DNA of 64,000 nucleotides from Parcubacteria group bacterium (GTDB lineage Bacteria; Patescibacteriota; Minisyncoccia; Moranbacterales; UBA2206), in the NCBI GenBank assembly GCA_041659505.1, contig JBAZYF010000002.1, positions 115,966 to 179,965 of the forward strand, written 5' to 3'. Of this stretch, positions 1 to 64,000 are shown piece after piece. Under the pieces are notes generated by a model. That model ran no database searches, was not told the DNA's origin, and worked only from the letters and a program-made list of their open reading frames with translations. Numbering within the stretch: position 1 is the first letter of the stretch; each line of letters opens with the position of its first letter. The position numbers and the translations under genes were made by a program.

Positions 1-1517
1 CGCGTGGCAAAATTTTCCGAGAAAAACAATTGATTTTTTTCGTTTCCGCTCGGCTCGCCACCCTGTGCGTCAGCATAGTCCTTAATTTTTTTCCAAAAGT
101 CCCTCCGTGTTTCAATCTCGTTGATCTTAGGACGATAGCTGGAAAAACTCGCCCACATAGAATCGCTCGGATTCCACAGCGTCCGAAAAGATCCGGTTTG
201 CAAGAAAGTATAGTCACGAATTTTCACCTCATCGCCAGCCATTTTTTGTGGAGTGAAGATCGTAAACATCTCGCCGGTCAAGATCGGTCTTACATTCAAG
301 AGAAAAACAAGGCTTGCTCCGAAAAAGACAAAATATTTCAGGAATTTTTTTTGAGCAAAATTTTCAAAAAGATAACTGACAAAAGCGCCGATCAAAATCG
401 CATAGGCCAGGGCGATGGCGAAATAGAACTTGCTCGCTTCGCGAAAGGCATTGAAACCGGGAAAATGCTGATGCAACCAAACATAGGCGCTTTTTAGTGG
501 CAAGGCGTCTTGTTTAGAAAGAAACACAGCCACCAACGCGACAAAAAACCAAAAAACAATTTTCTTGTTTTTGCGTTGCCAATACGCTCCGAGCAATGCC
601 ATTAGCGGAATCAGCCAAAAATAAATTGGGATTTTTTGCGTATCAAACCATTTCGGCTCTCCGCCATTCCAAAAAGGATGAAACAGCGTCAACGCTTCTC
701 CCAGATCCAGCGAGTAATTATTCCCCACCAGACCACGCGCCAAAATATCATTACCTGCCAATGATCCCGTCACTGCCGTGGGCATGAGCCAGAAAAGGTT
801 AAGGAGCAAAATCAAGCTAAAAAAGAGTGCCAGCGCCAAAAAATTTTGGCGGAAAAACAGCTTCTTTCTTTCTCTCCCTTTTTGCATAAATAAAAACCAA
901 AACGGCACCGCCAGAATGATAAAAAACAAAATATAAAAAACCCGAAAATCATGCCCGCCAACCACGACACAAACCAACGCTGACGCGATCAGATTTTTCC
1001 ATCTTCCTGTATCAAAATAACGCCAAAAGAAAAACATCGCCAATGGCGCAAACGTTCCGGCGAGCGTCAAGGAAAAATGCCCCTGGGTGTTTATTGCCAG
1101 ATAATAGGTATTGCACGAAAAAACCAGCGCCGCCACAAACGCCCCGAACTTGTTTTGCAAAACCTGCTTGGCAAAGAGATAGCTGCATAGCGGAGTGAGA
1201 AAGGCGAACGGCCAAAAAATCACAAACTTATCTGCCACATTAGAATCAAGACCGAATGCACCAAAAAAGGCCGGAAAAATTTTCCATGCCCACATCCAAA
1301 TAAACAAATTCGACCCGCCCAAACTGATTTGCGAATCCCAAGCCGAGTAATGTAAAAAATCGCGCGAACTTTCCGAAAACCAAAACCAATAATCGGCATG
1401 GGAAAAAATGCCAAACGACAGCCATTGGTGATAGACAACAGCAGAAATCAAAAGCAAGACCCAGATCGGCCAATGTATTCTCCCCCAAGTTTTAATTTTT
1501 TCGAAGTATTTTTGCAT
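1..1517 (-). CDS. Large polytopic membrane protein, 3' end beyond window (GT-C/YfhO-like fold suspected; N-terminal ~12 TM region followed by extracytoplasmic domain)
   Basis: Manual translation of minus strand from ATG at 1517 (MQKYFEKIKTWGRIHWPIWVLLLISAVVYHQW...) stays open >500 codons to position 1 with repeated hydrophobic helices; not in ORF track because no stop inside window. Short track ORFs 1012..1215, 1220..1438, 1246..1488 are out-of-frame shadows. Confidence 0.6.
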   Translation of the reverse strand, partial: MQKYFEKIKTWGRIHWPIWVLLLISAVVYHQWLSFGIFSHADYWFWFSESSRDFLHYSAWDSQISLGGSNLFIWMWAWKIFPAFFGAFGLDSNVADKFVIFWPFAFLTPLCSYLFAKQVLQNKFGAFVAALVFSCNTYYLAINTQGHFSLTLAGTFAPLAMFFFWRYFDTGRWKNLIASALVCVVVGGHDFRVFYILFFIILAVPFWFLFMQKGRERKKLFFRQNFLALALFFSLILLLNLFWLMPTAVTGSLAGNDILARGLVGNNYSLDLGEALTLFHPFWNGGEPKWFDTQKIPIYFWLIPLMALLGAYWQRKNKKIVFWFFVALVAVFLSKQDALPLKSAYVWLHQHFPGFNAFREASKFYFAIALAYAILIGAFVSYLFENFAQKKFLKYFVFFGASLVFLLNVRPILTGEMFTIFTPQKMAGDEVKIRDYTFLQTGSFRTLWNPSDSMWASFSSYRPKINEIETRRDFWKKIKDYADAQGGEPSGNEKNQLFFSENFAT

Positions 1518-1671
1518 TTTTTGATTTCTACAGTAAGCCTCCCAACTTTCCTATTATACCAAGACATCCCTAAGCTGTCACTTTTTGCGCTAAATGCACA
1601 ATATTGAGATTATAAAAAATAGTTTCGTATTTTTTCTCTTAGTGTCATTATACTGATATAATAACACTAAA

Positions 1672-4323
1672 CTATTTTTGGGTCAAATTTTTTCGCTTTC
1701 GCCAATCATAACCCAGATAAACAATACACCCAAGCAACGTCGACAAAGATATTGCCAGCCCGACATAGAAAAGTCGCTGTGGCCAAAACTCCACTACCAT
1801 TTCAAAGTCGTAGGATCCGTCAGCGTTTTTAATGCATTTAACATTGCCATTGTCACAAATCTGATTCGTATCAATTACCCAAGAATTGGCATAGCCGTTG
1901 GCGGTGAGATGATTGGCATTGTTCTCAATCGGACGCCGAAACCAGGTCTCAAAAATATTACCATCGGGCAGATTATCATTCTGAATTGTCCCCTGAAAAT
2001 TCTTGGACACAAAATCAATATTATATTTTTCAACATAATCCGTCTGCTCTTCGCCGTCCACCCATTTCTTATGCTCAATCGCTTTCTCCCGCATATCCCC
2101 CAATGTAGTCACATAACCCTGATCAATATAACTTTGCATCTCATCAACATTAGCCTGATCATCCCCGTTCCCATCTAGGATTTTATAATTCCCCAGCGTG
2201 TCATTCCCGCGAAGGCGGGAATCTAGTCTTTGTCCTGGCGAAGCCAAATAGCCCTTCCATCCCTCATTAAACGATTCCGAAAACACCAACGGAAAAACTC
2301 CCGACGCACCGTGCACTCGCACTCGATATTTGGTTGGATTGATTTTTTTGAATTCCAATGTTGGCATCATCACCCCACCCTCATCTGCGCAAGGAGCAAC
2401 CGCATTAGCCTCTTGAATTTTTTTCAACAGGTCTTCTTTTCCAGCGTTCTGTCCAGCCAGAAACACGGCTGAACGAGTTTGCCACTCCAGACCAGAAAGA
2501 ATATTAGGAAGACTTTCTAGCGGACGGCCAGAAACGAGAGAATTTCGTGGAGTATAAAGATGCGGAAGAAATTGATCTTTTTTTAACTCATAAATCGACA
2601 GTTTTCCAATTTCAGTTTTATTCGTTAGAAAACTACTCTCATCCGCTCCAGTCAAAATAGCGTCTTGCCCGATAAAATTCACATCCGTTTTTTTCTTTTC
2701 CAGAAAATCGACACCCAGATCACTCCTGGCCACCAAAAACCCCACGCTCCGTGTATTTTCATAATTCAAAAATCGTTTGTCATCCGCAATTAAATAATTT
2801 TGCAACTGCTTGTTTAGTTTATCATTATAACTTTCGTCATAGCTAGCGTTATTAAAAAACATTTCCCGAGGAATAAAATAACTAAGTGGCTCTGGCATAT
2901 CATAATTCTGATTGGACCACTCAAATGTCTGATACCAACTCACAATAGGCATTATCTGTGCTTTACTGTCAATTTTCTTTTTTGAAATATACTCATTGAT
3001 CTGATAATAGTAACCAGGGATCTCGAATGGTCTATACAGAGGAAAAAGAAAAAAATACGGAATAAACTTAGCTAAAACGAGAATTGCAATGAAAGCAGAA
3101 AAAAATATTTTGTATTTTTTTCCCTTCAAAAAATCCAAAATATTTATAGACGAATAAGAAACAAAGACAATAAGAATTGGCAGAATCAAGCGATTGAATT
3201 TAAAATAGTCCCTAAAAAGCTTGAAACCTGGAACATGATTCCAAAAGATGCCAAAAATTCCCATAGGATTGTTTGGCCCCAATGAAAAAGTAAAAAAAAC
3301 AACATACAAAATCCATAAAACAATCAGCTGAATTTTTCTTTTTTGATTCTGGTCATTCTTAATAAAATAAATACTGAAAATTGCAAGCAAAACAAAAATG
3401 AAGGAAGCGCCCCTATCGAAAGAAGTGAATACCGCCGGATAAAACTTACCCGCATGATCACCGGTTGTTGAGAAAATAAAATCCAGAGAAGGTCTATTTA
3501 AATAGGTAGTAACATAGTTCAACACACTATCCGTGCTCGCACTATTTTCTGAATATTTAGCATAGTTAGATTTTTCAGTAAGTGCTGAATAGGCATTATT
3601 AAAAATCCAGTAGCTATTTAGAGCCAAAAATATAGCTGAAACTATTATAATATTTTTTAAAGTTAGCCAAATTTTTATTTTTTCTTTTACCGAAATATTT
3701 TTAATAAAAATCTCCACTAGTGAAAAAGAAAAGATAAAAATAATTGACAATAACATCGAATGAAAATCAATTGGAGCGAACAAGAGCACGGCGAGCAACA
3801 AAAACAAATAAAATTTATTTTTGGGACTATTCTTGAATCTTAAAAAATAATACACAGACATCACTAAAAAGAGTGTCCCCCAAATAATTGTCAGGTTGGA
3901 AATGAGCCAAGTCCTCACCATCTCATTGGCAATTACAAAAAAAGAAATTGTAGCGATGAGCCAACAATAGGAAGTTTTTTGCAAACCAAGAACTTCAATT
4001 ACTATTTTATAAGAAAAATAGATTATAGCGCAGAACGCCAATACTGCAGAAAATATACTTGTCATTGGAAATCCTGATAATTCGAAAATAACCTTTAACA
4101 AATTTGGAAATAATGAGGGAAAGAACACGCCTTGATTATCATTAAAACCTTCACTCCAAGAAAACAGGCTATGATGTAAGCTCTGGAGACTATTTATGCT
4201 AAATTGCGTATCTGAATTGCCAAATATGAAATGGTTTTGATAATTGACAAAAAACAATCCCCCCATGAGGATGATAAAAAATAGCTTTATTTTCAGATCT
4301 TTTCTAAAAAAACTTAACCCCAT
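1672..4323 (-). CDS. Large (883 aa) polytopic membrane protein, YfhO-like/GT-C-like architecture: N-terminal multi-TM block, big extracytoplasmic domain, single C-terminal TM
   Basis: ORF track; many hydrophobic segments in first ~430 aa, soluble domain, final TM (FYVGLAISLSTLLGCIVYLGY) then basic tail. Family assignment by architecture only. Confidence 0.6.
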   Translation of the reverse strand: MGLSFFRKDLKIKLFFIILMGGLFFVNYQNHFIFGNSDTQFSINSLQSLHHSLFSWSEGFNDNQGVFFPSLFPNLLKVIFELSGFPMTSIFSAVLAFCAIIYFSYKIVIEVLGLQKTSYCWLIATISFFVIANEMVRTWLISNLTIIWGTLFLVMSVYYFLRFKNSPKNKFYLFLLLAVLLFAPIDFHSMLLSIIFIFSFSLVEIFIKNISVKEKIKIWLTLKNIIIVSAIFLALNSYWIFNNAYSALTEKSNYAKYSENSASTDSVLNYVTTYLNRPSLDFIFSTTGDHAGKFYPAVFTSFDRGASFIFVLLAIFSIYFIKNDQNQKRKIQLIVLWILYVVFFTFSLGPNNPMGIFGIFWNHVPGFKLFRDYFKFNRLILPILIVFVSYSSINILDFLKGKKYKIFFSAFIAILVLAKFIPYFFLFPLYRPFEIPGYYYQINEYISKKKIDSKAQIMPIVSWYQTFEWSNQNYDMPEPLSYFIPREMFFNNASYDESYNDKLNKQLQNYLIADDKRFLNYENTRSVGFLVARSDLGVDFLEKKKTDVNFIGQDAILTGADESSFLTNKTEIGKLSIYELKKDQFLPHLYTPRNSLVSGRPLESLPNILSGLEWQTRSAVFLAGQNAGKEDLLKKIQEANAVAPCADEGGVMMPTLEFKKINPTKYRVRVHGASGVFPLVFSESFNEGWKGYLASPGQRLDSRLRGNDTLGNYKILDGNGDDQANVDEMQSYIDQGYVTTLGDMREKAIEHKKWVDGEEQTDYVEKYNIDFVSKNFQGTIQNDNLPDGNIFETWFRRPIENNANHLTANGYANSWVIDTNQICDNGNVKCIKNADGSYDFEMVVEFWPQRLFYVGLAISLSTLLGCIVYLGYDWRKRKNLTQK

Positions 4324-4345
4324 AATAGAAAATCAAAGTTTTGAT

Positions 4346-5059
4346 TTATTTTCTTATCTTAAAAGTCATAAAATGACTATGCGTTTTATCTATATTTCCA
4401 AACCAAGCTGGGAAAGGAAAATACCCAGCACCTGCAATATCCTCAACCCTGAAATCGTATGCCTCAAGATACTCCTTCAGCCCACGTATATTATAAATTC
4501 TAATATGCCCCCAATAATCTATCAACTTCATTTCAGCATGTAAAGAAAAAGGATTTCCTATGCCAGATTTTTTTTTCGAAAAATTAGTCAAAGAAAATAT
4601 TTGCCACCCCATCAAACTAGAAAAAACATTGCACCAACTGCTTGCATTTTCAGTACTTATTATCGCATACCCTCCTGGCTTTAAAATTCTATAAATTTCC
4701 GAGAGAAAGTTGTCTGAATTTGTTAAATGCTCAATAACTTGATTCGCATGAACTACATCGAAATAATTCGATTGCAAATCAAAGGCTCCGTTTAAGTCAA
4801 ACTTATATACACAAACTCCCCGCTCCTCAGCTAACTTTGCTTTTTTATCAGCTATTTCAACTCCGGATATATCATTAGTTTTAATTTTTTTGGCAATTAT
4901 TAGAGTTATGTTACCATCATCACAACCAAGATCGACAAACCTAGCTTCACTATTTAATTCGGCTAATTTTATTATATTTTTAAAATTAAAGCTTACAGCT
5001 TTTTCAAACATCTTCTCTGCCGTGCTCTTGAAACGCCCAATTATTTCTTGAAATATCAT
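4346..5059 (-). CDS. Class I SAM-dependent methyltransferase
   Basis: Motif I VDLGCDDG and post-I LKPGGYAIIST typical of Methyltransf_11/12 fold. Confidence 0.75.
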   Translation of the reverse strand: MIFQEIIGRFKSTAEKMFEKAVSFNFKNIIKLAELNSEARFVDLGCDDGNITLIIAKKIKTNDISGVEIADKKAKLAEERGVCVYKFDLNGAFDLQSNYFDVVHANQVIEHLTNSDNFLSEIYRILKPGGYAIISTENASSWCNVFSSLMGWQIFSLTNFSKKKSGIGNPFSLHAEMKLIDYWGHIRIYNIRGLKEYLEAYDFRVEDIAGAGYFPFPAWFGNIDKTHSHFMTFKIRK

Positions 5060-5070
5060 ACAATAATTAC

Positions 5071-5745
5071 TTAATTTAATTTTTTAACATTTATCAACTC
5101 AAATGCCACCCGAGGAAAATAATAAACGAAGATTTGACTGAAACTAGCACCAAAAAACCAAAATGGTTTTGGCCAAAATCTTATTGAAGTCATAAGATCA
5201 TCCCCCATTGTGTCACCCTGGACCTCTTGGCGTAAAAATTTCAAACCCGCCAAACCATGACTGTGATATCCGAGTTTTTTCATCTTATCATAATCCCAAC
5301 CAGATAGATGCATCTGTAATGGATTGTTGTCTACGGCCTTTTGCGCAACAAATCCATTCGGTGAAGAAACTATCACTTTTTTCCTTGCCCATTTTTCAGT
5401 TTTTTTCAAAATTTCCATTCCCACCTTTTCGGGTAAGTGCTCCAACACCTCAATCATAATCACTGCATCAAAGCTGTTTTCTGGGAACTCCAAGTCTTCA
5501 ATTTTTTTATCCAAATACTCACTATGAATATTTTTCTTTTTTGATTTCTCCAGATAAGGAGCAAACGCTTCCACGCCAACACTACGCGTTATGTTTTTGC
5601 AATATTGTAGCGGGGAATCCGGTCCGCAACCAAGATCCAAAACTGTTTCACAATCTTCCAACTCCTTCTGTAAATTATAAACCAGGGTATGCAAGACCCT
5701 AGAAATAATTTTATTATGGTATAATTTTTGAATAATTTTTTTCAT
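5071..5745 (-). CDS. Class I SAM-dependent methyltransferase
   Basis: Motif VLDLGCGPDS, acidic residue downstream, IMIEVLEHL motif. Confidence 0.7.
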   Translation of the reverse strand: MKKIIQKLYHNKIISRVLHTLVYNLQKELEDCETVLDLGCGPDSPLQYCKNITRSVGVEAFAPYLEKSKKKNIHSEYLDKKIEDLEFPENSFDAVIMIEVLEHLPEKVGMEILKKTEKWARKKVIVSSPNGFVAQKAVDNNPLQMHLSGWDYDKMKKLGYHSHGLAGLKFLRQEVQGDTMGDDLMTSIRFWPKPFWFFGASFSQIFVYYFPRVAFELINVKKLN

Positions 5746-5753
5746 GCATCTTT

Positions 5754-6782
5754 CTAATTGTTAAACTGGATACTTTTTAGCTGGTCAGCTATTATATTCA
5801 ATTTATACCAATCAACCAACGGAATCAAAATAAACCTTGGAGTAAGCACTGTCCCCAGCACGAAAAACCAAAATTTCAAATCAAGCACATTTTTTCTTCG
5901 CTCTCTTAATAAGATCTTTATTTCTCGCAAAAGTACGCCGGGCTTAGCATAATTTTTCAATTGAACTAGCCCCATAAAATTGGTCAAAATATGCTCCTCT
6001 CCCCACTTTCTTTGCTTTTCATATTCTTTTCCGGCAAACACCGTTCGATACATTTTGAGCCACGATTCGGTCGGAGAAAGATCATAAATCGAAGAAACCG
6101 ATCTGGTTTGACTGTCCATTATTCCAATTGCAACGGTATACTCCTTGAGAAATACACATTTATGTTTTCGCAGAATTCCCGCAAAAGGATAGATATGCGC
6201 CGGAAAACATTCATCATTAAAAGGTACTTCTAGTAATTCTCTGCGATAAGCCAACCCCGAGAGCTGACCAACTGATTCAAAAATTTTCATAAACTCCTTT
6301 TTGCCATCAAAAATCGAAATGACTTTAGTTTTATTTTCATCATATGGCAAAACCGCTCGCACCGGTTTTTTGATGTCTTTTTCAAACCAAAAATAAGGCC
6401 TCGTTACGACACCAATGTTCTCATCCAGGAGAAAGGCGTCATGCGTTTTTCGTAAAGCATCTTTGGCTAGTATATCATCTTGCGCCATCAAAAACAAGAT
6501 GTCGTTTTGTGCCCGCGAAACAATATTTTGCAGATTAACCGCATAGCCAAGATTCTTTTCGTTTTTATAATATTTAATTCTTGAATCATTGAAAGAATCG
6601 ATTACTTTTTTAGTTTTCTCAATCTCCTTTTTCGGCTCCGGCGGATTATCGTCGCCAATAATAATTTCAAAATTATCAAAATTCTCTTGCTCCAAGACAC
6701 TCCGAAGCATAATCCCAATCAAATGAGAGCTTTTATACACAGGGACACAGATGCTAAAACTGAAAGATTTATTATTCGACAT
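5754..6782 (-). CDS. Glycosyltransferase family 2
   Basis: N-terminal ICVPVYK...IIIGDDNPPE and DXD-like QDDD motifs of GT-A fold. Confidence 0.75.
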   Translation of the reverse strand: MSNNKSFSFSICVPVYKSSHLIGIMLRSVLEQENFDNFEIIIGDDNPPEPKKEIEKTKKVIDSFNDSRIKYYKNEKNLGYAVNLQNIVSRAQNDILFLMAQDDILAKDALRKTHDAFLLDENIGVVTRPYFWFEKDIKKPVRAVLPYDENKTKVISIFDGKKEFMKIFESVGQLSGLAYRRELLEVPFNDECFPAHIYPFAGILRKHKCVFLKEYTVAIGIMDSQTRSVSSIYDLSPTESWLKMYRTVFAGKEYEKQRKWGEEHILTNFMGLVQLKNYAKPGVLLREIKILLRERRKNVLDLKFWFFVLGTVLTPRFILIPLVDWYKLNIIADQLKSIQFNN

Positions 6783-7929
6783 TTTCTTGCAATATTCTCA
6801 AATGATTAAGAGCGATCGCATTCCAATCATATTTTTTCACAAAATTGCTAGCCTCAACAGCAATCTCACTTCGTTTATTCTCATTATCAAGCATTTCAAG
6901 AACTTTTAGAGAAAATAGTTCTACGTCATTTTCTTCCAGTTGTAAAGAAAAATTTTCAAAAATTTCCTGATACACTGACAGATTCCAGGAAATCACAGGC
7001 ACACCACAAGCCATCGCTTCTGCCACTGCGATACCGAAACCTTCTTCATGGCTGGGAAATAGAAAAATGCGACTGCGCTTGATGATAGAAAACGATTCAT
7101 CATTCTCCAGAAAACCCAACAGCTCAATATTTTCCCCCAACCCGGCGTCGGCTATTTTCCGTTTCATCTTTTCATTAATCTCGCTACTCCCACCCCCCAT
7201 AATCGCCAACCGCACCTTTGGTTTTTTTTCGACAACTTTTTTCCAGATATCAACCAAATCAAAAATTCCCTTGCTGGGATTCAATCGAGCCAAAAATGTT
7301 GCGTCATATTTTTTCGTATTTTCGCCAATTTTGAGATTTTGAAAATATTCAACATTGATTCCCGGAGTATTAACCGCAAATTTATCCGCGTTAAGTCCAA
7401 AACGCACCAATCCATCTTTAATTTGATAATTTATATTTATTATTTTATCGGCGCGTCTGCAAAGCATAAAGGAAAATTTCTGACAATACTGGGCGAAAAA
7501 ATTTCGCATCTTATTTCCTGGCCGTTTTCTCCAATCAGGATATATATGAAAAATGCATTGAAACCACACCGTCTTTGGATATAGGAGTTTATACAGAAAA
7601 GCAGGAATAACATCCGGAAAAAAATCCGATCCTACATAGAGTATATCAATGTTTTTTTTAAAAACAATACTGCTGGCATAAATCGTCCTCAATACATAGT
7701 TAAATGGTAGCCAGAGCTTATCAAAAAAATGCAAAGACAGGCCAAATTTTATATTTTTGACATCACTCTCGATGGATTTTTTTCCATCAATATTTGTAAT
7801 ACAATAGACCTGAGCGAATTCTTCTCTAACCCGTTTAAATATCTGAATCATCATTTGATCGCCCCCGCTCATCCCTCGGCCATTATTCCAAAACGCATTT
7901 AAAAGAAGAATGATGTTTTTTTTCTTCAT
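6772..7929 (-). CDS. Glycosyltransferase family 1 (GT4-like, GT-B fold)
   Basis: C-terminal EX7E-type motif FLFPSHEEGFGIAVAEAMACGVPVIS. Confidence 0.8.
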   Translation of the reverse strand: MKKKNIILLLNAFWNNGRGMSGGDQMMIQIFKRVREEFAQVYCITNIDGKKSIESDVKNIKFGLSLHFFDKLWLPFNYVLRTIYASSIVFKKNIDILYVGSDFFPDVIPAFLYKLLYPKTVWFQCIFHIYPDWRKRPGNKMRNFFAQYCQKFSFMLCRRADKIININYQIKDGLVRFGLNADKFAVNTPGINVEYFQNLKIGENTKKYDATFLARLNPSKGIFDLVDIWKKVVEKKPKVRLAIMGGGSSEINEKMKRKIADAGLGENIELLGFLENDESFSIIKRSRIFLFPSHEEGFGIAVAEAMACGVPVISWNLSVYQEIFENFSLQLEENDVELFSLKVLEMLDNENKRSEIAVEASNFVKKYDWNAIALNHLRILQENVE

Positions 7930-7933
7930 CTAA

Positions 7934-8911
7934 TTATTTCTTAGTTAATCTTTCCATATCGGCCTCCATCATCATCTTAACCAATTCCTCAAATTTCACT
8001 TGCGGCTTCCAGCCAAGTTTTTTTCTGGCCTTATCCGATTTCCCTTGCAGAGTGAAAAGCTCCGCCGGTCTTTTGAATCTTGGATCTAGCTTGACATATT
8101 TTTTCCAATCCTTAATTCCTACATGCTCAAAGGCAATATCCAAAAAATCACGGATTGAATGGGTTTCTCCGGTAGAAACAATATAGTTGTCCGGTTTTTC
8201 TTGTTGCAGCATTAGCCACATCGCCTCAACATAATCACCAGCAAAACCCCAGTCCCGTTTACTATCCAAATTTCCCAGTCTGATTTCGTTGGCCAGACCT
8301 AGTTTTATTCGTGCGACACCATCCGTTATTTTCCGAGTCACAAACTCAATCCCTCGGATCGGCGATTCGTGATTGAATAAAATTCCATTAGCGCAAAACA
8401 TCCCGTAACTTTCTTTGAAGTTTATCGCCATCCAATAGGCATATAGTTTCGCAATCGCATAAGGACTGCGCGGATGAAAAGGCGTTTCCTCTGTTTGGAT
8501 TCCCTCTTCGTGACTGTTGCCGAACATCTCACTTGTTGACGCTTGATAAAATTTAGCGTTTGGAGCAAAGTTTTTAATTGCGTTTAGGAGATATAGAACA
8601 CCTAATGCGTTTATTTCCGTAGTCAATCTCGCTTGATCCCAAGAAGCACCCACAAAGGATTGAGCGGCTAAATTATACACTTCGTTGGGATTGACGTTTT
8701 TTATAATATTAGTCAAAGAATTTTCATCAGTCATGTCACCGGAAACATATTCAATTTTTTCAGTGATTCCCAAATAATCTAAATTGGAAAAATTTGGATT
8801 AGTATAGCGTCGAATAAGCCCATAGACTTTATACTCTTTTTCCAAGAGTAACTTTGCCAGATATGGTCCGTCTTGGCCGATGATTCCTGTGATTAGTGCT
8901 GTTTTTTTCAT
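7934..8911 (-). CDS. gmd: GDP-mannose 4,6-dehydratase
   Basis: N-terminus KKTALITGIIGQDGPYLAKLLLEKEYKVYGLIRR matches Gmd signature (ITGxTGQDGSYLAElLLeKGYeVhG); SDR YxxxK present. Confidence 0.85.
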   Translation of the reverse strand: MKKTALITGIIGQDGPYLAKLLLEKEYKVYGLIRRYTNPNFSNLDYLGITEKIEYVSGDMTDENSLTNIIKNVNPNEVYNLAAQSFVGASWDQARLTTEINALGVLYLLNAIKNFAPNAKFYQASTSEMFGNSHEEGIQTEETPFHPRSPYAIAKLYAYWMAINFKESYGMFCANGILFNHESPIRGIEFVTRKITDGVARIKLGLANEIRLGNLDSKRDWGFAGDYVEAMWLMLQQEKPDNYIVSTGETHSIRDFLDIAFEHVGIKDWKKYVKLDPRFKRPAELFTLQGKSDKARKKLGWKPQVKFEELVKMMMEADMERLTKK

Positions 8912-8957
8912 ATTATCATGTATTGTCTATTATTATACCACCCTACTAAAAATTCAC

Positions 8958-9857
8958 CTAAGTCTTCCCGCTAAAAAAATACCTCCACCCATCCCAAAAA
9001 CCTCTCCAATAAATTTTCATCAACTCCGGCCGGCCGGATTTTAGCATCAGGAAAGAATAAGCCAAAGGCCAAAACCAGGAGAAAACCAGCATAAACACCA
9101 GTTTATGATACCAGGCGCCATAGCGCAAAATGATAATGATTCGGTTGCGCATCAGATAATACGCCTTGTCATTATTGAACTGCCCGACCAGCGTCCTTGT
9201 TCCGTGCAGATCTTTTTGGGCAATGTTGTGATAGGTTTTCGCCTCAGGGATCATCCCGCACTTGAAACCGAATTTTCTAGCATTGAACGCAAAGTCCGGT
9301 TCCGTATAATCATTTTTCAGTTTTTCATCAAAATAGCCGGCCGTTTCAAAAACGGTTCTGCGCACCAAAAAAACATTCGGCACACCATCGCTGTCAAAAA
9401 CTTTTTGGGGAGGATTATTTTTTCTGCCAAAAGTCATTCCGGTAAAAAAGTTAATTTCCTGAAAATCCAAATAGTTTTCTTTGTTGTGCCACCAATACAT
9501 CGCCGGCCCCACAATGCCATATTCCGGATTATTTTCCGCAAAATCAAAAAGTGTTTGAAACATTTTCACGTCTAAAATATTATCATCATCGACAAACACG
9601 ACATATTTCCCTTGTGTCGCTCGCGCGCCGATATTTCTTGATTTCACCACCAAACAGTTCTGCGGATTGTGGATGATTTGACTGTTTACAACCGACAAAT
9701 CCTCCGCCACTATTTCTTCCGTCCCGTCACTAGAATTGTCATCCACCACAATCAACTCCCAAGCAATACCCGAAAAATCCGCTTTTTTGATGGAAGCGAC
9801 GCATGCCAAAAGTTGCTCCTTTCTATTGTAAGTTGTAATAATAATTGATACATCCAT
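8958..9857 (-). CDS. Glycosyltransferase family 2
   Basis: IIITTYNR...VVDDNSSDGT...FVDDDN motifs; clear paralog of 18205..19143. Confidence 0.75.
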   Translation of the reverse strand: MDVSIIITTYNRKEQLLACVASIKKADFSGIAWELIVVDDNSSDGTEEIVAEDLSVVNSQIIHNPQNCLVVKSRNIGARATQGKYVVFVDDDNILDVKMFQTLFDFAENNPEYGIVGPAMYWWHNKENYLDFQEINFFTGMTFGRKNNPPQKVFDSDGVPNVFLVRRTVFETAGYFDEKLKNDYTEPDFAFNARKFGFKCGMIPEAKTYHNIAQKDLHGTRTLVGQFNNDKAYYLMRNRIIIILRYGAWYHKLVFMLVFSWFWPLAYSFLMLKSGRPELMKIYWRGFWDGWRYFFSGKT

Positions 9858-9868
9858 AATAGCAAATC

Positions 9869-11281
9869 CTAAATTTTAGCCACCTCCCAATGCCCACCTT
9901 TGTCCGGACCGATGCGACGGATAGCCCCGGATTCTTTCAGTTTGGCGATATTTTTCTCCACTGCGCGAGATGAAATTCCCAGTTTTTCAGCCAGTTCATT
10001 TGCGCTTATCTCGTTTTGTTCTCGAATAATATTCAATATTTTCTCCGAACTTTTCTCCGAACTTTTCTCCGAACTTTTCTCCGAACTTTTCTCCACAATT
10101 TTCTGGGTAGTTTTCTCCAAACTTTTTCGCCTTGTTTCTTCAAATTCCTTACTTAAAATCGTAAAGCAAAAACCTCCAGAAGCCTCTTCGATAAAAGGTT
10201 CTGGCAAGCCATAGTCTTTGATTTGCTCGATAGCACGTTTAACTCCGCTTCCATACCGTTCAATCAGCCCGGCATCGCGAAAAATTTCCGCCACTAGCTT
10301 GTTGCGCGGTTTTGATTTTCGTCTTCCGGTTTTTACATCATCCAAAGTTAAATCAAACGGTAGCCAGCCACTATTCCAAAGTTCGAGCTTGTCGAAATAA
10401 ACTCGGAACTGAGAATGGGTTCCTTCTTGATAGTCTCTGTGAATTATCGCATTGATTACTATCTCTCGAATAGCGTCAATAGGATATTGCCATCGTTCTT
10501 CCCGCTGAGGATTGCCCGTAATAATGAATTCTTTCAGAATGTATGTTTTTATGAATTCCATCACTTCATCCACTTCGCTGATCAGATCCTGTCTGATTAT
10601 CCTGTCTTTCTTGATTGTGATATCGTCCTGAAATAGACCTATCTGGATATCGGTTTGCCGGGAAGGGACTTTCGCAAACAATAGCAAGCTGGCATTGGTC
10701 GGATATTCGTTACTATTTTCTTCCACTATTAAGGAATATTTGCGCAAAAAGCTAAAAGCATCACCCAAGTCAATCCCTAAATTTTTTTCGATCATACTCT
10801 TGATTTTCTCAATTTTTTCGGAGTCCAAATCATCCAGACTTTTTTCTTTGTTAGGATAAAAATCCCAACTGGAATTTTTTGTTCGCAAATACATCTCCGA
10901 TATTTCCTGCAAAGTCAAAAGATGATTGCCATTATTCTTTCGCTGATAGAACCTTCCTTTGAAAGACACGGGTTTCAAGGGAAATTCAGCCACCTCAAAG
11001 ACAACGACTATTTTATTGTCAATTACCTGCTTTTCAATCTCAACGCTCAAAAATGGTTGCGTTTTACTTCTAATTTCGCTAGCCCAACGCCCGATACTCT
11101 CCCGATTCAATTCCGTACCCTTGATTTTTTTATCATCAGACACGCCGACAATCACCACCCCGCCTTTACTATTAGCGAAAGCAACCAAACTGATAATCAC
11201 CTCGTCAGAAAAAGACAACTTTAATTCAACATTGGCATTTTCTCCGCCTGCTATTATCTTTTTTATGCTAATTTCATTCAT
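9869..11281 (-). CDS. ATP-binding regulator with AlbA_2 (Schlafen-like) N-domain, HATPase-like core and C-terminal winged-helix HTH
   Basis: Domain order typical of the 'divergent AAA / putative transcriptional regulator' family; C-terminal NEISANELAEKLGISSRAVEKNIAKLKESGAIRRIG is a wHTH; contains low-complexity (KSSE)n linker. Confidence 0.55.
   Translation of the reverse strand: MNEISIKKIIAGGENANVELKLSFSDEVIISLVAFANSKGGVVIVGVSDDKKIKGTELNRESIGRWASEIRSKTQPFLSVEIEKQVIDNKIVVVFEVAEFPLKPVSFKGRFYQRKNNGNHLLTLQEISEMYLRTKNSSWDFYPNKEKSLDDLDSEKIEKIKSMIEKNLGIDLGDAFSFLRKYSLIVEENSNEYPTNASLLLFAKVPSRQTDIQIGLFQDDITIKKDRIIRQDLISEVDEVMEFIKTYILKEFIITGNPQREERWQYPIDAIREIVINAIIHRDYQEGTHSQFRVYFDKLELWNSGWLPFDLTLDDVKTGRRKSKPRNKLVAEIFRDAGLIERYGSGVKRAIEQIKDYGLPEPFIEEASGGFCFTILSKEFEETRRKSLEKTTQKIVEKSSEKSSEKSSEKSSEKILNIIREQNEISANELAEKLGISSRAVEKNIAKLKESGAIRRIGPDKGGHWEVAKI
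10039..10122. repeat. 12-bp tandem repeat TTTTCTCCGAAC x4 perfect + 3 degenerate units, in-frame within 9869..11281 (encodes KSSE repeats)
   Basis: Directly visible in sequence; unit length multiple of 3 so copy-number change keeps frame. Confidence 0.85.
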
Positions 11282-11306
11282 AAGTTACAATATGACTGTC
11301 CCTAAT

Positions 11307-12332
11307 TTATCGCCGATATCCTTCCGGATACCCCGCATACCATTTGCGCAAACTTTCCACGCTTGCGACAAGACTTTTTTTCGGTTTCCACTTCAAGACT
11401 CGCATCGCTTTTTTGGGGTTAGCATAAATTTTGGCATATTCCCCTTTTCTGGCCGCCGCTTTTTTTCTTTCCAGTTTCAGACCGAAAATCTTTTCCACTT
11501 CACTGACAATTTCTTTCACTGAGTAGCCTTTGCCATTGCCCAAATTGAACACATCGCTTTTTCCGCCTTTTTCCAAATACTTCCAAGCGGAAAAATGCGC
11601 TTGAGCCAGATCTTCCACGTCAATATAATCGCGGATCGGCGTGCCATCTGGCGTTTTTACCTTGGCGCAAGTGAAGGCGAACGGTTCGATGCCCAGCGCT
11701 CCGCGCACGGCGTTTTGCATCAAAAGCTGAGACGGTTTTTTGCTGTCGCCGATCACTCCATCGCTCGAAGCTCCGCAAACATTGAAATAGCGTAAAATTA
11801 CAAAACGAAAAGCATGCACCTTGCTGTACCAAGCAAGCATCTTTTCTGTCATTAATTTTGACTCACCATAAGGATTGGTTGGATTTTGCGGATGTTTTTC
11901 ATCCACTGGAAGATAATTTGTCTCGCCATAAGTCGCGCAAGTGGAAGAAAAGATCAGTTTTTTCACTTTTGCTTTGCGCATTGCTTCAAACAAGTTAAAA
12001 CTACCCAGAACATTATTTTCAAAATACAGTTCGGGTTGCTCCATTGATTCGTTAACCAGACAGAGCGCCGCGAAATGGATAACGGCATCAAGCTTATGCT
12101 GTTTAAACACCTTTTCAATGTCAGCCGGCTGGCGCAAATCACCGCGTACAAAATCCAGCTTACCGATTTTTTTGAGAATTTCCAACGGTTCCCGAAATCC
12201 GCGCCCTAAACTATCAAATACCACCACCTCATAGCCTTGTTCCAAAAAAAATTTCACGGCATGACTACCGATATACCCCGCCCCGCCAGTAATTAATATT
12301 TTTGTCATATTATTAATTTTAGCACATCCCAT
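11307..12332 (-). CDS. galE: UDP-glucose 4-epimerase
   Basis: MTKILITGGAGYIGSHAV... N-terminal Rossmann GxxGxxG, extended SDR; overall GalE-like length and motifs. Confidence 0.8.
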   Translation of the reverse strand: MGCAKINNMTKILITGGAGYIGSHAVKFFLEQGYEVVVFDSLGRGFREPLEILKKIGKLDFVRGDLRQPADIEKVFKQHKLDAVIHFAALCLVNESMEQPELYFENNVLGSFNLFEAMRKAKVKKLIFSSTCATYGETNYLPVDEKHPQNPTNPYGESKLMTEKMLAWYSKVHAFRFVILRYFNVCGASSDGVIGDSKKPSQLLMQNAVRGALGIEPFAFTCAKVKTPDGTPIRDYIDVEDLAQAHFSAWKYLEKGGKSDVFNLGNGKGYSVKEIVSEVEKIFGLKLERKKAAARKGEYAKIYANPKKAMRVLKWKPKKSLVASVESLRKWYAGYPEGYRR

Positions 12333-12336
12333 CCAA

Positions 12337-13182
12337 TTAATGCACCAGATAATACATTTTTAGCATCACACGAAAAAACCAATTGACCTGCTCCGCCACA
12401 AAATCATTCGGCAACGTCAGGATGGCGGTTTGCGTATCCTCCGCCTTTTTGATCGTTTCAATTTCGGCCGGAGAAAACTGAGCCGGAAATTTTAATAGCA
12501 AATTTTTCATGTTATTACTATTATTTTTCACCTCACGCGTCCAATAGGATTTTCCATCTACGCGGTGAAAATACTTCGTGCCTTTTACTATGCTAAATTC
12601 ATACCCAGCTAGAAAAGCTTTGTAACCAAAAGACCAGGATTCAAGAGCGCCAAATTCCGTTTCATAGCCACCAACTTTTTCAAAAACCGCCCGGCGAAAA
12701 AGATAGTTTCCGTCCACGACCGGATGAAAGGAAGTTTTGCGCAGGTCGCCAAAGACCATCTTGTCTTTCAGAAATAACCAGTGTTTATAGATCAGATCCA
12801 GTCCCAAAAAGTCATAGAAAAAACAGATATTTTGAAAAGTGATTAAGTTGTCCTTTTCTGTCACAGCAGATAACAGTTGGTAGAAAGATTTTTTGTCCAA
12901 GTAGTTATCCGAGTCGATGAGAAAAAACCAATCGGCCGTAGCTAATTTGGCACATTCATTGCGCGTAAATCCCCCACCGCGATTTTCCGAATTCTTGCCA
13001 ATCCTGACATTTTGCGGATATTTTTGAGCATACGCTTTTAGAAGATTATAAGTACCGTCTTTCGAACCGTCATCCACCATACAAATTTCAAACTCCGGAA
13101 GTTTCAGATCGATTATTGAATTGACAGTGTCGTCAAGTGTTTTTTCACAGTTATAGCACGGGATAATAAAAGAAATTTTCAT
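12337..13182 (-). CDS. Glycosyltransferase family 2
   Basis: FIIPCYNCEKTL...MVDDGSKDGT...LIDSDN motifs. Confidence 0.75.
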   Translation of the reverse strand: MKISFIIPCYNCEKTLDDTVNSIIDLKLPEFEICMVDDGSKDGTYNLLKAYAQKYPQNVRIGKNSENRGGGFTRNECAKLATADWFFLIDSDNYLDKKSFYQLLSAVTEKDNLITFQNICFFYDFLGLDLIYKHWLFLKDKMVFGDLRKTSFHPVVDGNYLFRRAVFEKVGGYETEFGALESWSFGYKAFLAGYEFSIVKGTKYFHRVDGKSYWTREVKNNSNNMKNLLLKFPAQFSPAEIETIKKAEDTQTAILTLPNDFVAEQVNWFFRVMLKMYYLVH

Positions 13183-14360
13183 TGTTGATTAATAAGTCTA
13201 ATTAAATTTTCCTCAAAAATATCCTCCCAATCAAATTCCTTAGCATATGCGATTGCATTTTTGCGATACTCTTGCAAAGTTTTTTCATCTTTGAGAAGCG
13301 CAATTATTTTCTCCGCGATTTCCTCCTTGTCTTGACTAATCACAAATCCGCAACGCCTTTTCTCAATTTCCCTGGCATTGTGCGCCACGTCAGAGAGCAA
13401 AATTGGTAGCCCGCCCGCCAGATAAGCTTTGACCTTTCCCGGATCAGAAAAATTGGTAAAACTCAAGGCGCCACTTTCGTCATATTTTTCGTACAGCGCC
13501 ACGGCCGCCGCACATTTGGAAAGCATTTTTTCCACCTCGCTATGCTTTTCCACGTAACCCACAAACTCCACGTTCTTTCCTATATCCAATTTTTTAGTTT
13601 GCTTTTTTAATGCTTCCAGATAGCTTCCATCGCCGATTACTAAAAACTGAAAATCGGGCAACTGTCCGATTACGGCAGGCACTGCCCTCAAGGCATACTG
13701 CACTCCCTGCTTTTCCAAAATATGCCCCATAAACACCAGGGTGTGTTTTTCAATTTGAGAAAAATCCAGACGCGGAAAACGGGAAAACCAAATGCCGATC
13801 GGAACGGTGATTTGATTGCCACCGGAAAAGCCGAAATATTCTTTTCGCGCCTGCGCCATCCGCGGAGAGAGATTCCACGTTTCATCAGCATGCCGCACAC
13901 AAAACTGATCCAGTTTATGATAGAAATAATTGAGAATTTTAATATCAAATCTTTTGGGATTATAATCTATCACGTAGTAGATCACTTTTTTGGTTTTGCC
14001 GAAAAAGCGCAAAACTATGCCGGAAAAAGCATTGAGATTATCGCAACCGATAAACAGATCGCTCTTGGGCATTTTTTGCCAGGTCCAAAAAATATTCAGC
14101 GCGATGTCGATTGAATAGACCAACAGGGCGAAATTCTTTTTGATCTTACGATACTTTTCTTCTTTTAACTCCCCCTTTTCATAAACCTCATATCCAGAAC
14201 CGGACAATTTTTCATCCCAAAAAAGCGGATGCCCGATAAACAAAAGCTTGCCGACACTATTATTCAGCAAATATTCCCGCAAATCCTGCGCCGGACCGGT
14301 CGCATAGACATGCGTGGCAATGACAATATTTTTAGCTTTCAGTTCTAGCATTATTTTCAC
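13179..14360 (-). CDS. Glycosyltransferase family 1 (GT4-like)
   Basis: GT-B C-terminal sugar-donor binding region (SFTNFSDPGKVKAYLAGGLPILLSD); GTG start overlaps repeat copy A. Confidence 0.75.
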   Translation of the reverse strand: MKIMLELKAKNIVIATHVYATGPAQDLREYLLNNSVGKLLFIGHPLFWDEKLSGSGYEVYEKGELKEEKYRKIKKNFALLVYSIDIALNIFWTWQKMPKSDLFIGCDNLNAFSGIVLRFFGKTKKVIYYVIDYNPKRFDIKILNYFYHKLDQFCVRHADETWNLSPRMAQARKEYFGFSGGNQITVPIGIWFSRFPRLDFSQIEKHTLVFMGHILEKQGVQYALRAVPAVIGQLPDFQFLVIGDGSYLEALKKQTKKLDIGKNVEFVGYVEKHSEVEKMLSKCAAAVALYEKYDESGALSFTNFSDPGKVKAYLAGGLPILLSDVAHNAREIEKRRCGFVISQDKEEIAEKIIALLKDEKTLQEYRKNAIAYAKEFDWEDIFEENLIRLINQQ

Positions 14361-14386
14361 GACTTACGCATTTGCCCAAGTCAGCC
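14358..14386 (+). repeat. Copy A of dispersed palindromic element (CACGACTTACGCATTTGCCCAAGTCAGCC)
   Basis: Near-identical (34/36) to copy F at 56478; shares core with 46634, 48396, 54243, 55369. Confidence 0.7.
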
Positions 14387-14459
14387 ATATTTTCTCTCTT
14401 ACTATTTTAACATAACATATCGCAACGTGCCAAAAATTTCAAAATTAGCGTTTCGATTA

Positions 14460-15209
14460 TTATTTTTTACTTATCGCAAGCAAAACCGGACGATTTTTTC
14501 GCGGTGTCGCGCCTTGCGAGATAAAAAAAACATACCAAACCAGATCGACCAGCTTAGTGATCAGGGGCAATATGATTTTTTTCAGCAGTTTTCCCATAAA
14601 CCGCTTATCATCAGGCGCATAAGCCACCAATTCCTCAATCGCAATATTTTTCGCCTCAAATCCGGACAAAAGCAAAACTTCCCGCATTGATTCGGGAGTA
14701 TAGAGAATTTCGTGGGTGATGTCCGTATAGCGATCATGCATTCCTCCGATAGCATTATTGCCATTGGGAATATTGACGATCAACTTTCCGCCGGCTTTGA
14801 GCGCATCTTTCAAAATACTCAAGAACGGCACTATCTGTTTTTTTTCAATATGCTCCACCACATGATAGATAGTGATCACATCAAAAAAATCCGCCCTATC
14901 TTTCAGATACTCTTCGGCAGAAATTTTTTCTACCACAAAACCTTGCTTTTCGCAAAAAGCCACGCACTCAGGAGAGATGTCGATCCCCTTGATATTTCGA
15001 TAGCCCAGCTTGGAAAAAGTATGCAGATTTTGCCCCAATCCGCAACCGATGTCCAGAAACCGGCTTTCCTTATTTTCAGGCAAAGCTGCGCCAATATACT
15101 TTTTGTTCCAAAAATAGAGCCGTTCATACTCTTCGTCGATGTTATTTTCCCGCTCCGAAGAAGAATAGATCAGTGACATATAGTTTTCAAATATTTCTTT
15201 TTTCGGCAT
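14460..15209 (-). CDS. Class I SAM-dependent methyltransferase
   Basis: Motif I FLDIGCGLGQN, LKAGGKLIVN. Confidence 0.7.
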   Translation of the reverse strand: MPKKEIFENYMSLIYSSSERENNIDEEYERLYFWNKKYIGAALPENKESRFLDIGCGLGQNLHTFSKLGYRNIKGIDISPECVAFCEKQGFVVEKISAEEYLKDRADFFDVITIYHVVEHIEKKQIVPFLSILKDALKAGGKLIVNIPNGNNAIGGMHDRYTDITHEILYTPESMREVLLLSGFEAKNIAIEELVAYAPDDKRFMGKLLKKIILPLITKLVDLVWYVFFISQGATPRKNRPVLLAISKK

Positions 15210-16356
15210 ATTGTTCCGCGATTAAATTTAGATACTGCCTGGCAATCTTTTTCGGCTCAACGCATCTGCTGAGTTGCTCTCTCTGCTCACCTGTTTTTAT
15301 TTTGGCATTTTCATAGTTTTGCATAATGGATTCTATTTTTTCCATAAACTCATTTTCATTATTCTGTTCGATAACAATATTGTCATAATCCGGAAATGTT
15401 TTCAGATACTGCGACACTCCGCAATTCCTCGTCACGATCGTCGGCACATTCAAAAAAATCGCCTCTACGGCCGTATAGAGGAAGGCTTCAAATTGGGAGG
15501 GTAAGACGACTATTTTTGCGTTTCTGATGATTGCTGAACGCCTCGCCTTCTCTCCAGTGTAGCCAAAAAAAATCACTTGACTATTCCCGCGAAAATAGCT
15601 GGCTAGTTTCTCAAGATCAGCTCCTAAGATAACAAAATACATGTAGGGGTAGGTGGCTAATATTTTTGCTATTATTCTTTTCAAAACCTCACCGCCTTTC
15701 TTTTTCTGCACGCTTCCATAGAAAAGAAAATACTCCTTGCCTCGAAGATTCTCCGGAAAATCCTCATCACCAAGCTCAACATTTTCCAATGCGGCAGGAA
15801 GTGGAGCGATATTCATTTTGGAAAAATCAATGTTCCACAGAAAAAAAGAATAAACACCCATAAGCGAAGAACTGGTTAGAATCACCCGGGCTCTTTTAAC
15901 AATGAACTTCTCAAAAAAATTCAGAACGGAGCGAAAAATGAAATATTTCAGACCGCGCCTTCTTTCCAAGGCATACACTTCATGACTCGTCCCATGCAAC
16001 CGCGCGAGATAGTGATACTTTTTTCCCAAGAGCATTTTAGCTAAGATACAATAACCGCCAAAAACTTCATCTTCAATAACATCGTAATTTTGATAATTTT
16101 TTAAAAGCCAGCGAGAAGTGGCCCAATGAACGCCTAGCAGATTTTTCCGATTAGCTTTCACCCTAATCACTTCCACTCCGTCTTCCATCCCTCTCTTGTT
16201 TTTTTCAAAAGAAACCGCCAACACAGAAACACAGATTGATGGATCGCAACTTTTAATCGCTCTCGCCATCTCGTACACATATGTTCCGATGCCCCCCGCT
16301 CCGGTTTCTGGCGGATATTCAGGGGAGATAAATAATATGCTTTTCATAAAAAACAT
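15187..16356 (-). CDS. Glycosyltransferase family 1 (GT4-like)
   Basis: N-terminal ISPEYPPETGAGGIGTYV typical of GT4 acceptor domain; GT-B fold length. Confidence 0.75.
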   Translation of the reverse strand: MFFMKSILFISPEYPPETGAGGIGTYVYEMARAIKSCDPSICVSVLAVSFEKNKRGMEDGVEVIRVKANRKNLLGVHWATSRWLLKNYQNYDVIEDEVFGGYCILAKMLLGKKYHYLARLHGTSHEVYALERRRGLKYFIFRSVLNFFEKFIVKRARVILTSSSLMGVYSFFLWNIDFSKMNIAPLPAALENVELGDEDFPENLRGKEYFLFYGSVQKKKGGEVLKRIIAKILATYPYMYFVILGADLEKLASYFRGNSQVIFFGYTGEKARRSAIIRNAKIVVLPSQFEAFLYTAVEAIFLNVPTIVTRNCGVSQYLKTFPDYDNIVIEQNNENEFMEKIESIMQNYENAKIKTGEQREQLSRCVEPKKIARQYLNLIAEQYAEKRNI

Positions 16357-16359
16357 AAT

Positions 16360-18204
16360 TTAGCCTAAAAAATACTTCTTATGCCAATAATTAAAATTAA
16401 ACACTCGCAAAAGCTTAAAGCGATGATCGGCTTTGCCGTTCATATGTTCGGTGTGCATCAATTTCACATATTCCAGATCAAAAAATCCGTTATCGTGAAA
16501 TAAATACTCCTGAAATAAATCTTTCAATTCGTTTCGAATCCACTTGTCCAATGGTACACCAAAACCGCTTTTTTTCCTATAGATCAGGTCTTTGTCGAAA
16601 TATTTGCTCGCCAATTTCTTTAAAACATACTTTTGCTCGCCGTTTCTGATTTTCCAATTTCCCGAAAGCGAAAAAGCAAATTCCGCCAAATCCTTATCCA
16701 AAAGTGGATTGCGCATCTCAAGCGCTGTCGCCATTGTCGCCCGATCTCCTTTCACAAGATACCAATCAGGCAATTGAATTTTGCAATCAAGAAATAAGCT
16801 TTTATTGATTGCGTCTTTTTGTCCAAAAGTATTTTCATATTTTCGCGCTTCTGCAAAAATTGACTTCAAGCTTATCGGTTTTTTCAATAATTTTTCCGCT
16901 TCTTCCGGCAGAAAACTGCCACTGCCAAAAATAAACTGCCTTTGGGAAAAATCTAACCCAAAACTGTCAAGTAATTTGTGATAAGGATTATTTTTAGGGG
17001 TTATTTTTTTTCCGATACTCGCCAAAAAACTCAAATAGCGATTATTTTCAATAAACTCTTGCGCTTTGTATTTTGAATACCCCCCAAAAAGCTCATCTCC
17101 GCCGTCGCCACTTAAAACTACTGTGATTTTATCTTTGGCAAATTTGGAAACAAAATAGAGTGGAATAATTGCCGCGTCTGCCATTGGCTCGTCCAAATAA
17201 TCCAAAATTTCCAAAAAATTTTCCCGCACGAGCTGGTCTTCAAAGTAGCAAAGATTATAGTTTATGCCAAGTTTTGACGCCACCCGCTGAGCATACTCCG
17301 ATTCGTCCGCTTCCTTGGAATTTTTGTAGCACACCGTGAAAGAATTCACTTGCGGAGAAAAATCGGAAAGATATTTCGTGATTAGACTGCTATCCACTCC
17401 CCCGCTTAGAAAAACGCCAAGTGGCACATCTGACATTAGTCTTTTTTCGACTGATTTTTTGATCAAATCCTCTGTTTTGGCCAGTACCTCGTTTTCTGAA
17501 TAATTATTATTTATTTTAATTTCTTCCAGCTTCCAAAAATCGTACTTATTAATTATTTTCCATTTTTTCAGATCAAACTGAAAAGTAGTTGCCGGTTCCA
17601 GTTTTTTTATTTTATCTAAAATACTATTAGGCGAAGGAATGTAACCATAAAACAGATATTTTGCCAAAGACAACTCGTCGATCTTTAATTTTTGTTTAAT
17701 TTCGGGATTTTTAATGATGGCCTTTAGCTCAGATGCGAAGCAAAAAATTTCTTCGTCTAAATAGTAATACAACGGTTTTTTGCCGAAATGATCGCGCGCT
17801 AGTGTCAAGAGATTATTTTTCCGATCATAAATAGCAAACGCAAACATCCCCTCAATTTTTTCCACAATTTTTTGCCCAAATTCCTCATAGCCATGAATCA
17901 AAATTTCCGTGTCCGATTTGCTTTTCCATTGGTAACTTGTTCCTAATTCTTTTTTGATAGTTTGGTAATTATAGATTTCGCCATTGAAAATTATAGCGAC
18001 ACTTCCATCTTCATTAAACATCGGTTGTCTTCCTGCCTGCGAAAGATCGATGATGGAAAGCCGTCTTTGCCCTAAGGCAAGATTATTAATAAAAAAATCA
18101 CCCGATTGGTCGGGGCCTCTTTTTTTGAGCGTTTCAAGCATTTCCAAAAACAACTCTCGATTTACCGGAGTGCTTCTATTTAGTTGTCCTAAAATTCCAC
18201 ACAT
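16360..18204 (-). CDS. asnB: Asparagine synthase (glutamine-hydrolysing) family amidotransferase
   Basis: N-terminal MCGILG (Ntn Cys nucleophile), SGGxDSS PP-loop (FLSGGVDSS); 614 aa. Confidence 0.85.
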   Translation of the reverse strand: MCGILGQLNRSTPVNRELFLEMLETLKKRGPDQSGDFFINNLALGQRRLSIIDLSQAGRQPMFNEDGSVAIIFNGEIYNYQTIKKELGTSYQWKSKSDTEILIHGYEEFGQKIVEKIEGMFAFAIYDRKNNLLTLARDHFGKKPLYYYLDEEIFCFASELKAIIKNPEIKQKLKIDELSLAKYLFYGYIPSPNSILDKIKKLEPATTFQFDLKKWKIINKYDFWKLEEIKINNNYSENEVLAKTEDLIKKSVEKRLMSDVPLGVFLSGGVDSSLITKYLSDFSPQVNSFTVCYKNSKEADESEYAQRVASKLGINYNLCYFEDQLVRENFLEILDYLDEPMADAAIIPLYFVSKFAKDKITVVLSGDGGDELFGGYSKYKAQEFIENNRYLSFLASIGKKITPKNNPYHKLLDSFGLDFSQRQFIFGSGSFLPEEAEKLLKKPISLKSIFAEARKYENTFGQKDAINKSLFLDCKIQLPDWYLVKGDRATMATALEMRNPLLDKDLAEFAFSLSGNWKIRNGEQKYVLKKLASKYFDKDLIYRKKSGFGVPLDKWIRNELKDLFQEYLFHDNGFFDLEYVKLMHTEHMNGKADHRFKLLRVFNFNYWHKKYFLG

Positions 18205-19143
18205 CTATTTTTTTAATGAATTCACCAGCCTTCCGGTAAAAAAATACCTTATTCCATCAAAAAAACCGTCCCAGTATAACCCCACCAAATCAAATCGTTT
18301 TTCTCTTAGCATAAACAACGAATAAATCAATGGCCAAACCCAAGAAAAAAATAACAAATAACCGGTTTTTTGAAACAAATTGCCATGTCTAACAATAATC
18401 ACAGTTCTGTTTCTCATGAGACAATACGCTTTTTGCTTGAACTTGCCTCCTAGGGCGCGCGCGGTTTTATTATCTGCCAGAGTAACATTGTGATATATTT
18501 TTGCTTTTTTTAACATTCCGCATTTATAGCCATATCTTCCCGCCCTAAAAGCAAAATCTGACTCGGCAAAGGTTTGAATCAACTCTTCGTCAAAAAGACC
18601 ACAATTCTCAAAGACCTCTCTCTTGATAAGAAAAGCATTTGGAACGCCATCACTCTCACAAACGGCATGATTTGTTTCGTCAATCATACCGGATGTTTTT
18701 CCGGTAAATAGATTAATTTTTTGAAAATCCAAATATTTCTGTTTTGTCTTAAGATAATACATCGTCGGACCCACTATTCCATATACACTATTCGTTAAAG
18801 CAAAATCAAAAAGCACCCGAATCATCTCACGATCCAAAATATTGTCATCATCAATGAACAAGATAAATCTGCCGGATGATTTCTCATACCCCATATTTCT
18901 CGCTCTCGCTGTCATTTGCTGAACACTATTGTGGATAATTTTTCCATTGGCAACTTCCAGATCCGCAAGTTCGAATTTCTCAGTGCCATCATTTGAATTA
19001 TCATCAACTACGATGATTTCCCATGTCCCAATATCATGCTGGGAAGCATTGATCGATTTAATACAGCTCAATAATTCGCTTTTCCTATTTCTAGTTGTTA
19101 TAATGATAGATAAATCCATCTTGTTTATGATTGGCTTAATCAA
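18205..19143 (-). CDS. Glycosyltransferase family 2 (paralog of 8958..9857)
   Basis: IIITTRNRKSELLSCI...VVDDNSNDGT...FIDDDN; collinear similarity to 8958..9857 over full length. Confidence 0.75.
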   Translation of the reverse strand: MIKPIINKMDLSIIITTRNRKSELLSCIKSINASQHDIGTWEIIVVDDNSNDGTEKFELADLEVANGKIIHNSVQQMTARARNMGYEKSSGRFILFIDDDNILDREMIRVLFDFALTNSVYGIVGPTMYYLKTKQKYLDFQKINLFTGKTSGMIDETNHAVCESDGVPNAFLIKREVFENCGLFDEELIQTFAESDFAFRAGRYGYKCGMLKKAKIYHNVTLADNKTARALGGKFKQKAYCLMRNRTVIIVRHGNLFQKTGYLLFFSWVWPLIYSLFMLREKRFDLVGLYWDGFFDGIRYFFTGRLVNSLKK

Positions 19144-19627
19144 ATCTGTTTCTTATAAAGCGTGCCGGCACTCCTGCGACAATTGAGTATGGCTCAACAT
19201 TTTTCGTCACAACTGCGTTAGCACCCACAATCGCACCCGTTCCGATGGTCACGCCAGGCGACACAACCACATTCACGCCTAGCCACACATCATCCTCAAT
19301 TACAACCGACCCTCTCTTTTCTCCTTGAAACATCATAGGAACTTCTTTTTTTTCAAATTTGTGATGGGAAGTTAAGATGCTACAATTCGAAGCAATCATC
19401 ACATTGTTGCCAATTTTCAGCCCCCCCTGACCGGATATCGTGGAATTACGATTAATTGTAACACAATTTCCCAGCTCAATTCCCGCCGGACTCATCAGAT
19501 AGCAACCCTTTGCGATAAAAACTCTTTTCCCGATTTTCTTGCAAAAGAGACCCCAAAAAGCCGCACGCATTCTGGCGACTGAAAATACCGTTTCATTAAA
19601 AATTTTTTGCAAAATAGCAACCAGCAT
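19136..19627 (-). CDS. Hexapeptide-repeat (LbH) acyl/acetyltransferase
   Basis: Repeated [LIV]G.... hexapeptide pattern (IGNNVMIASNCSI..., VWLGVNVVVSPGVTIGTGAIVGANAVV). Confidence 0.7.
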   Translation of the reverse strand: MLVAILQKIFNETVFSVARMRAAFWGLFCKKIGKRVFIAKGCYLMSPAGIELGNCVTINRNSTISGQGGLKIGNNVMIASNCSILTSHHKFEKKEVPMMFQGEKRGSVVIEDDVWLGVNVVVSPGVTIGTGAIVGANAVVTKNVEPYSIVAGVPARFIRNRFD

Positions 19628-19658
19628 TATCTGTTTTTTATTCCGATTTAATCCATAT

Positions 19659-20705
19659 TTATTGCTTCCAATTCTCCCGACTCATCTCCGCCTGATTGAA
19701 TATTCCCACAAATTTGCCCCAAGCATAAACGATGAGTGTCACCCAGCAAGCCGGAAGGTGAAAAAACCAAGCCCTGTCTTTTTTTCTTGAGTAACCAATC
19801 AGCGCTTGCCCAAACAAGGGAAAAATCAAAACCGTATAGAGCAAAAATCGCAAAAGTCCCAGCGATGATTCTCCGCCAATTTCAAATTTGCTCCAATCAA
19901 ACACGCGTGACTTGTTTTTTTTGTGAAAGGTGTAATCCTTAATCCGTCTTTTTTGCTTCCTGATGAATTTGCCAAAATCCGCTTCGCAAAAAGTGTGGAT
20001 GATGCCAACTTTGACTTTGGCAATTTGAATCGCACCGCACTCGGCGATTTCCTTGGCAATCACGTCGATGTCAAACAGATATTTCCCGGTGTTGATTTTT
20101 TGCAAAAAAGCGGTGCGAAAAATTGTGCCGTTCGCGCCGACAGTCGGGATACCAGCCTTGGTTAATTTAATTTTGAGATAATCACCGCAATCAATTTCCT
20201 CGTGTGGCACCGCCGTCCATTTTTGGGTCAGATAGTTCCAACGATCATAATTGCCTAAAAATAGGCAGACGGGGTCGTTCATTCCAATTAGCGCGCAGTA
20301 ACGTTCAATGTAACCGCCTTCACGACGCCAAGTATAGCTGATCGGTTCAGATAGCATAATTTCTTGGTCCGCGAAAGGTGCCACCATTTTTTTCAGCCAC
20401 CCGGTGTCAGGCAAAAAATTATCCGAATCCAACGTCAGTGCCAGTTCATTTTTCGCCTCGCGCAAGGCCACCGCTTTCCCAGACTCGGCAGTTTTCAAAG
20501 GATTAGGAAAAACTTTTCCGCCATACTTTTTAACAATCTCCACTGTTGCGTCAGTCGATCCGCCATCGCCAACCAAAAACTCGAGCCTATCTTTGGGATA
20601 GTCCTGCTCAAATAGGCGACGCAAACATTCATCCAGCGTCAACTGCGCGTTGAGCGTCGCCATATAGACACTAATTGTCGGCAAATTATTTTCCATATCT
20701 AGCAA
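19659..20705 (-). CDS. Glycosyltransferase family 2 with C-terminal membrane segments
   Basis: ISVYMATLN...VGDGGSTD...LDSDN GT-A motifs; hydrophobic C-terminus. Confidence 0.7.
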   Translation of the reverse strand: MLDMENNLPTISVYMATLNAQLTLDECLRRLFEQDYPKDRLEFLVGDGGSTDATVEIVKKYGGKVFPNPLKTAESGKAVALREAKNELALTLDSDNFLPDTGWLKKMVAPFADQEIMLSEPISYTWRREGGYIERYCALIGMNDPVCLFLGNYDRWNYLTQKWTAVPHEEIDCGDYLKIKLTKAGIPTVGANGTIFRTAFLQKINTGKYLFDIDVIAKEIAECGAIQIAKVKVGIIHTFCEADFGKFIRKQKRRIKDYTFHKKNKSRVFDWSKFEIGGESSLGLLRFLLYTVLIFPLFGQALIGYSRKKDRAWFFHLPACWVTLIVYAWGKFVGIFNQAEMSRENWKQ

Positions 20706-22174
20706 TTTTCTTTTTTCGTTTTGGAAAAATCAATCATCTTTCCCAGCCATTTCCAGCCGGCTACAAAGAGAAATTTCAAATCACCCCAATTGCGAATGGA
20801 TATTAATTTCCGCCAGATAAATTGCGGGCTGGCAAATGACTTATACAGCCCCTGCACCAGATCTTTTGCTTCAAGGGAGCTGATCTGCGCTTTCATCACC
20901 ATTTCCCGCTGGTCATAGTGGGCATAGTCTAGCGTGCGCAATAAATCATTTTCGGCGCAATATTTGTGGAGCGGCGTGCCTGGGTAGGGAATGACGATCG
21001 TGCCCTGCAAGGTGTCGACATAACCTTCTTTGAATAATTTTTTGGCGAGTGCAATTGTGCGCTCGGCCATCTCTTTCGTTTCCCAAGGATAACCGATCAT
21101 GGCTGTGATATGCGGTTCTAGTCCGGCCTCTTTGCACAGCCTGAGTCCCGGCTCAATTTCTTCCACTTTGAGATTTTTGTCGATCCGATCCAGCGTTTCT
21201 TGATTGGCCGATTCCAGTCCGAAAAGAATGAAGCGAAAGCCGGCTTTTTTCATCATAGCCCAAATTTTTGGATCGCGAATTCCTGTGATGCGCATATTGC
21301 AACTCATCGTAATTTTTTTATTGTACCCTCGCTCAATCATCCCGTTGCAAAAATCTTCCAGCCATTGCCCGATGGGAAGCGAACCGGAATCTTCCATAAT
21401 TTCCCGCACACCCAGTTTGATCAAATTTTCCACTTCAGCCAGCGCTTTTTGCGCTGACATCGTGCGAAAACTCTTGCCCGGAAAAAGCGTCGTCCAAGAA
21501 CAGAAAGTACAGCGCCCCCACCAACAATCCCGCCCGCTCATGAGGTATGCGCCAGGAGTATACTTGAAATTGCCATTTTTGTAGGCATACAGTTTCCATT
21601 TCGTCAGCTCACGATCGATGAGTGGCAAATCATTGAGGTTGTGCTTGGATAGATCGGCTGGTCCGGAATTAACAATTTTTTGCGCGCCGTCGCGAAACCA
21701 AAATCCCCCTTCTAATATCTCGCCATTTTTTAAATGATTCGCCAGATTCAAAAGCATAAAATCATAATCCCCGCTCACCAGCACAAAATCAACCAGCGAC
21801 TCGCGCAGAGACTCTTCCGGAAAAGCCGTCACATGATCGCCCATCAGGACTATTTTCGCCTTAGGCAATTTGGTTTTGAGCTTGGCAATGATCTCCCAAT
21901 GCATTTTCACCACTGGTGTTTTTGTCTCAAGGGCAATCAGATCCGGCGCCTCAGCAACTATTCTTTTTTCCCAAGCTTCATAATCCAAACCTTCCGCAAT
22001 GCCCTCGTCCCAAAAAACGTCATAGCCGTTCTTTTTGAGAAGAGACGCCGCATAAGCGGGAATGACGGGATAGATAAAGGTTGGGGTGCTAAACCACTGA
22101 AACTGACGATTTTGACCAAGACAAGCAACGCCCTTTCCTGATTTCAAGGGCGGATAAGAAATAGCGATTTTCAT
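20699..22174 (-). CDS. B12-binding radical SAM protein (class B radical SAM, probable methyltransferase-type)
   Basis: N-terminal cobalamin-binding Rossmann-like domain; CxxxCxxC cluster motif CWWGRCTFC. Confidence 0.8.
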   Translation of the reverse strand: MKIAISYPPLKSGKGVACLGQNRQFQWFSTPTFIYPVIPAYAASLLKKNGYDVFWDEGIAEGLDYEAWEKRIVAEAPDLIALETKTPVVKMHWEIIAKLKTKLPKAKIVLMGDHVTAFPEESLRESLVDFVLVSGDYDFMLLNLANHLKNGEILEGGFWFRDGAQKIVNSGPADLSKHNLNDLPLIDRELTKWKLYAYKNGNFKYTPGAYLMSGRDCWWGRCTFCSWTTLFPGKSFRTMSAQKALAEVENLIKLGVREIMEDSGSLPIGQWLEDFCNGMIERGYNKKITMSCNMRITGIRDPKIWAMMKKAGFRFILFGLESANQETLDRIDKNLKVEEIEPGLRLCKEAGLEPHITAMIGYPWETKEMAERTIALAKKLFKEGYVDTLQGTIVIPYPGTPLHKYCAENDLLRTLDYAHYDQREMVMKAQISSLEAKDLVQGLYKSFASPQFIWRKLISIRNWGDLKFLFVAGWKWLGKMIDFSKTKKENC

Positions 22175-22366
22175 GAGGTCTCTACGAAATACGAGTCCGT
22201 ACCTACCTGCCGGTGGCTCACCGCCAAAAACTATGGCCGACGGAGCGCAGACAGGCGAATATACGAATCCGCTTTGATCAAGTTATAAATTAAAAAAACG
22301 ACTTCTAGGTTTCATTTTCTATAATAAACCAAAATGCTATTTTCTCCAAGGCTCTAAAAACACTTA
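22175..22366 (-). promoter_or_regulatory. GC-rich structured 5' leader / candidate cis-regulatory RNA upstream of the B12-radical SAM gene
   Basis: 192-nt intergenic gap inside otherwise tightly packed operon; locally GC-rich with several short stems (e.g. GGCGGTGAGCCACCGGC); identity not established. Confidence 0.3.
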
Positions 22367-23380
22367 CTAACGCATCTTGCTTTTAAGCTCTCGCGTGAAA
22401 AGAAAACCTTGCAAAAATCTTGCTCCGTAGACTAGATGTGTAAGAAAAACATACATCAGAGCATAGAGCGCTATCGGTAAATTTTTTTGACGACGCGTGA
22501 TATCAAAAAGGACAATGAGCATCGCCAGGCTATACATGATCCAGCCCAAAAGATAGAGAATTTCAAAAAAAACAAAAAAATGGCCAAGAATCAGTCCGAT
22601 AAAAACAAACAGAAAAAAAGCACTGGGGATGAAATAGCGGAATTTGAAGGAAGTTTTGGGATATTTTTTGGCAAAAAATCCGCGATGAATCCCATATCCT
22701 CCTATCTGTTTCAAGTGTCGCAAGAGCCCCTCGCGCCGATGATGCCAAACGATCACCGCTGGATCATAAAGAATCTTGTTATTTTCCTTGAGTTTATCAA
22801 TCACATCCAGACAAAATTTTGTGTCTTCCCCTGGCCAAAAATTACAATCAAAACCGCCTGCCTTGAGAAAGGCGCTCTTACGCACGGTCAGATTGACAGT
22901 CGGCCAGTCAGAAACTAGATGTTTTTCTCCCACTGGAACATAGCGCTCAGGAAAGCCGCCAGAAAGTTGACTGAGAAAGACCGCTCCGGAAACTTTTTGC
23001 AAAAAACTGTCCGATCCGGGAGTGATCGCCGGACCGCCGACAGCAGCGATACTTTCATCGGAAAAATCTTGATCTAAGATATTCAAAATGTCTTTACGCG
23101 GATAAGCATCATCGTCGATAAAAACTAAAAATTCACCCTGCGCATCGCGCACGGCCAAATTTCTTTTCACGGCCGGACCGCGACCACTGCCAATCTGCCT
23201 GGTTTTTGGCCAAGCTTCTGCCGTTTCCAGACCTTCGTCCGGATAAATAATAATTTCGTAGTCATCTCGCGAAATCTCCAGAATCTTCGGCACTGATTCG
23301 CGAATATAGTCGTTGACAACTTTAACCGGAATGATGAAACTGTATTTTATCAAATTAGCCATTTTTTGAGGTTTACGCAC
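22367..23380 (-). CDS. Glycosyltransferase family 2 with C-terminal TM helices
   Basis: FIIPVK...IDDDAYP DXD region; hydrophobic C-terminal third. Confidence 0.7.
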   Translation of the reverse strand: MRKPQKMANLIKYSFIIPVKVVNDYIRESVPKILEISRDDYEIIIYPDEGLETAEAWPKTRQIGSGRGPAVKRNLAVRDAQGEFLVFIDDDAYPRKDILNILDQDFSDESIAAVGGPAITPGSDSFLQKVSGAVFLSQLSGGFPERYVPVGEKHLVSDWPTVNLTVRKSAFLKAGGFDCNFWPGEDTKFCLDVIDKLKENNKILYDPAVIVWHHRREGLLRHLKQIGGYGIHRGFFAKKYPKTSFKFRYFIPSAFFLFVFIGLILGHFFVFFEILYLLGWIMYSLAMLIVLFDITRRQKNLPIALYALMYVFLTHLVYGARFLQGFLFTRELKSKMR

Positions 23381-23439
23381 TCACCCTGCTTACTTCCATA
23401 TTATACACCCACCAAACAAAATTGCGAAACTCTCCGTGC

Positions 23440-25342
23440 TTATTTTTTCAAATACGCGAGATTCGCCAAAAGCAACTCCTTCCCTTCCGGAGTGACTATT
23501 TTGGCAGTGGCAGTTTCGAGGTGCTTTTCCAAAAGCGCGATCTCCAAACTGATTTGTCTCTCCAGTCCCGAAATCAGTGCTAAACGCAGTTTACTATTGA
23601 GCGCATAAGCGCAGTTTTCAATCCCCAAAAGGAGCTCTTGGGAAATCTTGAGACTCAGGAGATGGGCGGAAAGAAACTTTTTCTCTGTTTGAGTTTTGAT
23701 CAGTTTTTGCGCAAAATAGTAATCAATATTTTTTAGTATCGCTCCCGCATCGGTCACAACTTCCACCGAACGTTCCGCTGTTCCGACGTTCCCCGCGTCA
23801 TCTTTCGCCACGATTTTCAAACCGTGCGTTCCTGGTTTTTGCAAACGCAGATCAATTTCGTTTTTTGCCAAAATTGCATTATCCCAAAAAATTTCCGCCG
23901 TAATTTTGTCCGCTTGAGATTGATTATCGCTAAGTGAGTACTCAATTTTAAGCACCCGATCGTTGGGATATTTTTTATTTTCTTTTGGATTCTGAATTTC
24001 AACTGTCGGCGCTTCCCTGTCACTATTTTCATCAATCAGTTTTCCCTCTTTAATTTCAACTGTTTTTTCCTCCGTCTCCCCTGCCACAGCCGTGCCAAAA
24101 ATTTTTGCAGTTGATTCTTCCGCCACCCCGTCGCTACGCTCCGAAATCTTGGCTACCTCCACGCGGTAATCACCGCCATTTCCCGTCCCTTCGGTGATGA
24201 TTTGATATTCTCCGGTTGACACCGGATCAGGAATAGTGATAAATTCATTTTCAATTCCATTGTAGCCCGTATAATATGCTCCTTTGATCTGATTTATGTC
24301 TTCAAGCGGTCGGATCTTTTTCCCTGCCCAATGCAACCCATCTGGCGCGATGATTTGAACGTCGATGGGAGAATACACAGAAACAATTAAAAGATTTTTA
24401 ATTAATGAATCATCATTTTCTCCAGTTGGCCTAACTCCGGTAAGCAATTCGAGTATGTCTTTTTGCGCTTTTGTTGGAAGATCAACATGCGCAGCATTAA
24501 TTTCGACATATTCATCACTAGGTATATTTTCACTTTTGGCTGATTCGAGTGGAACGGTTCCGTCTCCAATGCCCTTTGTTAATCCTCTATCTCCAATAAG
24601 TGGAATCTCAAAACCAAGAGGGTAACCATGATCCCAATACTTGCCCATTTCTGGAGCGTCAATAACTTTGAATCCAACTATTGTGCCCTCATCACTTCCA
24701 GCTTTTCCAACTATTTTATCAAATTCGATATAATTTAATTTGCCTTTTTTCTCTGCACTGTTCAAGTTTTCTAAAAAAATATTCTCAGGATAGTCTAATG
24801 GGTAAATTTTATAGACGTCGTCATTCTCAACATCTTGCAAATAATTATACACTGGTAACAATTCTTGCAGTGAAGCGATTGGTCTTTGATGGATATAGTC
24901 AAAAAGATCGGCATACTCAGGATTTCTTGCTTCCTGCGCTTCTTGTGTCAATATATGTTTCGTATACATATCCGACAAATCCCAAAACCAGCCATCTCCA
25001 TCCCATTTCAAATATGCCCCCGGCGCCCCGTTCTGTGGTGTTCCAAGCGTAACTAGTTGATCAATATCATCAGCATAATAATCTGATTCTACATATTCGC
25101 GAGCCAGTAGTCCTCCCATTGAATGCGCCACGATGTCCACTTTTGGCCAATTATTTTGCGTTGTAATGTCTTGGATTTTTTGCGCCAGAAGTTTTGCATT
25201 TTCAATATTGCTATCGCGCCACTCATAAGGCAACTCAAATAAATCCCTATCTGGGACATACCCATTATCCACAAACTCCTTGTAGAGATTATCATAAGTA
25301 TGCAAAATCAGATCCATTCGCCATTCGCCATCTTTTTTTTTG
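23440..25342 (-). CDS. C-terminal part of secreted beta-helix/lipase fusion protein: alpha/beta-hydrolase (PGAP1/lipase-like, GHSMGG elbow) + Ig-like and helical C-terminal domains; frame-shifted relative to 25292..26191
   Basis: AHSMGG nucleophile elbow; sequence continuity with upstream ORF across A-homopolymer (…PVLLIPGILGSQKK | KDGEWRMDLILHTYDN…). Confidence 0.65.
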
Positions 25343-26191
25343 TGAACCCAAAATTCCAGGAATAAGCAGCACTGGATCTTGATATTTTTCCTCCGTGAGA
25401 TGATAGGAGCAGTCAATATTTTCATTGATTGCCTGGAATTCACCATCGCCAAGGTCAAGCACTTTTTCCGGACCAGTACTTTTTCCCCACCAATTGTAGC
25501 GAAAATCTGCCATTACTCCATCTTCACCCTTGGAACAAAACACGTCTCCGGTGGCATTGTAAGAAAAAAATGTTCGATTAACTTTCACATCTTCTCCTTT
25601 TTCCAGACTAGCCATTATACCCAGATTGTTATCATGGATACGACTTCCGGAAATTCTTAACCTTGAGCCATACCAAGCCATAATTGCCCCAGTTGGACTG
25701 TCGGCATAAACAGTACTAACAAATGGATTAAAAAACATCTGTGGCGTATAGCTTCCTCCACCACTAATATCAGCATTCATAATACTCGCTTCTCCGCCAT
25801 CTTCGATATTTATTGAATAAGCGAATCTAGGATTAGTCTCTTCCGTTTTCTGAAAGATAACAGGGTTTTTTTGTGTTCCCTTCACGAATAATTTTCCCGC
25901 CACGTTTAAAGAAGATCTTCTGTCAAATGTCACTTTCACGCCACCTTTAATCACAAGCGTTGCCCCAGCCTCAACAGACACTGTTCCTTCGATGAATTTG
26001 TCCGATGTCCATTCCACATAACCCTTGATATCATCCGGACTCTCCTCCTCTCCTCTAACAAAGTCTCTAACGTCATATTTTTTCAATCCGATATTTTCTT
26101 TCCCAAAAAACGCTACCTGAAATGGCGAAATTGGTGCTAAGCTTAAAATTAAAGTCAATAAAAAAATACTTATTACTCGTACCCTCTTCAT
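25292..26191 (-). CDS. N-terminal part of same protein: signal peptide + right-handed parallel beta-helix domain, ending in start of lipase domain (PVLLIPGILGS)
   Basis: Signal peptide MKRVRVISIFLLTLILSLA; beta-helix repeats; terminates 3 codons after homopolymer in wrong frame. Confidence 0.65.
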   Translation of the reverse strand: MKRVRVISIFLLTLILSLAPISPFQVAFFGKENIGLKKYDVRDFVRGEEESPDDIKGYVEWTSDKFIEGTVSVEAGATLVIKGGVKVTFDRRSSLNVAGKLFVKGTQKNPVIFQKTEETNPRFAYSINIEDGGEASIMNADISGGGSYTPQMFFNPFVSTVYADSPTGAIMAWYGSRLRISGSRIHDNNLGIMASLEKGEDVKVNRTFFSYNATGDVFCSKGEDGVMADFRYNWWGKSTGPEKVLDLGDGEFQAINENIDCSYHLTEEKYQDPVLLIPGILGSQKKRWRMANGSDFAYL

Positions 26192-26454
26192 TTTTGTGAG
26201 AAATATTTAATTATTAAATATATATTGATTATTGGCCAAATTAAAAGAGCAAAATATCCCAACCATTTCACATCATAAAAATCAAACATCATTGAACCAA
26301 TGTTCAACAAGAAGCTCAAATTTCCTAAAACTGAAAAAACGACCAACGCTAAAAATTTCTTTTTAGTCGTCGCCAAAATTATCAGCGCAACAAGCACAGA
26401 CAAACCCAAAAGGCCTAGGCTCAACTTCAAGTCAAATGTTGGATCAGAAAACAT
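26188..26454 (-). CDS. Small membrane protein (88 aa, 2-3 TM), start overlaps downstream gene by 4 nt
   Basis: ORF track; hydrophobic helices; translational coupling overlap. Confidence 0.45.
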   Translation of the reverse strand: MFSDPTFDLKLSLGLLGLSVLVALIILATTKKKFLALVVFSVLGNLSFLLNIGSMMFDFYDVKWLGYFALLIWPIINIYLIIKYFSQK

Positions 26455-26545
26455 ACTTTTTTTTGCAAAACTTCCTCCGTCAAAACATTTGCCGGGGAGT
26501 TTTTCATTTTAATTTTTATTACGCACTTTATATTAAAAACTTTTT

Positions 26546-27487
26546 CTACAATTCAATACTCTTGAAATATTCAATCGTTTTTTGCAGACCGGCTTCCAAT
26601 TGCACCGTCGGCTCCCAATCTAGTTCTTTTTTGGCAAGAGAAATGTCCGGTTTTCGCTGGCGCGGATCATCTTGGGGTAAAGGTTTGAAAATAATCTTGC
26701 TTTTGCTTTCCGGAATCATCGCAATCACTTTTTCCGCCAATTCCTTAATGGTAAACTCGATCGGATTGCCAATATTCACCGGGCCGACAAAACCCTGCTC
26801 GTTGTTCATCATTTTCACCATGCCGGAAATCAAATCATCGACATATTGAAAACTGCGCGTCTGTGAGCCGTCGCCATAAATCGTGATGTCTTCATTTTTC
26901 AAAGCTTGGACGATGAAATTGGAAACCACCCGGCCATCGTGCGGGTGCATATTCGGTCCATAGGTGTTGAAAATGCGAATGACGCGGATCGGCAAATTGT
27001 GCTGGCGGTAATAGTCGAAAAAGAGAGTCTCAGCGCAACGCTTGCCTTCATCATAGCAAGAACGGATCCCGATCGGATTGACCCGCCCCCAATAACTTTC
27101 CACTTGCGGATGCACCTCTGGGTCGCCATAGACTTCGGAAGTGGACGCTTGCAAAATCCGCGCTTTTGTCCGCTTGGCGAGGCCTAGCATATTGATTGCG
27201 CCGTGGACAGATGTTTTGGTCGTCTGCACCGGATCAAACTGATAGTGAATTGGCGAGGCCGGACAAGCGAGGTTATAGATCTGATCAACTTCGACGTAGA
27301 GCGGAAAAGTCACATCGTGGCGCAGAAACTCGAATTTTTTGTTTTCCAAAAGATCCAAAATATTATTTTTATTGCCGGTGAAAAAGTTGTCCACGCACAA
27401 GACTTCATTTCCTTCCGCCAACAGTTTGCGACAAAGATGCGAACCAATAAATCCGGCTCCGCCGGTTACGAGAATTTTTTTGGACAT
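26546..27487 (-). CDS. UDP-glucuronate decarboxylase (UDP-xylose synthase)
   Basis: [43 protein letters not shown] matches UXS/ArnA-decarboxylase family N-terminus; 313 aa. Confidence 0.85.
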
Positions 27488-27512
27488 AAAAAATTTTAAA
27501 TATTTATAATTT

Positions 27513-28967
27513 CTAGTTTACCGCCAAACCGGAAGGTCCGGCTGGCGCAATCTCATCACCAAGCTCTGTGGAGAAAGGACTTTCATCCGCTCCAATATCC
27601 CAAGGAACGGTGCGCGTATCGCCGTCAATATCAACTGAAAAACTCAAATGAGCATCACTAGCCAAATTCGATCCGGCATCAATCGCTGCGGTGTCAGTGT
27701 CATCCAGATGAAAGTCTTCTGCATCCGTGGTCAAATCTGTGAAAGTTAATGTTTGTGAATCAATATTATGGCTGCCCGGAGTATCATCCAAATCGCTTAT
27801 ATTATACTCCGACGCTAAATCAAACGATCCGGTACCACCATAACCGATGCCACAGTTTTGCGCAATATTATTTTTAGCCACAATAGTGCCCAAATCGACT
27901 TGAAAACAAACATCCTCGCCACCCAGAGTTGCAAAGGCGCCATAAACGGTGTTGTTGTAGGCATAGAGCGTATTGGACTCACCAATCAGATAAATTCCGC
28001 CTTCACTGAAGCCGGAAATAATATTATTCCAAACCTTATACGTTCCCGTCTCAGTTCCCGTAGCCATGATGCCATAGCTGGTCCAGCCTTCCGCTGGTGC
28101 TTTTATGATGCAATTACTTATCCTGGTCAGTCCGGAAATGTTGGCCAGGGAAACACCAATCGTATTCCCAGTTCCCATATTATCATCCAAAATTTGCAAA
28201 CCATCCAGCCAGACATTTGGACCGCCAATATTGATCGGCGGGTCACTCTGATTATCCCCATCAACAGAATGAACTGCTAGCGTATATTTACCCGTCTCAC
28301 CCCAGACTCCTGCGTGCCGCTGACTTGTGCCTACTTGCGTCGTCAGGTTAGGTGTAAATATTTTAATGAAACGAGTATCATCTGTCGTCCAACCACCAAC
28401 CATCACGACTCCAGCGCTAACATCATCTTCTGCGTCACCATAACAAGCAATGTTCCATTGCAGATCGCCCGCCACCAAATCATTACCCAGATCATTGGCA
28501 GTAGCATCACCTCCAGCCGTCCAGTCATCAAAGTTAGCCACCGTCGAATCAAAAGCTAAACTTTCAATTCCTGCTTCAGCATCAACAAGTGATGTATAGG
28601 CACGATAAACACTAACAACCTGCGTAGCGCTGGCGCTATGCGGAGCCCCGCCAGTCGAAGACTGAACGGAAAAAACGGAGCTGGAAGTTCGACCAGTGAT
28701 AAAAGCCAAATAGACTGTTCCGGAAATATCATATTGCAAAACATCACCTACTCCAACATTATTCGGCATCGCATCAGAAAAAGTTGCCGTTGTGCCGGAA
28801 ATTGTCACTGTTTCGTGCGTTGTGTTTAGATTGGTAGTATTGGCTGGTCCGACCGAACGATAAATTTGCGTCGCTGCGCTTGCCGAAAAAGAAAAAGACA
28901 GACCGCCTAAAAGTAGAAAAGAAAAAAAACATAATTCTAGTACTTTTTTTTGTGTTTCTTTTTTCAT
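27513..28967 (-). CDS. Secreted right-handed beta-helix (pectate-lyase-like fold) protein
   Basis: Internal start [31 protein letters not shown] (signal peptide) preferred over track's upstream start; beta-helix repeats; C-terminal WDIGADE…PSGLAVN tail shared with 40282..41799. Confidence 0.7.
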
Positions 28968-29103
28968 CTTTTTTATAATTAAAAAGCTTAACTTATTTGA
29001 AGTAATTATACTCCATATTAGACCAAAATGGCAAGTAAAAATACAAAAGGGACTTTTCCGTTTCAGAAAAATCCCTTTTATCGTGTTGCAAAACAAACCA
29101 TCT

Positions 29104-29973
29104 TCATGGACAAGACGATGTGCCCACGTTAGACGCAAAGATTATCTTTTTTATCCTTAAGGATTCAAACAGCGGCAATCTTGACACATTTTTATATGAA
29201 TATGCATTGGCGCTGACAAATCCGATTACACTGCAATCAGGACTAAAATCAGCGCTAACGAGATCGATAACCAAATCTCGATTAAACGTGTGCCACTGAC
29301 CATCATTGAATAACCCCAACCCGAACGTTGCTATGGTCGCCGTGTGAGAATTAAGCTCGGGATCGATATATTTGTACTGCATCGTAGCGTTTACCGTGGA
29401 ATTATCAGGAAGTAAAACGGAAAGTATAATCGAGATATAGGGGAGATAGCTTCCCGTCCCTGCCGCTAAAACTTCCACGTACATCTGGGTATTTTTCAGG
29501 TCGAGTCCAGTCAAGCTAGTCTTATTTTGACTGGCTGAGGTGGCGGTACCGCTAGTGCCAAAAAGTACTTCTTCGACACCATCGAGTCCATCAATAAGAG
29601 CACTACCCCTGACTTTTGTCCAGTTGTCATGGGCACCATTGCCCTCGACAACATTAACAACCAATTCGGTAGAAAAAGCCGACTCAATATTATCACCATA
29701 AGCCGTAACGGCGAAATATTGGTTAATGCCCTCCTCAAATTCCATCCCGATATCCGCCAAGTCAATCATTGTGACATTCCCAACATCCACCGGTGGACCA
29801 TAGACGCCAGACTCCGTTCCGCGATAGAGCTTATAGCCCAATACGGCCGGATCATTGTTTGGACACCACGCCAATTTGACACTAGTCAAAATTGTGGCGC
29901 TAGCATTCACCGTCAGTATTGACAAAACTAAAAAAACGACCAAAGATCCAAAAAACCGATTTCTTTTCCTCAT
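29104..29973 (-). CDS. Secreted protein with N-terminal signal/anchor and fibronectin type III-like domain
   Basis: Signal peptide; FN3 pattern LAWCPNNDPAVLGYKLYRGTESGVYG…YFAVTAYGDNIESAFS. Confidence 0.6.
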   Translation of the reverse strand: MRKRNRFFGSLVVFLVLSILTVNASATILTSVKLAWCPNNDPAVLGYKLYRGTESGVYGPPVDVGNVTMIDLADIGMEFEEGINQYFAVTAYGDNIESAFSTELVVNVVEGNGAHDNWTKVRGSALIDGLDGVEEVLFGTSGTATSASQNKTSLTGLDLKNTQMYVEVLAAGTGSYLPYISIILSVLLPDNSTVNATMQYKYIDPELNSHTATIATFGLGLFNDGQWHTFNRDLVIDLVSADFSPDCSVIGFVSANAYSYKNVSRLPLFESLRIKKIIFASNVGTSSCP

Positions 29974-30156
29974 GGCTATTTCCTCCCTCTATTTTGAAGT
30001 TTTTTGTTTTTTTATGAAAATAAAAAAAGCAGACCTAAAAACACAAGCCTCCTTCTTGTTTTTTTGTTTTTTTATCTTGTTTAGTAAAGAGCCATTTCTT
30101 TGTTCAATGATAGTATATTTCCCGCTATAAATCAAGGGGATTCCCCCGTACCAAAA

Positions 30157-30654
30157 TTATTCAAATTTCACCCGCAATTTTTTTCCCAGATACCGCTCAT
30201 AGTTATCCGGGCTATTGATGTATTGAATGTCAAAATGATGGCTGATGCGGTAGCTGATGAAATAGGATTTCACTGGTGTATCGTCAATAATCACATCCGC
30301 CACCAGATGGAAAAATACCCCCAAAGCCAAGGCCAAAAATACAGTTTTGGCTAATTTACTCTTGAGCAAATAGACCAAGAGCAAGAAAATAAGCACATAT
30401 TCCCAACCATGAAAAAACACATAAATCTTGCCTGATTTCAGAAATTGGTAACCATTTTGGAAATATTCCCATTGCCAATTCCAGCCAAAAGCCAGGAAAT
30501 AGTCAATGAAATGATCCAGGTCAATCAGAAATCCACCCAAAAAACCGAATGAAAATGCCCAAAACGGCTTTTTCCAAATGCGCCACGCGATAAGACCAGC
30601 CAAGAGGCTAAAAAACAAATGGATCGAAAGATGCACCGGTAAAGATAAATTCAT
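30157..30654 (-). CDS. Integral membrane protein, possible membrane-bound metal-dependent hydrolase (DUF457/YdjM-like)
   Basis: 4-5 TM helices, conserved His/Asp in loops (DLDHFIDY, HGWEY); family call tentative. Confidence 0.45.
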   Translation of the reverse strand: MNLSLPVHLSIHLFFSLLAGLIAWRIWKKPFWAFSFGFLGGFLIDLDHFIDYFLAFGWNWQWEYFQNGYQFLKSGKIYVFFHGWEYVLIFLLLVYLLKSKLAKTVFLALALGVFFHLVADVIIDDTPVKSYFISYRISHHFDIQYINSPDNYERYLGKKLRVKFE

Positions 30655-30709
30655 AAAAAATATAGCTTAATTTACTTCTTAAGCATAATATATTAGAATT
30701 AAAAACACA

Positions 30710-32452
30710 ATGGCACTTAATTCCGACCAGAAAAAATTTATTAAAAAAAATTGGGAAACGCTTTCCTTGGAAGAAATGGCGGCCGATTTGAGTTTGCCGA
30801 AAAAAACTATCTTGAAATATCTCAAAAATCATCTGCCAGAAAAAAAATTCCGGAATTTATTCAGTAATAATCCAACTACCAAAGATACGCCTCTTTCAAA
30901 AACAAATGACGGCTTTGAACTGAAAACATTCCTTTTGGAAAATATCAACTATTTCATCCTGTTTTTTGTTCTGATTTTTATCAGCTATCTTAATTCTTTC
31001 GATAATGCCTTTGTTTCTGATGACATTCTTGGAACACAAAAAAATGCCGCTTTGTCCGACTGGAGCTATCTGCGCTATCTTGCCTCCTGGAGCTTCTTGC
31101 CACACTTCATCTTGGTTAAATTCGGACTAATTGCTCCTTTTTATTTTCGCGCCGTAAATATTTTTTTTCACCTTGGATCAACTTGCCTCATTTTTATCAT
31201 TCTCACTCTTCTGGCTAAAAACAAGCCACTCGCTCTTTTTACCGCCCTGCTGTTCGCCGTCCACCCGATTCTAACCGAATCAATTTCTTGGATCTCCGCT
31301 CGTCCCTATGGCCAATATGCCTTTTTCTTTCTCGCCTCATTTCTCCTATACTTGCTCTCTTTTCAATCGATAAAAAATTCAAAAAAACTGCTAGTCTATT
31401 CTGGCACACTTTTTTTCTTTGCGCTCGTTTCTTCGGAAAAAGCGGTCGCTCTTTTTGCCATTTTTCCGCTCTATGAATTGGCCTTTGGCAATCTGAAAAA
31501 AAATTGGAAAAAATTTTTACCCTTCCTTATTGCTTCTGTCATTTTTACTTCAATCTATCTAACCAGAACGAGTCAAAGATTCTCTGATTTGAACACGCAA
31601 TATTATGCAGATGCCAGCGGACTGTATAACCCACTGGTGCAAATCCCCGTGGCTATCAGTTCCTACCTTGGCCTCATTTTTTGGCCACAAGGTCTCACGC
31701 TCTATCACACAGAATTGACTTTTAACACAATCGGCTATCTCGCTTGCCTTTCTGTCTTTCTTCTTTTTTCCGGCCTCGCTTACTATGGTTGGAAAAAAAA
31801 TCGCTTTGTCTTTTTTTGGCTTTCATTTTTCTTCATCTCTCTCACTCCAACACTCACTCCGCTCAAAGTTTCTTGGATCGTCGCTGAACGCTACGCCTAC
31901 ATCGGAACACTGGGCATCCTCGCCACTTTCGCTTACTTTTTTACATGGCTCTGGGAAAAATTTCCCCAAAAAAAAGTTTGGCTCTCTGCAATTTTTGCGC
32001 TGATAATTTTGGCGCTCTCCATCCGCACGATCGTGCGCAATATTGACTGGGACAATGAGGATAATCTTTGGATTTCCACGGGAAAAACCTCTCCATCCGG
32101 ACACGTCATCTACAACAACCTCGGCGATGTTTATGCCCGCCGGAAAGATTATGACCGAGCAATTTTAGAATTTAAACGAGCCACCGAAATTAACCCCCGC
32201 TACGCCGATGCTTATCATAATCTAGCCAACACCTACCAAGCGATGGGAAAAATAGATGAGGCCATTGCCGGCTACCAAAAAGCGCTGGAACTAAATCCGG
32301 CACTTTGGCAATCAGCTCAAAATCTCGCTTCGATTTACTTCACGCGAGGTGAGTTTGGAAAAGCGCATGAAGCAATCAAAAAAGCGGTCGAAATTAGTCC
32401 GACCGACCAGAACTTGCAAGCAAATTTAAAGTTGATTGAAAGCAAGTTATGA
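30710..32452 (+). CDS. TMTC/PMT-like GT-C membrane glycosyltransferase with C-terminal TPR repeats (putative protein O-mannosyltransferase-like)
   Basis: Multi-TM N-region (~430 aa) followed by 3-4 TPR repeats (AYHNLANTYQAMGKIDEAIAGYQKALELNP). Confidence 0.65.
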   Translation: MALNSDQKKFIKKNWETLSLEEMAADLSLPKKTILKYLKNHLPEKKFRNLFSNNPTTKDTPLSKTNDGFELKTFLLENINYFILFFVLIFISYLNSFDNAFVSDDILGTQKNAALSDWSYLRYLASWSFLPHFILVKFGLIAPFYFRAVNIFFHLGSTCLIFIILTLLAKNKPLALFTALLFAVHPILTESISWISARPYGQYAFFFLASFLLYLLSFQSIKNSKKLLVYSGTLFFFALVSSEKAVALFAIFPLYELAFGNLKKNWKKFLPFLIASVIFTSIYLTRTSQRFSDLNTQYYADASGLYNPLVQIPVAISSYLGLIFWPQGLTLYHTELTFNTIGYLACLSVFLLFSGLAYYGWKKNRFVFFWLSFFFISLTPTLTPLKVSWIVAERYAYIGTLGILATFAYFFTWLWEKFPQKKVWLSAIFALIILALSIRTIVRNIDWDNEDNLWISTGKTSPSGHVIYNNLGDVYARRKDYDRAILEFKRATEINPRYADAYHNLANTYQAMGKIDEAIAGYQKALELNPALWQSAQNLASIYFTRGEFGKAHEAIKKAVEISPTDQNLQANLKLIESKL

Positions 32453-32481
32453 CAGACGTAAATCAAGGATCTTCTCGAAAA

Positions 32482-33417
32482 TTATTTCCGCTTCCTCACG
32501 ATATACATCGGCCGATTAGTCACTTCAGCGTGGATGTTGGCGATGTAGAGCGCAATAAGCCCAAGACAAACAAGTACGATGCCAATCAAAAACAGAATTA
32601 CGACCGCTAAAATTGCCGGGCCGGAGAAATAAAGATTATTGGTTATATAGCGGTTAATCATGATGAAAATTCCCAGAAGCCCGGAAAAAAATGTGATAAT
32701 AATCCCCAGATAGCCAGCCAGCTTCAGAGGAAACAAGCTGAAGGAAATCATGCTATTAAACGCTAGCCGGACCAATTTCCAAAAATTATAGGCCGGAACA
32801 CCATGGATCCGCTCGTTGGCTTCGAAATAGATATATTCACGCCGAAAACCGAGCCAATCGATCAGCGCGCGCGTCATGCGATTTTTTTCCGTGAGCCGAT
32901 TGAACTCATCAATCACGATGCGATCCAACAAGCGAAAATCAGTTGCGCGCGTCACAATTTCCATGTCTGATATGCGATTGATCATTTTATAAAACAGATA
33001 GGAACCCATTCTTTTTATTAATTTTTCCTTCTTACTTTTCTCTCGCACGCCAACGACAACCTCCGCGCCTTTTTCCCATTTCGCGATAAATTCAGGAATT
33101 TTTTCGATCGGATGCTGGAGATCTGCATCTAAAATTATACAAGCTTCTCCGCGACAGCTGTTGATTCCAGCTGTCACTGCGATTTCCTTGCCAAAATTGC
33201 GGGAAAAATCCAAAACATTTATCCGAGCATCTTTCTCGGCAATTTTTTCTAATTCCAAAATACTCTTGTCACAACTGCCGTCATTTACAAAAATAAGCTC
33301 CCAAATATAAGGAAGTCTGTCGAGTACCGTTTGAATTTTGGCATAAAAAAGCGGAACGTTTTTTTCTTCGTTATAAAGCGGAACAACAATAGAAATCATT
33401 TTTTTTCCTGGTTCCAT
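32482..33417 (-). CDS. Polyprenol-phosphate glycosyltransferase (GtrB/ArnC/DPM1-like GT2) with two C-terminal TM helices
   Basis: ISIVVPLYNEE…FVNDGSCD…ILDADLQHP motifs; start at MEPGKKM (33417) chosen to avoid overlap with upstream stop. Confidence 0.8.
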   Translation of the reverse strand: MEPGKKMISIVVPLYNEEKNVPLFYAKIQTVLDRLPYIWELIFVNDGSCDKSILELEKIAEKDARINVLDFSRNFGKEIAVTAGINSCRGEACIILDADLQHPIEKIPEFIAKWEKGAEVVVGVREKSKKEKLIKRMGSYLFYKMINRISDMEIVTRATDFRLLDRIVIDEFNRLTEKNRMTRALIDWLGFRREYIYFEANERIHGVPAYNFWKLVRLAFNSMISFSLFPLKLAGYLGIIITFFSGLLGIFIMINRYITNNLYFSGPAILAVVILFLIGIVLVCLGLIALYIANIHAEVTNRPMYIVRKRK

Positions 33418-33421
33418 ATAT

Positions 33422-34687
33422 TTATGCGGGCTCTTTAGTAAACGAGTTAAAGACAAAAGGCAGCGCGCTGAGCAACGCGACTGTTTGAGCAATAATGCCT
33501 ATGGCCAGTATAGCAGAAATCGTATGACCGAAAAAGAGCATCGCGCTGGCCGCCGAAACAGCCACAAAGAGCATTCCGTAAACCACCTTCACTCGTTGCA
33601 AGGAAAGCAAATATTGCAAAGTCAAGTTCACTAGAGAAAACAGCACCACCATAATCGCAAACCAGCCTAAATAAGCCGAAACCGCGTTATATTTCGCGCC
33701 AAAAAGCAAAGACAGAATCAATTTTGGCGCCATAAAATAGACTGCGATAGAAATGACAGACACGATAGTCATCAGAGTGAAGGCCTGCAGGAAAAGTTTT
33801 TTTGTGTTGCCATTCTTATGATTATGTTCCGCCGACATGGAAAAAAGCACGGAAGCAATCACGCCGGTCGCAAAAAAAATAATTTTGGAAACAATCGTGA
33901 GCGCTCCATATTGCCCCGCAGAAATATCGTCAAGATTATGTTTGGCCAGAACCATATCCAAATTACCCAAAGCATTGATCGCCAGATTACCGAGAAAAAA
34001 AGTCATCACCGTAGTTTTCATCGCTCCCAAATTGAGCTCACTGATTTCGTGCTCATCATTTTTTCCGGCCACAAAAATGAATTTAAGACAAATGAGCGCG
34101 ATAACATAGGTCGCGACAGCAGACAAGAAAAAACTGAACATCAATCCGTTAATTTTAAGTCCGATAGCGATAAAAATCAAAGCGGAAAAGAGCTTCAGAG
34201 CACCACCGGCAATCGCGGCCCAGCTTGATTCCTTGAATTTTTGCCAACCGGAAAGCATCCCGGAAGCCCCGGCAGAAAAAAGCGAAAGGAGCATCGAAGT
34301 CCAAACAATGATCAGTGGTAGTGTGCTTTCAATATTAAGGAATCGGCTGATAAGCGGAGTAAGGAGAATTGTCACGAGAAAAATCGGTACGCCATATTGC
34401 ACGACTTTTTTGTTGAAATAACGCAAAAGTTCATAACTCCTTTTTTTGTCATTTTGCGCTTTACACTGCGCGGCATATTTCGTCATCACCATGACAAGCG
34501 TCGCCGCGGGAACGGAGATGATCATCATCAGCGAAATGAGCGACTCCGTCTCGCCATAAACCGCCACGCTCACCATTCTTCCCACTACCAAGTGGAAAAT
34601 GTAATTGAGCACGTTATTCACCATACTGCCGGAAAACAGCACGAAGCTGTTCCAGGCAAAAGCGTTGTTACGAAATTTTTTGAGCAT
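33422..34687 (-). CDS. wzx: Oligosaccharide flippase (Wzx/MOP superfamily)
   Basis: ~12 predicted TM helices, 421 aa, typical polysaccharide-biosynthesis-protein pattern, adjacent to GtrB-like gene. Confidence 0.7.
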   Translation of the reverse strand: MLKKFRNNAFAWNSFVLFSGSMVNNVLNYIFHLVVGRMVSVAVYGETESLISLMMIISVPAATLVMVMTKYAAQCKAQNDKKRSYELLRYFNKKVVQYGVPIFLVTILLTPLISRFLNIESTLPLIIVWTSMLLSLFSAGASGMLSGWQKFKESSWAAIAGGALKLFSALIFIAIGLKINGLMFSFFLSAVATYVIALICLKFIFVAGKNDEHEISELNLGAMKTTVMTFFLGNLAINALGNLDMVLAKHNLDDISAGQYGALTIVSKIIFFATGVIASVLFSMSAEHNHKNGNTKKLFLQAFTLMTIVSVISIAVYFMAPKLILSLLFGAKYNAVSAYLGWFAIMVVLFSLVNLTLQYLLSLQRVKVVYGMLFVAVSAASAMLFFGHTISAILAIGIIAQTVALLSALPFVFNSFTKEPA

Positions 34688-34707
34688 AATTGTTTAACTG
34701 CAGTGTC

Positions 34708-34730
34708 GGTTCAAGTCTCTGACTTGAACC
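34708..34730 (+). promoter_or_regulatory. Perfect 10-bp stem hairpin GGTTCAAGTC-TCT-GACTTGAACC followed by T-rich tract, in intergenic gap
   Basis: Seen in sequence; U-tail only on + strand although flanking genes are on - strand. Confidence 0.35.
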
Positions 34731-34771
34731 ATTTATTTCTTACTCAACTAAGCATCTACAAAAAGTCGCAT

Positions 34772-35725
34772 TTATTTCACCTTGTAGTACTGTTTGTACC
34801 ACTCCACAAAATTAGCGATCCCCTTCTCAATTCTGGTCGTCGGCTTCCAACCCAGCTTTCGCAGTTTTTTAATATCGGCCACCGTTGAAGGTACATCGCC
34901 CGGTTGGATCGGCATCAAATTTTTCTTCGCAATCTTCCTCACATTTTTTTCAATCACTTCAATAAAACGCAAAAGGGTTTCTTCCTTGTCGCCACCAATA
35001 TTCATCACGCCGTAACCCGTACATTTGTCGAGCACAGTGAGCGTGCCGGACACAATGTCATCAACATAGGTAAAATTGCGACTCATTTTGCCATAATTAT
35101 ACACTTTAATCGGTTCGCCTTTGGTGATCGCATCTGTAAACAGGAACAATGCCATATCCGGCCGACCCCACGGGCCATAGACGGTAAAAAATCGGAGCGC
35201 CGTGATGTTAAGTCCGTAGATGTGGCTGTAGGTATGCGCAATGAGTTCGTCCGCTTTCTTGGAAGCGGCATAAGGAGAGATTGGCGTGTCCACCGGATCA
35301 GATTCGGAAAAAGGCACTTTTTTGTTGTTGCCATAAACCGAAGAGGATGAGGCAAAAACAAAATTTTTAATTTTATATTTAACCGCGGCTTCCAAAAGAT
35401 TAAGACTGCCCATAATATTCACATCCGCATATAGTTTTGGATTGAGCAGTGAATTGCGCACGCCGGCCATTGCCGCCAAATGAATCACTTTGTCCAATTT
35501 TTCTTTTTTGAATATCTTGTCGATCAATTTTTCATCTCGAATATCTCCACGATAAAGTTTAAATTTATACCCCTTAAGAAATTTTTTAATGCGCGCTTCT
35601 TTCAGCGATGGGTCATAATAATCATTGAAATTATCAATAATCACAACTTCATCGCCCCGATCGATCAGCGCCTTCGTGCATGCCGACCCAATAAACCCCG
35701 CCCCTCCGGTAATCAGTACCTTCAT
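34772..35725 (-). CDS. UDP-glucuronate 4-epimerase-like NAD-dependent epimerase (CapI/WbpP family)
   Basis: [14 protein letters not shown]…IDNFNDYYDPSLKEARI resembles UDP-GlcA 4-epimerase signature (NDYYDxxLK). Confidence 0.65.
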   Translation of the reverse strand: MKVLITGGAGFIGSACTKALIDRGDEVVIIDNFNDYYDPSLKEARIKKFLKGYKFKLYRGDIRDEKLIDKIFKKEKLDKVIHLAAMAGVRNSLLNPKLYADVNIMGSLNLLEAAVKYKIKNFVFASSSSVYGNNKKVPFSESDPVDTPISPYAASKKADELIAHTYSHIYGLNITALRFFTVYGPWGRPDMALFLFTDAITKGEPIKVYNYGKMSRNFTYVDDIVSGTLTVLDKCTGYGVMNIGGDKEETLLRFIEVIEKNVRKIAKKNLMPIQPGDVPSTVADIKKLRKLGWKPTTRIEKGIANFVEWYKQYYKVK

Positions 35726-35753
35726 AGTTTTAATTTATGCTTAAGAAATTAAA

Positions 35754-36827
35754 TTACACATCTTCCATTTTTTTATACCACTCGGGCATCAGGTTAAATA
35801 TCTCTGCTTGACGCCTGACACCTTCTCGATAATCCATTTGCGGCTCATACCCTAATTGGGTTCTTGCCTTGGTAATGTCTGCACTAGTTGCCACATCCCC
35901 AGGATCCGCATCAACAATTTCATACTTTACCGATTCGCCAAGGGCGTCTCCAACTGCATCAAACCAGCTTTTTAGTGGAATTACGTCCGACGTCCCAATA
36001 TTATAGGCATTGTATCCAATATTTTTATCTAAACACAACAGAAGTCCATCCACCTCGTCATCAATATAAGTAAAATCCTTGGCTGTCTCCAATCCTTTGA
36101 TTCCATATACAGTCAGCGTTTTACTATTGTGTACATAATTAATAAGCCGTTGGATAAGCATGCCGAAAGGACGCTGTAAAGGGCCATAGATAGGGCCAAA
36201 AATTCGAGCAATAGCAATGTTCAGTCCAAAAAGCTTGAAAAACGCATGGCTCAGTACCTCAACCGCAGATTTTGTGGCTCCGTAAACTGACCATGGATAG
36301 GACACGCCTTCTTCTTCCTTGACCTTATGATCTTTTTGCCCATAGGCCGAAGCAGTAGAGGCAAACACAAATTGTTTGATTCCAAATTCTTTTGACAATT
36401 CCAACAAATTAACTGAACCATCAACATTCACCTGCGTATAGAGTCGGGGTTGTTTTGCTGAAAGTGGGACACCAGCCATAGCCGCCAGATGAATAATCGC
36501 GTCTGGCTTGTGCGTTTCGAATAGATTTCTAAGCTTGTCAAAATCAACAATATCCACTTCTTCAAAAACAAACTTTCCTGGCGTGGCATCTGTCTTGGGA
36601 TAATAGGTAGAAAGTTTTTCGTGCACAGGATTTATTTCTTCAACTTTTGTAAACTCAATAGGCTTATTGGCGGTGAGATTAATCAAGTCCAAATTAAACT
36701 CCTTGCAAACGCGAGGATAATATTCTTGAAAATTATCAATTGCAACGACATCATCGCCCCGACGAATAAGCGCCCGCGAGACATAGCTGCCAATAAACCC
36801 AGCCCCGCCTGTTACAAGTACTTTCAT
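35754..36827 (-). CDS. NAD-dependent epimerase/dehydratase (extended SDR), second paralogous nucleotide-sugar epimerase
   Basis: [15 protein letters not shown]…, YxxxK region (SVYGATKSA), 357 aa. Confidence 0.7.
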   Translation of the reverse strand: MKVLVTGGAGFIGSYVSRALIRRGDDVVAIDNFQEYYPRVCKEFNLDLINLTANKPIEFTKVEEINPVHEKLSTYYPKTDATPGKFVFEEVDIVDFDKLRNLFETHKPDAIIHLAAMAGVPLSAKQPRLYTQVNVDGSVNLLELSKEFGIKQFVFASTASAYGQKDHKVKEEEGVSYPWSVYGATKSAVEVLSHAFFKLFGLNIAIARIFGPIYGPLQRPFGMLIQRLINYVHNSKTLTVYGIKGLETAKDFTYIDDEVDGLLLCLDKNIGYNAYNIGTSDVIPLKSWFDAVGDALGESVKYEIVDADPGDVATSADITKARTQLGYEPQMDYREGVRRQAEIFNLMPEWYKKMEDV

Positions 36828-37022
36828 GATTTTTTGCTGATTTTATTAGTTAAAATTATCATCAAACACTCACCTCCTAATATTAGCCTACTTGAGAAAA
36901 TATTGGAAGATTGACGAATCCAGTAATCTGTGCTAGGTTATAAAATCAAAACTGTATGGATTGAATATTGCCGACCGGAGAGAAGCCGGTTCTTTGTAAA
37001 CAACTATAAAGGAGGAAAGTGT

Positions 37023-37403
37023 ATGTCTGTTACCATAATCGAAAATGAATGGATTAAAAACGATGCCCTATTGGAGACAGCTCTCAATAAAATCGTCAAG
37101 AGAGTGACACAAACAATGCCACCAACCATCATCGCACTGAAAAAAAATGGCATAACCAACACTAATGATTACAGAATAGTCCGCGAGGATAGAGAATGGC
37201 TAATTTCGCTGTTTGGCAGGAAGTTTCTACCTGTCACAGTGATAAAAGAAGTTCTTCTTGTTGTAAGTCGCAACGAGAGTTACCGTGGCTTCGAATGTCA
37301 CGTAAATCATCCTGACATTTTTGCAATCGTACTCGAGGAAATAGAAAGATTTTATGAGTTAAGCGGGAAAGATGTGGTCGTAATGAAGCAATATCTGAAA
37401 TAA
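37023..37403 (+). CDS. Hypothetical protein (126 aa)
   Basis: ATG preceded by strong SD AAGGAGGA 7 nt upstream; track ORF 36930..37403 starts further upstream. Confidence 0.5.
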   Translation: MSVTIIENEWIKNDALLETALNKIVKRVTQTMPPTIIALKKNGITNTNDYRIVREDREWLISLFGRKFLPVTVIKEVLLVVSRNESYRGFECHVNHPDIFAIVLEEIERFYELSGKDVVVMKQYLK

Positions 37404-37446
37404 CCCCCTTCGACACTTCCCGCACCATTCTTTTCATTCTCCGGCC

Positions 37447-37490
37447 GAAGCTACATTTCCTATCCATGGATGTGTAGCTTCTTTATTTTA
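37447..37490 (+). terminator. Rho-independent terminator: 9-bp stem GAAGCTACA…TGTAGCTTC followed by TTTATTTTA
   Basis: Perfect inverted repeat plus U-tract directly after + strand gene. Confidence 0.6.
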
Positions 37491-37501
37491 AAAAGAACTT
37501 T

Positions 37502-38680
37502 TTACAATTTTGACTTTAGATATTTATAATACTCCCAGCTATGGCTATTTTTATTCGTATAATCTTTGAGGGTTTTTTCTCTTGCCCGCTCGCCCATTGC
37601 ATGACGTAAATTTTTGGCTTCAATCAAACGCCCCAATTTCTCCGTCCATTCTAGCTCATTTCCAGCCAAAAATCCAGTCACGCCGTCTTCGATTGCGCCG
37701 CGGTATGTCTGCGTTGCCGCCGCGATTGTGGGCACTTTCATGATGGCAGCTTCAAAAAATTTCAACTCCGAGCGAGCTTCGCAAAATGGATTGCCAATTT
37801 CCAGTGGGACAATGTTAATGTCAACACTGGCAATATTGGCAAAATGTTTTTCACGCGGGACAAATGAAAATTGTTTTATTCTATCGCTAAATTTATTAAG
37901 TGAGCTCTCGACATCCAATGGGCCCACTAAAAATAATTCTACGTGGCTATATTTTTCCATGACCTGCATAAGCGCTCCTGTTATTGTTGCGAAATCTCGA
38001 TTGTGGGAATGAGTGCCAGAAAAATAGCCTATTCTGACGGTCCCCTTTCCACCTGAAAATGAAGTTTCGAGAATCTTATCAGCATTTGATAAGTCTTTCT
38101 CGGAAAGTTTATTGGAAACAATGAAAACTTGCTTGCCAAGTTCGCGCATTTTTTCTGCCAAAAATGAAGTTGAGACAGTGCAAACTTTCACATATGCATC
38201 ATTCACAAGCTCCACTCCCAAACCTTTTTCATAGAATTTTTTCATTCCGGCATTGCTGTTTGAGAAAAAATCCTGTGTTTTAATATATTTAGGGTCAAAA
38301 ACAAGATCATCGGTTTCAAAAATAATTTCCTTTTTTTGTGCTTTTATCCTTTCAACCAATTTGGCTATCTGCGGGATGTTAGTGGTTTTATGAAAAATAA
38401 ATATTTTGAACCGATCCGCACACTTGGAAAGCGCCGGGTGTTCTTGAACGGTAAAACTGCATCTGAAGCCATGCATTTTGAGTTCCTCCGCGATATGCCG
38501 AACTCGATAACGCGAACTATCCCCTACCGCTCCGCTTGAAATGAAAAGAATATCCCCCGATCCAACCGGACGCAACACGAAAAAAAATCCTGTTAAAATC
38601 TTTTTCAAGCCACCAAAAAAACCATCCTGCTGAAGCACAGAAAAAATCTTTCCCGTATAGCGGCTAACTACATCATTCAT
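37502..38680 (-). CDS. Glycosyltransferase family 1 (GT4-like)
   Basis: C-terminal GNPFCEARSELKFFEAAIMKVPTIA…EDGVTGFL EX7E-type region. Confidence 0.75.
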   Translation of the reverse strand: MNDVVSRYTGKIFSVLQQDGFFGGLKKILTGFFFVLRPVGSGDILFISSGAVGDSSRYRVRHIAEELKMHGFRCSFTVQEHPALSKCADRFKIFIFHKTTNIPQIAKLVERIKAQKKEIIFETDDLVFDPKYIKTQDFFSNSNAGMKKFYEKGLGVELVNDAYVKVCTVSTSFLAEKMRELGKQVFIVSNKLSEKDLSNADKILETSFSGGKGTVRIGYFSGTHSHNRDFATITGALMQVMEKYSHVELFLVGPLDVESSLNKFSDRIKQFSFVPREKHFANIASVDINIVPLEIGNPFCEARSELKFFEAAIMKVPTIAAATQTYRGAIEDGVTGFLAGNELEWTEKLGRLIEAKNLRHAMGERAREKTLKDYTNKNSHSWEYYKYLKSKL

Positions 38681-40140
38681 TGTTTTGTTTCTTCTTTAAC
38701 TTCAAAATTCAAATCGCTATTCATTATCTGTTCTTGATTGAACTCGCCGTCTTTTGTTTTTACGTGGACCTTAACTGGAATATCTGAAACACCGGATTGT
38801 TTTTGAATGAGCAGCTTGTAATTATCACGCGGAAATTCAGCCGGCAATTCATATTTGATTTTCACATCAGTCTGTCCGCCAATCAGCACGTGCCCCATGA
38901 AACCAATCCAGGATTTGCCAAAATCTTCGCCGGCGCTGATATTGTTCATCATTACCCGCTCCAAAAGCGTGGCGCCTTTGGGCAGATAGAGTCGCATATA
39001 GGTGTGATAGTCGCTGGTGCGCCAATCGCCATATGGCGCGGTGTTTTTGTAGAGAATCTCTAGATTGACCGTCGGTTTTTCCGTCGTGAGATCAATGTCG
39101 TAGGTGATTTCCCTCTTTATGTAGTAATCGGTTTTCAACGCGCCCATATTAGCATCCACCATCATCAGGTAATCGCCACTCCAATCCTGCGCCATCTCTC
39201 CGGTCCAAAAAACACTGGAGGAAAGCGACTGCAAACTTTGATCCTTGAAATTAACCATCACGTTTTTGGATTGAAATTCTTGATGCGCCAGATCGGTCAG
39301 CTTGGAAATATTACCTAAAGTGAAAAGTTTGTTAATAATGATCGGCAATAATTGTTTCATGATTGCTTTGCGGTTTTGCGTATCAATATCCGGGTTCATG
39401 ATATATTGCTTTTCGACCACTTCTTCCAATTTGAGAAAACCGTTATCTGAATTGAGCTCTACGTTGTAACCAGGCACGCTGATTGGTCCGGTCAATTTCA
39501 AAATATCATTGAGCACGGTGGCATTGACCGCAATCACGCCATCAAAATCTCCAGTTCCCCGGCCACTCAAGCGATAAAAATATTCGGCCTTAGCAACATT
39601 AGTGGGAAAATCCGGTGAGAAATTAGAATCGCGGAATTTCCAATTTTTGAGTTGCATCATCCGTTCGAAGGGATAGGGAGTCGGGATTTTCGCCTTGATC
39701 CGTTGATCTAAAAGATTGGCATCTTCGAAATAGGACGAAACGACTTCGCCATCTTTTATTTTAATGATGGCATATTGCCCCAAAAAGCCTCCACCAGGAC
39801 GCAATTCCATATTGTTTTGCAAAAGAAGCATAAAAGTTTTTGTCGTTCCGTCTTTTTTAGTGAAATTCTCCACTAGCGTATTTAAAACGGACAACTCTTT
39901 TTGCTCATCCTTAGTGATCGGCAAAAGACCGGAAATTTTATTCAATGCCGACAAGGTTTTCACGCCAATAATCTGTTTATTGCTTTTCACAAAAGAAAAG
40001 ATAAAAAAGCAGACTAAGATGAAAACGACAAAAAAACTCAACCGGATCACGTTTTTTTTACGCAGAAATCTTTTTAGGGCTAAAAAGAACCGCACGCGAA
40101 AACCTCTGGATCGCCCAGGCTCAAAACTTATTTTTGACAT
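38677..40140 (-). CDS. DUF4012-domain membrane-anchored protein
   Basis: N-terminal TM then ELRPGGGFLGQYAIIKIKDGEV motif characteristic of DUF4012; common beside polysaccharide loci in monoderms. Confidence 0.65.
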   Translation of the reverse strand: MSKISFEPGRSRGFRVRFFLALKRFLRKKNVIRLSFFVVFILVCFFIFSFVKSNKQIIGVKTLSALNKISGLLPITKDEQKELSVLNTLVENFTKKDGTTKTFMLLLQNNMELRPGGGFLGQYAIIKIKDGEVVSSYFEDANLLDQRIKAKIPTPYPFERMMQLKNWKFRDSNFSPDFPTNVAKAEYFYRLSGRGTGDFDGVIAVNATVLNDILKLTGPISVPGYNVELNSDNGFLKLEEVVEKQYIMNPDIDTQNRKAIMKQLLPIIINKLFTLGNISKLTDLAHQEFQSKNVMVNFKDQSLQSLSSSVFWTGEMAQDWSGDYLMMVDANMGALKTDYYIKREITYDIDLTTEKPTVNLEILYKNTAPYGDWRTSDYHTYMRLYLPKGATLLERVMMNNISAGEDFGKSWIGFMGHVLIGGQTDVKIKYELPAEFPRDNYKLLIQKQSGVSDIPVKVHVKTKDGEFNQEQIMNSDLNFEVKEETKQ

Positions 40141-40281
40141 AAAGTAATAATTTTCTTTTTATGATAAAGAGAAAACTTGTTTTAAATCTTAAAAAATACA
40201 TCCAAAACTCCTGCTAAATATTAGCACTTTTAGTCTAAACTGTCCAACCATGCCAACCAATAATACTTACCTAGAGAATCA

Positions 40282-41799
40282 TCAGTCCACGAAAAGTCCA
40301 CTTGGTGATGCTGGCGGAGTGGCATCGCTTTCGTTAGAAACATATTCATAGGCGCCGATATCCCAATTAGCGCCTTGCGGACGGGAGACGCCAGCCTTAT
40401 CGACGATAAAATAGCCCGCCAGACTGACACCATGATCGATGGCGGGAGATCCGCCTTGCGGCTTGAAATTTCCATCAAGTAATGGGCTTCCTGTTCTACT
40501 ATTCAATTCGAATGTCTCATGCGCTACTTTCCAGGTTGGCAAATCCAACTGAGACCAACTTCCGTTAAGAAACGTCTCTCCCGAAGAGAATAAATTATAG
40601 TCAGATTCAGTGACACTACTAGCGCTGGAAAAGGGACCGATGGCTAGTCCGCCATTGTTAAATAAATTATTTTCAACAACCGCGTCGGTGACACCTCCCA
40701 ATTCTATGGCCGTCACTCCGTCAGCAGAAATGAAGGTATTATTGACAATCAACGCGCCGTCATCCTGCTTCAGATAAATCATGCCATTTGAACAGATTCC
40801 GGGGTTAACATCCATGACAAACAAGTTATTATAATATTTGGGACCAATAATGGGCCCTTCGCCAAATAAGGCTGTGGTTGTATTTGTGCCACATGCGCCG
40901 TGATAGTAATTATTGTAAATTTTAAGTCCGGTGACTTGAGTGTTTGTGTGTGCAGCAAAGACGTGGGTCAAATCAGTATGGATAGTTGGTGCGCCGCTCC
41001 ACTTTAGCCCCCGACTCAAGTCATTGTTATATATTTGAACATTTTCAATCGATGAATCCACATAGCCAGACCCGACGGTGATAGCTACCGCGCTGTCGGA
41101 AATAGCATTATTATAGACACTAACATTGGCAGAAACTCCGCCATACCAGGAAAAATATACCACTTTATTTCCGTCATGAACCACATTATCATGAAATGAG
41201 ATGTCATTAAGTACTCCGCTAAATTCAGCTGCCGTTCCATAGGCATTCTCCTCCGTTCCCTCTTCTCGGACATACATATTGGAAAATGTCATATTTTTAA
41301 CTTCCCAATGAGACGGATTACCGGAAACATTAAGAAAAGTAGAATTGACCGAATTGCCAAGACCAGTTCCATTATCCGTATTTTCAATAGTCCCATTTTC
41401 TCCACCATCAATAACTATGTAATTTTTCCCATCGGCATAAATGGACGACAACTCCGCCGTTCCCCAGGCGGCCTGGGACAATTTCGCTCCTGGATCGAAA
41501 AAGATAGTTATCACATTACCATCCGATCCACTAGCTTCCACTACCAGAGTTGATGAGATCGTTCCGCACAAATGTACTGTGTCCCCAGGACCGATTTTGC
41601 TTTCAGCTTTGGGATTAGACCAATTGCCAGATGTATTAAACCAACTGATCGCATGCGCATTAACACAATCTGCGCCAGTATCAAAGCCGGATGTATTTTG
41701 GGTGATATAAAAATCCGCCGCGTGAGAATTTTTCGCCCAGCCGAAAAAGCCGTAGAATATTATTATGACGAAAAAGATTTTTAGTTTGTGTTTATGCAT
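40282..41799 (-). CDS. Secreted right-handed beta-helix protein (paralog of 27513..28967)
   Basis: Signal peptide MHKHKLKIFFVIIIFYGFFGWAKNSHA; beta-helix repeats (NNTFISADGV…NNLFNNGG); tail WDIGAYEYV…PSGLFVD. Confidence 0.7.
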   Translation of the reverse strand: MHKHKLKIFFVIIIFYGFFGWAKNSHAADFYITQNTSGFDTGADCVNAHAISWFNTSGNWSNPKAESKIGPGDTVHLCGTISSTLVVEASGSDGNVITIFFDPGAKLSQAAWGTAELSSIYADGKNYIVIDGGENGTIENTDNGTGLGNSVNSTFLNVSGNPSHWEVKNMTFSNMYVREEGTEENAYGTAAEFSGVLNDISFHDNVVHDGNKVVYFSWYGGVSANVSVYNNAISDSAVAITVGSGYVDSSIENVQIYNNDLSRGLKWSGAPTIHTDLTHVFAAHTNTQVTGLKIYNNYYHGACGTNTTTALFGEGPIIGPKYYNNLFVMDVNPGICSNGMIYLKQDDGALIVNNTFISADGVTAIELGGVTDAVVENNLFNNGGLAIGPFSSASSVTESDYNLFSSGETFLNGSWSQLDLPTWKVAHETFELNSRTGSPLLDGNFKPQGGSPAIDHGVSLAGYFIVDKAGVSRPQGANWDIGAYEYVSNESDATPPASPSGLFVD

Positions 41800-41955
41800 T
41801 TTTTGTTTCTATGGCTTCAAGTGAAATAACCTGGATTTTTACTGCAAAAAATCCAGCTTTTTGGCTGACTTAATTATACCACAAATTCAGGAAAAATTCC
41901 GGCTGATATTTTTCACGACGCTGATGTTTTAATAAATTTGTTTTGATATAAAATA

Positions 41956-43227
41956 CTAGCGCTCTAACAGCCACCTCCAAAGTGGAATGAATTGAATTTT
42001 TCTATCTTTATACACCTCCTCACCATCTTCATCCCAAGTTACGACAACGAGTTTGTTGCAATTAAGCTCCTTGCTTGATTTGACCAAAGCCGACAATTCT
42101 CTTTCTTTGGTTTCAATATTTTTCAAGTCGTAGCAAACCTGGATAAGCTCAGTTACTTTATTGTTTTTTCTGATCAGAAAATCCACTTCACCGCCATTTT
42201 CATTTATATAAAAATACGTCTCCTTATTTTTCATTTTCAAATCCAAAAAAACCAAATTTTCCAGCATCCGGCCTGAATTGGGAGAATTTTGAAAAGAAAT
42301 CGCATTTATCATGCCATTGTCGATGCAATAGATTTTTCTCGCACTGTTTAGCTGTTGTTTTAATTTGAAAGAAAAGGGCAAAAGTTCAAAGATTAAATAG
42401 GCTTCCTCTAAATAATTGACATAATTTTTCACCGTGTGTGAACTTTTTATTTCAAAAACTTTTTGCAACTTGCGATAGGTAAAGCGAGAACCAAAATTGG
42501 AAAAAAGATAAACGGCCAGTTCTTTCAATTCTTTCCCAAATCTGACTTTATGGCGAGGCATGATATCGCGACTGATTATTTTATCATACAGATCTCGCAA
42601 ATATTGCTTTTTATTTTCAACAGAAAACAGCTCTGGGAAACCGCCTTGTTGCAGATATTCTTCCAGCGTTTTTTTGACAGTGGCTCGATTTTTCGTCAAA
42701 AACAAGTCTGTCCCTGAAAATTGTAGGCCTTTTCTTTTCAGAAATTCCCCAAATGAAAACGGAAATAGTTCAAGAGAAACATGCCTGCCAGTTAAATGTG
42801 TTGCCAATTCTTGACTGAGCAGTTTGGCATTGCTACCAGTGATCACTAAATTATATCCGGAACGCTTCAGGCGATTGGCAAACAATTCCCAACCTTCGAT
42901 ATTTTGCACTTCATCCAAAAGCAGATATTTCACGTTCGGAGTTATTTCATTTAGCACTTCCAAGAAATCGTTTAAATCTTCCGTCTTGGCTCCGATAAAT
43001 CTTTCATCATCAAAATTAACATACCCATATTCCTTGCCCCTAAGAATTTGATGTGCTAAAAAAGACTTCCCGCACCTACGGACTCCAATGAGCACCTTGA
43101 CTAAATTGTTTTTTAGCGCCTTTCTGACTTCGACCTCCTGATCTCGCTGGATGGTTTTAGTTTCTAGCAATTCGGCTATTTCCATCTTTTGCTCCAAAAG
43201 GACACTTTTAAGCTGTTGCTTTTCCAT
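41956..43227 (-). CDS. AAA+ ATPase (AAA_14 + DUF4143, COG1373 family)
   Basis: Walker A GVRRCGKS, Walker B LLLDEVQ, C-terminal DUF4143-like region. Confidence 0.75.
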   Translation of the reverse strand: MEKQQLKSVLLEQKMEIAELLETKTIQRDQEVEVRKALKNNLVKVLIGVRRCGKSFLAHQILRGKEYGYVNFDDERFIGAKTEDLNDFLEVLNEITPNVKYLLLDEVQNIEGWELFANRLKRSGYNLVITGSNAKLLSQELATHLTGRHVSLELFPFSFGEFLKRKGLQFSGTDLFLTKNRATVKKTLEEYLQQGGFPELFSVENKKQYLRDLYDKIISRDIMPRHKVRFGKELKELAVYLFSNFGSRFTYRKLQKVFEIKSSHTVKNYVNYLEEAYLIFELLPFSFKLKQQLNSARKIYCIDNGMINAISFQNSPNSGRMLENLVFLDLKMKNKETYFYINENGGEVDFLIRKNNKVTELIQVCYDLKNIETKERELSALVKSSKELNCNKLVVVTWDEDGEEVYKDRKIQFIPLWRWLLER

Positions 43228-43275
43228 AGTTCCTCAAACTAACTGCTAATTATATTGCTCAAATAATATCTTTTT

Positions 43276-43293
43276 TGTGCAATATATTGCACA
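43276..43293. promoter_or_regulatory. 18-bp perfect palindrome TGTGCAATATATTGCACA (operator-like) in divergent promoter region
   Basis: Seen in sequence; half-sites resemble CRP/FNR-family TGTGA-N6-TCACA. Confidence 0.4.
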
Positions 43294-43416
43294 TAATTAC
43301 TTTACCCTATCCGCTTTCAACTGTCAAATTTCATCATTATCTTGCCACCAATTAACCACCCATTAGTCTTTCAGCTTTAAGTAACTGCGCTTTAATTTTA
43401 GCCCAACCTTATTTGT

Positions 43417-45222
43417 TTGGCAAAAAGTAAATTTCCCGATATAATAGAGGTGATGAAAAAACTGCAAAATCTCAATGGATATGAGCTTTTTTCCGCCTTC
43501 GGAATTTTTGTTTTGGGGTGGGATTTTTTGGCGATTGTCCTTGCAATGCTGCGAATTTTTTATTGGCCGATCTTATTAGCCTATCTTCTCGCCGGCGCCA
43601 GCTTTCTTTTTTGGCTCATGGTCAAAAATTACAGGCGCATAATCTCACGTCGATCGATCCCATCACTAATCGCGCTGATAATTATCACCCTATCAATTGT
43701 CACCCTAACTTTCTTCACCACGCCCTCTGTTTTTTCCGGACGCGATCAGGGATCATTCAGCGAAGCGGCTATCCGTCTAGCGCAAAACCATCAATTGGAG
43801 TTTGACTCGACTGCCTCGCAGGAATTTTTCAAAATCTATGGCCCGGGCACAGCGCTCAATTTTCCCGGCTTCAACTATACTCCCGGCGGAAAATTGGTGA
43901 CTCATTTTTCTCTAGGCTACATTGCATGGCTCGCCGGTTTCTATGCTATTTTTGGTCTCAGCGGATTTTCTGTCGCTAATGGCGTTTTGTTTTTTCTTTT
44001 TTTATTGTCCTTTTTCCTCCTACTTAAACTCCAAGCAAATACAAGATCGGCTTGGATTGGACTACTTATTGCCCTCAGTACGTTCATTTTTTCCTGGCTG
44101 TTCAAATTCACCTTGAGTGAAAATTTAGCCTTGGGGTTCATCTGGTTTGGTGTTTTAGAGCTCTCTCTGTTTTTGAAATTTCGCAACCAGCTTTATTTCC
44201 TCTCCGCGCTGGGCGCATTTCTTCTGCTTGCATTCACCAGGATCGAAGCTTGGGCACTGCTACTGATGCTCGGCGGTATTATTTTTATTTTTCAAAAAAA
44301 CGAGAAAAAACTTTTTTCCAAACATGATCAGAAAAATATTTTTTGGCTGTTGGGTATTTTTGTTCTCACTTTCACCAGCAACCTCATCGTCAACAGCCAG
44401 TTCTACCGCTCCTCGCTCAAGGGACTCCTGCATTCTTTCTCCCCCGCCGAAAGTGGTCTTGGCACGCTCAGTGTCCTGACATATTTATTTAAGATTTTCT
44501 ATTATTACAACCTGCTGATTTTTCTCCTCATCGCCGCGCTCGCTGTCATCTACTTTCTCGCCAAGAAAAACTATCTGATTCTGATGCCTTTTTTTCTGCT
44601 TTTGCCATTACTCATCTATCTTGTCCATCCGGGAATCTCCCTTGATCACCCCTGGATGCTTCGGCGCTTTGCTTTTGCCATCATCCCGCTGAGTATCTAT
44701 TATACCGTTCTAATTATTAACCGATTATTCACCAAGAAAAATTATCTTTTTTTTCTGATGGCCGCTTTTCTTCTATTGGCAAATTTAGCTTTTTCAGCTC
44801 CCTTGTTCACTTTTTCAGAAAACGAAACACTCCTTATGCAAACGAAGACACTCAGCGAAAATTTCTCCGCTACCGACCTCGTGCTGGTTGATCGCTTGGC
44901 TTCGGGCGATGGTTGGTCAATACCGAGCGGTCCGCTGAGTTTTCTTGGTGGCTTACAGGCAGTCTACTTTTTCAATCCGGATGATCTCGTCAAAATTGAC
45001 ACAAAAAAATTCACTAATGTCTATTTGATCATCCCTAATGCAAGCCTAAGTCTCTACGATAAATCCGGCCTACTGGAAAAACTAATTCCTCAAAAACCCT
45101 ATAGCCTGAGCAGAAATCACCTGATTGTTCCTGATTTTACAAAGACCGGCGGACTTTCCGAAGAAAGACCAATCGACTACAGCAGTACAATAAATGGAGA
45201 AATTTATTTATTGAAACAATAA
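43417..45222 (+). CDS. GT-C fold membrane glycosyltransferase, ArnT/PMT (GT39/83)-like
   Basis: ~13 TM helices; first extracytoplasmic loop SGRDQGSFSEAAIRLAQN resembles ArnT/PMT acidic loop; TTG start per track, possible ATG at 43453. Confidence 0.55.
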   Translation: MAKSKFPDIIEVMKKLQNLNGYELFSAFGIFVLGWDFLAIVLAMLRIFYWPILLAYLLAGASFLFWLMVKNYRRIISRRSIPSLIALIIITLSIVTLTFFTTPSVFSGRDQGSFSEAAIRLAQNHQLEFDSTASQEFFKIYGPGTALNFPGFNYTPGGKLVTHFSLGYIAWLAGFYAIFGLSGFSVANGVLFFLFLLSFFLLLKLQANTRSAWIGLLIALSTFIFSWLFKFTLSENLALGFIWFGVLELSLFLKFRNQLYFLSALGAFLLLAFTRIEAWALLLMLGGIIFIFQKNEKKLFSKHDQKNIFWLLGIFVLTFTSNLIVNSQFYRSSLKGLLHSFSPAESGLGTLSVLTYLFKIFYYYNLLIFLLIAALAVIYFLAKKNYLILMPFFLLLPLLIYLVHPGISLDHPWMLRRFAFAIIPLSIYYTVLIINRLFTKKNYLFFLMAAFLLLANLAFSAPLFTFSENETLLMQTKTLSENFSATDLVLVDRLASGDGWSIPSGPLSFLGGLQAVYFFNPDDLVKIDTKKFTNVYLIIPNASLSLYDKSGLLEKLIPQKPYSLSRNHLIVPDFTKTGGLSEERPIDYSSTINGEIYLLKQ

Positions 45223-45271
45223 TCCGCACAATTATTCATACATTCGTATAAATTCTTAATTCGTAGAGAAT

Positions 45272-46609
45272 ATGCTCGATCTGACCAGGGAAATCAAGCT
45301 AGATGAAAAAAATACTTTGCGCTACCGACGCTGGCAGGCTTTTTTCTATGCCTTTTGTTTTGCCAGTGCGCTCTATGTCGCTTATTTCATCTTTTTTCCC
45401 ACCCAAGAATTTAACTTTTCCTTCACAATGTTAACGTCCAACAAGGGCAATGCGGTCAACCCAAGAACTACTGATGGAACATTAATCACTGACGGAAAAT
45501 TCTCCGCCGGACAAAAAAGTTTTTTCGACACCTCGCTGGTCGGCAGTTTTTCTAAGATTAAGCTGAGCTTCACGCCAAATAGACTATCCACAAGCCCAGA
45601 AAATTCTCACATCGATTTGCGCAAATCCTATCGCGCGTTTCTTTTTCCCGAGGGTAGTCCAGTTGGTTTTAAAAATGGCACATTAGTTAAGCATGAAAAC
45701 GCTTTCTATCTTATCTCTGCGGGAAAACTGAGAAAATTCAAAGATCGGTCGACACTTTTTGCGCTTGGTTTTTCGGAAAGTGCCTTTATCGATACTGACG
45801 AGCAAGATTTGAGCTACACTCCACTGGATGAAGAAATCACAGATACAAAAATTTACCCAGCAGATTCACTCTTCAAAATCGACGACGTTTATTATCGTTC
45901 AAGTACTGACGGAAGCTTGGAAAAATTCAGCAGCGCAGGGGCTTTTCACAGTCAGTATGAGGAAAATTTTGCCATCCCCAAAAATGCCGATTTTCTTAAT
46001 GCTTACGCTGTCGCTAAAAATCCGATCGGTTTTGCTGATAGCTCCCTAATTTCCTATGGCACATCCGCTTTTATCGTCAGTAGGGATAAAATTTATCCGA
46101 TCGGCGACCCAGATATCTTTCTGAATCAGGGCTATGATTGGAATGATATCATAATAGCAAGCAGTGATGAGCTTTCGCTCTATACTAAAGAAAAATTATT
46201 TACGCTCACTAGTGTGCATCCTGATGGAACAATCTTTTTCGCAACAGACACCCAAAAATGGTACCAAATAGAAAATGGGCAAAAGCATGAACTGCCTTCG
46301 GAAAAAATTGCCAATTCCTGGCTCAAAAAACATCCGATCTCTGTCCTGGCAAAAAGTCTCGAGGTTTTGGGCGGTTGTGATTTGCAAAAAGAAACTTTCG
46401 GTGGCTACGCCTGCCTAATTCCCCTGAACGACACGGAAGATACGGCGGGAAAATACTATGAATTCACTTTTGTGGCAAAAAATGACCTGAAAATTGACAA
46501 CCTCAATCTGCTCTATGAAAAAAATATGACCATGCAAAATCTCAAACTCGCCCTGCGCAATATGATTTTACGGATAAAGGCTCGTTATGGAATTCAAAGC
46601 GCACCATAG
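45272..46609 (+). CDS. Hypothetical N-terminally anchored extracytoplasmic protein
   Basis: Single N-terminal TM (WQAFFYAFCFASALYVAYFIFF) then ~400-aa soluble domain; downstream of ArnT-like gene. Confidence 0.55.
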   Translation: MLDLTREIKLDEKNTLRYRRWQAFFYAFCFASALYVAYFIFFPTQEFNFSFTMLTSNKGNAVNPRTTDGTLITDGKFSAGQKSFFDTSLVGSFSKIKLSFTPNRLSTSPENSHIDLRKSYRAFLFPEGSPVGFKNGTLVKHENAFYLISAGKLRKFKDRSTLFALGFSESAFIDTDEQDLSYTPLDEEITDTKIYPADSLFKIDDVYYRSSTDGSLEKFSSAGAFHSQYEENFAIPKNADFLNAYAVAKNPIGFADSSLISYGTSAFIVSRDKIYPIGDPDIFLNQGYDWNDIIIASSDELSLYTKEKLFTLTSVHPDGTIFFATDTQKWYQIENGQKHELPSEKIANSWLKKHPISVLAKSLEVLGGCDLQKETFGGYACLIPLNDTEDTAGKYYEFTFVAKNDLKIDNLNLLYEKNMTMQNLKLALRNMILRIKARYGIQSAP

Positions 46610-46633
46610 CAATGCCACAAAATTAATAATTTT

Positions 46634-46663
46634 AGGACTTACGCGATTGCCCGAGTCAGCCGG
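46634..46663 (+). repeat. Copy B of dispersed palindromic element (AGGACTTACGCGATTGCCCGAGTCAGCCGG)
   Basis: Shared core with other five copies. Confidence 0.65.
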
Positions 46664-46817
46664 TTTTTCTAAAAAAATCTTGTCTGAGAACGCCTTTTTT
46701 CTTCAAAATTTTCCATTGGTTGCCTTTGATAGAGGGAAAATTTTGAAAAGAAAAAAGAGCGTTCGAGTTATTTTTTTAGAAAATCCGACTACGAGGTGAA
46801 ATGCGTAACTCCTAAAT

Positions 46818-47243
46818 ATGCAACATTCTATGCAAATATCCTTGAAACAATTCGACAAAAATACCATTGCAATTTTCTACAAACTCTTGCACGACAGCCT
46901 ATTCGTGTTGATTATTTTTTTCAGCCTCACACTTATTGCTGAAGCGGTTCTGCCAGGCATCATTATTTCTCACATCGGCTTTTCTAAGATTGTTATTGTA
47001 CTCCTGCTCAATATTTTTCTGATAAAGTTCTTGGCAGAAAAAATCAGTAATGAAAATATAGCCAAAAAAAATGACGCAAAAAATAAAAGCCTGGCAAAAT
47101 TTGCCAGCCCTTTCATCATCCTTGGCGCGCTACTACTCTTTAATGATCAACTGGGAATGAACCTATTTCTCAATCTTTTCATCATCCTAATTTGCGGAAT
47201 CATCGGATATTTGAGTTATCAAATTTTGTTCAACGAGGAATAA
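46818..47243 (+). CDS. Small hypothetical membrane protein (141 aa, ~4 TM)
   Basis: ORF track; hydrophobic helices. Confidence 0.5.
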   Translation: MQHSMQISLKQFDKNTIAIFYKLLHDSLFVLIIFFSLTLIAEAVLPGIIISHIGFSKIVIVLLLNIFLIKFLAEKISNENIAKKNDAKNKSLAKFASPFIILGALLLFNDQLGMNLFLNLFIILICGIIGYLSYQILFNEE

Positions 47244-47272
47244 TCAGGGCTTACTCGTTTGCCGAGATAAGC

Positions 47273-48388
47273 TTAACTTTTCAAATATTCCAAAGTTTCA
47301 CGTGCGCATTTTTCCCAAGAAAACTTTTTGATCTGCTCAGCGCCTTTTGCAATCATCTCACTGCGCAGACTCTCATTCCCCAATACCTGCTCGATTTTCT
47401 CCGCCAAGTCAGCGGGATTTTTTTCGTCAAAATATAGCGGCGCATCGCCCCCCACTTCTCCTAGGCTCGAATTTAGGGCACAAAGGAGTGGTACACGTGA
47501 AGCCAAAATCTCAAGCACGGGAATACCAAAACCTTCGTAGAGTGAAGGATAAACATAGACGCTCGCGCCACGGACCAATGTTCCCATATCGGCAAAAGTC
47601 AGTCGACCAGGTGTGATAATATCTTTTCGAAATGGGCTACTCGTAATTTTTTCAAATACACCATCAGACAGCCAAGCCCTTTCGCCGGCGATAACCAATT
47701 TAATCTCCGATTTAGTTTTTTTCTTGAACAGATCATATGCCTCTACCAGCACACCCAAATTTTTCCGTGGCTGGATTGCTCCGGCATATAAAAGATATTC
47801 CCCTGCGATTCCCATCCGCTCCTTGGTTTTGTTTTCGATTTCCAAATTGCGCAGCACAGCAAACACTTCCGCGTCAAAGCCATGATAGATCACTTTGATT
47901 TTTTTCTCGGAAACGTCCGGATAAAACCGTAAAATATCTTTTTTGGTCGACTCGGAAATGGCAATGATTTTATCCGCTTTCCTAAACGCCCAATTCCCCA
48001 AAAGATTAAGTTTGAATAAATCTTTTTTGGGGAAATACTCGGGAAAATATTTATAGGCCAAATCATGCGCCGTCACCACAATTTTCATCTTTCCAATGCA
48101 ACGAAGCGGAATATTGTGCATTGGCATCCAAAGCACTTCTGGCTTGTCACGGCACAGCTCTCCTGCCAACCAACCTTGCGTCCAAAAAACCGGACGATTT
48201 TTTTGTTTGATCCTGTAATTGGAAAAATTCGGCGACTTAAGCTCAGGGTTAAATTCATTCTTATGATATAGCAAAAATTCACTGGTCGGATCCAACGCCC
48301 CAAAAAATTTCAACATATTATGGATATACACACGCGTCCCATCGATCCGCTCTGCGTCGAGATCCGCTACTTGAATGCCAATTTTCAT
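47273..48388 (-). CDS. Glycosyltransferase family 1 (GT4-like)
   Basis: YVYPSLYEGFGIPVLEILASRVPLLCA EX7E region. Confidence 0.75.
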   Translation of the reverse strand: MKIGIQVADLDAERIDGTRVYIHNMLKFFGALDPTSEFLLYHKNEFNPELKSPNFSNYRIKQKNRPVFWTQGWLAGELCRDKPEVLWMPMHNIPLRCIGKMKIVVTAHDLAYKYFPEYFPKKDLFKLNLLGNWAFRKADKIIAISESTKKDILRFYPDVSEKKIKVIYHGFDAEVFAVLRNLEIENKTKERMGIAGEYLLYAGAIQPRKNLGVLVEAYDLFKKKTKSEIKLVIAGERAWLSDGVFEKITSSPFRKDIITPGRLTFADMGTLVRGASVYVYPSLYEGFGIPVLEILASRVPLLCALNSSLGEVGGDAPLYFDEKNPADLAEKIEQVLGNESLRSEMIAKGAEQIKKFSWEKCARETLEYLKS

Positions 48389-48395
48389 TTTTTTT

Positions 48396-48534
48396 AGGAC
48401 TTACGCGTTTGCCAAAGAGTTGTTCGCACAAGCATTTCTCTTTACACAAAAGGCTAATAGTAAACCAAAATCAAACTGACCGAAATGAGGAAACGTCGCT
48501 TTTAGAATAATTCCTTGGTAAATGCATAAGTCCT
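48396..48534 (+). repeat. Copy C: ~139-nt hairpin element with imperfect 21-nt terminal inverted repeats (AGGACTTACGCGTTTGCCAAAGAG … CCTTGGTAAATGCATAAGTCCT); homologous to 54243..54380
   Basis: Ends pair with G-U-compatible substitutions; internal blocks (GTTGTTCGCAC, GGTAAACCA, CTTTTAGAATAATT) shared with copy D. Confidence 0.65.
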
Positions 48535-48547
48535 GATTTAATTCAAA

Positions 48548-50032
48548 TTAAATTAATTCACCTTTTTTAATTTTCCTGGCAAAATCCTTAAAGCCTTCTT
48601 GTTTGTCTTGTTCAAACATCGCCTTCACCGCGATTGGCGTTGTGGCCGGTGATTTCCAGTTGTAGATAGATTTCAGGTTTTTGCGCATCACGTAGGCGGT
48701 TTTGACCAGAAAATTCGTGTCCCCTTGCACTGGACAAGCGTAGATGTATTCACAAGGATCGCCGCTTTGATTGTAGGTACTTTTGATTTCAAAAGAGATC
48801 GGTAGACCCTTCTCCTTCATCACGCGATAAGATTTAACCGGGTTGGGATAGTGGTTGAAATTTTTGTTCAAGTGCTTGATCTCTTCATTTTTGATATTTT
48901 TAAGCTGGTTGCTTTCAATCATCACCACCCGCCCTAGTTTTTTGTCATAGAAACTCGCTCCACCCTTTTGGGGCTTGATCGGATTTTGCGCCACGATCTC
49001 CATCACCATCGAATAACCCTTCTTTCCTAGATCAAGAGCAAGCGTCAAACTAGGCAGGTCGATCGAGCACGTCAAATAACCCAAGTCTTCGACATTATAG
49101 GATAAAAGGTCATCGTGCTTGGCCAGCAGTTTTTCAAAATCTTTATTGGAAATCGATTCGCGTTTACTGGTATTTTTTTTATCCACGCGAAAAACCACAT
49201 TGTCGTGGATTTTTTGCATGATCAACTGTCCATGATTGTGCAGTCGCTTATTCTTCTCTGTTGTCCGGTCATAATAGAGACAACCTTCTTTGATATAGAT
49301 ACCATGAAAACTGCGTTGGATCATAAAATAAACTTTTTTTGGATCAAGTCCGAAAAAATTGAACCGTTTGAATTCTTCCAAAATTTCCTCGGCTGTCTGT
49401 TCATTGAGGATTATGATCGTGCTCTGCTTGGCCAGCACTTTTTTGGGATTCTTGTGATTCCGTTTAGCAATTTGCACCACGTCATAAGCCATCTGAAGCA
49501 TGTGCCTGTTGCCAAGAGAAATATTCATCAGACTCTTGGGATCCTTGCCAGTCACTTCCAACACTTTTTCTTCTGTGATATTCTCATTGATCTTTTTCGT
49601 TTCCTCGTCCAAACGCTTCCCTTCCAATCCCGCTTTCTTAGCTTCACGGATCGCTTCTTGGCGCATATGAAAGACGACTTCCGTCAAGGAAAACTGACTG
49701 AGATTTAGGAGGTATTTTGTTCCCAGTCCCAAGCGCGTCGCTTCGCCGGCCGCTGTATGTTCCCAGAGGAATTTTCCGGCTAAAATCGCTTTTTCCGCCG
49801 GAAGTGTTTTAATCTTATCATCATCCAGGGTGATAATCTTACTTTGATCGATCGGTTCAAGCTCGTCAAAATTTTCATAGCAGTTGATTGCCTTTTCATC
49901 CCGTTTAATATCCTTCAACGTAATTTTTTTCAGATCGGCGTAATAGTTCCTGAGCATCCATTCGATATAGCGGAGAACAGAGATACGATACTCTTCAAAG
50001 GAGTCCAGGTGAATCTTGGGTTTTGTGTTCAT
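48548..50032 (-). CDS. UDP-sugar pyrophosphorylase, UDPGP (eukaryotic-type UGPase/UAP) family
   Basis: Nucleotide-binding loop LAGKFLWEHTAAGEATRLGLGTKY resembling L(A)GGxGTRLG of UDPGP family; 494 aa. Confidence 0.55.
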   Translation of the reverse strand: MNTKPKIHLDSFEEYRISVLRYIEWMLRNYYADLKKITLKDIKRDEKAINCYENFDELEPIDQSKIITLDDDKIKTLPAEKAILAGKFLWEHTAAGEATRLGLGTKYLLNLSQFSLTEVVFHMRQEAIREAKKAGLEGKRLDEETKKINENITEEKVLEVTGKDPKSLMNISLGNRHMLQMAYDVVQIAKRNHKNPKKVLAKQSTIIILNEQTAEEILEEFKRFNFFGLDPKKVYFMIQRSFHGIYIKEGCLYYDRTTEKNKRLHNHGQLIMQKIHDNVVFRVDKKNTSKRESISNKDFEKLLAKHDDLLSYNVEDLGYLTCSIDLPSLTLALDLGKKGYSMVMEIVAQNPIKPQKGGASFYDKKLGRVVMIESNQLKNIKNEEIKHLNKNFNHYPNPVKSYRVMKEKGLPISFEIKSTYNQSGDPCEYIYACPVQGDTNFLVKTAYVMRKNLKSIYNWKSPATTPIAVKAMFEQDKQEGFKDFARKIKKGELI

Positions 50033-50126
50033 TAGTTTTATGCTTTTGGGCCTTAAAGGTTAAACGCAGGTTTTTGGCCTGCGTTTGAATTATACAATAT
50101 TTTTTACTCCGAGTGCAATACAAGCG

Positions 50127-50531
50127 CTAACAGATATCGCAAACAGGATATTTCGTGCCTCTTTTGACAAAATTCGTTTCCACGTCTTTAAGATCAAACA
50201 TTTTTTTAAAATAGTTCACTACAAAAGCAGTATCCATCCCATTTTTGCAAGTATAAGCGTCAATGCTGACAAAACCGCGCGCTGGAAAGGTGTGGACGCT
50301 AATGTGACTCTCCATAATCACCACAAATCCGCTCCAACCACCCGGGTCTTTAATCTTATTCGATTTGGCAAAATAAATTTCTGGTTCGCTCAAGCGATGC
50401 ATCCCTAAAAGTTCAGGGAGTTCAGTGAGACTTCGCAAAACCAACTCTTTATCATTCAGCTTTTCAGGATCTCCCTGATATCCGTCGAGCATCAGGTGCT
50501 CTCCGAAATTGCACGTGTTTTTCTCTTCCAT
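50127..50531 (-). CDS. speH: S-adenosylmethionine decarboxylase proenzyme (pyruvoyl-dependent, SpeH/SpeD class 1)
   Basis: Self-cleavage motif IMESHISVHTFP (ES↓S) characteristic of AdoMetDC. Confidence 0.75.
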   Translation of the reverse strand: MEEKNTCNFGEHLMLDGYQGDPEKLNDKELVLRSLTELPELLGMHRLSEPEIYFAKSNKIKDPGGWSGFVVIMESHISVHTFPARGFVSIDAYTCKNGMDTAFVVNYFKKMFDLKDVETNFVKRGTKYPVCDIC

Positions 50532-50592
50532 TTTTACTTAAAATAATTAAACTATTTATAAAATGCTCACGCAGAATACATTAAATTTTAGC

Positions 50593-51534
50593 TTATGTCA
50601 ATATTTGCAAATCCCAAAGCTTGGTACTGAGATATTTCTCACCGCGATCAGGAAAAATGACGCACATCCGGCCAGAGATATCGCGCTTGGAAAGTTCCAC
50701 AGCCGCCTGCATCGCTGCGCCAGATGACATTCCTACAAAAATCCCCTCTTCATTGGCAATCCGTCGCGCCATTACAAACGCTTTTTCACTTTCAATCGTC
50801 ACAAATTCATCAATCTGACTCTTGTCATAAATCGCCGGCACAATCGCTTCTTCCATATTTTTCAGTCCTTGGATATAGTGGCCTTTTTCCGGATAAGCGC
50901 ACACGATTTTAATTTGGGGGTTATATTCTTTCAAATATTTTCCCACGCCCATGATCGTACCGGAAGTGCCAAGCGAGGAGACGAAATAATCGATTTTGCC
51001 TGTCATATCTTCCCAAATTTCTTTGGCTGTCGTTTCATAGTGCGCGATCTTATTATACTCGTTGGAAAATTGATCCGGCATAAAATATTTTTCCGGATTG
51101 TTTTTGACAAGCTCGCGTGCTTTCACAATGGCGCCGTCCGTGCCTTTGTTCTCATCAGTCAATATTATTTTTGCCCCGAAGGCCTCGAGCATTTTTCTTC
51201 GTTCCATCGAAACAGCCGCGCTCATTACAATTTCGACTGAATAGCCAAGCACCGCGCCAATCATTGCGATGCCGATTCCGGTATTGCCTGACGTCGGCTC
51301 AATGATTGTTTTCTTTTTAGTCAACTCGCCATTTTCAATCGCCACCTCAAGCATTTTGAGCGCCACGCGATCCTTGATACTTCCACCTGGATTTTGCCCT
51401 TCCAGCTTGGCAAAGATTTCCAAGTTCTTATTTGGATTAATTTTGTTAATTTTCACCAGTGGAGTATTGCCGATTGTTTCTAGTATATTTTGATATAACA
51501 TAATTTTAGTGTATAAAAATAAAATCCCGAACAA
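50593..51534 (-). CDS. cysK: Cysteine synthase (O-acetylserine sulfhydrylase)
   Basis: PLP-binding lysine region GGSIKDRVALKMLE, TSGNTGIGIAM glycine loop. Confidence 0.85.
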   Translation of the reverse strand: MFGILFLYTKIMLYQNILETIGNTPLVKINKINPNKNLEIFAKLEGQNPGGSIKDRVALKMLEVAIENGELTKKKTIIEPTSGNTGIGIAMIGAVLGYSVEIVMSAAVSMERRKMLEAFGAKIILTDENKGTDGAIVKARELVKNNPEKYFMPDQFSNEYNKIAHYETTAKEIWEDMTGKIDYFVSSLGTSGTIMGVGKYLKEYNPQIKIVCAYPEKGHYIQGLKNMEEAIVPAIYDKSQIDEFVTIESEKAFVMARRIANEEGIFVGMSSGAAMQAAVELSKRDISGRMCVIFPDRGEKYLSTKLWDLQILT

Positions 51535-51779
51535 TTTCGGGAGCCAGTGTTAATTCTTTTTTCTTTAATGCGTCAACAGAAAAAAGCCGCTCCCGAAACA
51601 ATCAAGTGATTCGAGCAACAGCAAAAAGAAACATTGCGAAAAATTTGAGCTTCAAGCTTTTGGGGATTCATTTTTTTGTCTCAAATTAATTACGTAATTA
51701 ATTACTTACATGAAATGCGTAGCAAAATTGGCTATCAATAGTTTTAATCTACCACAGATCAACGTTTATTACAACAAGA

Positions 51780-51808
51780 TTGCTATTTGTTCAATTTGAC
51801 GCTATAAT
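51780..51808 (+). promoter_or_regulatory. Sigma70-type promoter: -35 TTGCTA, 17-bp spacer, -10 TATAAT upstream of prfA
   Basis: Hexamers and spacing read directly; ~24 nt upstream of prfA ATG. Confidence 0.5.
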
Positions 51809-51831
51809 ACAAAGAGTATCAATCCAGCCCT

Positions 51832-52896
51832 ATGCGCGAACAAATCGAACAGATCAAAGCCGAATATGCCCAAATTGCCCAAGAACTCAGTAATCCTGAG
51901 GTGGTTTTTGATACGCAAAAAATGACGCAACTCTCCAAAAAACAGGCCGAACTGAATGAAGTGATGCGCAAAATCGAAGAATTGGAGCTCTTGGAGAAAA
52001 ATATGCGCGAAAATGCGGAAATTGTCAACAGCGAAGAAGATGGTGAGATGAAACAGATGGCCATGGATGAGAACGTCTCCTTGGCTGGAAAAAAGGTTAT
52101 CCTGGAAAAAGAATTGGAAACTCTGCTTTTGCCCAAGGATCCACATGACTCCAAGAATGTCATCGTGGAGATCCGTGCCGGAGCCGGCGGTGATGAATCG
52201 GCTCTGTTTGCCGCGAGCCTTTTTCGGATGTATTCACATTACGCGGAAAAAAACCGTTGGCAAGTAAACTTGCTCAACTCCCACCAGAACGGCGTAGGCG
52301 GATTCAAAGAAGTCGTCTTTGAAATCAATGGCGCAGGGGTTTATGGCAAGATGAAATATGAATCAGGCGTCCATCGTGTCCAACGTATCCCGGAAACAGA
52401 AAAAAATGGCCGTATCCACACTTCCACGGCAACGGTCGCCGTTCTCCCGGAAGCTGAAGAATTTGATTTTAAGATTGAAGAAAAAGATATCCGCATCGAC
52501 ACTTTCTGCTCTTCCGGACCAGGCGGGCAATCCGTCAACACTACCAAGTCCGCAGTGCGCATCACTCACATTCCGACCGGCGTGATTGTTTCTTGCCAAG
52601 ACGAAAAATCGCAACTGAAAAATAAGGACAAGGCGATGAAGGTGCTCCGCTCGCGTCTTTTGCAGGCAGAAGAAGAAAAACGCGCAAAAGAACTGGGAGA
52701 TCAAAGGAAGTCTCAAATCGGCACCGGTGACCGCTCGGAAAAAATACGCACCTACAACTTTCCCCAAGATCGCATCACTGACCACCGCATCAAGCAAAAC
52801 TGGAGCAATATCAGTGGAATTCTAGAAGGCAACATCGAACCAATAATTACTGCCCTCCAAGAAGAGGACACTAAGATGAGGTTAGGCAATCTTTAA
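51832..52896 (+). CDS. prfA: Peptide chain release factor 1
   Basis: GGQ motif ([11 protein letters not shown]), PxT-type recognition region, 354 aa. Confidence 0.95.
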
Positions 52897-52900
52897 TTTT

Positions 52901-53773
52901 GTGGCTACGATCCAAACCATCTTCGATGAATATCGGTCAAAAATAGATAGTCTTGACCTGGAACTTCTCATCGCTCACGAACTCAAGCAGTCTCGTGAGT
53001 TTGTTTTAACCTATCCGGAAAAAACAGTAACCAGCAAACAGGAAACAGCGATCAGTAAACTACTTGCGAGAAGATTGAGACATGAACCCATTGCGTATAT
53101 ACTAGGACACAAGGAATTTTATGGCCTAGACTTCAAAGTTACAAAAGACACACTCATCCCCCGCCCAGAAACAGAACTGCTGGTCGAAAAAGCGCTGCAA
53201 GAAATATCAAACGCCAAAAATGCCCCGTTAAATATCATCGATGTCGGAACAGGATCGGGAAATATTATAATTTCTGTCGCCAAAAATTTAAAAAATAAAC
53301 AAATAAACTATTTCGGTATCGATATTTCTGAAAAAGCCTTAGCAATCGCAAAGTACAATGCTAAAAAAAATAATTTAACAAAAATTAAATTTATCGAATC
53401 AAATTTGCTCGACTGTTTTTTAAAAAACAATGAAACAATAAAACAATTTAACAATTTAATTATTCTCGCTAATCTCCCCTATCTCTCAAAAGAAATCTAT
53501 TCCGCCACTGAAGCGAACGTAAAAAACTTTGAACCAAAATCCGCATTATTTAGTCCGAAGGCTGGACTGGCACATTATGAAAAACTGCTAAAGCAGATTA
53601 GGCTTCTTGCTATTCACTGTTCACTGTTCACTGTTCACTGCCTCCTAGAAATCAGTCCCGAACAAAAAAAATCCCTAGGCATTTTGATTAAAGAAATCCT
53701 GCCTTCAGCTAAAATTAAATTCGAGAAAGATCTGGCTGGAAAATGGCGTGTTTGCCTAATCAGTTTGGATTAA
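52901..53773 (+). CDS. prmC: Release factor glutamine N5-methyltransferase
   Basis: Immediately downstream of prfA; SAM motif IDVGTGSGNI, catalytic NPPY-variant (LANLPY). Confidence 0.85.
   Translation: MATIQTIFDEYRSKIDSLDLELLIAHELKQSREFVLTYPEKTVTSKQETAISKLLARRLRHEPIAYILGHKEFYGLDFKVTKDTLIPRPETELLVEKALQEISNAKNAPLNIIDVGTGSGNIIISVAKNLKNKQINYFGIDISEKALAIAKYNAKKNNLTKIKFIESNLLDCFLKNNETIKQFNNLIILANLPYLSKEIYSATEANVKNFEPKSALFSPKAGLAHYEKLLKQIRLLAIHCSLFTVHCLLEISPEQKKSLGILIKEILPSAKIKFEKDLAGKWRVCLISLD
53613..53640. repeat. Heptanucleotide tandem repeat (TTCACTG)x4 inside prmC coding sequence
   Basis: Seen in sequence; encodes HCSLFTVHC. Confidence 0.85.
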
Positions 53774-53794
53774 AAAATCCTTCCTAATAAACAA

Positions 53795-53822
53795 AAAACC
53801 GCGTGTTAGCGGTTTTTTGTTT
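53795..53822 (+). terminator. Rho-independent terminator after prfA-prmC (AACCGC-GTGTTA-GCGGTT + TTTTGTTTT)
   Basis: GC stem + U-tract just after prmC stop. Confidence 0.65.
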
Positions 53823-53912
53823 TATATCCAACGTTGATATAAGTCCTATGTTGACAACTTGCCAAACACAGAACGTTCCCCGAACGAATCGGGAAATCAC
53901 ACTATAAAAAGA

Positions 53913-54005
53913 CTATTTTTTCTTCTTCTTTGTAGCTTTTTTCTTTGTAACTTTTTTAACAGTCTTCTTTACAGCTTTTTTTGCTGCTTTTTTCTTTGCT
54001 GCCAT
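53913..54005 (-). CDS. Small (30 aa) Lys/Ala-rich basic protein (histone H1-tail-like), candidate
   Basis: Manual: ATG preceded by SD AAAGGATGGTG; translation MAAKKKAAKKAVKKTVKKVTKKKATKKKKK; below ORF-track size cutoff. Confidence 0.35.
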   Translation of the reverse strand: MAAKKKAAKKAVKKTVKKVTKKKATKKKKK

Positions 54006-54242
54006 GTTAGTTCACCATCCTTTCTATTTTTATTTTTTTCCAAAGTTTCTTATTTGAAACTCTCTGAAATATTTTTTAATGATTTTGTTTCGACCTTTGT
54101 TTTTATGAAAAATATTTTTTAAATTTAAAAAATATTTTTCATAAATAAATTATATACCACCACTAAAAATTATGCAAGAGTAAAAAGTTATCCACAGGCA
54201 AATATTTTTTTATTTTTAAAAATAAAAAAAACAAATTACAAC

Positions 54243-54380
54243 AGGACTTACGCATGCGCCAAAAAGTTGTTCGCACGTTCATCTCTTTTAGCATCTCAGC
54301 CCTCTGGTAAACCAGCAAGGGAAAACCAAAATGAAAAAACCGTGCTTTTGAGAATAATTTTTTGGCGCATGCGTAAGTCT
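54243..54380 (+). repeat. Copy D: ~138-nt hairpin element with perfect 21-bp terminal inverted repeats (GGACTTACGCATGCGCCAAAAA … TTTTTGGCGCATGCGTAAGTC)
   Basis: Seen in sequence; homologous internally to copy C. Confidence 0.7.
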
Positions 54381-54597
54381 AACCCAAAAAAGATTCGTCA
54401 TAAAAAAATATTTATCTGATCTTTAAAAAAAATAAATACTCCAAAATTTATCCGCACATTTTTGTCATTTATACCAGAACCTAAATAGCCAAAATTGTCT
54501 AGTTGACGCCCTTCCCAGCTTTGCTAAAATTTAGTATTAGAAACCCGCTTCAACGAAAGCACATTAAAAACTTAAACTAGAAAGGAAGGTGAAAACT

Positions 54598-55233
54598 ATG
54601 GAATCCAACCAAGAATCGAACGACAACCCGAACAAGGAAGAAGAAATGGCTGATGAATTTGGAGACTCCCCGACTACGGCAAAGCAATGGTTTCAGGATA
54701 ATTTGAGGATCATTGTCAGTATTCTTGTTGTTGTTATCATCGCCGCCGGAATCTATTCTTACTCTAACCGCGCCCAAAATGTCGATCAGACAGAACAGAC
54801 TCAACAGAGTGACATTCTCAAGGATTTGGCAAACAATGCCGGTACGGAAGAAAAGACAACGCCAAGTGACAATACTGCGACTTCTAATGCGGATAAGACA
54901 ACTAAGACGTCTTCGGTAACAACCAGCCAGGAAACTGACCAATCTTTTGTCGAAACAGCCGGTAAGGGAGATGGAACGACCAAGCTTGCCAGAAAAGCAT
55001 TGGCAGATTATTTGGAAAAAAATCCTGATTCCTCACTCACCCCAGAACACAAGATCTATATTGAAGATTATCTGAGAAAAAATGTAGGTCATAAGGGAGG
55101 AGTAAAAATAGGAACATCAGTAGAATTTTCCAAAAGCCTAATTTCCGACGCAATCACGAAATCCAAAACTCTAACTGCCGGGCAACTCAAAAACTTGCAC
55201 AAATATGCCGTCAGAGTGCCATCGTTATCCTAG
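54598..55233 (+). CDS. Single-pass membrane protein with acidic N-terminus, Ser/Thr-rich linker and ~80-aa C-terminal globular domain
   Basis: ATG at 54598 with SD AAGGAAGGTG (track starts at GTG 54589); TM LRIIVSILVVVIIAAGIYSY. Confidence 0.6.
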   Translation: MESNQESNDNPNKEEEMADEFGDSPTTAKQWFQDNLRIIVSILVVVIIAAGIYSYSNRAQNVDQTEQTQQSDILKDLANNAGTEEKTTPSDNTATSNADKTTKTSSVTTSQETDQSFVETAGKGDGTTKLARKALADYLEKNPDSSLTPEHKIYIEDYLRKNVGHKGGVKIGTSVEFSKSLISDAITKSKTLTAGQLKNLHKYAVRVPSLS

Positions 55234-55320
55234 ATTTAAAAAAACCGATTTTATTATGAAATAAAATTCTACTGTTCTTTCCTTATAAGTCGAGTATATC
55301 ATTACTCCCTTTTATAAAAA

Positions 55321-55368
55321 CATAAAATCCCTCGTGGCCTCAGCGCCAAAAGGGATTTTATGTTTTTT
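55321..55368 (+). terminator. Rho-independent terminator (ATAAAATCCCT…AGGGATTTTAT + TTTTTT)
   Basis: 11-bp stem and U-run after + strand gene. Confidence 0.6.
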
Positions 55369-55393
55369 AGGAGTTACGTATTTACCCGAGTCC
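55369..55393 (+). repeat. Copy E (degenerate) of dispersed palindromic element (AGGAGTTACGTATTTACCCGAGTCC)
   Basis: Shares TTTTAGGA lead-in and CCCGAGTC core. Confidence 0.5.
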
Positions 55394-55412
55394 AAAAATA
55401 AGCTTTTTTATT

Positions 55413-56438
55413 TCAATCCTTTCTTGCGTCAGCTAATCGCCTATTTATCAAAAAAGAAATCGCTAGCATGATAGAAACTGCCAGGACAAGCGTGATGCTT
55501 TTGCCAAAAGTTCTTGTGTTCAGTGCGACAATGGCGATTAGCAGGGTCGCTAGATAATAATAACTTGCAATTTTTCTCTGCGACCAGCCAATCTCTAAGA
55601 GCTTATGATGTAAATGATTGTTATCCGCCCTAAAAATCGACTCACCTCTTCTCAGGCGCTCACCAATAACCCAAACAAAATCCACCAGCGGAATAGTTAG
55701 AACTAAAATAGCGGTGGCAATTTTTGTTCCGGAAAAAATTGCCAAGACAGCCAAAGAAAGCCCCATAAACATCGCTCCGGATGTGCCAGCAATGATCCGC
55801 GCCGGATTAAAATTAAACACCAAAAAACCCAAAAGCGTTCCCAAGAGGATACTAGAAATGATCGCTACCGGTGGCTGATTAACCTCAGGTTTGAAACTAA
55901 GGATAAAAATTGTCCCGACTGAAATCAGGCTGATTCCGCCCGACAATCCATCCACCCCATCTATCCAATTCACAGCATTAATCACAAAAACGATCCAGAA
56001 AACGACCAGCAACAGTGAGAAAAAAACCGTGCTACCCAGATTCAGATTGATCGTCCCGCCTACAAAAGGATTAGTCACATAGTAGATCCGCACCCCAAGA
56101 ACAAAAACTAAGACGGAAATCGCCATCTGAAAAAACAACTGCGTTTTCCAGTAAATTTCTTTGATGTCGTCTCGCACACCCACCAGCATGAGGACGATTG
56201 AAGCAAACATAAAACCGAACAGTTCCGGACTGATGACCAAATCGCGATTGAAAATGATAGCTAGATTGAAAGCCAGTACCATCGCGATTCCTCCGATGCG
56301 ATAGACACCTTTTTTGTGAATGTGTCGCTTGGCCAGACGTTTGCCCCAAGGAATTTTTTTGGCCAGCGGTAAAATAACTACAATAAGAAGAATAGTGAAA
56401 AAAAACGCTTCCAGGAATGGTACAAGATATTTTGGCAT
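55413..56438 (-). CDS. Polyprenyl-phosphate N-acetylhexosamine-1-phosphate transferase (GT4 family, WecA/TagO-like rather than MraY)
   Basis: NAVNWIDGVDGLSGG motif; N-terminal VYRIGGIAMV matches WecA/TagO (not MraY TPTMGG); 10-11 TM. Confidence 0.75.
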   Translation of the reverse strand: MPKYLVPFLEAFFFTILLIVVILPLAKKIPWGKRLAKRHIHKKGVYRIGGIAMVLAFNLAIIFNRDLVISPELFGFMFASIVLMLVGVRDDIKEIYWKTQLFFQMAISVLVFVLGVRIYYVTNPFVGGTINLNLGSTVFFSLLLVVFWIVFVINAVNWIDGVDGLSGGISLISVGTIFILSFKPEVNQPPVAIISSILLGTLLGFLVFNFNPARIIAGTSGAMFMGLSLAVLAIFSGTKIATAILVLTIPLVDFVWVIGERLRRGESIFRADNNHLHHKLLEIGWSQRKIASYYYLATLLIAIVALNTRTFGKSITLVLAVSIMLAISFLINRRLADARKD

Positions 56439-56477
56439 AGACCAGCATTACTGATTAACTTTCTGATTTTTTATTTT

Positions 56478-56510
56478 CACGACTTGCGCATTTGCCCGAG
56501 TCAGCCGTAC
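56478..56510 (+). repeat. Copy F of dispersed palindromic element (CACGACTTGCGCATTTGCCCGAGTCAGCCGTAC)
   Basis: 34/36 identical to copy A including TTATTTTCAC lead-in. Confidence 0.7.
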
Positions 56511-56558
56511 TTTTTTTAGAAAATACAGTTGTGAGGTTAAATGTGCAACTTCTAAATT

Positions 56559-58253
56559 TTATTTTTTGCGCATTTTTTCCGTCACCCAAAATTCACCGAA
56601 ATATTTTCCCAGAAGAATCCGAGTTTGCGAATCAATTGCCGGAAAAGATCCGAGAAATGGAGCAATGACTGGAACCAGTACCCACTGTAAAAGCATATAG
56701 ATATTTCTCCAACGCGAATATTTTGCCGGGCGTGGCGGAAGCAAGAGAAAGCTCAAAGACATCGAAACCGCCAGACCAAGCATAGCCAGAGTCATTAGAT
56801 AACGGGTATAGATCGGTAAATTATGCGCCAGCACCTGCTGATTAAAATCGTCTCCGCCTAAAATCAGCGGGAGCCAACCAAGAATTGCCAAAATTAAAGC
56901 CGAAGTCGCCCAGGAATGATGCCCCTCCAGCATCTCAAAAGCAGTTCTAAATTTTTGGCGAAAACTGATTTTTTTATTCGGTCCGATCGCCCGCATAATG
57001 ACCGGGAAGTTCTCGATACCATAAGCCCAGCGTCTTTTTTGTTTATACTGATTGACGATCGTTTTCCAATAAGTTTCCGCCAGAACCGCATCCAAGGAAA
57101 TCGGCAGATAGACCGGCTTGACCCGGTAGTCCCCGTTATAATAAGTAAAGCATTTCCAATAGATGATCGAGTCCTCACTGATCATATTCACCGGCCAAAA
57201 GTTAACTTTGTGGAGCGTATCGAAAGGTTCACTGTGGGAAGAAAAAGTGACCATGCCGTCTGACCGGGTACTTTGAAAAATGTGCCAAAAACTCGAGCCG
57301 GTCACAATCACCCGCACAAAAGCGTTCGTATCCCAAAGATTGTTGTGGTACATCGGGAGCGGTTGATAACTGCGTTGCAAGCGCTTTGGGTCAGTGATAT
57401 ATTCATAAGTCAGCGCGGCAAAATATTCTTTGTGCGCCACGCTATCACAATCAAAATTGGAAAAAATCACCCGCTTGAAATCAACCTTTTTTTCCTTCAA
57501 ATAATCCGCCAGCTTGCGAGCGGCATAAGTCGCATTAGACCCCTTAGCTTTCATCTCATCATCGCGCACCTGATGAGTCGTGACAATGAAGTCTCGAAAA
57601 ACTCCGGCGAATTTTTTCGTGAGATAGTCCACTTTTTCTTTGCGCCGCTCGGCATTTTCCCGTTCCTCGGTTGCCAAAAGAATAATGATCTGCTCGTTGG
57701 GAAAATTCGCCTCCTCGATGGCTTGAATTGACGGCTCAATCACATCGGCCGGCTCGGTCGCCGTCGGCAACATCACCACGTGCACAATTTCACGCCAATC
57801 CCAAATCTGATCGTTGATCTTTTCCAGCGATTCAACTTCTTTCAAATAGGTTTTTTGCTGTTTCAGTTCTCGTTTCAAAATTTTCACATCCCGCCTTGTC
57901 ATTCCATTGCGTTCACGCAAACTGTCTTTCATCCGCAAGATCCGTGCGTTGATCAGCTCGCGATAATTTGCAGGATTACTGATGTTTTGACAGCGTTCCC
58001 ACCAATCAATTCTGATTCCCGCCTTCAATTTTTGATAACCCTCGACAGAATAATAAGCGATAAAAATTGTCCGCAGAATCCAATAGATGTCAAACGTGAT
58101 GATGAAATAAGCCACCCAATCCGGCACGATAAAAGAAAAGGCAAACATACCAATAATAGTCACCCAAGTCAAAGTACCGGGAATTACCTCAAGCATCCGC
58201 TGTTTTTTCCGCTCACGCGGGTCTTGAGTTTTGGGATCAGGAAATACAAACAT
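56559..58253 (-). CDS. Membrane-embedded processive GT2 (cellulose/chitin-synthase-like)
   Basis: N- and C-terminal TM helices; Q(Q/R)xRW motif QYKQKRRWAYG; DxD regions. Confidence 0.75.
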   Translation of the reverse strand: MFVFPDPKTQDPRERKKQRMLEVIPGTLTWVTIIGMFAFSFIVPDWVAYFIITFDIYWILRTIFIAYYSVEGYQKLKAGIRIDWWERCQNISNPANYRELINARILRMKDSLRERNGMTRRDVKILKRELKQQKTYLKEVESLEKINDQIWDWREIVHVVMLPTATEPADVIEPSIQAIEEANFPNEQIIILLATEERENAERRKEKVDYLTKKFAGVFRDFIVTTHQVRDDEMKAKGSNATYAARKLADYLKEKKVDFKRVIFSNFDCDSVAHKEYFAALTYEYITDPKRLQRSYQPLPMYHNNLWDTNAFVRVIVTGSSFWHIFQSTRSDGMVTFSSHSEPFDTLHKVNFWPVNMISEDSIIYWKCFTYYNGDYRVKPVYLPISLDAVLAETYWKTIVNQYKQKRRWAYGIENFPVIMRAIGPNKKISFRQKFRTAFEMLEGHHSWATSALILAILGWLPLILGGDDFNQQVLAHNLPIYTRYLMTLAMLGLAVSMSLSFLLLPPRPAKYSRWRNIYMLLQWVLVPVIAPFLGSFPAIDSQTRILLGKYFGEFWVTEKMRKK

Positions 58254-58267
58254 AGGACAAATTGACT

Positions 58268-58678
58268 TTAATAGTTAATAATAATGACACTAATTGCGGA
58301 AATAAGCAAGCTCAGCTGTACCATCAAAGCCGCCAAAAGCAAAACGTAGCTAGCAATCCGCTCTTTTTTGACATAGAAATAGAAAGATAATAAAACATTG
58401 ATCAAAAGAACAATAAAGCCGATGGAAGGTAAGAGGAAGACTTCCCGGGAAGCACCGATCGAATCAACGCCGAAATAAACATTATAATGCAAAATGATCG
58501 AACTGCCCGCCGGGTGAGAATAAAATTTCAAGACTGACCAAATGACAAGATTAAAAAAAACTCCGAGGAAGAGCAACCACAGAACAATCCGGCTGCGGAA
58601 AAATTCTTGGCCAAAAAAAAACTTGATTTTTCCATTCAAGCTTTTTCCCTCAAAAAATTTTAGTTTATTTTCAGACAT
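58268..58678 (-). CDS. Small membrane protein (136 aa, ~4 TM)
   Basis: ORF track; hydrophobic profile. Confidence 0.5.
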   Translation of the reverse strand: MSENKLKFFEGKSLNGKIKFFFGQEFFRSRIVLWLLFLGVFFNLVIWSVLKFYSHPAGSSIILHYNVYFGVDSIGASREVFLLPSIGFIVLLINVLLSFYFYVKKERIASYVLLLAALMVQLSLLISAISVIIINY

Positions 58679-58694
58679 TGTTTGTTTTCAAGAT

Positions 58695-59297
58695 CTATAA
58701 TTTTCTTTTCGCGATAAATTGTTTCAGTCCGGTGATTTTATTAATTACCTCCTCATTCGGCCCTTCGAGAAATTCTAGGATAAATTTATCGAGCATATTC
58801 AAGCGATACTTAAATTCTTCCATCGTCATGAGCACAAAACTGATCTCTTTACCAATTTCCGCCTCAAGCGCGCCCATCAAATTTTTCAACTTCGCCTTGC
58901 CAATGTCATCACCGACAATAATCATGTCAGCTTTGCTTTTGTGGTAGTTGATGAAAATACCACTAATCACCGCCAACTTTACATTGCCAATTTTTGAAAT
59001 CTTTTCCAAACTTTTGCACTGGGGAGAAGTATTGGATTTGGCAATCAGATTTTTCAGTTCCGGATAAAAATCAAAATTCTGGTTCAAGCGATAATAGAAT
59101 TTGCCTTTTTGGGTGTTTTTGATGACAAATTTCACCCGCACAAACATTTCCAATTCTCGCCTGATTTTTGCCCCTTTGAGCATGTTTCTCCTGGCAATTT
59201 CCGGCGAATCAAACGGCACATCGGGATTTTGCAAAAAAAACCGAAGCAACCGCGCCCTTTCTTTGGAACCGAAAAGACTCTCTAAGATTTCAGACAT
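58695..59297 (-). CDS. Hypothetical protein with N-terminal winged-helix-like segment (ERARLLRFFLQNPD)
   Basis: ORF track; weak ArsR/MarR-like HTH resemblance only. Confidence 0.45.
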   Translation of the reverse strand: MSEILESLFGSKERARLLRFFLQNPDVPFDSPEIARRNMLKGAKIRRELEMFVRVKFVIKNTQKGKFYYRLNQNFDFYPELKNLIAKSNTSPQCKSLEKISKIGNVKLAVISGIFINYHKSKADMIIVGDDIGKAKLKNLMGALEAEIGKEISFVLMTMEEFKYRLNMLDKFILEFLEGPNEEVINKITGLKQFIAKRKL

Positions 59298-59359
59298 TTT
59301 AGTAGGATTATTTAAAGATTAAGTTAGCTACTAATCTAATTATAGCTTTTGGAAAGAAA

Positions 59360-59400
59360 AAAGCAACCCCGAAAAATTCTTTCGCAATTTCGGGGCAGGC
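59360..59400 (-). terminator. Rho-independent terminator downstream of murF (CCCCGAAA…TTTCGGGG then U-rich on - strand)
   Basis: 8-bp GC-rich stem followed by TTGCTTTTTTCTTTCC on minus strand. Confidence 0.55.
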
Positions 59401-59435
59401 CACTACCTGAAGTTGCTTATTGGTGGTGTAAAATC

Positions 59436-60821
59436 CTAAACCTCCTTCCACAGCTTATTCCTCCATTCTAAATTCTGCCGGCACAAAAGCTCCTCGGCGC
59501 GCTCCGGTTCCGCCATCACTTCTTCCACAATTTTCTCCATCCGCATGCCTTGCGAACCTTTAACAAGAACAACATCACCCGGACGCAAAATTTCTTGCAA
59601 CTTCTTACCCGCTGACATTGGATCGGAAAAAGCGTAAATTTCTCCGGCAAATTCATGTTTATTTAGCTCGTCCACGGCAAATTGCATCCTTTTGCCCACC
59701 GCCAAAAAGATATCCCCGCCAACCTCCAAGAATTTTTTCGCCAACATCCGATGATCCTCTTCCGTACTTTTTCCCAATTCCAACATATCCCCTAACGCAA
59801 CAATCTTTCGCGCTTGGCACATCTCTCGCAAAACTTCCAGCGCCCCTTCAGCAGAAGCGAGCGAAGAATTATATGTATCATCAATGATGAAAGAATCTTT
59901 GATGCCTCGGATCAGATTCATCCGGCCAGACGGCAGGGAAAAATTCTCCAAGCTCTTTCCGATTTCTACCAGATTGAGACCTAATTCGATTCCGACGGAA
60001 ACTCCAGCCAGCGCCGCATAAATATTATGCTTGGCTAAAATATTATTCAGACGCAGTGGCATTGTTGTGCCCTTGTAATTCAGCTTGAAACTTAATCCGC
60101 TGATTGAAGACGCCCCGCCCTGGCGGGGTGTCTCTACAGCAGACATATCGTCATTTTGATTCAAAAAAACATCCAGCGCCCGCGCATCGGCATTCTCCTC
60201 AAATCCGAAGGAAAAAATCCGCGCGACTACGCCTGATTGGCGCGGATTCTCTTTCAGTTTTGCCAAATATTGATTGTCACTGTTTATGATTGCCACGTCC
60301 TTTTCTGAAAGTGCCTTTGCCAGCGTCGCCTTTTCTTTGAAAATGGCTTCGATGTTTTTGAAGTACTCCAAATGACTGGAGGAAATTTCGGTTATGACGG
60401 AGATATCCGGTTTGGCAAAATCAGTCAGATATTCCAGATCTCCCGGCCGATCCGCCCCCATCTCTAGGATTAAAATTTCCGGATACTTGGAAGGAAAAAT
60501 CCAAAGAAATAGCCAGCGCAAAATTACACCTAGCCATTTGAAAAATGATCGCTTCCCGCTTTCCACGCCGATAATCGTCAGCGGAACTCCGATTTCATTG
60601 TTGTAGTTTTTTTCACTTTTTCGCACACGAAAGTGATTAGAGATCACAGAAAATATCGCATCTTTGGCGGAAGTTTTTCCAATCGAACCAGTCACCGCAA
60701 TTATCCGCGGCTGATATTTTTTGAGGATTGCACTCGCCATAAACCGCAACAACTTTTCCAATTGCGTCTTTTTTCTGGTATCTTTTTCGCTGGAATTATT
60801 TTTTTTTGGTTTTTTGTCCAT
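59436..60821 (-). CDS. murF: UDP-N-acetylmuramoyl-tripeptide--D-alanyl-D-alanine ligase
   Basis: Mur ligase P-loop VTGSIGKTS; MurF-specific YNNEIGVPLT. Confidence 0.85.
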   Translation of the reverse strand: MDKKPKKNNSSEKDTRKKTQLEKLLRFMASAILKKYQPRIIAVTGSIGKTSAKDAIFSVISNHFRVRKSEKNYNNEIGVPLTIIGVESGKRSFFKWLGVILRWLFLWIFPSKYPEILILEMGADRPGDLEYLTDFAKPDISVITEISSSHLEYFKNIEAIFKEKATLAKALSEKDVAIINSDNQYLAKLKENPRQSGVVARIFSFGFEENADARALDVFLNQNDDMSAVETPRQGGASSISGLSFKLNYKGTTMPLRLNNILAKHNIYAALAGVSVGIELGLNLVEIGKSLENFSLPSGRMNLIRGIKDSFIIDDTYNSSLASAEGALEVLREMCQARKIVALGDMLELGKSTEEDHRMLAKKFLEVGGDIFLAVGKRMQFAVDELNKHEFAGEIYAFSDPMSAGKKLQEILRPGDVVLVKGSQGMRMEKIVEEVMAEPERAEELLCRQNLEWRNKLWKEV

Positions 60822-62730
60822 CTTGTTTATTATTTCCAGAAGTTAAAGTAACTGCAGGTACTGGTGCTGAAGGCTCAGCTTCTTCCAACTTTTGGTCTTG
60901 CTCATTTTTGATGAAAGAATTTTCCAAAGTATGCGTCTGATTAAACTTGTCCATATCTTTTTGCGAATATTCCTGGGTCGGCTCGATATGGTAATACTCA
61001 AGCAAAAATTTCATCAATTCTCCAAAAGTCGGCGCCGCGCTAGATTCCGCCCACTCCACCGCTTTCGGATCATCCAAACGGACCAGCATGGTAAATTTCG
61101 GATTATCCGTCGGAGCAAACCCCGCAAAAGACCCGATATTCATCCCGTCTTCATATCCTCCGCTTGGTCCGACCACCTGAGCTGTTCCGGTTTTTCCTCC
61201 CACCAGATAACCCGGAACATCCGCCTGTTTTCCATGTCCGTCCGTCACCACGCTGCGAAGCATCTGAGTAGTTTCATAGGCGCTCTGCTGAGAAATGACC
61301 CGACGGACTTCTTCAGGCGCTATTTGCGTCACACTGCCATCATCATGCATCACCTTATCAATAATCTGCGGTTTCAATAGTATCCCGTTGTTAGCAATCG
61401 CATTGTAAGCTGAAATTAATTGCAACGGGGTCACCGTAATGCCTTGTCCGAACGAAGCAGTGAAAAACTCGATGCTTCTTTTGGGATTTTTCAGATTAGT
61501 TAGATTGCCGGATACTTCGGCATAAATATCCGTTCCGGTCAGCGAACCAAAGCCGAATTTTTTGATATAATCGGCAAAAACCTGATTGCCCATCTGCTTT
61601 TGTGCAAAAATCACTCCAGTATTTAGAGATTTTTCCAATACTTGCGTCATCGTCTGCTTACCATTAGCTTTGAGATCGGAATTCTTGATCGCATACCCCG
61701 CTTCCGTGACAGTTCCCGTATCGACATAAGTCGTGTCAGGACTGATTTTTCCGTCATCAATAGCGGAGGCCAATGTAAAAGATTTGAATACACTGCCACA
61801 TTCGTATGGGTCACTCACCGCCAAATTTCGGAATGCTTCCATATCTTCCACCTTGGCATATTCGTTGGGATTGAATGTTGGAAAACTGGCCATGGAAATA
61901 ATCTTTCCCGTTTTTGATTCCATCACGATAATTGCTCCTCTTTTTGCCTCAAATTTTTTTACTGCCGCTGCTAACATTTTTTCTGTTTCGTACTGAACGC
62001 TATGATCGATCGTCAAGACCAGATCATTACCGTTCTTAGCATAAGCAATGTCCCGATCTCCTGTCGTGATCCACCGCCCAGAAGCATCCTTATTCTGGAA
62101 CAACTTTCCGCCTTCGCCTTTGAGTTCCGATTCGAAATATAGTTCACTGCCATATCTTCCTCCAAATTCATCATCCCTCCAGCCGACAAAACCTAAGACG
62201 TGCGAGGCCAATTCTCCGGCCGGATAATAGCGAAATTCTTCACTGGACAGATGGACACCCTTCAATCTTAAATCATTTAGAGCTTGGATCTCTTCATCGC
62301 TCAGTCGATGCTTCAAAACTTCATACATATCATCCTTGTCACTGAATTTACCAATCAATTCGTTCCGGTCAAGACCCAAAACGGCTGCCACCTTTTCACT
62401 GGCAGTGTCCACATCTTCAATTTCTTTCGGCACGGCATAGGCCATCTTAGTTTCTTTGTTGACCGCCACAGGATATAGCGCGTCTCGATCTTTGAGAAAA
62501 ATCTCTCCCCGCTCCGGAACCAATTTTCGAAAAAGAGAATGTTGATTGTCCGCCAAGGCAGTATAGTAACCGTAACTTTCGACCTGTAAGGAGTAGGCCC
62601 GGGAAATTACCAGGATTGTAATAATAACTATTAAAAAACCCAGAGCGTTTATTCTTGGATTTTTTAAATCTTTCCCAAGAGAGCACCGGGCACCGATTCC
62701 ATACTTCCTTTTCCTTTGCACATTGGCCAT
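60796..62730 (-). CDS. ftsI: Penicillin-binding protein 2 / FtsI-type transpeptidase
   Basis: N-terminal TM, SxxK (SVFK), SxN, KTG (GGKTGTAQ) motifs. Confidence 0.9.
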   Translation of the reverse strand: MANVQRKRKYGIGARCSLGKDLKNPRINALGFLIVIITILVISRAYSLQVESYGYYTALADNQHSLFRKLVPERGEIFLKDRDALYPVAVNKETKMAYAVPKEIEDVDTASEKVAAVLGLDRNELIGKFSDKDDMYEVLKHRLSDEEIQALNDLRLKGVHLSSEEFRYYPAGELASHVLGFVGWRDDEFGGRYGSELYFESELKGEGGKLFQNKDASGRWITTGDRDIAYAKNGNDLVLTIDHSVQYETEKMLAAAVKKFEAKRGAIIVMESKTGKIISMASFPTFNPNEYAKVEDMEAFRNLAVSDPYECGSVFKSFTLASAIDDGKISPDTTYVDTGTVTEAGYAIKNSDLKANGKQTMTQVLEKSLNTGVIFAQKQMGNQVFADYIKKFGFGSLTGTDIYAEVSGNLTNLKNPKRSIEFFTASFGQGITVTPLQLISAYNAIANNGILLKPQIIDKVMHDDGSVTQIAPEEVRRVISQQSAYETTQMLRSVVTDGHGKQADVPGYLVGGKTGTAQVVGPSGGYEDGMNIGSFAGFAPTDNPKFTMLVRLDDPKAVEWAESSAAPTFGELMKFLLEYYHIEPTQEYSQKDMDKFNQTHTLENSFIKNEQDQKLEEAEPSAPVPAVTLTSGNNKQDGQKTKKK

Positions 62731-62737
62731 CTTTATT

Positions 62738-63142
62738 TCATCTTAGTGCGACAGTATTATTGACTTCTAGATAACTGACATTAGCCGGACTAACCAGATT
62801 GAAATCAGCCGCGGATTTTTCAATCACATACATCGATCGCAGTTCCATCTCGCGGATCTGCATCTGCTTGTTCTCTTTTTCCAGCTCAGCAATCCTGTTT
62901 TCCAAATCGCGGATGTCATAGCCCTTGACTGCCAAATCATTGACCTGGAACAAATAATAGGCGCACGACAGAATCACGAAAAAAGCGACCATAAACCCAG
63001 CACTAGCCAGTCCGATCCGGATACTGCCCTTTTGCGCCGCAAAAGACGATGTCCGCGCAGACCTTTCTTCAAGCGGTTTTCCCAAGACTTTCTCGCGAGA
63101 AATTCTACTATTATGTTTATTGATAATAAGAATTTTTGCCAT
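62738..63142 (-). CDS. ftsL: Cell division protein FtsL/DivIC-like (TM + coiled coil)
   Basis: Position between rsmH and ftsI; single TM (IGLASAGFMVAFFVILSCAYYLF) then coiled coil; start at ATG 63142 preferred over track start 63223. Confidence 0.6.
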   Translation of the reverse strand: MAKILIINKHNSRISREKVLGKPLEERSARTSSFAAQKGSIRIGLASAGFMVAFFVILSCAYYLFQVNDLAVKGYDIRDLENRIAELEKENKQMQIREMELRSMYVIEKSAADFNLVSPANVSYLEVNNTVALR

Positions 63143-63154
63143 TTTTGTTTTTTT

Positions 63155-63278
63155 ATCCCCCACCACTTTTTTGCTTCTGGATCTATCTAGCCCAGAAATT
63201 GTTTTCCAGTTGTCCAAAAGCACGTACTACCATTTACTTTTTTACGCATGAAGTGCGAGCAAAAAAGTGGTGGGGGAT
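63155..63278 (-). promoter_or_regulatory. 21-bp perfect inverted repeat (arms 63155..63175 and 63258..63278) with 82-nt loop; 3' arm contains putative ftsL SD GGTGGGGGA
   Basis: Arms ATCCCCCACCACTTTTTTGCT / AGCAAAAAAGTGGTGGGGGAT are exact reverse complements. Confidence 0.45.
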
Positions 63279-63290
63279 GAATTTTTGATT

Positions 63291-64000
63291 TTATTTTCCA
63301 ATCTTCTCACAAACCCGCAGTTTCGCGCTCCGCGAACGTGGATTATTTTCCACCTCTTCCGGACCGGCCACAATTGGCTTTTTGGTGAGTATCTTTAAAT
63401 TTGCCAAATTGTCACAAAGACAGACGGGAAAATCTTGTGGACAAATGCATCCCCTAGCATTTTTCCGCAGATGTTCTTTCACGATTCTGTCTTCTAGCGA
63501 ATGGAAGGAAATTACCGCCAACCTTCCGTGGGGAGCGAGAGCTCCGATTGCCGAGTCCAAAAACTGATCAAGGCTATCCAATTCTTGATTAACTGCGATT
63601 CGGAGCGCCTGAAACGTTTTGGTCGCCGGACTGATCCGGCCATGTCGATATTTGTCTGACACGTGACTACCGATGATTGAAACCAACTCCCCGGTTTTTT
63701 CTATTTTTTGCTTTGCCCGATATTCAATAATTCCTTTTGCGATGCTTTTATAAAATTTTTCCTCTCCGTAGTCGCGAATGATTCTTTCCAAATCTTCCGG
63801 CGCATATTCGTTCAGTATTTTCTCCGCTGTCAGTTCCTGAGTCTGATCAAAGCGCATATCCAGTGGCGCGTCTAATTGCTGAAAACTAATCCCCCGCTTC
63901 GCGTCCTCCAATTGATCAGAAGAATAACCGATGTCCGCCAAAATCGCATCCGCTTTTTCAATTCCTATTGCCTGTAAAATATCTTTCAACCCAGAAAAAT
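63291..64000 (-). CDS. rsmH: 16S rRNA (cytosine1402-N4)-methyltransferase, N-terminus beyond window
   Basis: ISFHSLEDRIVK and DIGYSSDQLED motifs of RsmH/MraW; ~90 N-terminal residues missing. Confidence 0.9.
   Translation of the reverse strand, partial: FSGLKDILQAIGIEKADAILADIGYSSDQLEDAKRGISFQQLDAPLDMRFDQTQELTAEKILNEYAPEDLERIIRDYGEEKFYKSIAKGIIEYRAKQKIEKTGELVSIIGSHVSDKYRHGRISPATKTFQALRIAVNQELDSLDQFLDSAIGALAPHGRLAVISFHSLEDRIVKEHLRKNARGCICPQDFPVCLCDNLANLKILTKKPIVAGPEEVENNPRSRSAKLRVCEKIGK

Follow-up and report, generated by a model that had tools for sequence, protein, structure and literature searches.

The window, the whole stretch of 64,000 nucleotides analysed here, comes from a candidate-phyla-radiation (CPR) bacterium of the Parcubacteria/Moranbacteria type. 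It contains a surface-glycan island of ~45 kb with at least eight GT2 genes, at least five GT4 genes, six SDR genes, three methyltransferase genes, AsnB and an acetyltransferase. Three adjacent genes were read in the first-pass annotation as a compact, divergently arranged module for protein O-mannosylation. All three open reading frames had been placed and typed correctly, and their family assignments lie far beyond chance; the family identities hold, but the module and the divergent layout do not, and the mannose is unsupported. The features discussed below are as follows.

20699..22174, minus strand: B12-binding radical SAM enzyme (Pfam; best NCBIfam match HpnJ)
22367..23380, minus strand: GT2 with C-terminal TM hairpin (Pfam and NCBIfam), ~7 kb from the GT-C gene
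30157..30654, minus strand: membrane protein of 165 aa, 3-4 TM, His/Asp motifs, weakly YdjM-like
30710..32452, plus strand: predicted TMTC-like GT-C glycosyltransferase, 580 aa (ORF, AF2 model, Foldseek, hhalign)
30710..30865, plus strand: its N-terminal four-helix domain, aa 1-52, conserved, lysine-rich and predicted cytoplasmic (pLDDT 85-88)
31019..31024, plus strand: D104-D105, predicted catalytic DD in extracytoplasmic loop 1, equivalent to TMTC motif M1 (conservation, alignment)
31886..31900, plus strand: E393-R394-Y395-A396-Y397, ERxxY motif, TMTC motif M7, in the loop that leads into the final two TM helices
32102..32446, plus strand: 3.5 TPR repeats, seven helices, aa 465-579 (Pfam, AF2, PDB TPR matches)
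32482..33417, minus strand: predicted GtrB-family polyprenyl-phosphate glycosyltransferase, 311 aa, GT-A domain plus C-terminal TM hairpin
33422..34687, minus strand: Wzx/MOP-type flippase candidate, 421 aa (Pfam, TM count, adjacency to GtrB)
34772..35725, minus strand: SDR1, nucleotide-sugar 4-epimerase, UDP-glucuronate-4-epimerase-like (PDB matches)
35754..36827, minus strand: SDR2, divergent epimerase/dehydratase with an insertion near the N-terminus (Pfam Epimerase 9e-48; PDB matches)

The GT-C gene and the GtrB/Wzx genes are convergent rather than divergent, with 3' ends 29 nt apart. The GT-C gene lies on the opposite strand and is therefore not co-transcribed with the other two. Wzx stops 4 nt before the GtrB ATG and belongs to a long minus-strand operon inside the island. 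The divergent neighbour of the GT-C gene, 55 nt away, encodes the 165-aa membrane protein, which adjoins GT-C in 14 related loci. The radical SAM enzyme (HpnJ 159 bits, below the NCBIfam cutoff of 578) and the TM-anchored GT2 are both encoded 7-10 kb from GT-C, and two further polytopic membrane proteins lie at 43417..45222 and 1672..4323. Genes for secreted beta-helix proteins, which carry signal peptides, lie close by (25292..26191, 27513..29138 and 40282..41799), as first noted, but the FN3 domains mentioned with them were not detected among the window proteins scanned.

Sequence and modelled fold identify the 580-aa protein as a GT-C enzyme that is specifically homologous to human TMTC1-4. 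Its AF2 model (pLDDT 83) comprises a cytoplasmic N-terminal helical domain, a catalytic domain of ~11 TM helices and an extracytoplasmic C-terminal TPR domain. The top 27 PDB matches in Foldseek are exclusively GT-C enzymes (STT3/AglB/PglB, Pmt4, Pmt1-2, ArnT, DPY19, ALG3, PimE and EmbA). In profile comparison, the family aligns with TMTC1-4 over the whole membrane domain (hhalign Prob 99.6, E=2.1e-24, 358 columns, 26% identity); the alignment with TMTC3 singly gave E=1.6e-14 and BLASTP 2e-11, whereas the control against E. coli ArnT revealed no detectable similarity (E=0.62). As the protein groups neither with O-antigen ligases nor with polymerases, the initial assignment of this TPR membrane protein to the TMTC type stands.

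Twenty-five columns are invariant and identical in the GT-C family and TMTC (24 functionally meaningful ones without the initiator Met), among them D104/D105, N150, H154, H185-P186, E190, R290, P326, E393-R394 and Y397. The expected catalytic Asp in loop 1 was found: D104-D105 is invariant in 40 homologues and aligns with TMTC1 D52-D53. The ERxxY motif is likewise invariant and aligns with TMTC1 E403, R404 and Y407. In TMTC, the DD motif has a catalytic role and ERxxY is a proposed phosphate contact (PMC7801869). The N-terminal domain (aa 1-52), with M1, L3, Q7, K8 and I11 invariant, occurs in about half of the family and has neither a significant Pfam match nor a TMTC counterpart. Seven C-terminal helices (AF2 pLDDT >90) coincide with Pfam TPR_1 (1e-24, aa 465-575, three stretches). 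Among the other profiles that the first-pass annotation had named, Glycos_transf_2 and Polysacc_synt were found in the trio, but PMT_2 gave weak matches in five of ten GT-C family members and DUF1736 was not detected in GT-C.

Metazoan TMTC1-4 constitute CAZy GT105 and are cadherin/protocadherin O-mannosyltransferases; prokaryotic homologues are mentioned in the TMTC literature as existing and uncharacterised. Resemblance to them extends over the whole ~11-TM domain and includes the loop-1 DD, P..F(R/H)..N...H, LFAVHPI.TE, an NP motif and ERxxY. In both, the ERxxY loop is followed by two TM helices and then by TPRs on the non-cytoplasmic side. The TPR region of TMTC is longer than the 3.5 repeats of the window protein, which also belongs to a bacterial (CPR) host, carries the additional N-terminal domain and lacks both the DW insert (M5) of loop 4 and the 19-residue insert of loop 1 that bears SHKSYRP (M2, the proposed mannose contact). 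Its likely donor synthase is of GtrB type, that of TMTC of DPM1 type. With this synthase type and SHKSYRP deleted, O-mannosylation is not supported.

The product of 32482..33417 is, as far as sequence comparison can tell, a genuine GtrB-family lipid-monophosphate sugar synthase. Its length of 311 aa is counted from the ATG chosen in the initial annotation; the open frame reaches a TTG at 33492. It matches Glycos_transf_2 (1e-28) and, over its full length (aa 8-308), Synechocystis GtrB (PDB 5ekp, 2e-70), followed by ArnC (6e-40 in the PDB comparison; BLASTP 4e-42 against the E. coli protein). The GtrB half of the original "GtrB/DPM1-like" label was thus borne out; a DPM1/Ppm1-type assignment was not. 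The best NCBIfam matches are PgfS (3e-65) and ArnC (1e-43). With a PgfS score of 220 bits against a family cutoff of 500, the protein is no PgfS equivalog. The window has no other recognisable GT2 or lipid-monophosphate sugar synthase of this kind.

The third gene is Wzx-like, as proposed (Pfam Polysacc_synt, PF01943, 4e-10 over aa 13-282; at least 10 hydrophobic segments). The epimerase-like gene reported behind it, SDR1, also proved to be what was claimed, with 5u4q as top PDB match (3e-103), Bacillus cereus UDP-glucuronate 4-epimerase (6zl6/6zld) at 3e-50 and MoeE5 at 3e-40. The SDR1-Wzx-GtrB block is conserved across orthologous loci: Wzx adjoins GtrB in L004, L006, L007, L008, L022, L084 and L087, and an SDR1 orthologue adjoins Wzx in L004, L007, L083, L084 and L087. 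SDR2 directly precedes GtrB in L085.

The trio as a whole is a loose, genome-specific juxtaposition and neither a conserved unit nor a fixed operon. Among 36 GT-C loci flanked by 5 kb or more on either side, true GtrB orthologues lie within 6 kb, our limit for a neighbour, in only five, and TMTC-like GT-C is absent from all 19 loci recovered through GtrB relatives; the compact module first described does not survive these counts. Gene content around GtrB is fluid: the 165-aa membrane protein follows GtrB immediately in L085 and L086, with no GT-C between, and at the closest GT-C locus, that of a 71%-identical orthologue, the downstream genes are those for RNase III and NusB, with no GtrB or Wzx alongside. 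The commonest GT-C neighbours across CPR are the membrane-anchored GT2 orthologous to 22367..23380 (22/36), the B12-radical-SAM gene (18/36; directly tail-to-tail with GT-C in ~20 related loci) and a Wzx-like gene (17/36). In 18 of the 36, the neighbours include a GT2 similar to the catalytic domain of GtrB. These GtrB-like GT2s and the Wzx-like genes are downstream of GT-C in all cases, on the opposite strand in the individual matches listed. ArnC, PpgS and PgfS, all lipid-phosphate sugar synthases, are the top-scoring matches of the small GT2s.

We propose, with confidence evenly balanced, that the trio contributes to a transmembrane glycosylation route of the multi-component ("three-component") kind within the island. 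SDR1 would provide a 4-epimerised UDP-sugar, and GtrB would load this single sugar onto polyprenyl phosphate at the cytoplasmic face. The Wzx-type protein would carry the lipid-linked sugar to the outer face. GT-C would then transfer it, via the DD loop and a phosphate-binding ERxxY loop, to an extracytoplasmic acceptor positioned near the active site by the TPR domain. By TMTC homology, the acceptor is most likely Ser/Thr on a secreted or surface protein. TPR domains are also found in polysaccharide-export proteins, and the classical cargo of Wzx proteins is Und-PP-oligosaccharides, which at least 13 further glycosyltransferases in the window could assemble; these points count against this route. 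The window Wzx may serve the island glycan of its long operon instead, and the protein encoded at 43417..45222 or 1672..4323 could be the real user of the GtrB product.

Chance juxtaposition in a mosaic glycan island is possible though doubtful. Wzx would flip an Und-PP-linked repeat unit assembled by cytoplasmic GT2/GT4 enzymes, GtrB would make a side-chain donor for another transferase such as the two polytopic proteins just mentioned, and GT-C would act with the TM-anchored GT2 and the radical SAM enzyme. The frequency of these last two beside GT-C, the GtrB block without GT-C in 19 of 19 loci, the fluid GtrB surroundings and the wealth of GT2, GT4 and SDR genes in the island all favour such separate pathways. 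However, in the five loci with both genes, GtrB-Wzx lies in the same minus-strand array ending at GT-C, and other lineages place an ArnC/PpgS/PgfS-like small GT2 with Wzx beside GT-C. To our knowledge, all characterised GT-C enzymes require a lipid-linked donor, and GtrB is the sole lipid-monophosphate sugar synthase recognisable here.

Alternatively, the trio might cooperate on a cell-wall glycopolymer (polysaccharide or teichoic-acid-like), as do GacL, CsdB/D/F, YfhO and ArnT, a reading that is equally possible though doubtful. The locus is of polysaccharide type and contains Wzx, most characterised bacterial three-component systems modify glycopolymers, GacI/K/L includes a Wzx-type flippase, and the weak PMT_2 matches are to the family of GacL and ArnT. 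Against this, the resemblance of the TM domain is specific to TMTC (E=2e-24), with no detectable similarity to E. coli ArnT in the same test, TMTCs likewise end in a TPR array, and the substrates of TMTCs and PMTs are proteins. An oligosaccharyltransferase- or ligase-like GT-C that moves a Wzx-flipped Und-PP-oligosaccharide en bloc to protein or peptidoglycan, with GtrB unrelated, is very improbable. In its favour, the transporter gene that recurs most regularly beside GT-C is Wzx-like, the window yielded no Wzy_C-type ligase or polymerase, and STT3, AglB and PglB gave the lowest Foldseek E-values (7e-4 to 8e-3), but TM-scores differ marginally among GT-C families (0.40-0.48), GT-C has neither a WWDxG motif nor an STT3 Pfam match, and in sequence it is homologous to TMTC, which transfers a monosaccharide from a lipid-monophosphate donor.

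The logic of the proposed route, initially described as poorly characterised in bacteria, is an established bacterial scheme (PMC8035078, PMC11127046). GtrA/GtrB/GtrV and ArnC/ArnE-F/ArnT perform the identical three biochemical steps, and the window GT2 matches GtrB and ArnC over its full length; these systems, however, rely on small flippases of GtrA or SMR type and modify O-antigen or lipid A, and ArnT has no detectable profile similarity to the window GT-C. Streptococcal protein O-glycosylation (GtrB with PgtC2; PgfS/PgfE/PgfM1/PgfM2) shares a GtrB/PgfS-type synthase and a clustered 4-epimerase gene (PgfE), and its GT-Cs glycosylate Ser/Thr on extracytoplasmic proteins, but these are YfhO-family enzymes that lack TPRs and are not TMTC-like. 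In Rhizobium, the UDP-GlcA 4-epimerase LpsL supplies UDP-GalA to the ArnC/GtrB-like synthase RgtE, a parallel to the SDR1-GtrB pairing; the lipid-GalA is consumed by the GT-C enzymes RgtA-D, which lack TPRs and act on LPS core and lipid A. GacI/GacJ/GacK/GacL, which adds the GlcNAc side chain of the Streptococcus pyogenes group A carbohydrate, likewise combines a GT-A lipid-phosphate sugar synthase, a Wzx-type flippase and a GT-C that works on the outer side of the membrane, and is the only well-described system with such a flippase (GacK) in this role. GacI depends on the small protein GacJ, GacL is a PMT_2-type GT-C without TPRs that acts on polyrhamnose, and the Gac genes form one cluster, unlike the opposite-strand and not stably linked, TMTC-like GT-C of the window. 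The trio thus fits a well-known bacterial surface-glycosylation scheme, with a Wzx-type precedent in GacI/GacK/GacL.

The gene for GT-C, a TMTC-like membrane protein with TPRs, is convergent with the genes for the GtrB-family glycosyltransferase and the Wzx-type flippase candidate. All three ORFs are present at the positions assigned to them in the first-pass annotation:

30710..32452, plus strand: TPR membrane protein (GT-C), ORF of 580 aa
32482..33417, minus strand: GtrB-family GT2, ORF of 311 aa from the chosen ATG
33422..34687, minus strand: Wzx/MOP-type protein, ORF of 421 aa

The ATG chosen for GtrB is supported by an orthologue of 82% identity whose alignment begins at residue 1. The GT-C and GtrB stop codons lie 29 nt apart, and the Wzx stop codon stands 4 nt ahead of the GtrB start codon. 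The description of the trio as divergently arranged was thus wrong in detail, since it is the gene for a 165-aa membrane protein (30157..30654, minus strand), at a distance of 55 nt, that diverges from GT-C. A terminator-like hairpin (32385..32405, minus strand; 8-bp stem, then a T-run) occurs 77 nt past the GtrB stop codon, within the 3' end of the GT-C coding sequence, and could mark the end of a Wzx-GtrB transcript. The terminator scan gave a suggestive result only, and the promoter scan did not rise above background (14 found versus 9.9±3.3 expected).

On profile and residue comparisons, GT-C belongs to the TMTC lineage as a divergent member. The 580-aa protein is labelled "tetratricopeptide repeat protein" in NCBI, from a Parcubacteria-group MAG, and its relatives come chiefly from Candidatus Moranbacteria and other Patescibacteria. 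Pfam and NCBIfam recognize the C-terminal TPRs alone (aa 465-575), the N-terminal 460 residues matching no family in either, and a TM-domain profile found no match among PDB sequences. The family is large; this profile matches 77,260 clusters at E<=1e-3 (2,562 at E<=1e-30). AlphaFold2 modeled the whole protein with a mean pLDDT of 83 and aa 1-460 alone with a pLDDT of 76. With the full-length model, TPR proteins dominated the fold search, which was redone with the aa 1-460 model; the top 27 Foldseek matches in PDB were then all GT-C enzymes. Matches to STT3, AglB, PglB, Pmt4, Pmt1-2, ArnT, DPY19, ALG3, PimE, and EmbA had probabilities of about 1 and TM-scores of 0.40-0.48. For profile comparison, the TM-domain sequences of human TMTC1-4 were taken from the supplement of Eisenhaber et al. 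2021 (PMC7801869). The profile of the candidate phyla radiation (CPR) family aligned with TMTC1-4 in hhalign over 358 columns (residues 82-440; 26% identity) at Prob 99.6 and E=2.1e-24, and with TMTC3 alone at E=1.6e-14; BLASTP of the window protein against TMTC3 gave 2e-11. Special closeness to ArnT was rejected, the same profile giving E=0.62 in the control against E. coli ArnT.

The catalytic residues are directly visible in 40 homologues, in which S103-D104-D105, just past the first TM helix, is invariant, as are H154, H185-P186, E190, K244, E256, R290, W325-P326, E335, and E393-R394-Y395-x-Y397. The merged CPR/TMTC alignment contains 25 columns that are invariant and identical in both groups (24 without the initiator Met); D104/D105, N150, H154, F182-A183, H185-P186, E190, R290, P326, E393-R394, and Y397 are common to both. 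We scored GT-C against the seven TMTC motifs of Eisenhaber et al. (PMC7801869). M1 (DD, first lumenal/extracytoplasmic loop) is present, with D104/D105 corresponding to TMTC1 D52/D53, and so is M7 (ERxxY before the last two TM helices), where E393-R394-Y395-A396-Y397 aligns with TMTC1 E403, R404, and Y407. At the M4 site in loop 3, S242-E243-K244-A245 aligns to KE(T/Q)G of the TMTC KE(T/Q)xxT motif with the K/E order swapped; K244 is invariant and E243 nearly so in the 40 homologues. M2 (SHKSYRP, loop 1), the proposed mannose contact (PMC7801869), is absent, a 19-residue gap of the CPR family in the merged alignment falling exactly at the TMTC segment NDFWG...SHKSYRP. M5 (DW, DUF1736, TM7-TM8 loop) is absent as well, its 9-residue DW segment being a gap whose flanking NP and P..L positions are kept. 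The two gaps reflect the shorter loops 1 and 4 of GT-C. The Pfam DUF1736 model matched neither the window protein nor 10 family members, even at E<=10. GT-C and human TMTC therefore have the GT-C domain, M1, M7, and TPRs in common, whereas M2 and M5/DUF1736 are confined to the TMTC side. Since two defining motifs and the DUF1736 model fail, we refer to the protein as TMTC-like and not as a member of GT105.

The first-pass proposal of a TMTC-type GT-C with TPRs is thus borne out by the profile alignment, the fold, and the invariant DD and ERxxY motifs. Its authors had held that lack of a catalytic-loop signature, or grouping with O-antigen ligases or polymerases, would undo the analogy; the signature is there, and a ligase/polymerase identity was rejected given the GT-C fold, the lack of a Wzy_C match, and fold matches that included neither WaaL nor Wzy. 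The PMT family (GT39) was also rejected, with no Pfam PMT or MIR match and a likeness to Pmt4 and Pmt1-2 at the fold level only. Pfam PMT_2 did not match the window protein and was weakly matched by five of 10 relatives (best 7e-6). The C-terminal domain comprises three Pfam TPR stretches and seven helices (aa 465-579). Because the order of ERxxY loop, two TM helices, and TPR is the TMTC layout, we infer by homology to TMTC topology that the 3.5 TPRs would lie outside the cytoplasm. Ahead of TM1, aa 1-52 (30710..30865, plus strand) form a confidently predicted, conserved, lysine-rich cytoplasmic four-helix domain that matches nothing in Pfam and is missing from TMTC. Such a domain occurs in roughly one-half of the family, whose profile matches begin at residue 1 in some cases and near residue 70 in the others.

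The assignment of a GtrB-like polyprenol-phosphate-sugar synthase was upheld. The protein matches the Synechocystis GtrB crystal structure over its full length (5ekp, 2e-70), resembles ArnC (6e-40 in PDB; 4e-42 by BLASTP against the E. coli protein), and carries a C-terminal TM hairpin; its top NCBIfam model is PgfS, whose cutoff of 500 it misses with 220 bits. Lipid-phosphate sugar synthases gave no score with any other GT2 of the window, and on this basis a DPM1/Ppm1-type mannose donor synthase among those GT2s was rejected. Wzx is a predicted flippase, as first annotated, with a Polysacc_synt match (PF01943, 4e-10) and 10 or more hydrophobic segments; searches of PDB and NCBIfam gave no relative. 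Two SDR proteins follow, SDR1 (34772..35725, minus strand) and its divergent paralogue SDR2 (35754..36827, minus strand). SDR1 is closest to 5u4q (3e-103) and also resembles MoeE5 and the Bacillus cereus UDP-GlcA 4-epimerase (6zl6/6zld, 3e-50), which makes the label "UDP-GlcA 4-epimerase-like" reasonable.

These genes belong to a glycan island that occupies about 1.6 to 50 kb of the window, nearly all on the minus strand, the GT-C gene being the sole clear plus-strand gene within the array. The island encodes at least eight GT2 and at least five GT4 glycosyltransferases, six SDR sugar-nucleotide enzymes (a GDP-mannose 4,6-dehydratase among them), three methyltransferases, one acetyltransferase, one AsnB-type amidotransferase, a B12-radical SAM enzyme, a DUF4012 protein, and secreted beta-helix and choice-of-anchor-Q proteins. 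Of the secreted beta-helix/FN3 proteins first proposed as substrates, the beta-helix part stood, and no FN3 domain occurred in the window proteins scanned. Two beta-helix proteins (27513..29138 and 40282..41799, both minus strand; the latter matching the choice-of-anchor Q domain) have a similar C-terminal stretch, "WDIGA-E ... P-GPSGL-V-N/D", and their true starts are apparently internal Met codons followed by signal peptides. Two polytopic membrane proteins could be extra GT-C transferases or the island's missing polymerase:

43417..45222, plus strand: polytopic membrane protein, 601 aa, about 13 TM, no Pfam/NCBIfam family
1672..4323, minus strand: polytopic membrane protein, 883 aa, about 11 TM plus a large C-terminal domain, no Pfam/NCBIfam family

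The 601-aa protein was rejected as a GT-C paralogue (hhalign against the TMTC-like profile, E=0.15). The island is broken into by an AlbA_2/Schlafen-HATPase_c_4-HTH gene (9869..11281, minus strand) and an AAA_14/DUF4143 ATPase gene (41956..43227, minus strand), consistent with a mosaic, often rearranged region. Beyond it lies an RF1-PrmC pair (51832..53773). Cell-wall genes occupy the right end of the window (55413..62730, minus strand); they encode a Mur ligase, a class B PBP, a 564-aa GT2 with TM segments at its flanks, and a WecA/MraY-family phosphotransferase with a better score to WecA than to MraY.

Gene order and conservation across relatives are likewise seen directly. Scanning one genome per species gave 80 loci with relatives of the GT-C TM domain, whose flanks were searched with the window proteins; counts cover genes within 6 kb of GT-C in the 36 loci whose flanks both extend to 5 kb or more.

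Genes near GT-C in 36 related loci, with the number of these that lie downstream
TM-anchored GT2 (GT2-TM; window 22367..23380): 22/36 loci, 20 downstream
B12-radical SAM enzyme (window 20699..22174): 18/36 loci, 15 downstream
Wzx-like gene: 17/36 loci, 17 downstream
GT2 resembling the GtrB catalytic domain: 18/36 loci, 18 downstream
True GtrB orthologue (>=300 bits): 5/36 loci, 5 downstream

In other lineages, a soluble GT2 of 245-269 aa, with best, weak matches to ArnC, PpgS, and PgfS, holds the place of GtrB beside Wzx. In the reverse direction, a metagenome scan with GtrB gave 19 loci, none with GT-C; the conserved block there is DUF4012-GT4-SDR1-Wzx-GtrB(-GT2-TM-radical SAM). In the nearest orthologous locus (71% identity), GT-C is followed by RNase III, NusB, and L32 and preceded by the radical SAM and GT2-TM genes. 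Thus, the three functions do recur around the GT-C family, and it is as a fixed, compact module of these three genes that the trio fails. Two metagenomic contigs without GT-C, L085 and L086, carry the 165-aa protein gene directly after GtrB (2037..2534 and 1314..1826, respectively), so that GT-C in the window looks inserted between these genes in opposite orientation. The 165-aa protein, which has His/Asp motifs (DLDHF, FHGWE, FHLVAD) and is weakly YdjM-like, is the divergent neighbor of GT-C in 14 related loci and is therefore linked to both GT-C and GtrB. Moranbacteria loci without it have upstream of GT-C a 268-271-aa GT2 (L009 9151..9963; L012 8985..9788) whose top NCBIfam model is TIGR04283, an "arsenosugar biosynthesis" glycosyltransferase (88-94 bits, below cutoff). 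The most regular partners of the family, the radical SAM and GT2-TM genes, were overlooked in the first-pass annotation; the pair, the commonest neighbors of GT-C in CPR genomes (L004-L067), lies 7-10 kb upstream here. When all related loci are counted, about 20 have the radical SAM and GT-C genes directly tail-to-tail (<300 bp), and the window's radical SAM protein has HpnJ as top NCBIfam match (159 bits, below cutoff).

The three-gene logic is textbook bacterial glycobiology, and the evidence best supports reading the trio as a case of three-component glycosylation, also termed "multi-component transmembrane" glycosylation (Rismondo et al. 2021, PMC8035078; Kelly et al. 2024, PMC11127046). 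The window contains a GtrB-type GT-A synthase and a GT-C-fold transferase with an extracytoplasmic acidic motif, and GacK of GacI/J/K/L is a precedent for a Wzx-type flippase in this role. GtrB would place the sugar of a UDP-sugar, possibly 4-epimerized by SDR1, on polyprenyl phosphate, the lipid-sugar would be flipped, and GT-C would move the sugar onto an extracytoplasmic acceptor. The coupling of donor to acceptor among these genes, the Wzx cargo, the sugar, and the acceptor are what we infer. That the trio acts as one pathway is an evenly balanced proposition, and the specific coupling first claimed is weak. The genes may instead have been juxtaposed by chance in a mosaic island, with GT2-TM and the radical SAM enzyme serving GT-C; the 5/36 and 0/19 counts point this way and the recurrence of a GtrB- or PpgS-like GT2 (18/36) and a Wzx-like gene (17/36) near GT-C the other, and we consider it rather unlikely.

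Indirect evidence speaks against the proposed O-mannosylation. Mannose is an unlikely sugar because the synthase is GtrB-type, M2 is deleted, and a UDP-GlcA-type epimerase is the conserved companion of Wzx-GtrB. The locus is neither a compact conserved module nor evidence for O-mannosylation. A protein acceptor, with precedents in GtrB+PgtC2 and PgfS+PgfM1 (PMC12041528), is favored by TMTC homology and the TPR domain only. A glycopolymer acceptor, compatible with the same scheme, is a tentative alternative to which we give less credence. En-bloc transfer of an oligosaccharide by GT-C is very improbable.

The conservation pattern also allows a broader and decidedly speculative reading, a CPR-wide four-part cassette of TMTC-like GT-C, B12-dependent HpnJ-like radical SAM enzyme, GT2-TM, and Wzx. 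The membrane GT2 would make a lipid-linked sugar, which the radical SAM enzyme would remodel by methylation or ring rearrangement before it is flipped and transferred to surface proteins; in Moranbacteria, GtrB together with the 4-epimerase would add a second, accessory branch of donor supply. If true, the cassette would be a kind of protein O-glycosylation that has not been described before, and the animal TMTC pathway would have in it a bacterial relative, possibly its ancestor.

Eisenhaber et al. (PMC7801869) had already noted that TMTC homologues with TPRs exist at full length in prokaryotes, "typically not yet well characterized". The literature searched contained no characterized prokaryotic TMTC homologue, nor any report on GT-C, TMTC-like, or O-mannosyltransferase glycosylation, or on radical SAM plus TPR, in CPR/Patescibacteria. 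This locus and its relatives are a useful starting point for working out what such bacterial homologues do. They set one in a concrete genomic context that includes a GtrB-/PpgS-type donor synthase, a 4-epimerase, Wzx and, with greater regularity, a radical SAM enzyme. With this context, the questions of function and donor can be put to the test in a heterologous host. The locus is also relevant to surface construction in CPR bacteria, which are thought to depend on host-cell contact and have small genomes yet are rich in such genes.

Follow-up and report, generated by a model that had tools for sequence, protein, structure and literature searches.

Prokaryotic MITEs are less than 500 bp long, AT-rich and intergenic, possess terminal inverted repeats (TIRs) of roughly 4-30 bp, and give rise to transcripts that fold into stable stem-loops (PMC10969869). 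The hairpin stems of Correia elements (CREE/nemis) are cut by RNase III in Neisseria, and the same literature names the Rickettsia palindromic elements (RPE; PMC10969869). REPINs are hairpin doublets that bear compensatory changes, the singlets being their decayed remnants (PMC3116915).

Here we describe a family of hairpin-forming repeats from a 64-kb stretch of DNA (henceforth 'the window') that carries a large glycan-biosynthesis cluster, followed by prfA-prmC and then the dcw cell-division cluster. The host is assigned to Candidatus Moranbacteria (CPR) through the homologues of its SpoIIIAH-like protein, which are named Candidatus Moranbacteria or Moraniibacteriota. CPR bacteria have tiny, gene-dense genomes, and in the literature searched MITE-type repeats are not described for them, the two terms appearing together merely in passing. 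Our reading, to which we give a probability of about 0.65, is that two elements of the window, C and D, are selfish DNA of the MITE/REP class: members of a lineage-specific family of mobile repeats, non-autonomous and hairpin-forming, in uncultivated Candidatus Moranbacteria. Dispersal, empty orthologous sites, the likeness of copies across species and a series of decaying derivatives argue for such mobile repeats over a vertically inherited RNA gene. In this reading the family is a new one of a well-known kind of element, not a conserved RNA gene. Its members in the window are as follows.

54243..54380, plus strand: element D, an intact 138-nt copy of 'type B' that starts with AGGACTTACGCATGCGCCAAAAAGTTGTTC and ends with GAATAATTTTTTGGCGCATGCGTAAGTCT
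48396..48534, plus strand: element C, a decaying 139-nt type B copy
46634..46813, plus strand: long form of type A, 180 nt, palindromic throughout, with the same terminus
56479..56553, plus strand: type A copy with an internal deletion, its left end (about 36 nt) fused to its right end (about 45 nt)
14359..14386, plus strand: solo left end or short type A hairpin, ACGACTTACGCATTTGCCCAAGTCAGCC
47246..47275, plus strand: short, diverged hairpin copy, AGGGCTTACTCGTTTGCCGAGATAAGCTT, between convergent genes
55369..55393, plus strand: minimal 25-nt copy, AGGAGTTACGTATTTACCCGAGTCC, between convergent genes and directly 3' of a conserved intrinsic terminator (55316-55367)

The original prediction, of two homologous long hairpins of about 140 nt, proved real: D was found where it had been placed, C and D align over their whole length at about 72-80% identity, and both fold beyond their shuffles. 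As a single strand D reaches -60.6 kcal/mol against -28.3 +/- 3.5 for shuffled sequence (z = -9.15; 0 of 200 shuffles equal), while C reaches -41.6 kcal/mol (z = -5.9) on its plus strand and merely -37.2 (z = -3.0) on its minus strand. The perfect 21-bp terminal inverted repeats foreseen for D are present (54245-54265 with 54359-54379), separated by 93 nt where about 95 had been expected, and the inverted repeat reaches 31 nt at 90% complementarity. Its basal helix pairs 54244-54272 with 54352-54380 in 29 bp, 26 of them Watson-Crick and 3 G.T, and encloses a non-palindromic interior (54273-54351). The arms of C (48397-48425 and 48505-48533) still pair, as had been claimed, in part through G-U-compatible changes (23 Watson-Crick and four G.T pairs), but the single C-A mismatch attributed to them is in fact two non-wobble mismatches, one C.A and one A.C. 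Terminal decamers are separated by exactly 117 nt in C and D alike. The interior blocks said to be shared need correction: what both elements have in common is GTAAACCA, C reading AGTAAACCA instead of GGTAAACCA, and CTTTTAGAATAATT in C answers to CTTTTGAGAATAATT in D with a 1-nt indel.

C lies between two minus-strand genes and is antisense to both, 14 nt after a 494-aa gene (stop 48548) and 8 nt before a GT1 gene (start 48388). The statement that neither element contains an ORF needs qualification, as mechanical ORFs of 50-51 aa overlap D; no conserved coding is present in six copies. A small conserved peptide, a hexapeptide ORF of the form M(K/R)K..F*, was considered and set aside, being present by eye in only three of the six copies. 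Outward promoters were likewise rejected: the arms contain a TTGGCA box, without a consistent -10 in the flanks.

That the long elements and the short repeats are built on the same terminus was confirmed by counting. The 17-nt terminus GGACTTACGCATTTGCC (<=3 mismatches) has 10 matches in the window against 0.11 expected, and GGACTTACGC (<=1 mismatch) has 9 against 1.6. These terminus matches represent seven loci in 64 kb, every one of them intergenic, with copies of 25-180 nt. The ends of the family, (T)YAGGACTTACGCrTTTGCC...GGCAAAyGCGTAAGTCCTR(A), are mutually inverted and form a helix of 29-31 bp. In the long type A form (46634-46813) each arm opens with an imperfect palindrome of 22-24 nt, GGACTTACGCGATTGCCCGAGTC; the element folds at -68.4 kcal/mol (z = -8.5) and fills the gap between a 445-aa and a 141-aa gene, both on the plus strand, ending 5 nt before an ATG. 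Its deleted derivative (56479-56553) occupies the gap between the start of a GT4 gene and the stop of a 564-aa gene, and the solo end at 14359-14386 lies about 8 nt from the likely start codon (about 14351, read by eye) of a minus-strand GT1 gene, overlapping a mechanical GTG start at 14360. The short copies had been taken for minimal hairpins or solo ends of the C/D form; solo ends and truncations they are, but of the 180-nt type A, and with C and D they have the terminus alone in common, not the interior. C and D constitute a subfamily of about 139 nt with a conserved, asymmetric, unstructured interior, and other subfamilies have other interiors or almost none. Within this one genome the copies form a decay series that runs from D, with its 26 Watson-Crick and 3 G.T pairs, through C, with 23 and 2 mismatches, to the deleted derivative and the solo ends. 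The idea that these are chance inverted repeats in AT-rich spacer DNA has nothing in its favour except the AT-rich context, and is refuted by fold z-scores of -6 to -9, by the count of the terminus and by homologous copies in other genomes, leaving it a probability close to nil.

All seven copies in the window point the same way, on the C-rich strand relative to GC skew (p about 0.016), and three of the seven lie inside a strain-specific block at about 43400-50500. Situated left of the PALP gene, this block carries the 601-aa, 445-aa, 141-aa, GT1, 494-aa and AdoMet decarboxylase genes and is missing from the corresponding place in five relatives; relatives have a response-regulator gene and aspS at its position, and L018 has the response-regulator gene without the PALP gene. 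Elsewhere in the window, a tandem array of about seven copies of a 12-nt unit, TTTTCTCCGAAC, at 10027-10134 overlaps a mechanical minus-strand ORF (9869-11281) with Schlafen/AlbA_2, HATPase_c_4 and HTH domains. A tRNA/tmRNA search was empty.

Comparison with orthologous sites shows where the elements are missing. D is absent from the orthologous gap (PrmC/K-ORF to SpoIIIAH-like) in L011, L013, L015, L018 and L019; alignment of the gap covers L013, L015, L011 and L017, and searches by motif and with covariance model R1 cover L018 and L019. Throughout the alignment the flanking micro-ORF, the upstream region and the downstream promoter and 5'UTR are conserved, and D occurs in the window only; L017 carries a different, decayed subfamily member at nearly D's position. 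D sits in a variable A/T-rich stretch between two divergent promoters. Conserved around it are a 30-aa Lys-rich micro-ORF together with about 190 nt upstream of that micro-ORF, a putative TTGCAT-17-TATAAT promoter on the minus strand (54177-54149, read by eye), and, in L011, L013, L015 and L017, a TTGACG-16-TAAAAT promoter (54503-54530) with the 5'UTR of the SpoIIIAH-like gene. The description of the 600-bp gap around D as otherwise empty does not hold, for it contains conserved promoter/5'-UTR sequence belonging to each of the two flanking genes, a perfect 44-bp palindrome and a DnaA-box-like 9-mer. Two other sites give comparable results. The 25-nt copy at 55369 is extra sequence relative to L011, L013, L017, L018 and L019, relatives without the element reading ...GTTTTTT directly followed by AAGTG..., and the gap between the GT4 and 564-aa genes measures 120 nt here, including the 75-nt copy at 56479, against 24-44 nt in L011, L013, L017, L018 and L019. 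Presence and absence are seen between species; in two to three other samples the same strain is 100% identical over these loci, and no presence/absence within the population was seen there.

The surroundings of D hold further features of their own. Within the conserved sequence that precedes the Lys-rich micro-ORF stands a perfect 44-bp palindrome (54102-54145, TTTATGAAAAATATTTTTTAAA followed by TTTAAAAAATATTTTTCATAAA). L015 and L017 retain this palindrome, its variant in L013 looks compensated on both arms, and it might serve as an operator or as a hairpin of the 5'-UTR. The micro-ORF itself (53913-54005, minus strand) encodes 30 Lys/Ala-rich residues, MAAKKKAAKKAVKKTVKKVTKKKATKKKKK, behind a good Shine-Dalgarno sequence; its DNA is near-identical in L013, L015 and L017, and gene calling places a 30-aa ORF at the corresponding position of L018. 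Very likely this is a genuine gene, encoding a small basic protein. D is flanked by a perfect DnaA-box 9-mer, TTATCCACA (54188-54196, conserved in L013 and L017), and by a one-mismatch version, TTATCCGCA (54448-54456). A replication origin around D was considered and rejected, since DnaA-like 9-mers show no enrichment, 21 occurring where 16 are expected, and the sign of the GC skew stays the same. A 19-nt inverted repeat of 89% complementarity (54195-54213 with 54400-54418, CAGGCAAATATTTTTTTAT / ATAAAAAAATATTTATCTG) brackets D's A/T-rich stretch; its right arm is conserved in L011 and L013, and it could be an older hairpin remnant or chance in low-complexity DNA. In the 5'UTR of the SpoIIIAH-like gene (54503-54597), L011, L013, L015 and L017 bear one or two extra small hairpins that the window lacks.

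A search for further copies had been set beforehand as a check, and they were found in other Moranbacteria assemblies. GTDB genomes and JGI metagenomes were scanned with the exact pattern GACTTACGC-N12-GTTGTTCGCA, a scan that demands an exact match at 19 specified bases and therefore underestimates public copy numbers; syntenic loci of relatives were searched by motif and with R1. Four further C/D-type copies lie in other Moranbacteria assemblies (L003, L007, L013 and L015) at mutually unrelated loci. The L003 copy, found at the same locus in L004 and L005, belongs to a Moraniibacteriota MAG and stands between an AAA_14/DUF4143 ATPase gene and a nucleotidyltransferase/HEPN pair; L007 is a new copy from the metagenome contig scan; the L013 copy (L013:18443-18591) occupies the rsmH-ftsL gap of the dcw operon in sense orientation; and the L015 copy (L015:14697-14837) adjoins hypA. 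L017 contributes a decayed relative of the C/D type (L017:9612-9762) and an end-sharing element with another interior (L017:13970-14090). A match in L006 was discarded as chance in GC-rich coding DNA. Altogether, copies occur at unrelated loci in at least five other assemblies, and intact (D, L003, L007), decaying (C, L015, L017), deleted and solo-end states coexist, at a C/D-type density that seems low, about 1-2 copies per 20-60 kb sampled. The left arm of C is identical to that of the L003 copy and its right arm three transitions apart from it. Across species and at different loci, arm identity is 90% between C and L003 and 93% between L003 and L007; since the non-conserved spacer of the orthologous gap cannot be aligned for the same genomes, these copies are much more alike than neutral DNA. 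Among collections of phages, plasmids and viruses, D had no match in INPHARED, the L003 copy none in PLSDB and the terminus none in IMG/VR.

Folding with covariation analysis, another of the checks proposed at the outset, showed a helix that covaries around an interior without conserved structure. In six copies 93.1% of the cells of the 29-bp helix are paired, against 85.1% in shuffles, and 11 of its 29 pairs have changed on both sides; none of 500 shuffles reaches either value, and shifting the partner by one column lowers pairing to about 45%. Within the interior of about 90 nt RNAalifold finds no conserved pairing, and conservation there takes the form of sequence blocks: CGCAC, GCATCTCT, GTAAACCA and GrAAAC..TGC.CTTT. 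Both the deviations from Watson-Crick pairing and the model scores favour one strand. On the sense strand the helix holds 18 G.T against 3 A.C positions, and the covariance model scores 132-151 bits in sense against 50-67 in antisense (e.g. 151 versus 67), with R1 giving D 132 bits on the plus and 59 on the minus strand, and C 138.7 bits.

Strong covariation, strand-specific scores, conserved length, the interior blocks GrAAAC..TGC.CTTT and GTAAACCA, and the preference for G.T pairs on the sense strand would all suit a multi-copy family of stand-alone small structured RNA genes of about 140 nt, in which a stem closes a functional unpaired interior. Against this reading, Rfam returned no match in the whole 64-kb window at gathering threshold, and at E <= 10 over 46-57 kb it offered generic long-hairpin miRNA models only, far below threshold. 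No conserved promoter or terminator accompanies the copies, which are without synteny, variable in orientation and missing from orthologous sites. Their interior has no conserved structure, their termini are also borne by elements with unrelated interiors or none, and some are decayed. The suggestion of a small structured RNA gene, which the original prediction had offered beside that of a MITE-like element, is therefore not supported, and we regard it as highly improbable. 'MITE-like' stands in so far as the elements are short and non-coding, have inverted repeats of 21-31 bp and dispersed intergenic copies, are absent at orthologous sites and have left decayed derivatives; a length below 500 bp, terminal inverted repeats, intergenic dispersal and presence/absence at orthologous sites fit what is understood by a MITE.

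If C and D are mobile, non-autonomous repeats, a trans-acting enzyme would recognise their paired ends and the adjacent conserved blocks and would move or copy the element into A/T-rich intergenic DNA. Copies that are still mobile would keep matched arms, which would explain the compensatory changes between subfamilies. Fixed copies would decay by point mutation (C, L015, L017), by internal deletion (56479-56553) or by truncation to solo ends (14359, 47246, 55369). The proposed check for target-site duplications gave no convincing flanking direct repeat. The flanks are themselves palindromic (TYA, then GGAC...GTCC, then TRA), so that a TA duplication is indistinguishable from an extension of the inverted repeat; of 23 ends, 20 have the A, all 23 have the Y, and 10 have CA instead of TA. 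The 64-kb window and the 8.7 kb beyond it yielded neither a partner transposase nor a full-length element with such ends, and no transposase turned up among the window's ORFs of >=150 aa or the called genes. As a candidate partner, the IS30-like gene of L021 was rejected, its ends being unrelated. The family has only part of the hallmarks of either MITEs or REPINs; we place it as a MITE/REP-class repeat and assign no superfamily.

An unlikely alternative within the same broad class is that the family is of REPIN type, with a short REP palindrome doubled in inverted orientation and a domesticated IS200-like tyrosine transposase (RAYT) that would mobilise the doublets as hairpins of single-stranded DNA, without target duplication. 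The architecture of type A fits, with a palindrome of 22-24 nt in each arm, one hairpin overall and solo hairpins as apparent remnants. The lack of a visible target-site duplication is as expected, and the excess of G.T over A.C on one strand together with the uniform orientation of the seven window copies fits a single-strand mechanism. RAYT-like Y1_Tnp genes are, moreover, common in Moranbacteria; the MAG that carries the L003 copy has one (30.5 bits), with homologues widespread in the group. None of the three RAYT genes read (L011, L020, L021), however, is flanked by a C/D-family repeat: REPs of the GTAGAGACGAGGC... type border the L020 gene, and a GTAGGGGCGGTTCATGAACCGCCCCTAC palindrome lies inside each of the three. 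Neither of these REPs occurs in the window, where the termini begin with YAGGAC and have no GTAG head, and neither the window nor the 8.7 kb next to it has a RAYT. C/D-type arms mostly lack an internal REP palindrome, and their sense strand is the C-rich strand, not the expected single-stranded lagging-strand template. As an observation on these genes themselves, the 28-nt GTAG palindrome is identical in L011:7842-7869, L020:10361-10388 and L021:10259-10286, within the Y1_Tnp coding sequence, despite encoded proteins that are only about 68-70% identical, and the RAYT gene of L020 has a direct repeat of about 90 nt on both sides, ending in the REP GTAGAGACGAGGCnnnGCCTCGTCTCTAC.

Equally doubtful is the view that these are host-functional hairpin modules of mobile origin, kept for a long stem that acts in cis as an RNase III site, stabiliser, attenuator/terminator or protein-binding cruciform. 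Some copies (C, 46634-46813 and 14359) do lie within a few nucleotides of start or stop codons, the L013 copy is in sense orientation inside the dcw operon, and Correia and ERIC elements have such effects (PMC10969869). Two intergenic gaps carry different hairpin elements in different lineages, which could reflect host selection for a hairpin at those places and not permissive insertion sites, and the arms of an unrelated hairpin at 63152-63281 have been maintained, with a compensatory change, around an interior that diverged. Yet D, between two divergent promoters, is probably outside either mRNA, orientation relative to neighbouring genes is inconsistent, close relatives lack the element at the same sites, and C, L015 and L017 are decaying. 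Less probable again is a reading in which the elements are not plain cut-and-paste MITEs but CPR-specific hairpin replicators of a single-strand kind, or mobile structured RNAs, under selection on the fold of one strand and on conserved unpaired interior blocks. Their mobility would depend on a class of enzyme so far not connected with repeats of this sort, and the host would repeatedly recruit interchangeable hairpin modules at two places, the rsmH-ftsL gap and the one that separates the K-rich micro-ORF from the SpoIIIAH-like gene. A functional fold of the single strand would likewise be in keeping with the G.T excess over A.C, the fixed length and the conservation of unpaired interior blocks; with the uniform orientation of the seven copies and the two re-occupied gaps, these features keep a single-strand (ssDNA or RNA) mechanism, or use by the host, as a minority reading.

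The hairpin at 63152-63281, 130 nt long and directly upstream of the ftsL-like gene in the rsmH-ftsL gap, has 24-bp arms, TTTATCCCCCACCACTTTTTTGCT, folds at -53 kcal/mol (z = -7.3) and is single-copy in the sequence examined. Its orthologue, L017:18601-18732, retains the arms with one compensatory change of T/A to C/G and differs almost wholly in the interior, and in L013 the same gap holds a GGACTTACGC-family element in its place. A conserved stem with a regulatory role in the dcw operon is one possibility. Homology to type B was considered for it and rejected, with a few short words in common by eye and no match to the covariance model.

For the mobile-repeat family, consequences for the host would depend on the site. 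The gene pairs that enclose C and the type A element at 46634 are operon-like; by analogy with Correia elements, either repeat, if co-transcribed with its neighbours, would give the mRNA a dsRNA stem of 29 bp or more that RNase III might cut. D, between its divergent promoters, is probably neutral and merely tolerated. If our reading is correct, reduced CPR genomes too host active or recently active non-autonomous mobile DNA; Moranbacteria MAGs would gain a lineage marker in the repeat, which might also cause breaks in their assembly; and it would flag long dsRNA stems inserted in operons, including the dcw cell-division cluster of one relative. No new mechanistic question is opened unless the partner enzyme is unusual.

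Among known systems, the Correia elements resemble the Moranbacteria family in their size of 100-155 bp, terminal inverted repeats of about 26 bp, intergenic positions near genes, long and internally deleted size classes, and transcripts that fold into long hairpins (PMC10969869). Correia elements also have an evident TA target duplication, copies in the hundreds per genome, IHF sites and outward promoters that are proven, features not demonstrated for the present family, which is dissimilar in sequence, low in copy density and housed in a CPR host. ERIC/IRU (127 bp) and RUP (107 bp) are likewise imperfect palindromes of about 100-130 bp in intergenic or transcribed regions, without coding capacity and with size variants that arise by internal deletion or insertion (PMC3184786, PMC2229807, PMC3049150). 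Their sequence and host range are unrelated, the interior of C and D is not palindromic, and RUP has a known IS630-type partner, whereas the Moranbacteria family yielded no partner. With REPINs the family shares inverted end units that form one hairpin, compensatory stem changes, a spacer less conserved than the ends, and solo units that look like decayed remnants; REPINs have no target duplication (PMC3116915), and none is evident for the present family. It departs from them in having no GTAG head and no RAYT flanked by a C/D-family repeat, in a stem and spacer longer than is typical, and in arms that in C and D are not themselves palindromic. RPEs, finally, are palindromic repeats of about 100-150 bp that, like the family described here, spread in small, host-dependent genomes; they often insert in frame in coding genes, whereas all Moranbacteria copies found here are intergenic.
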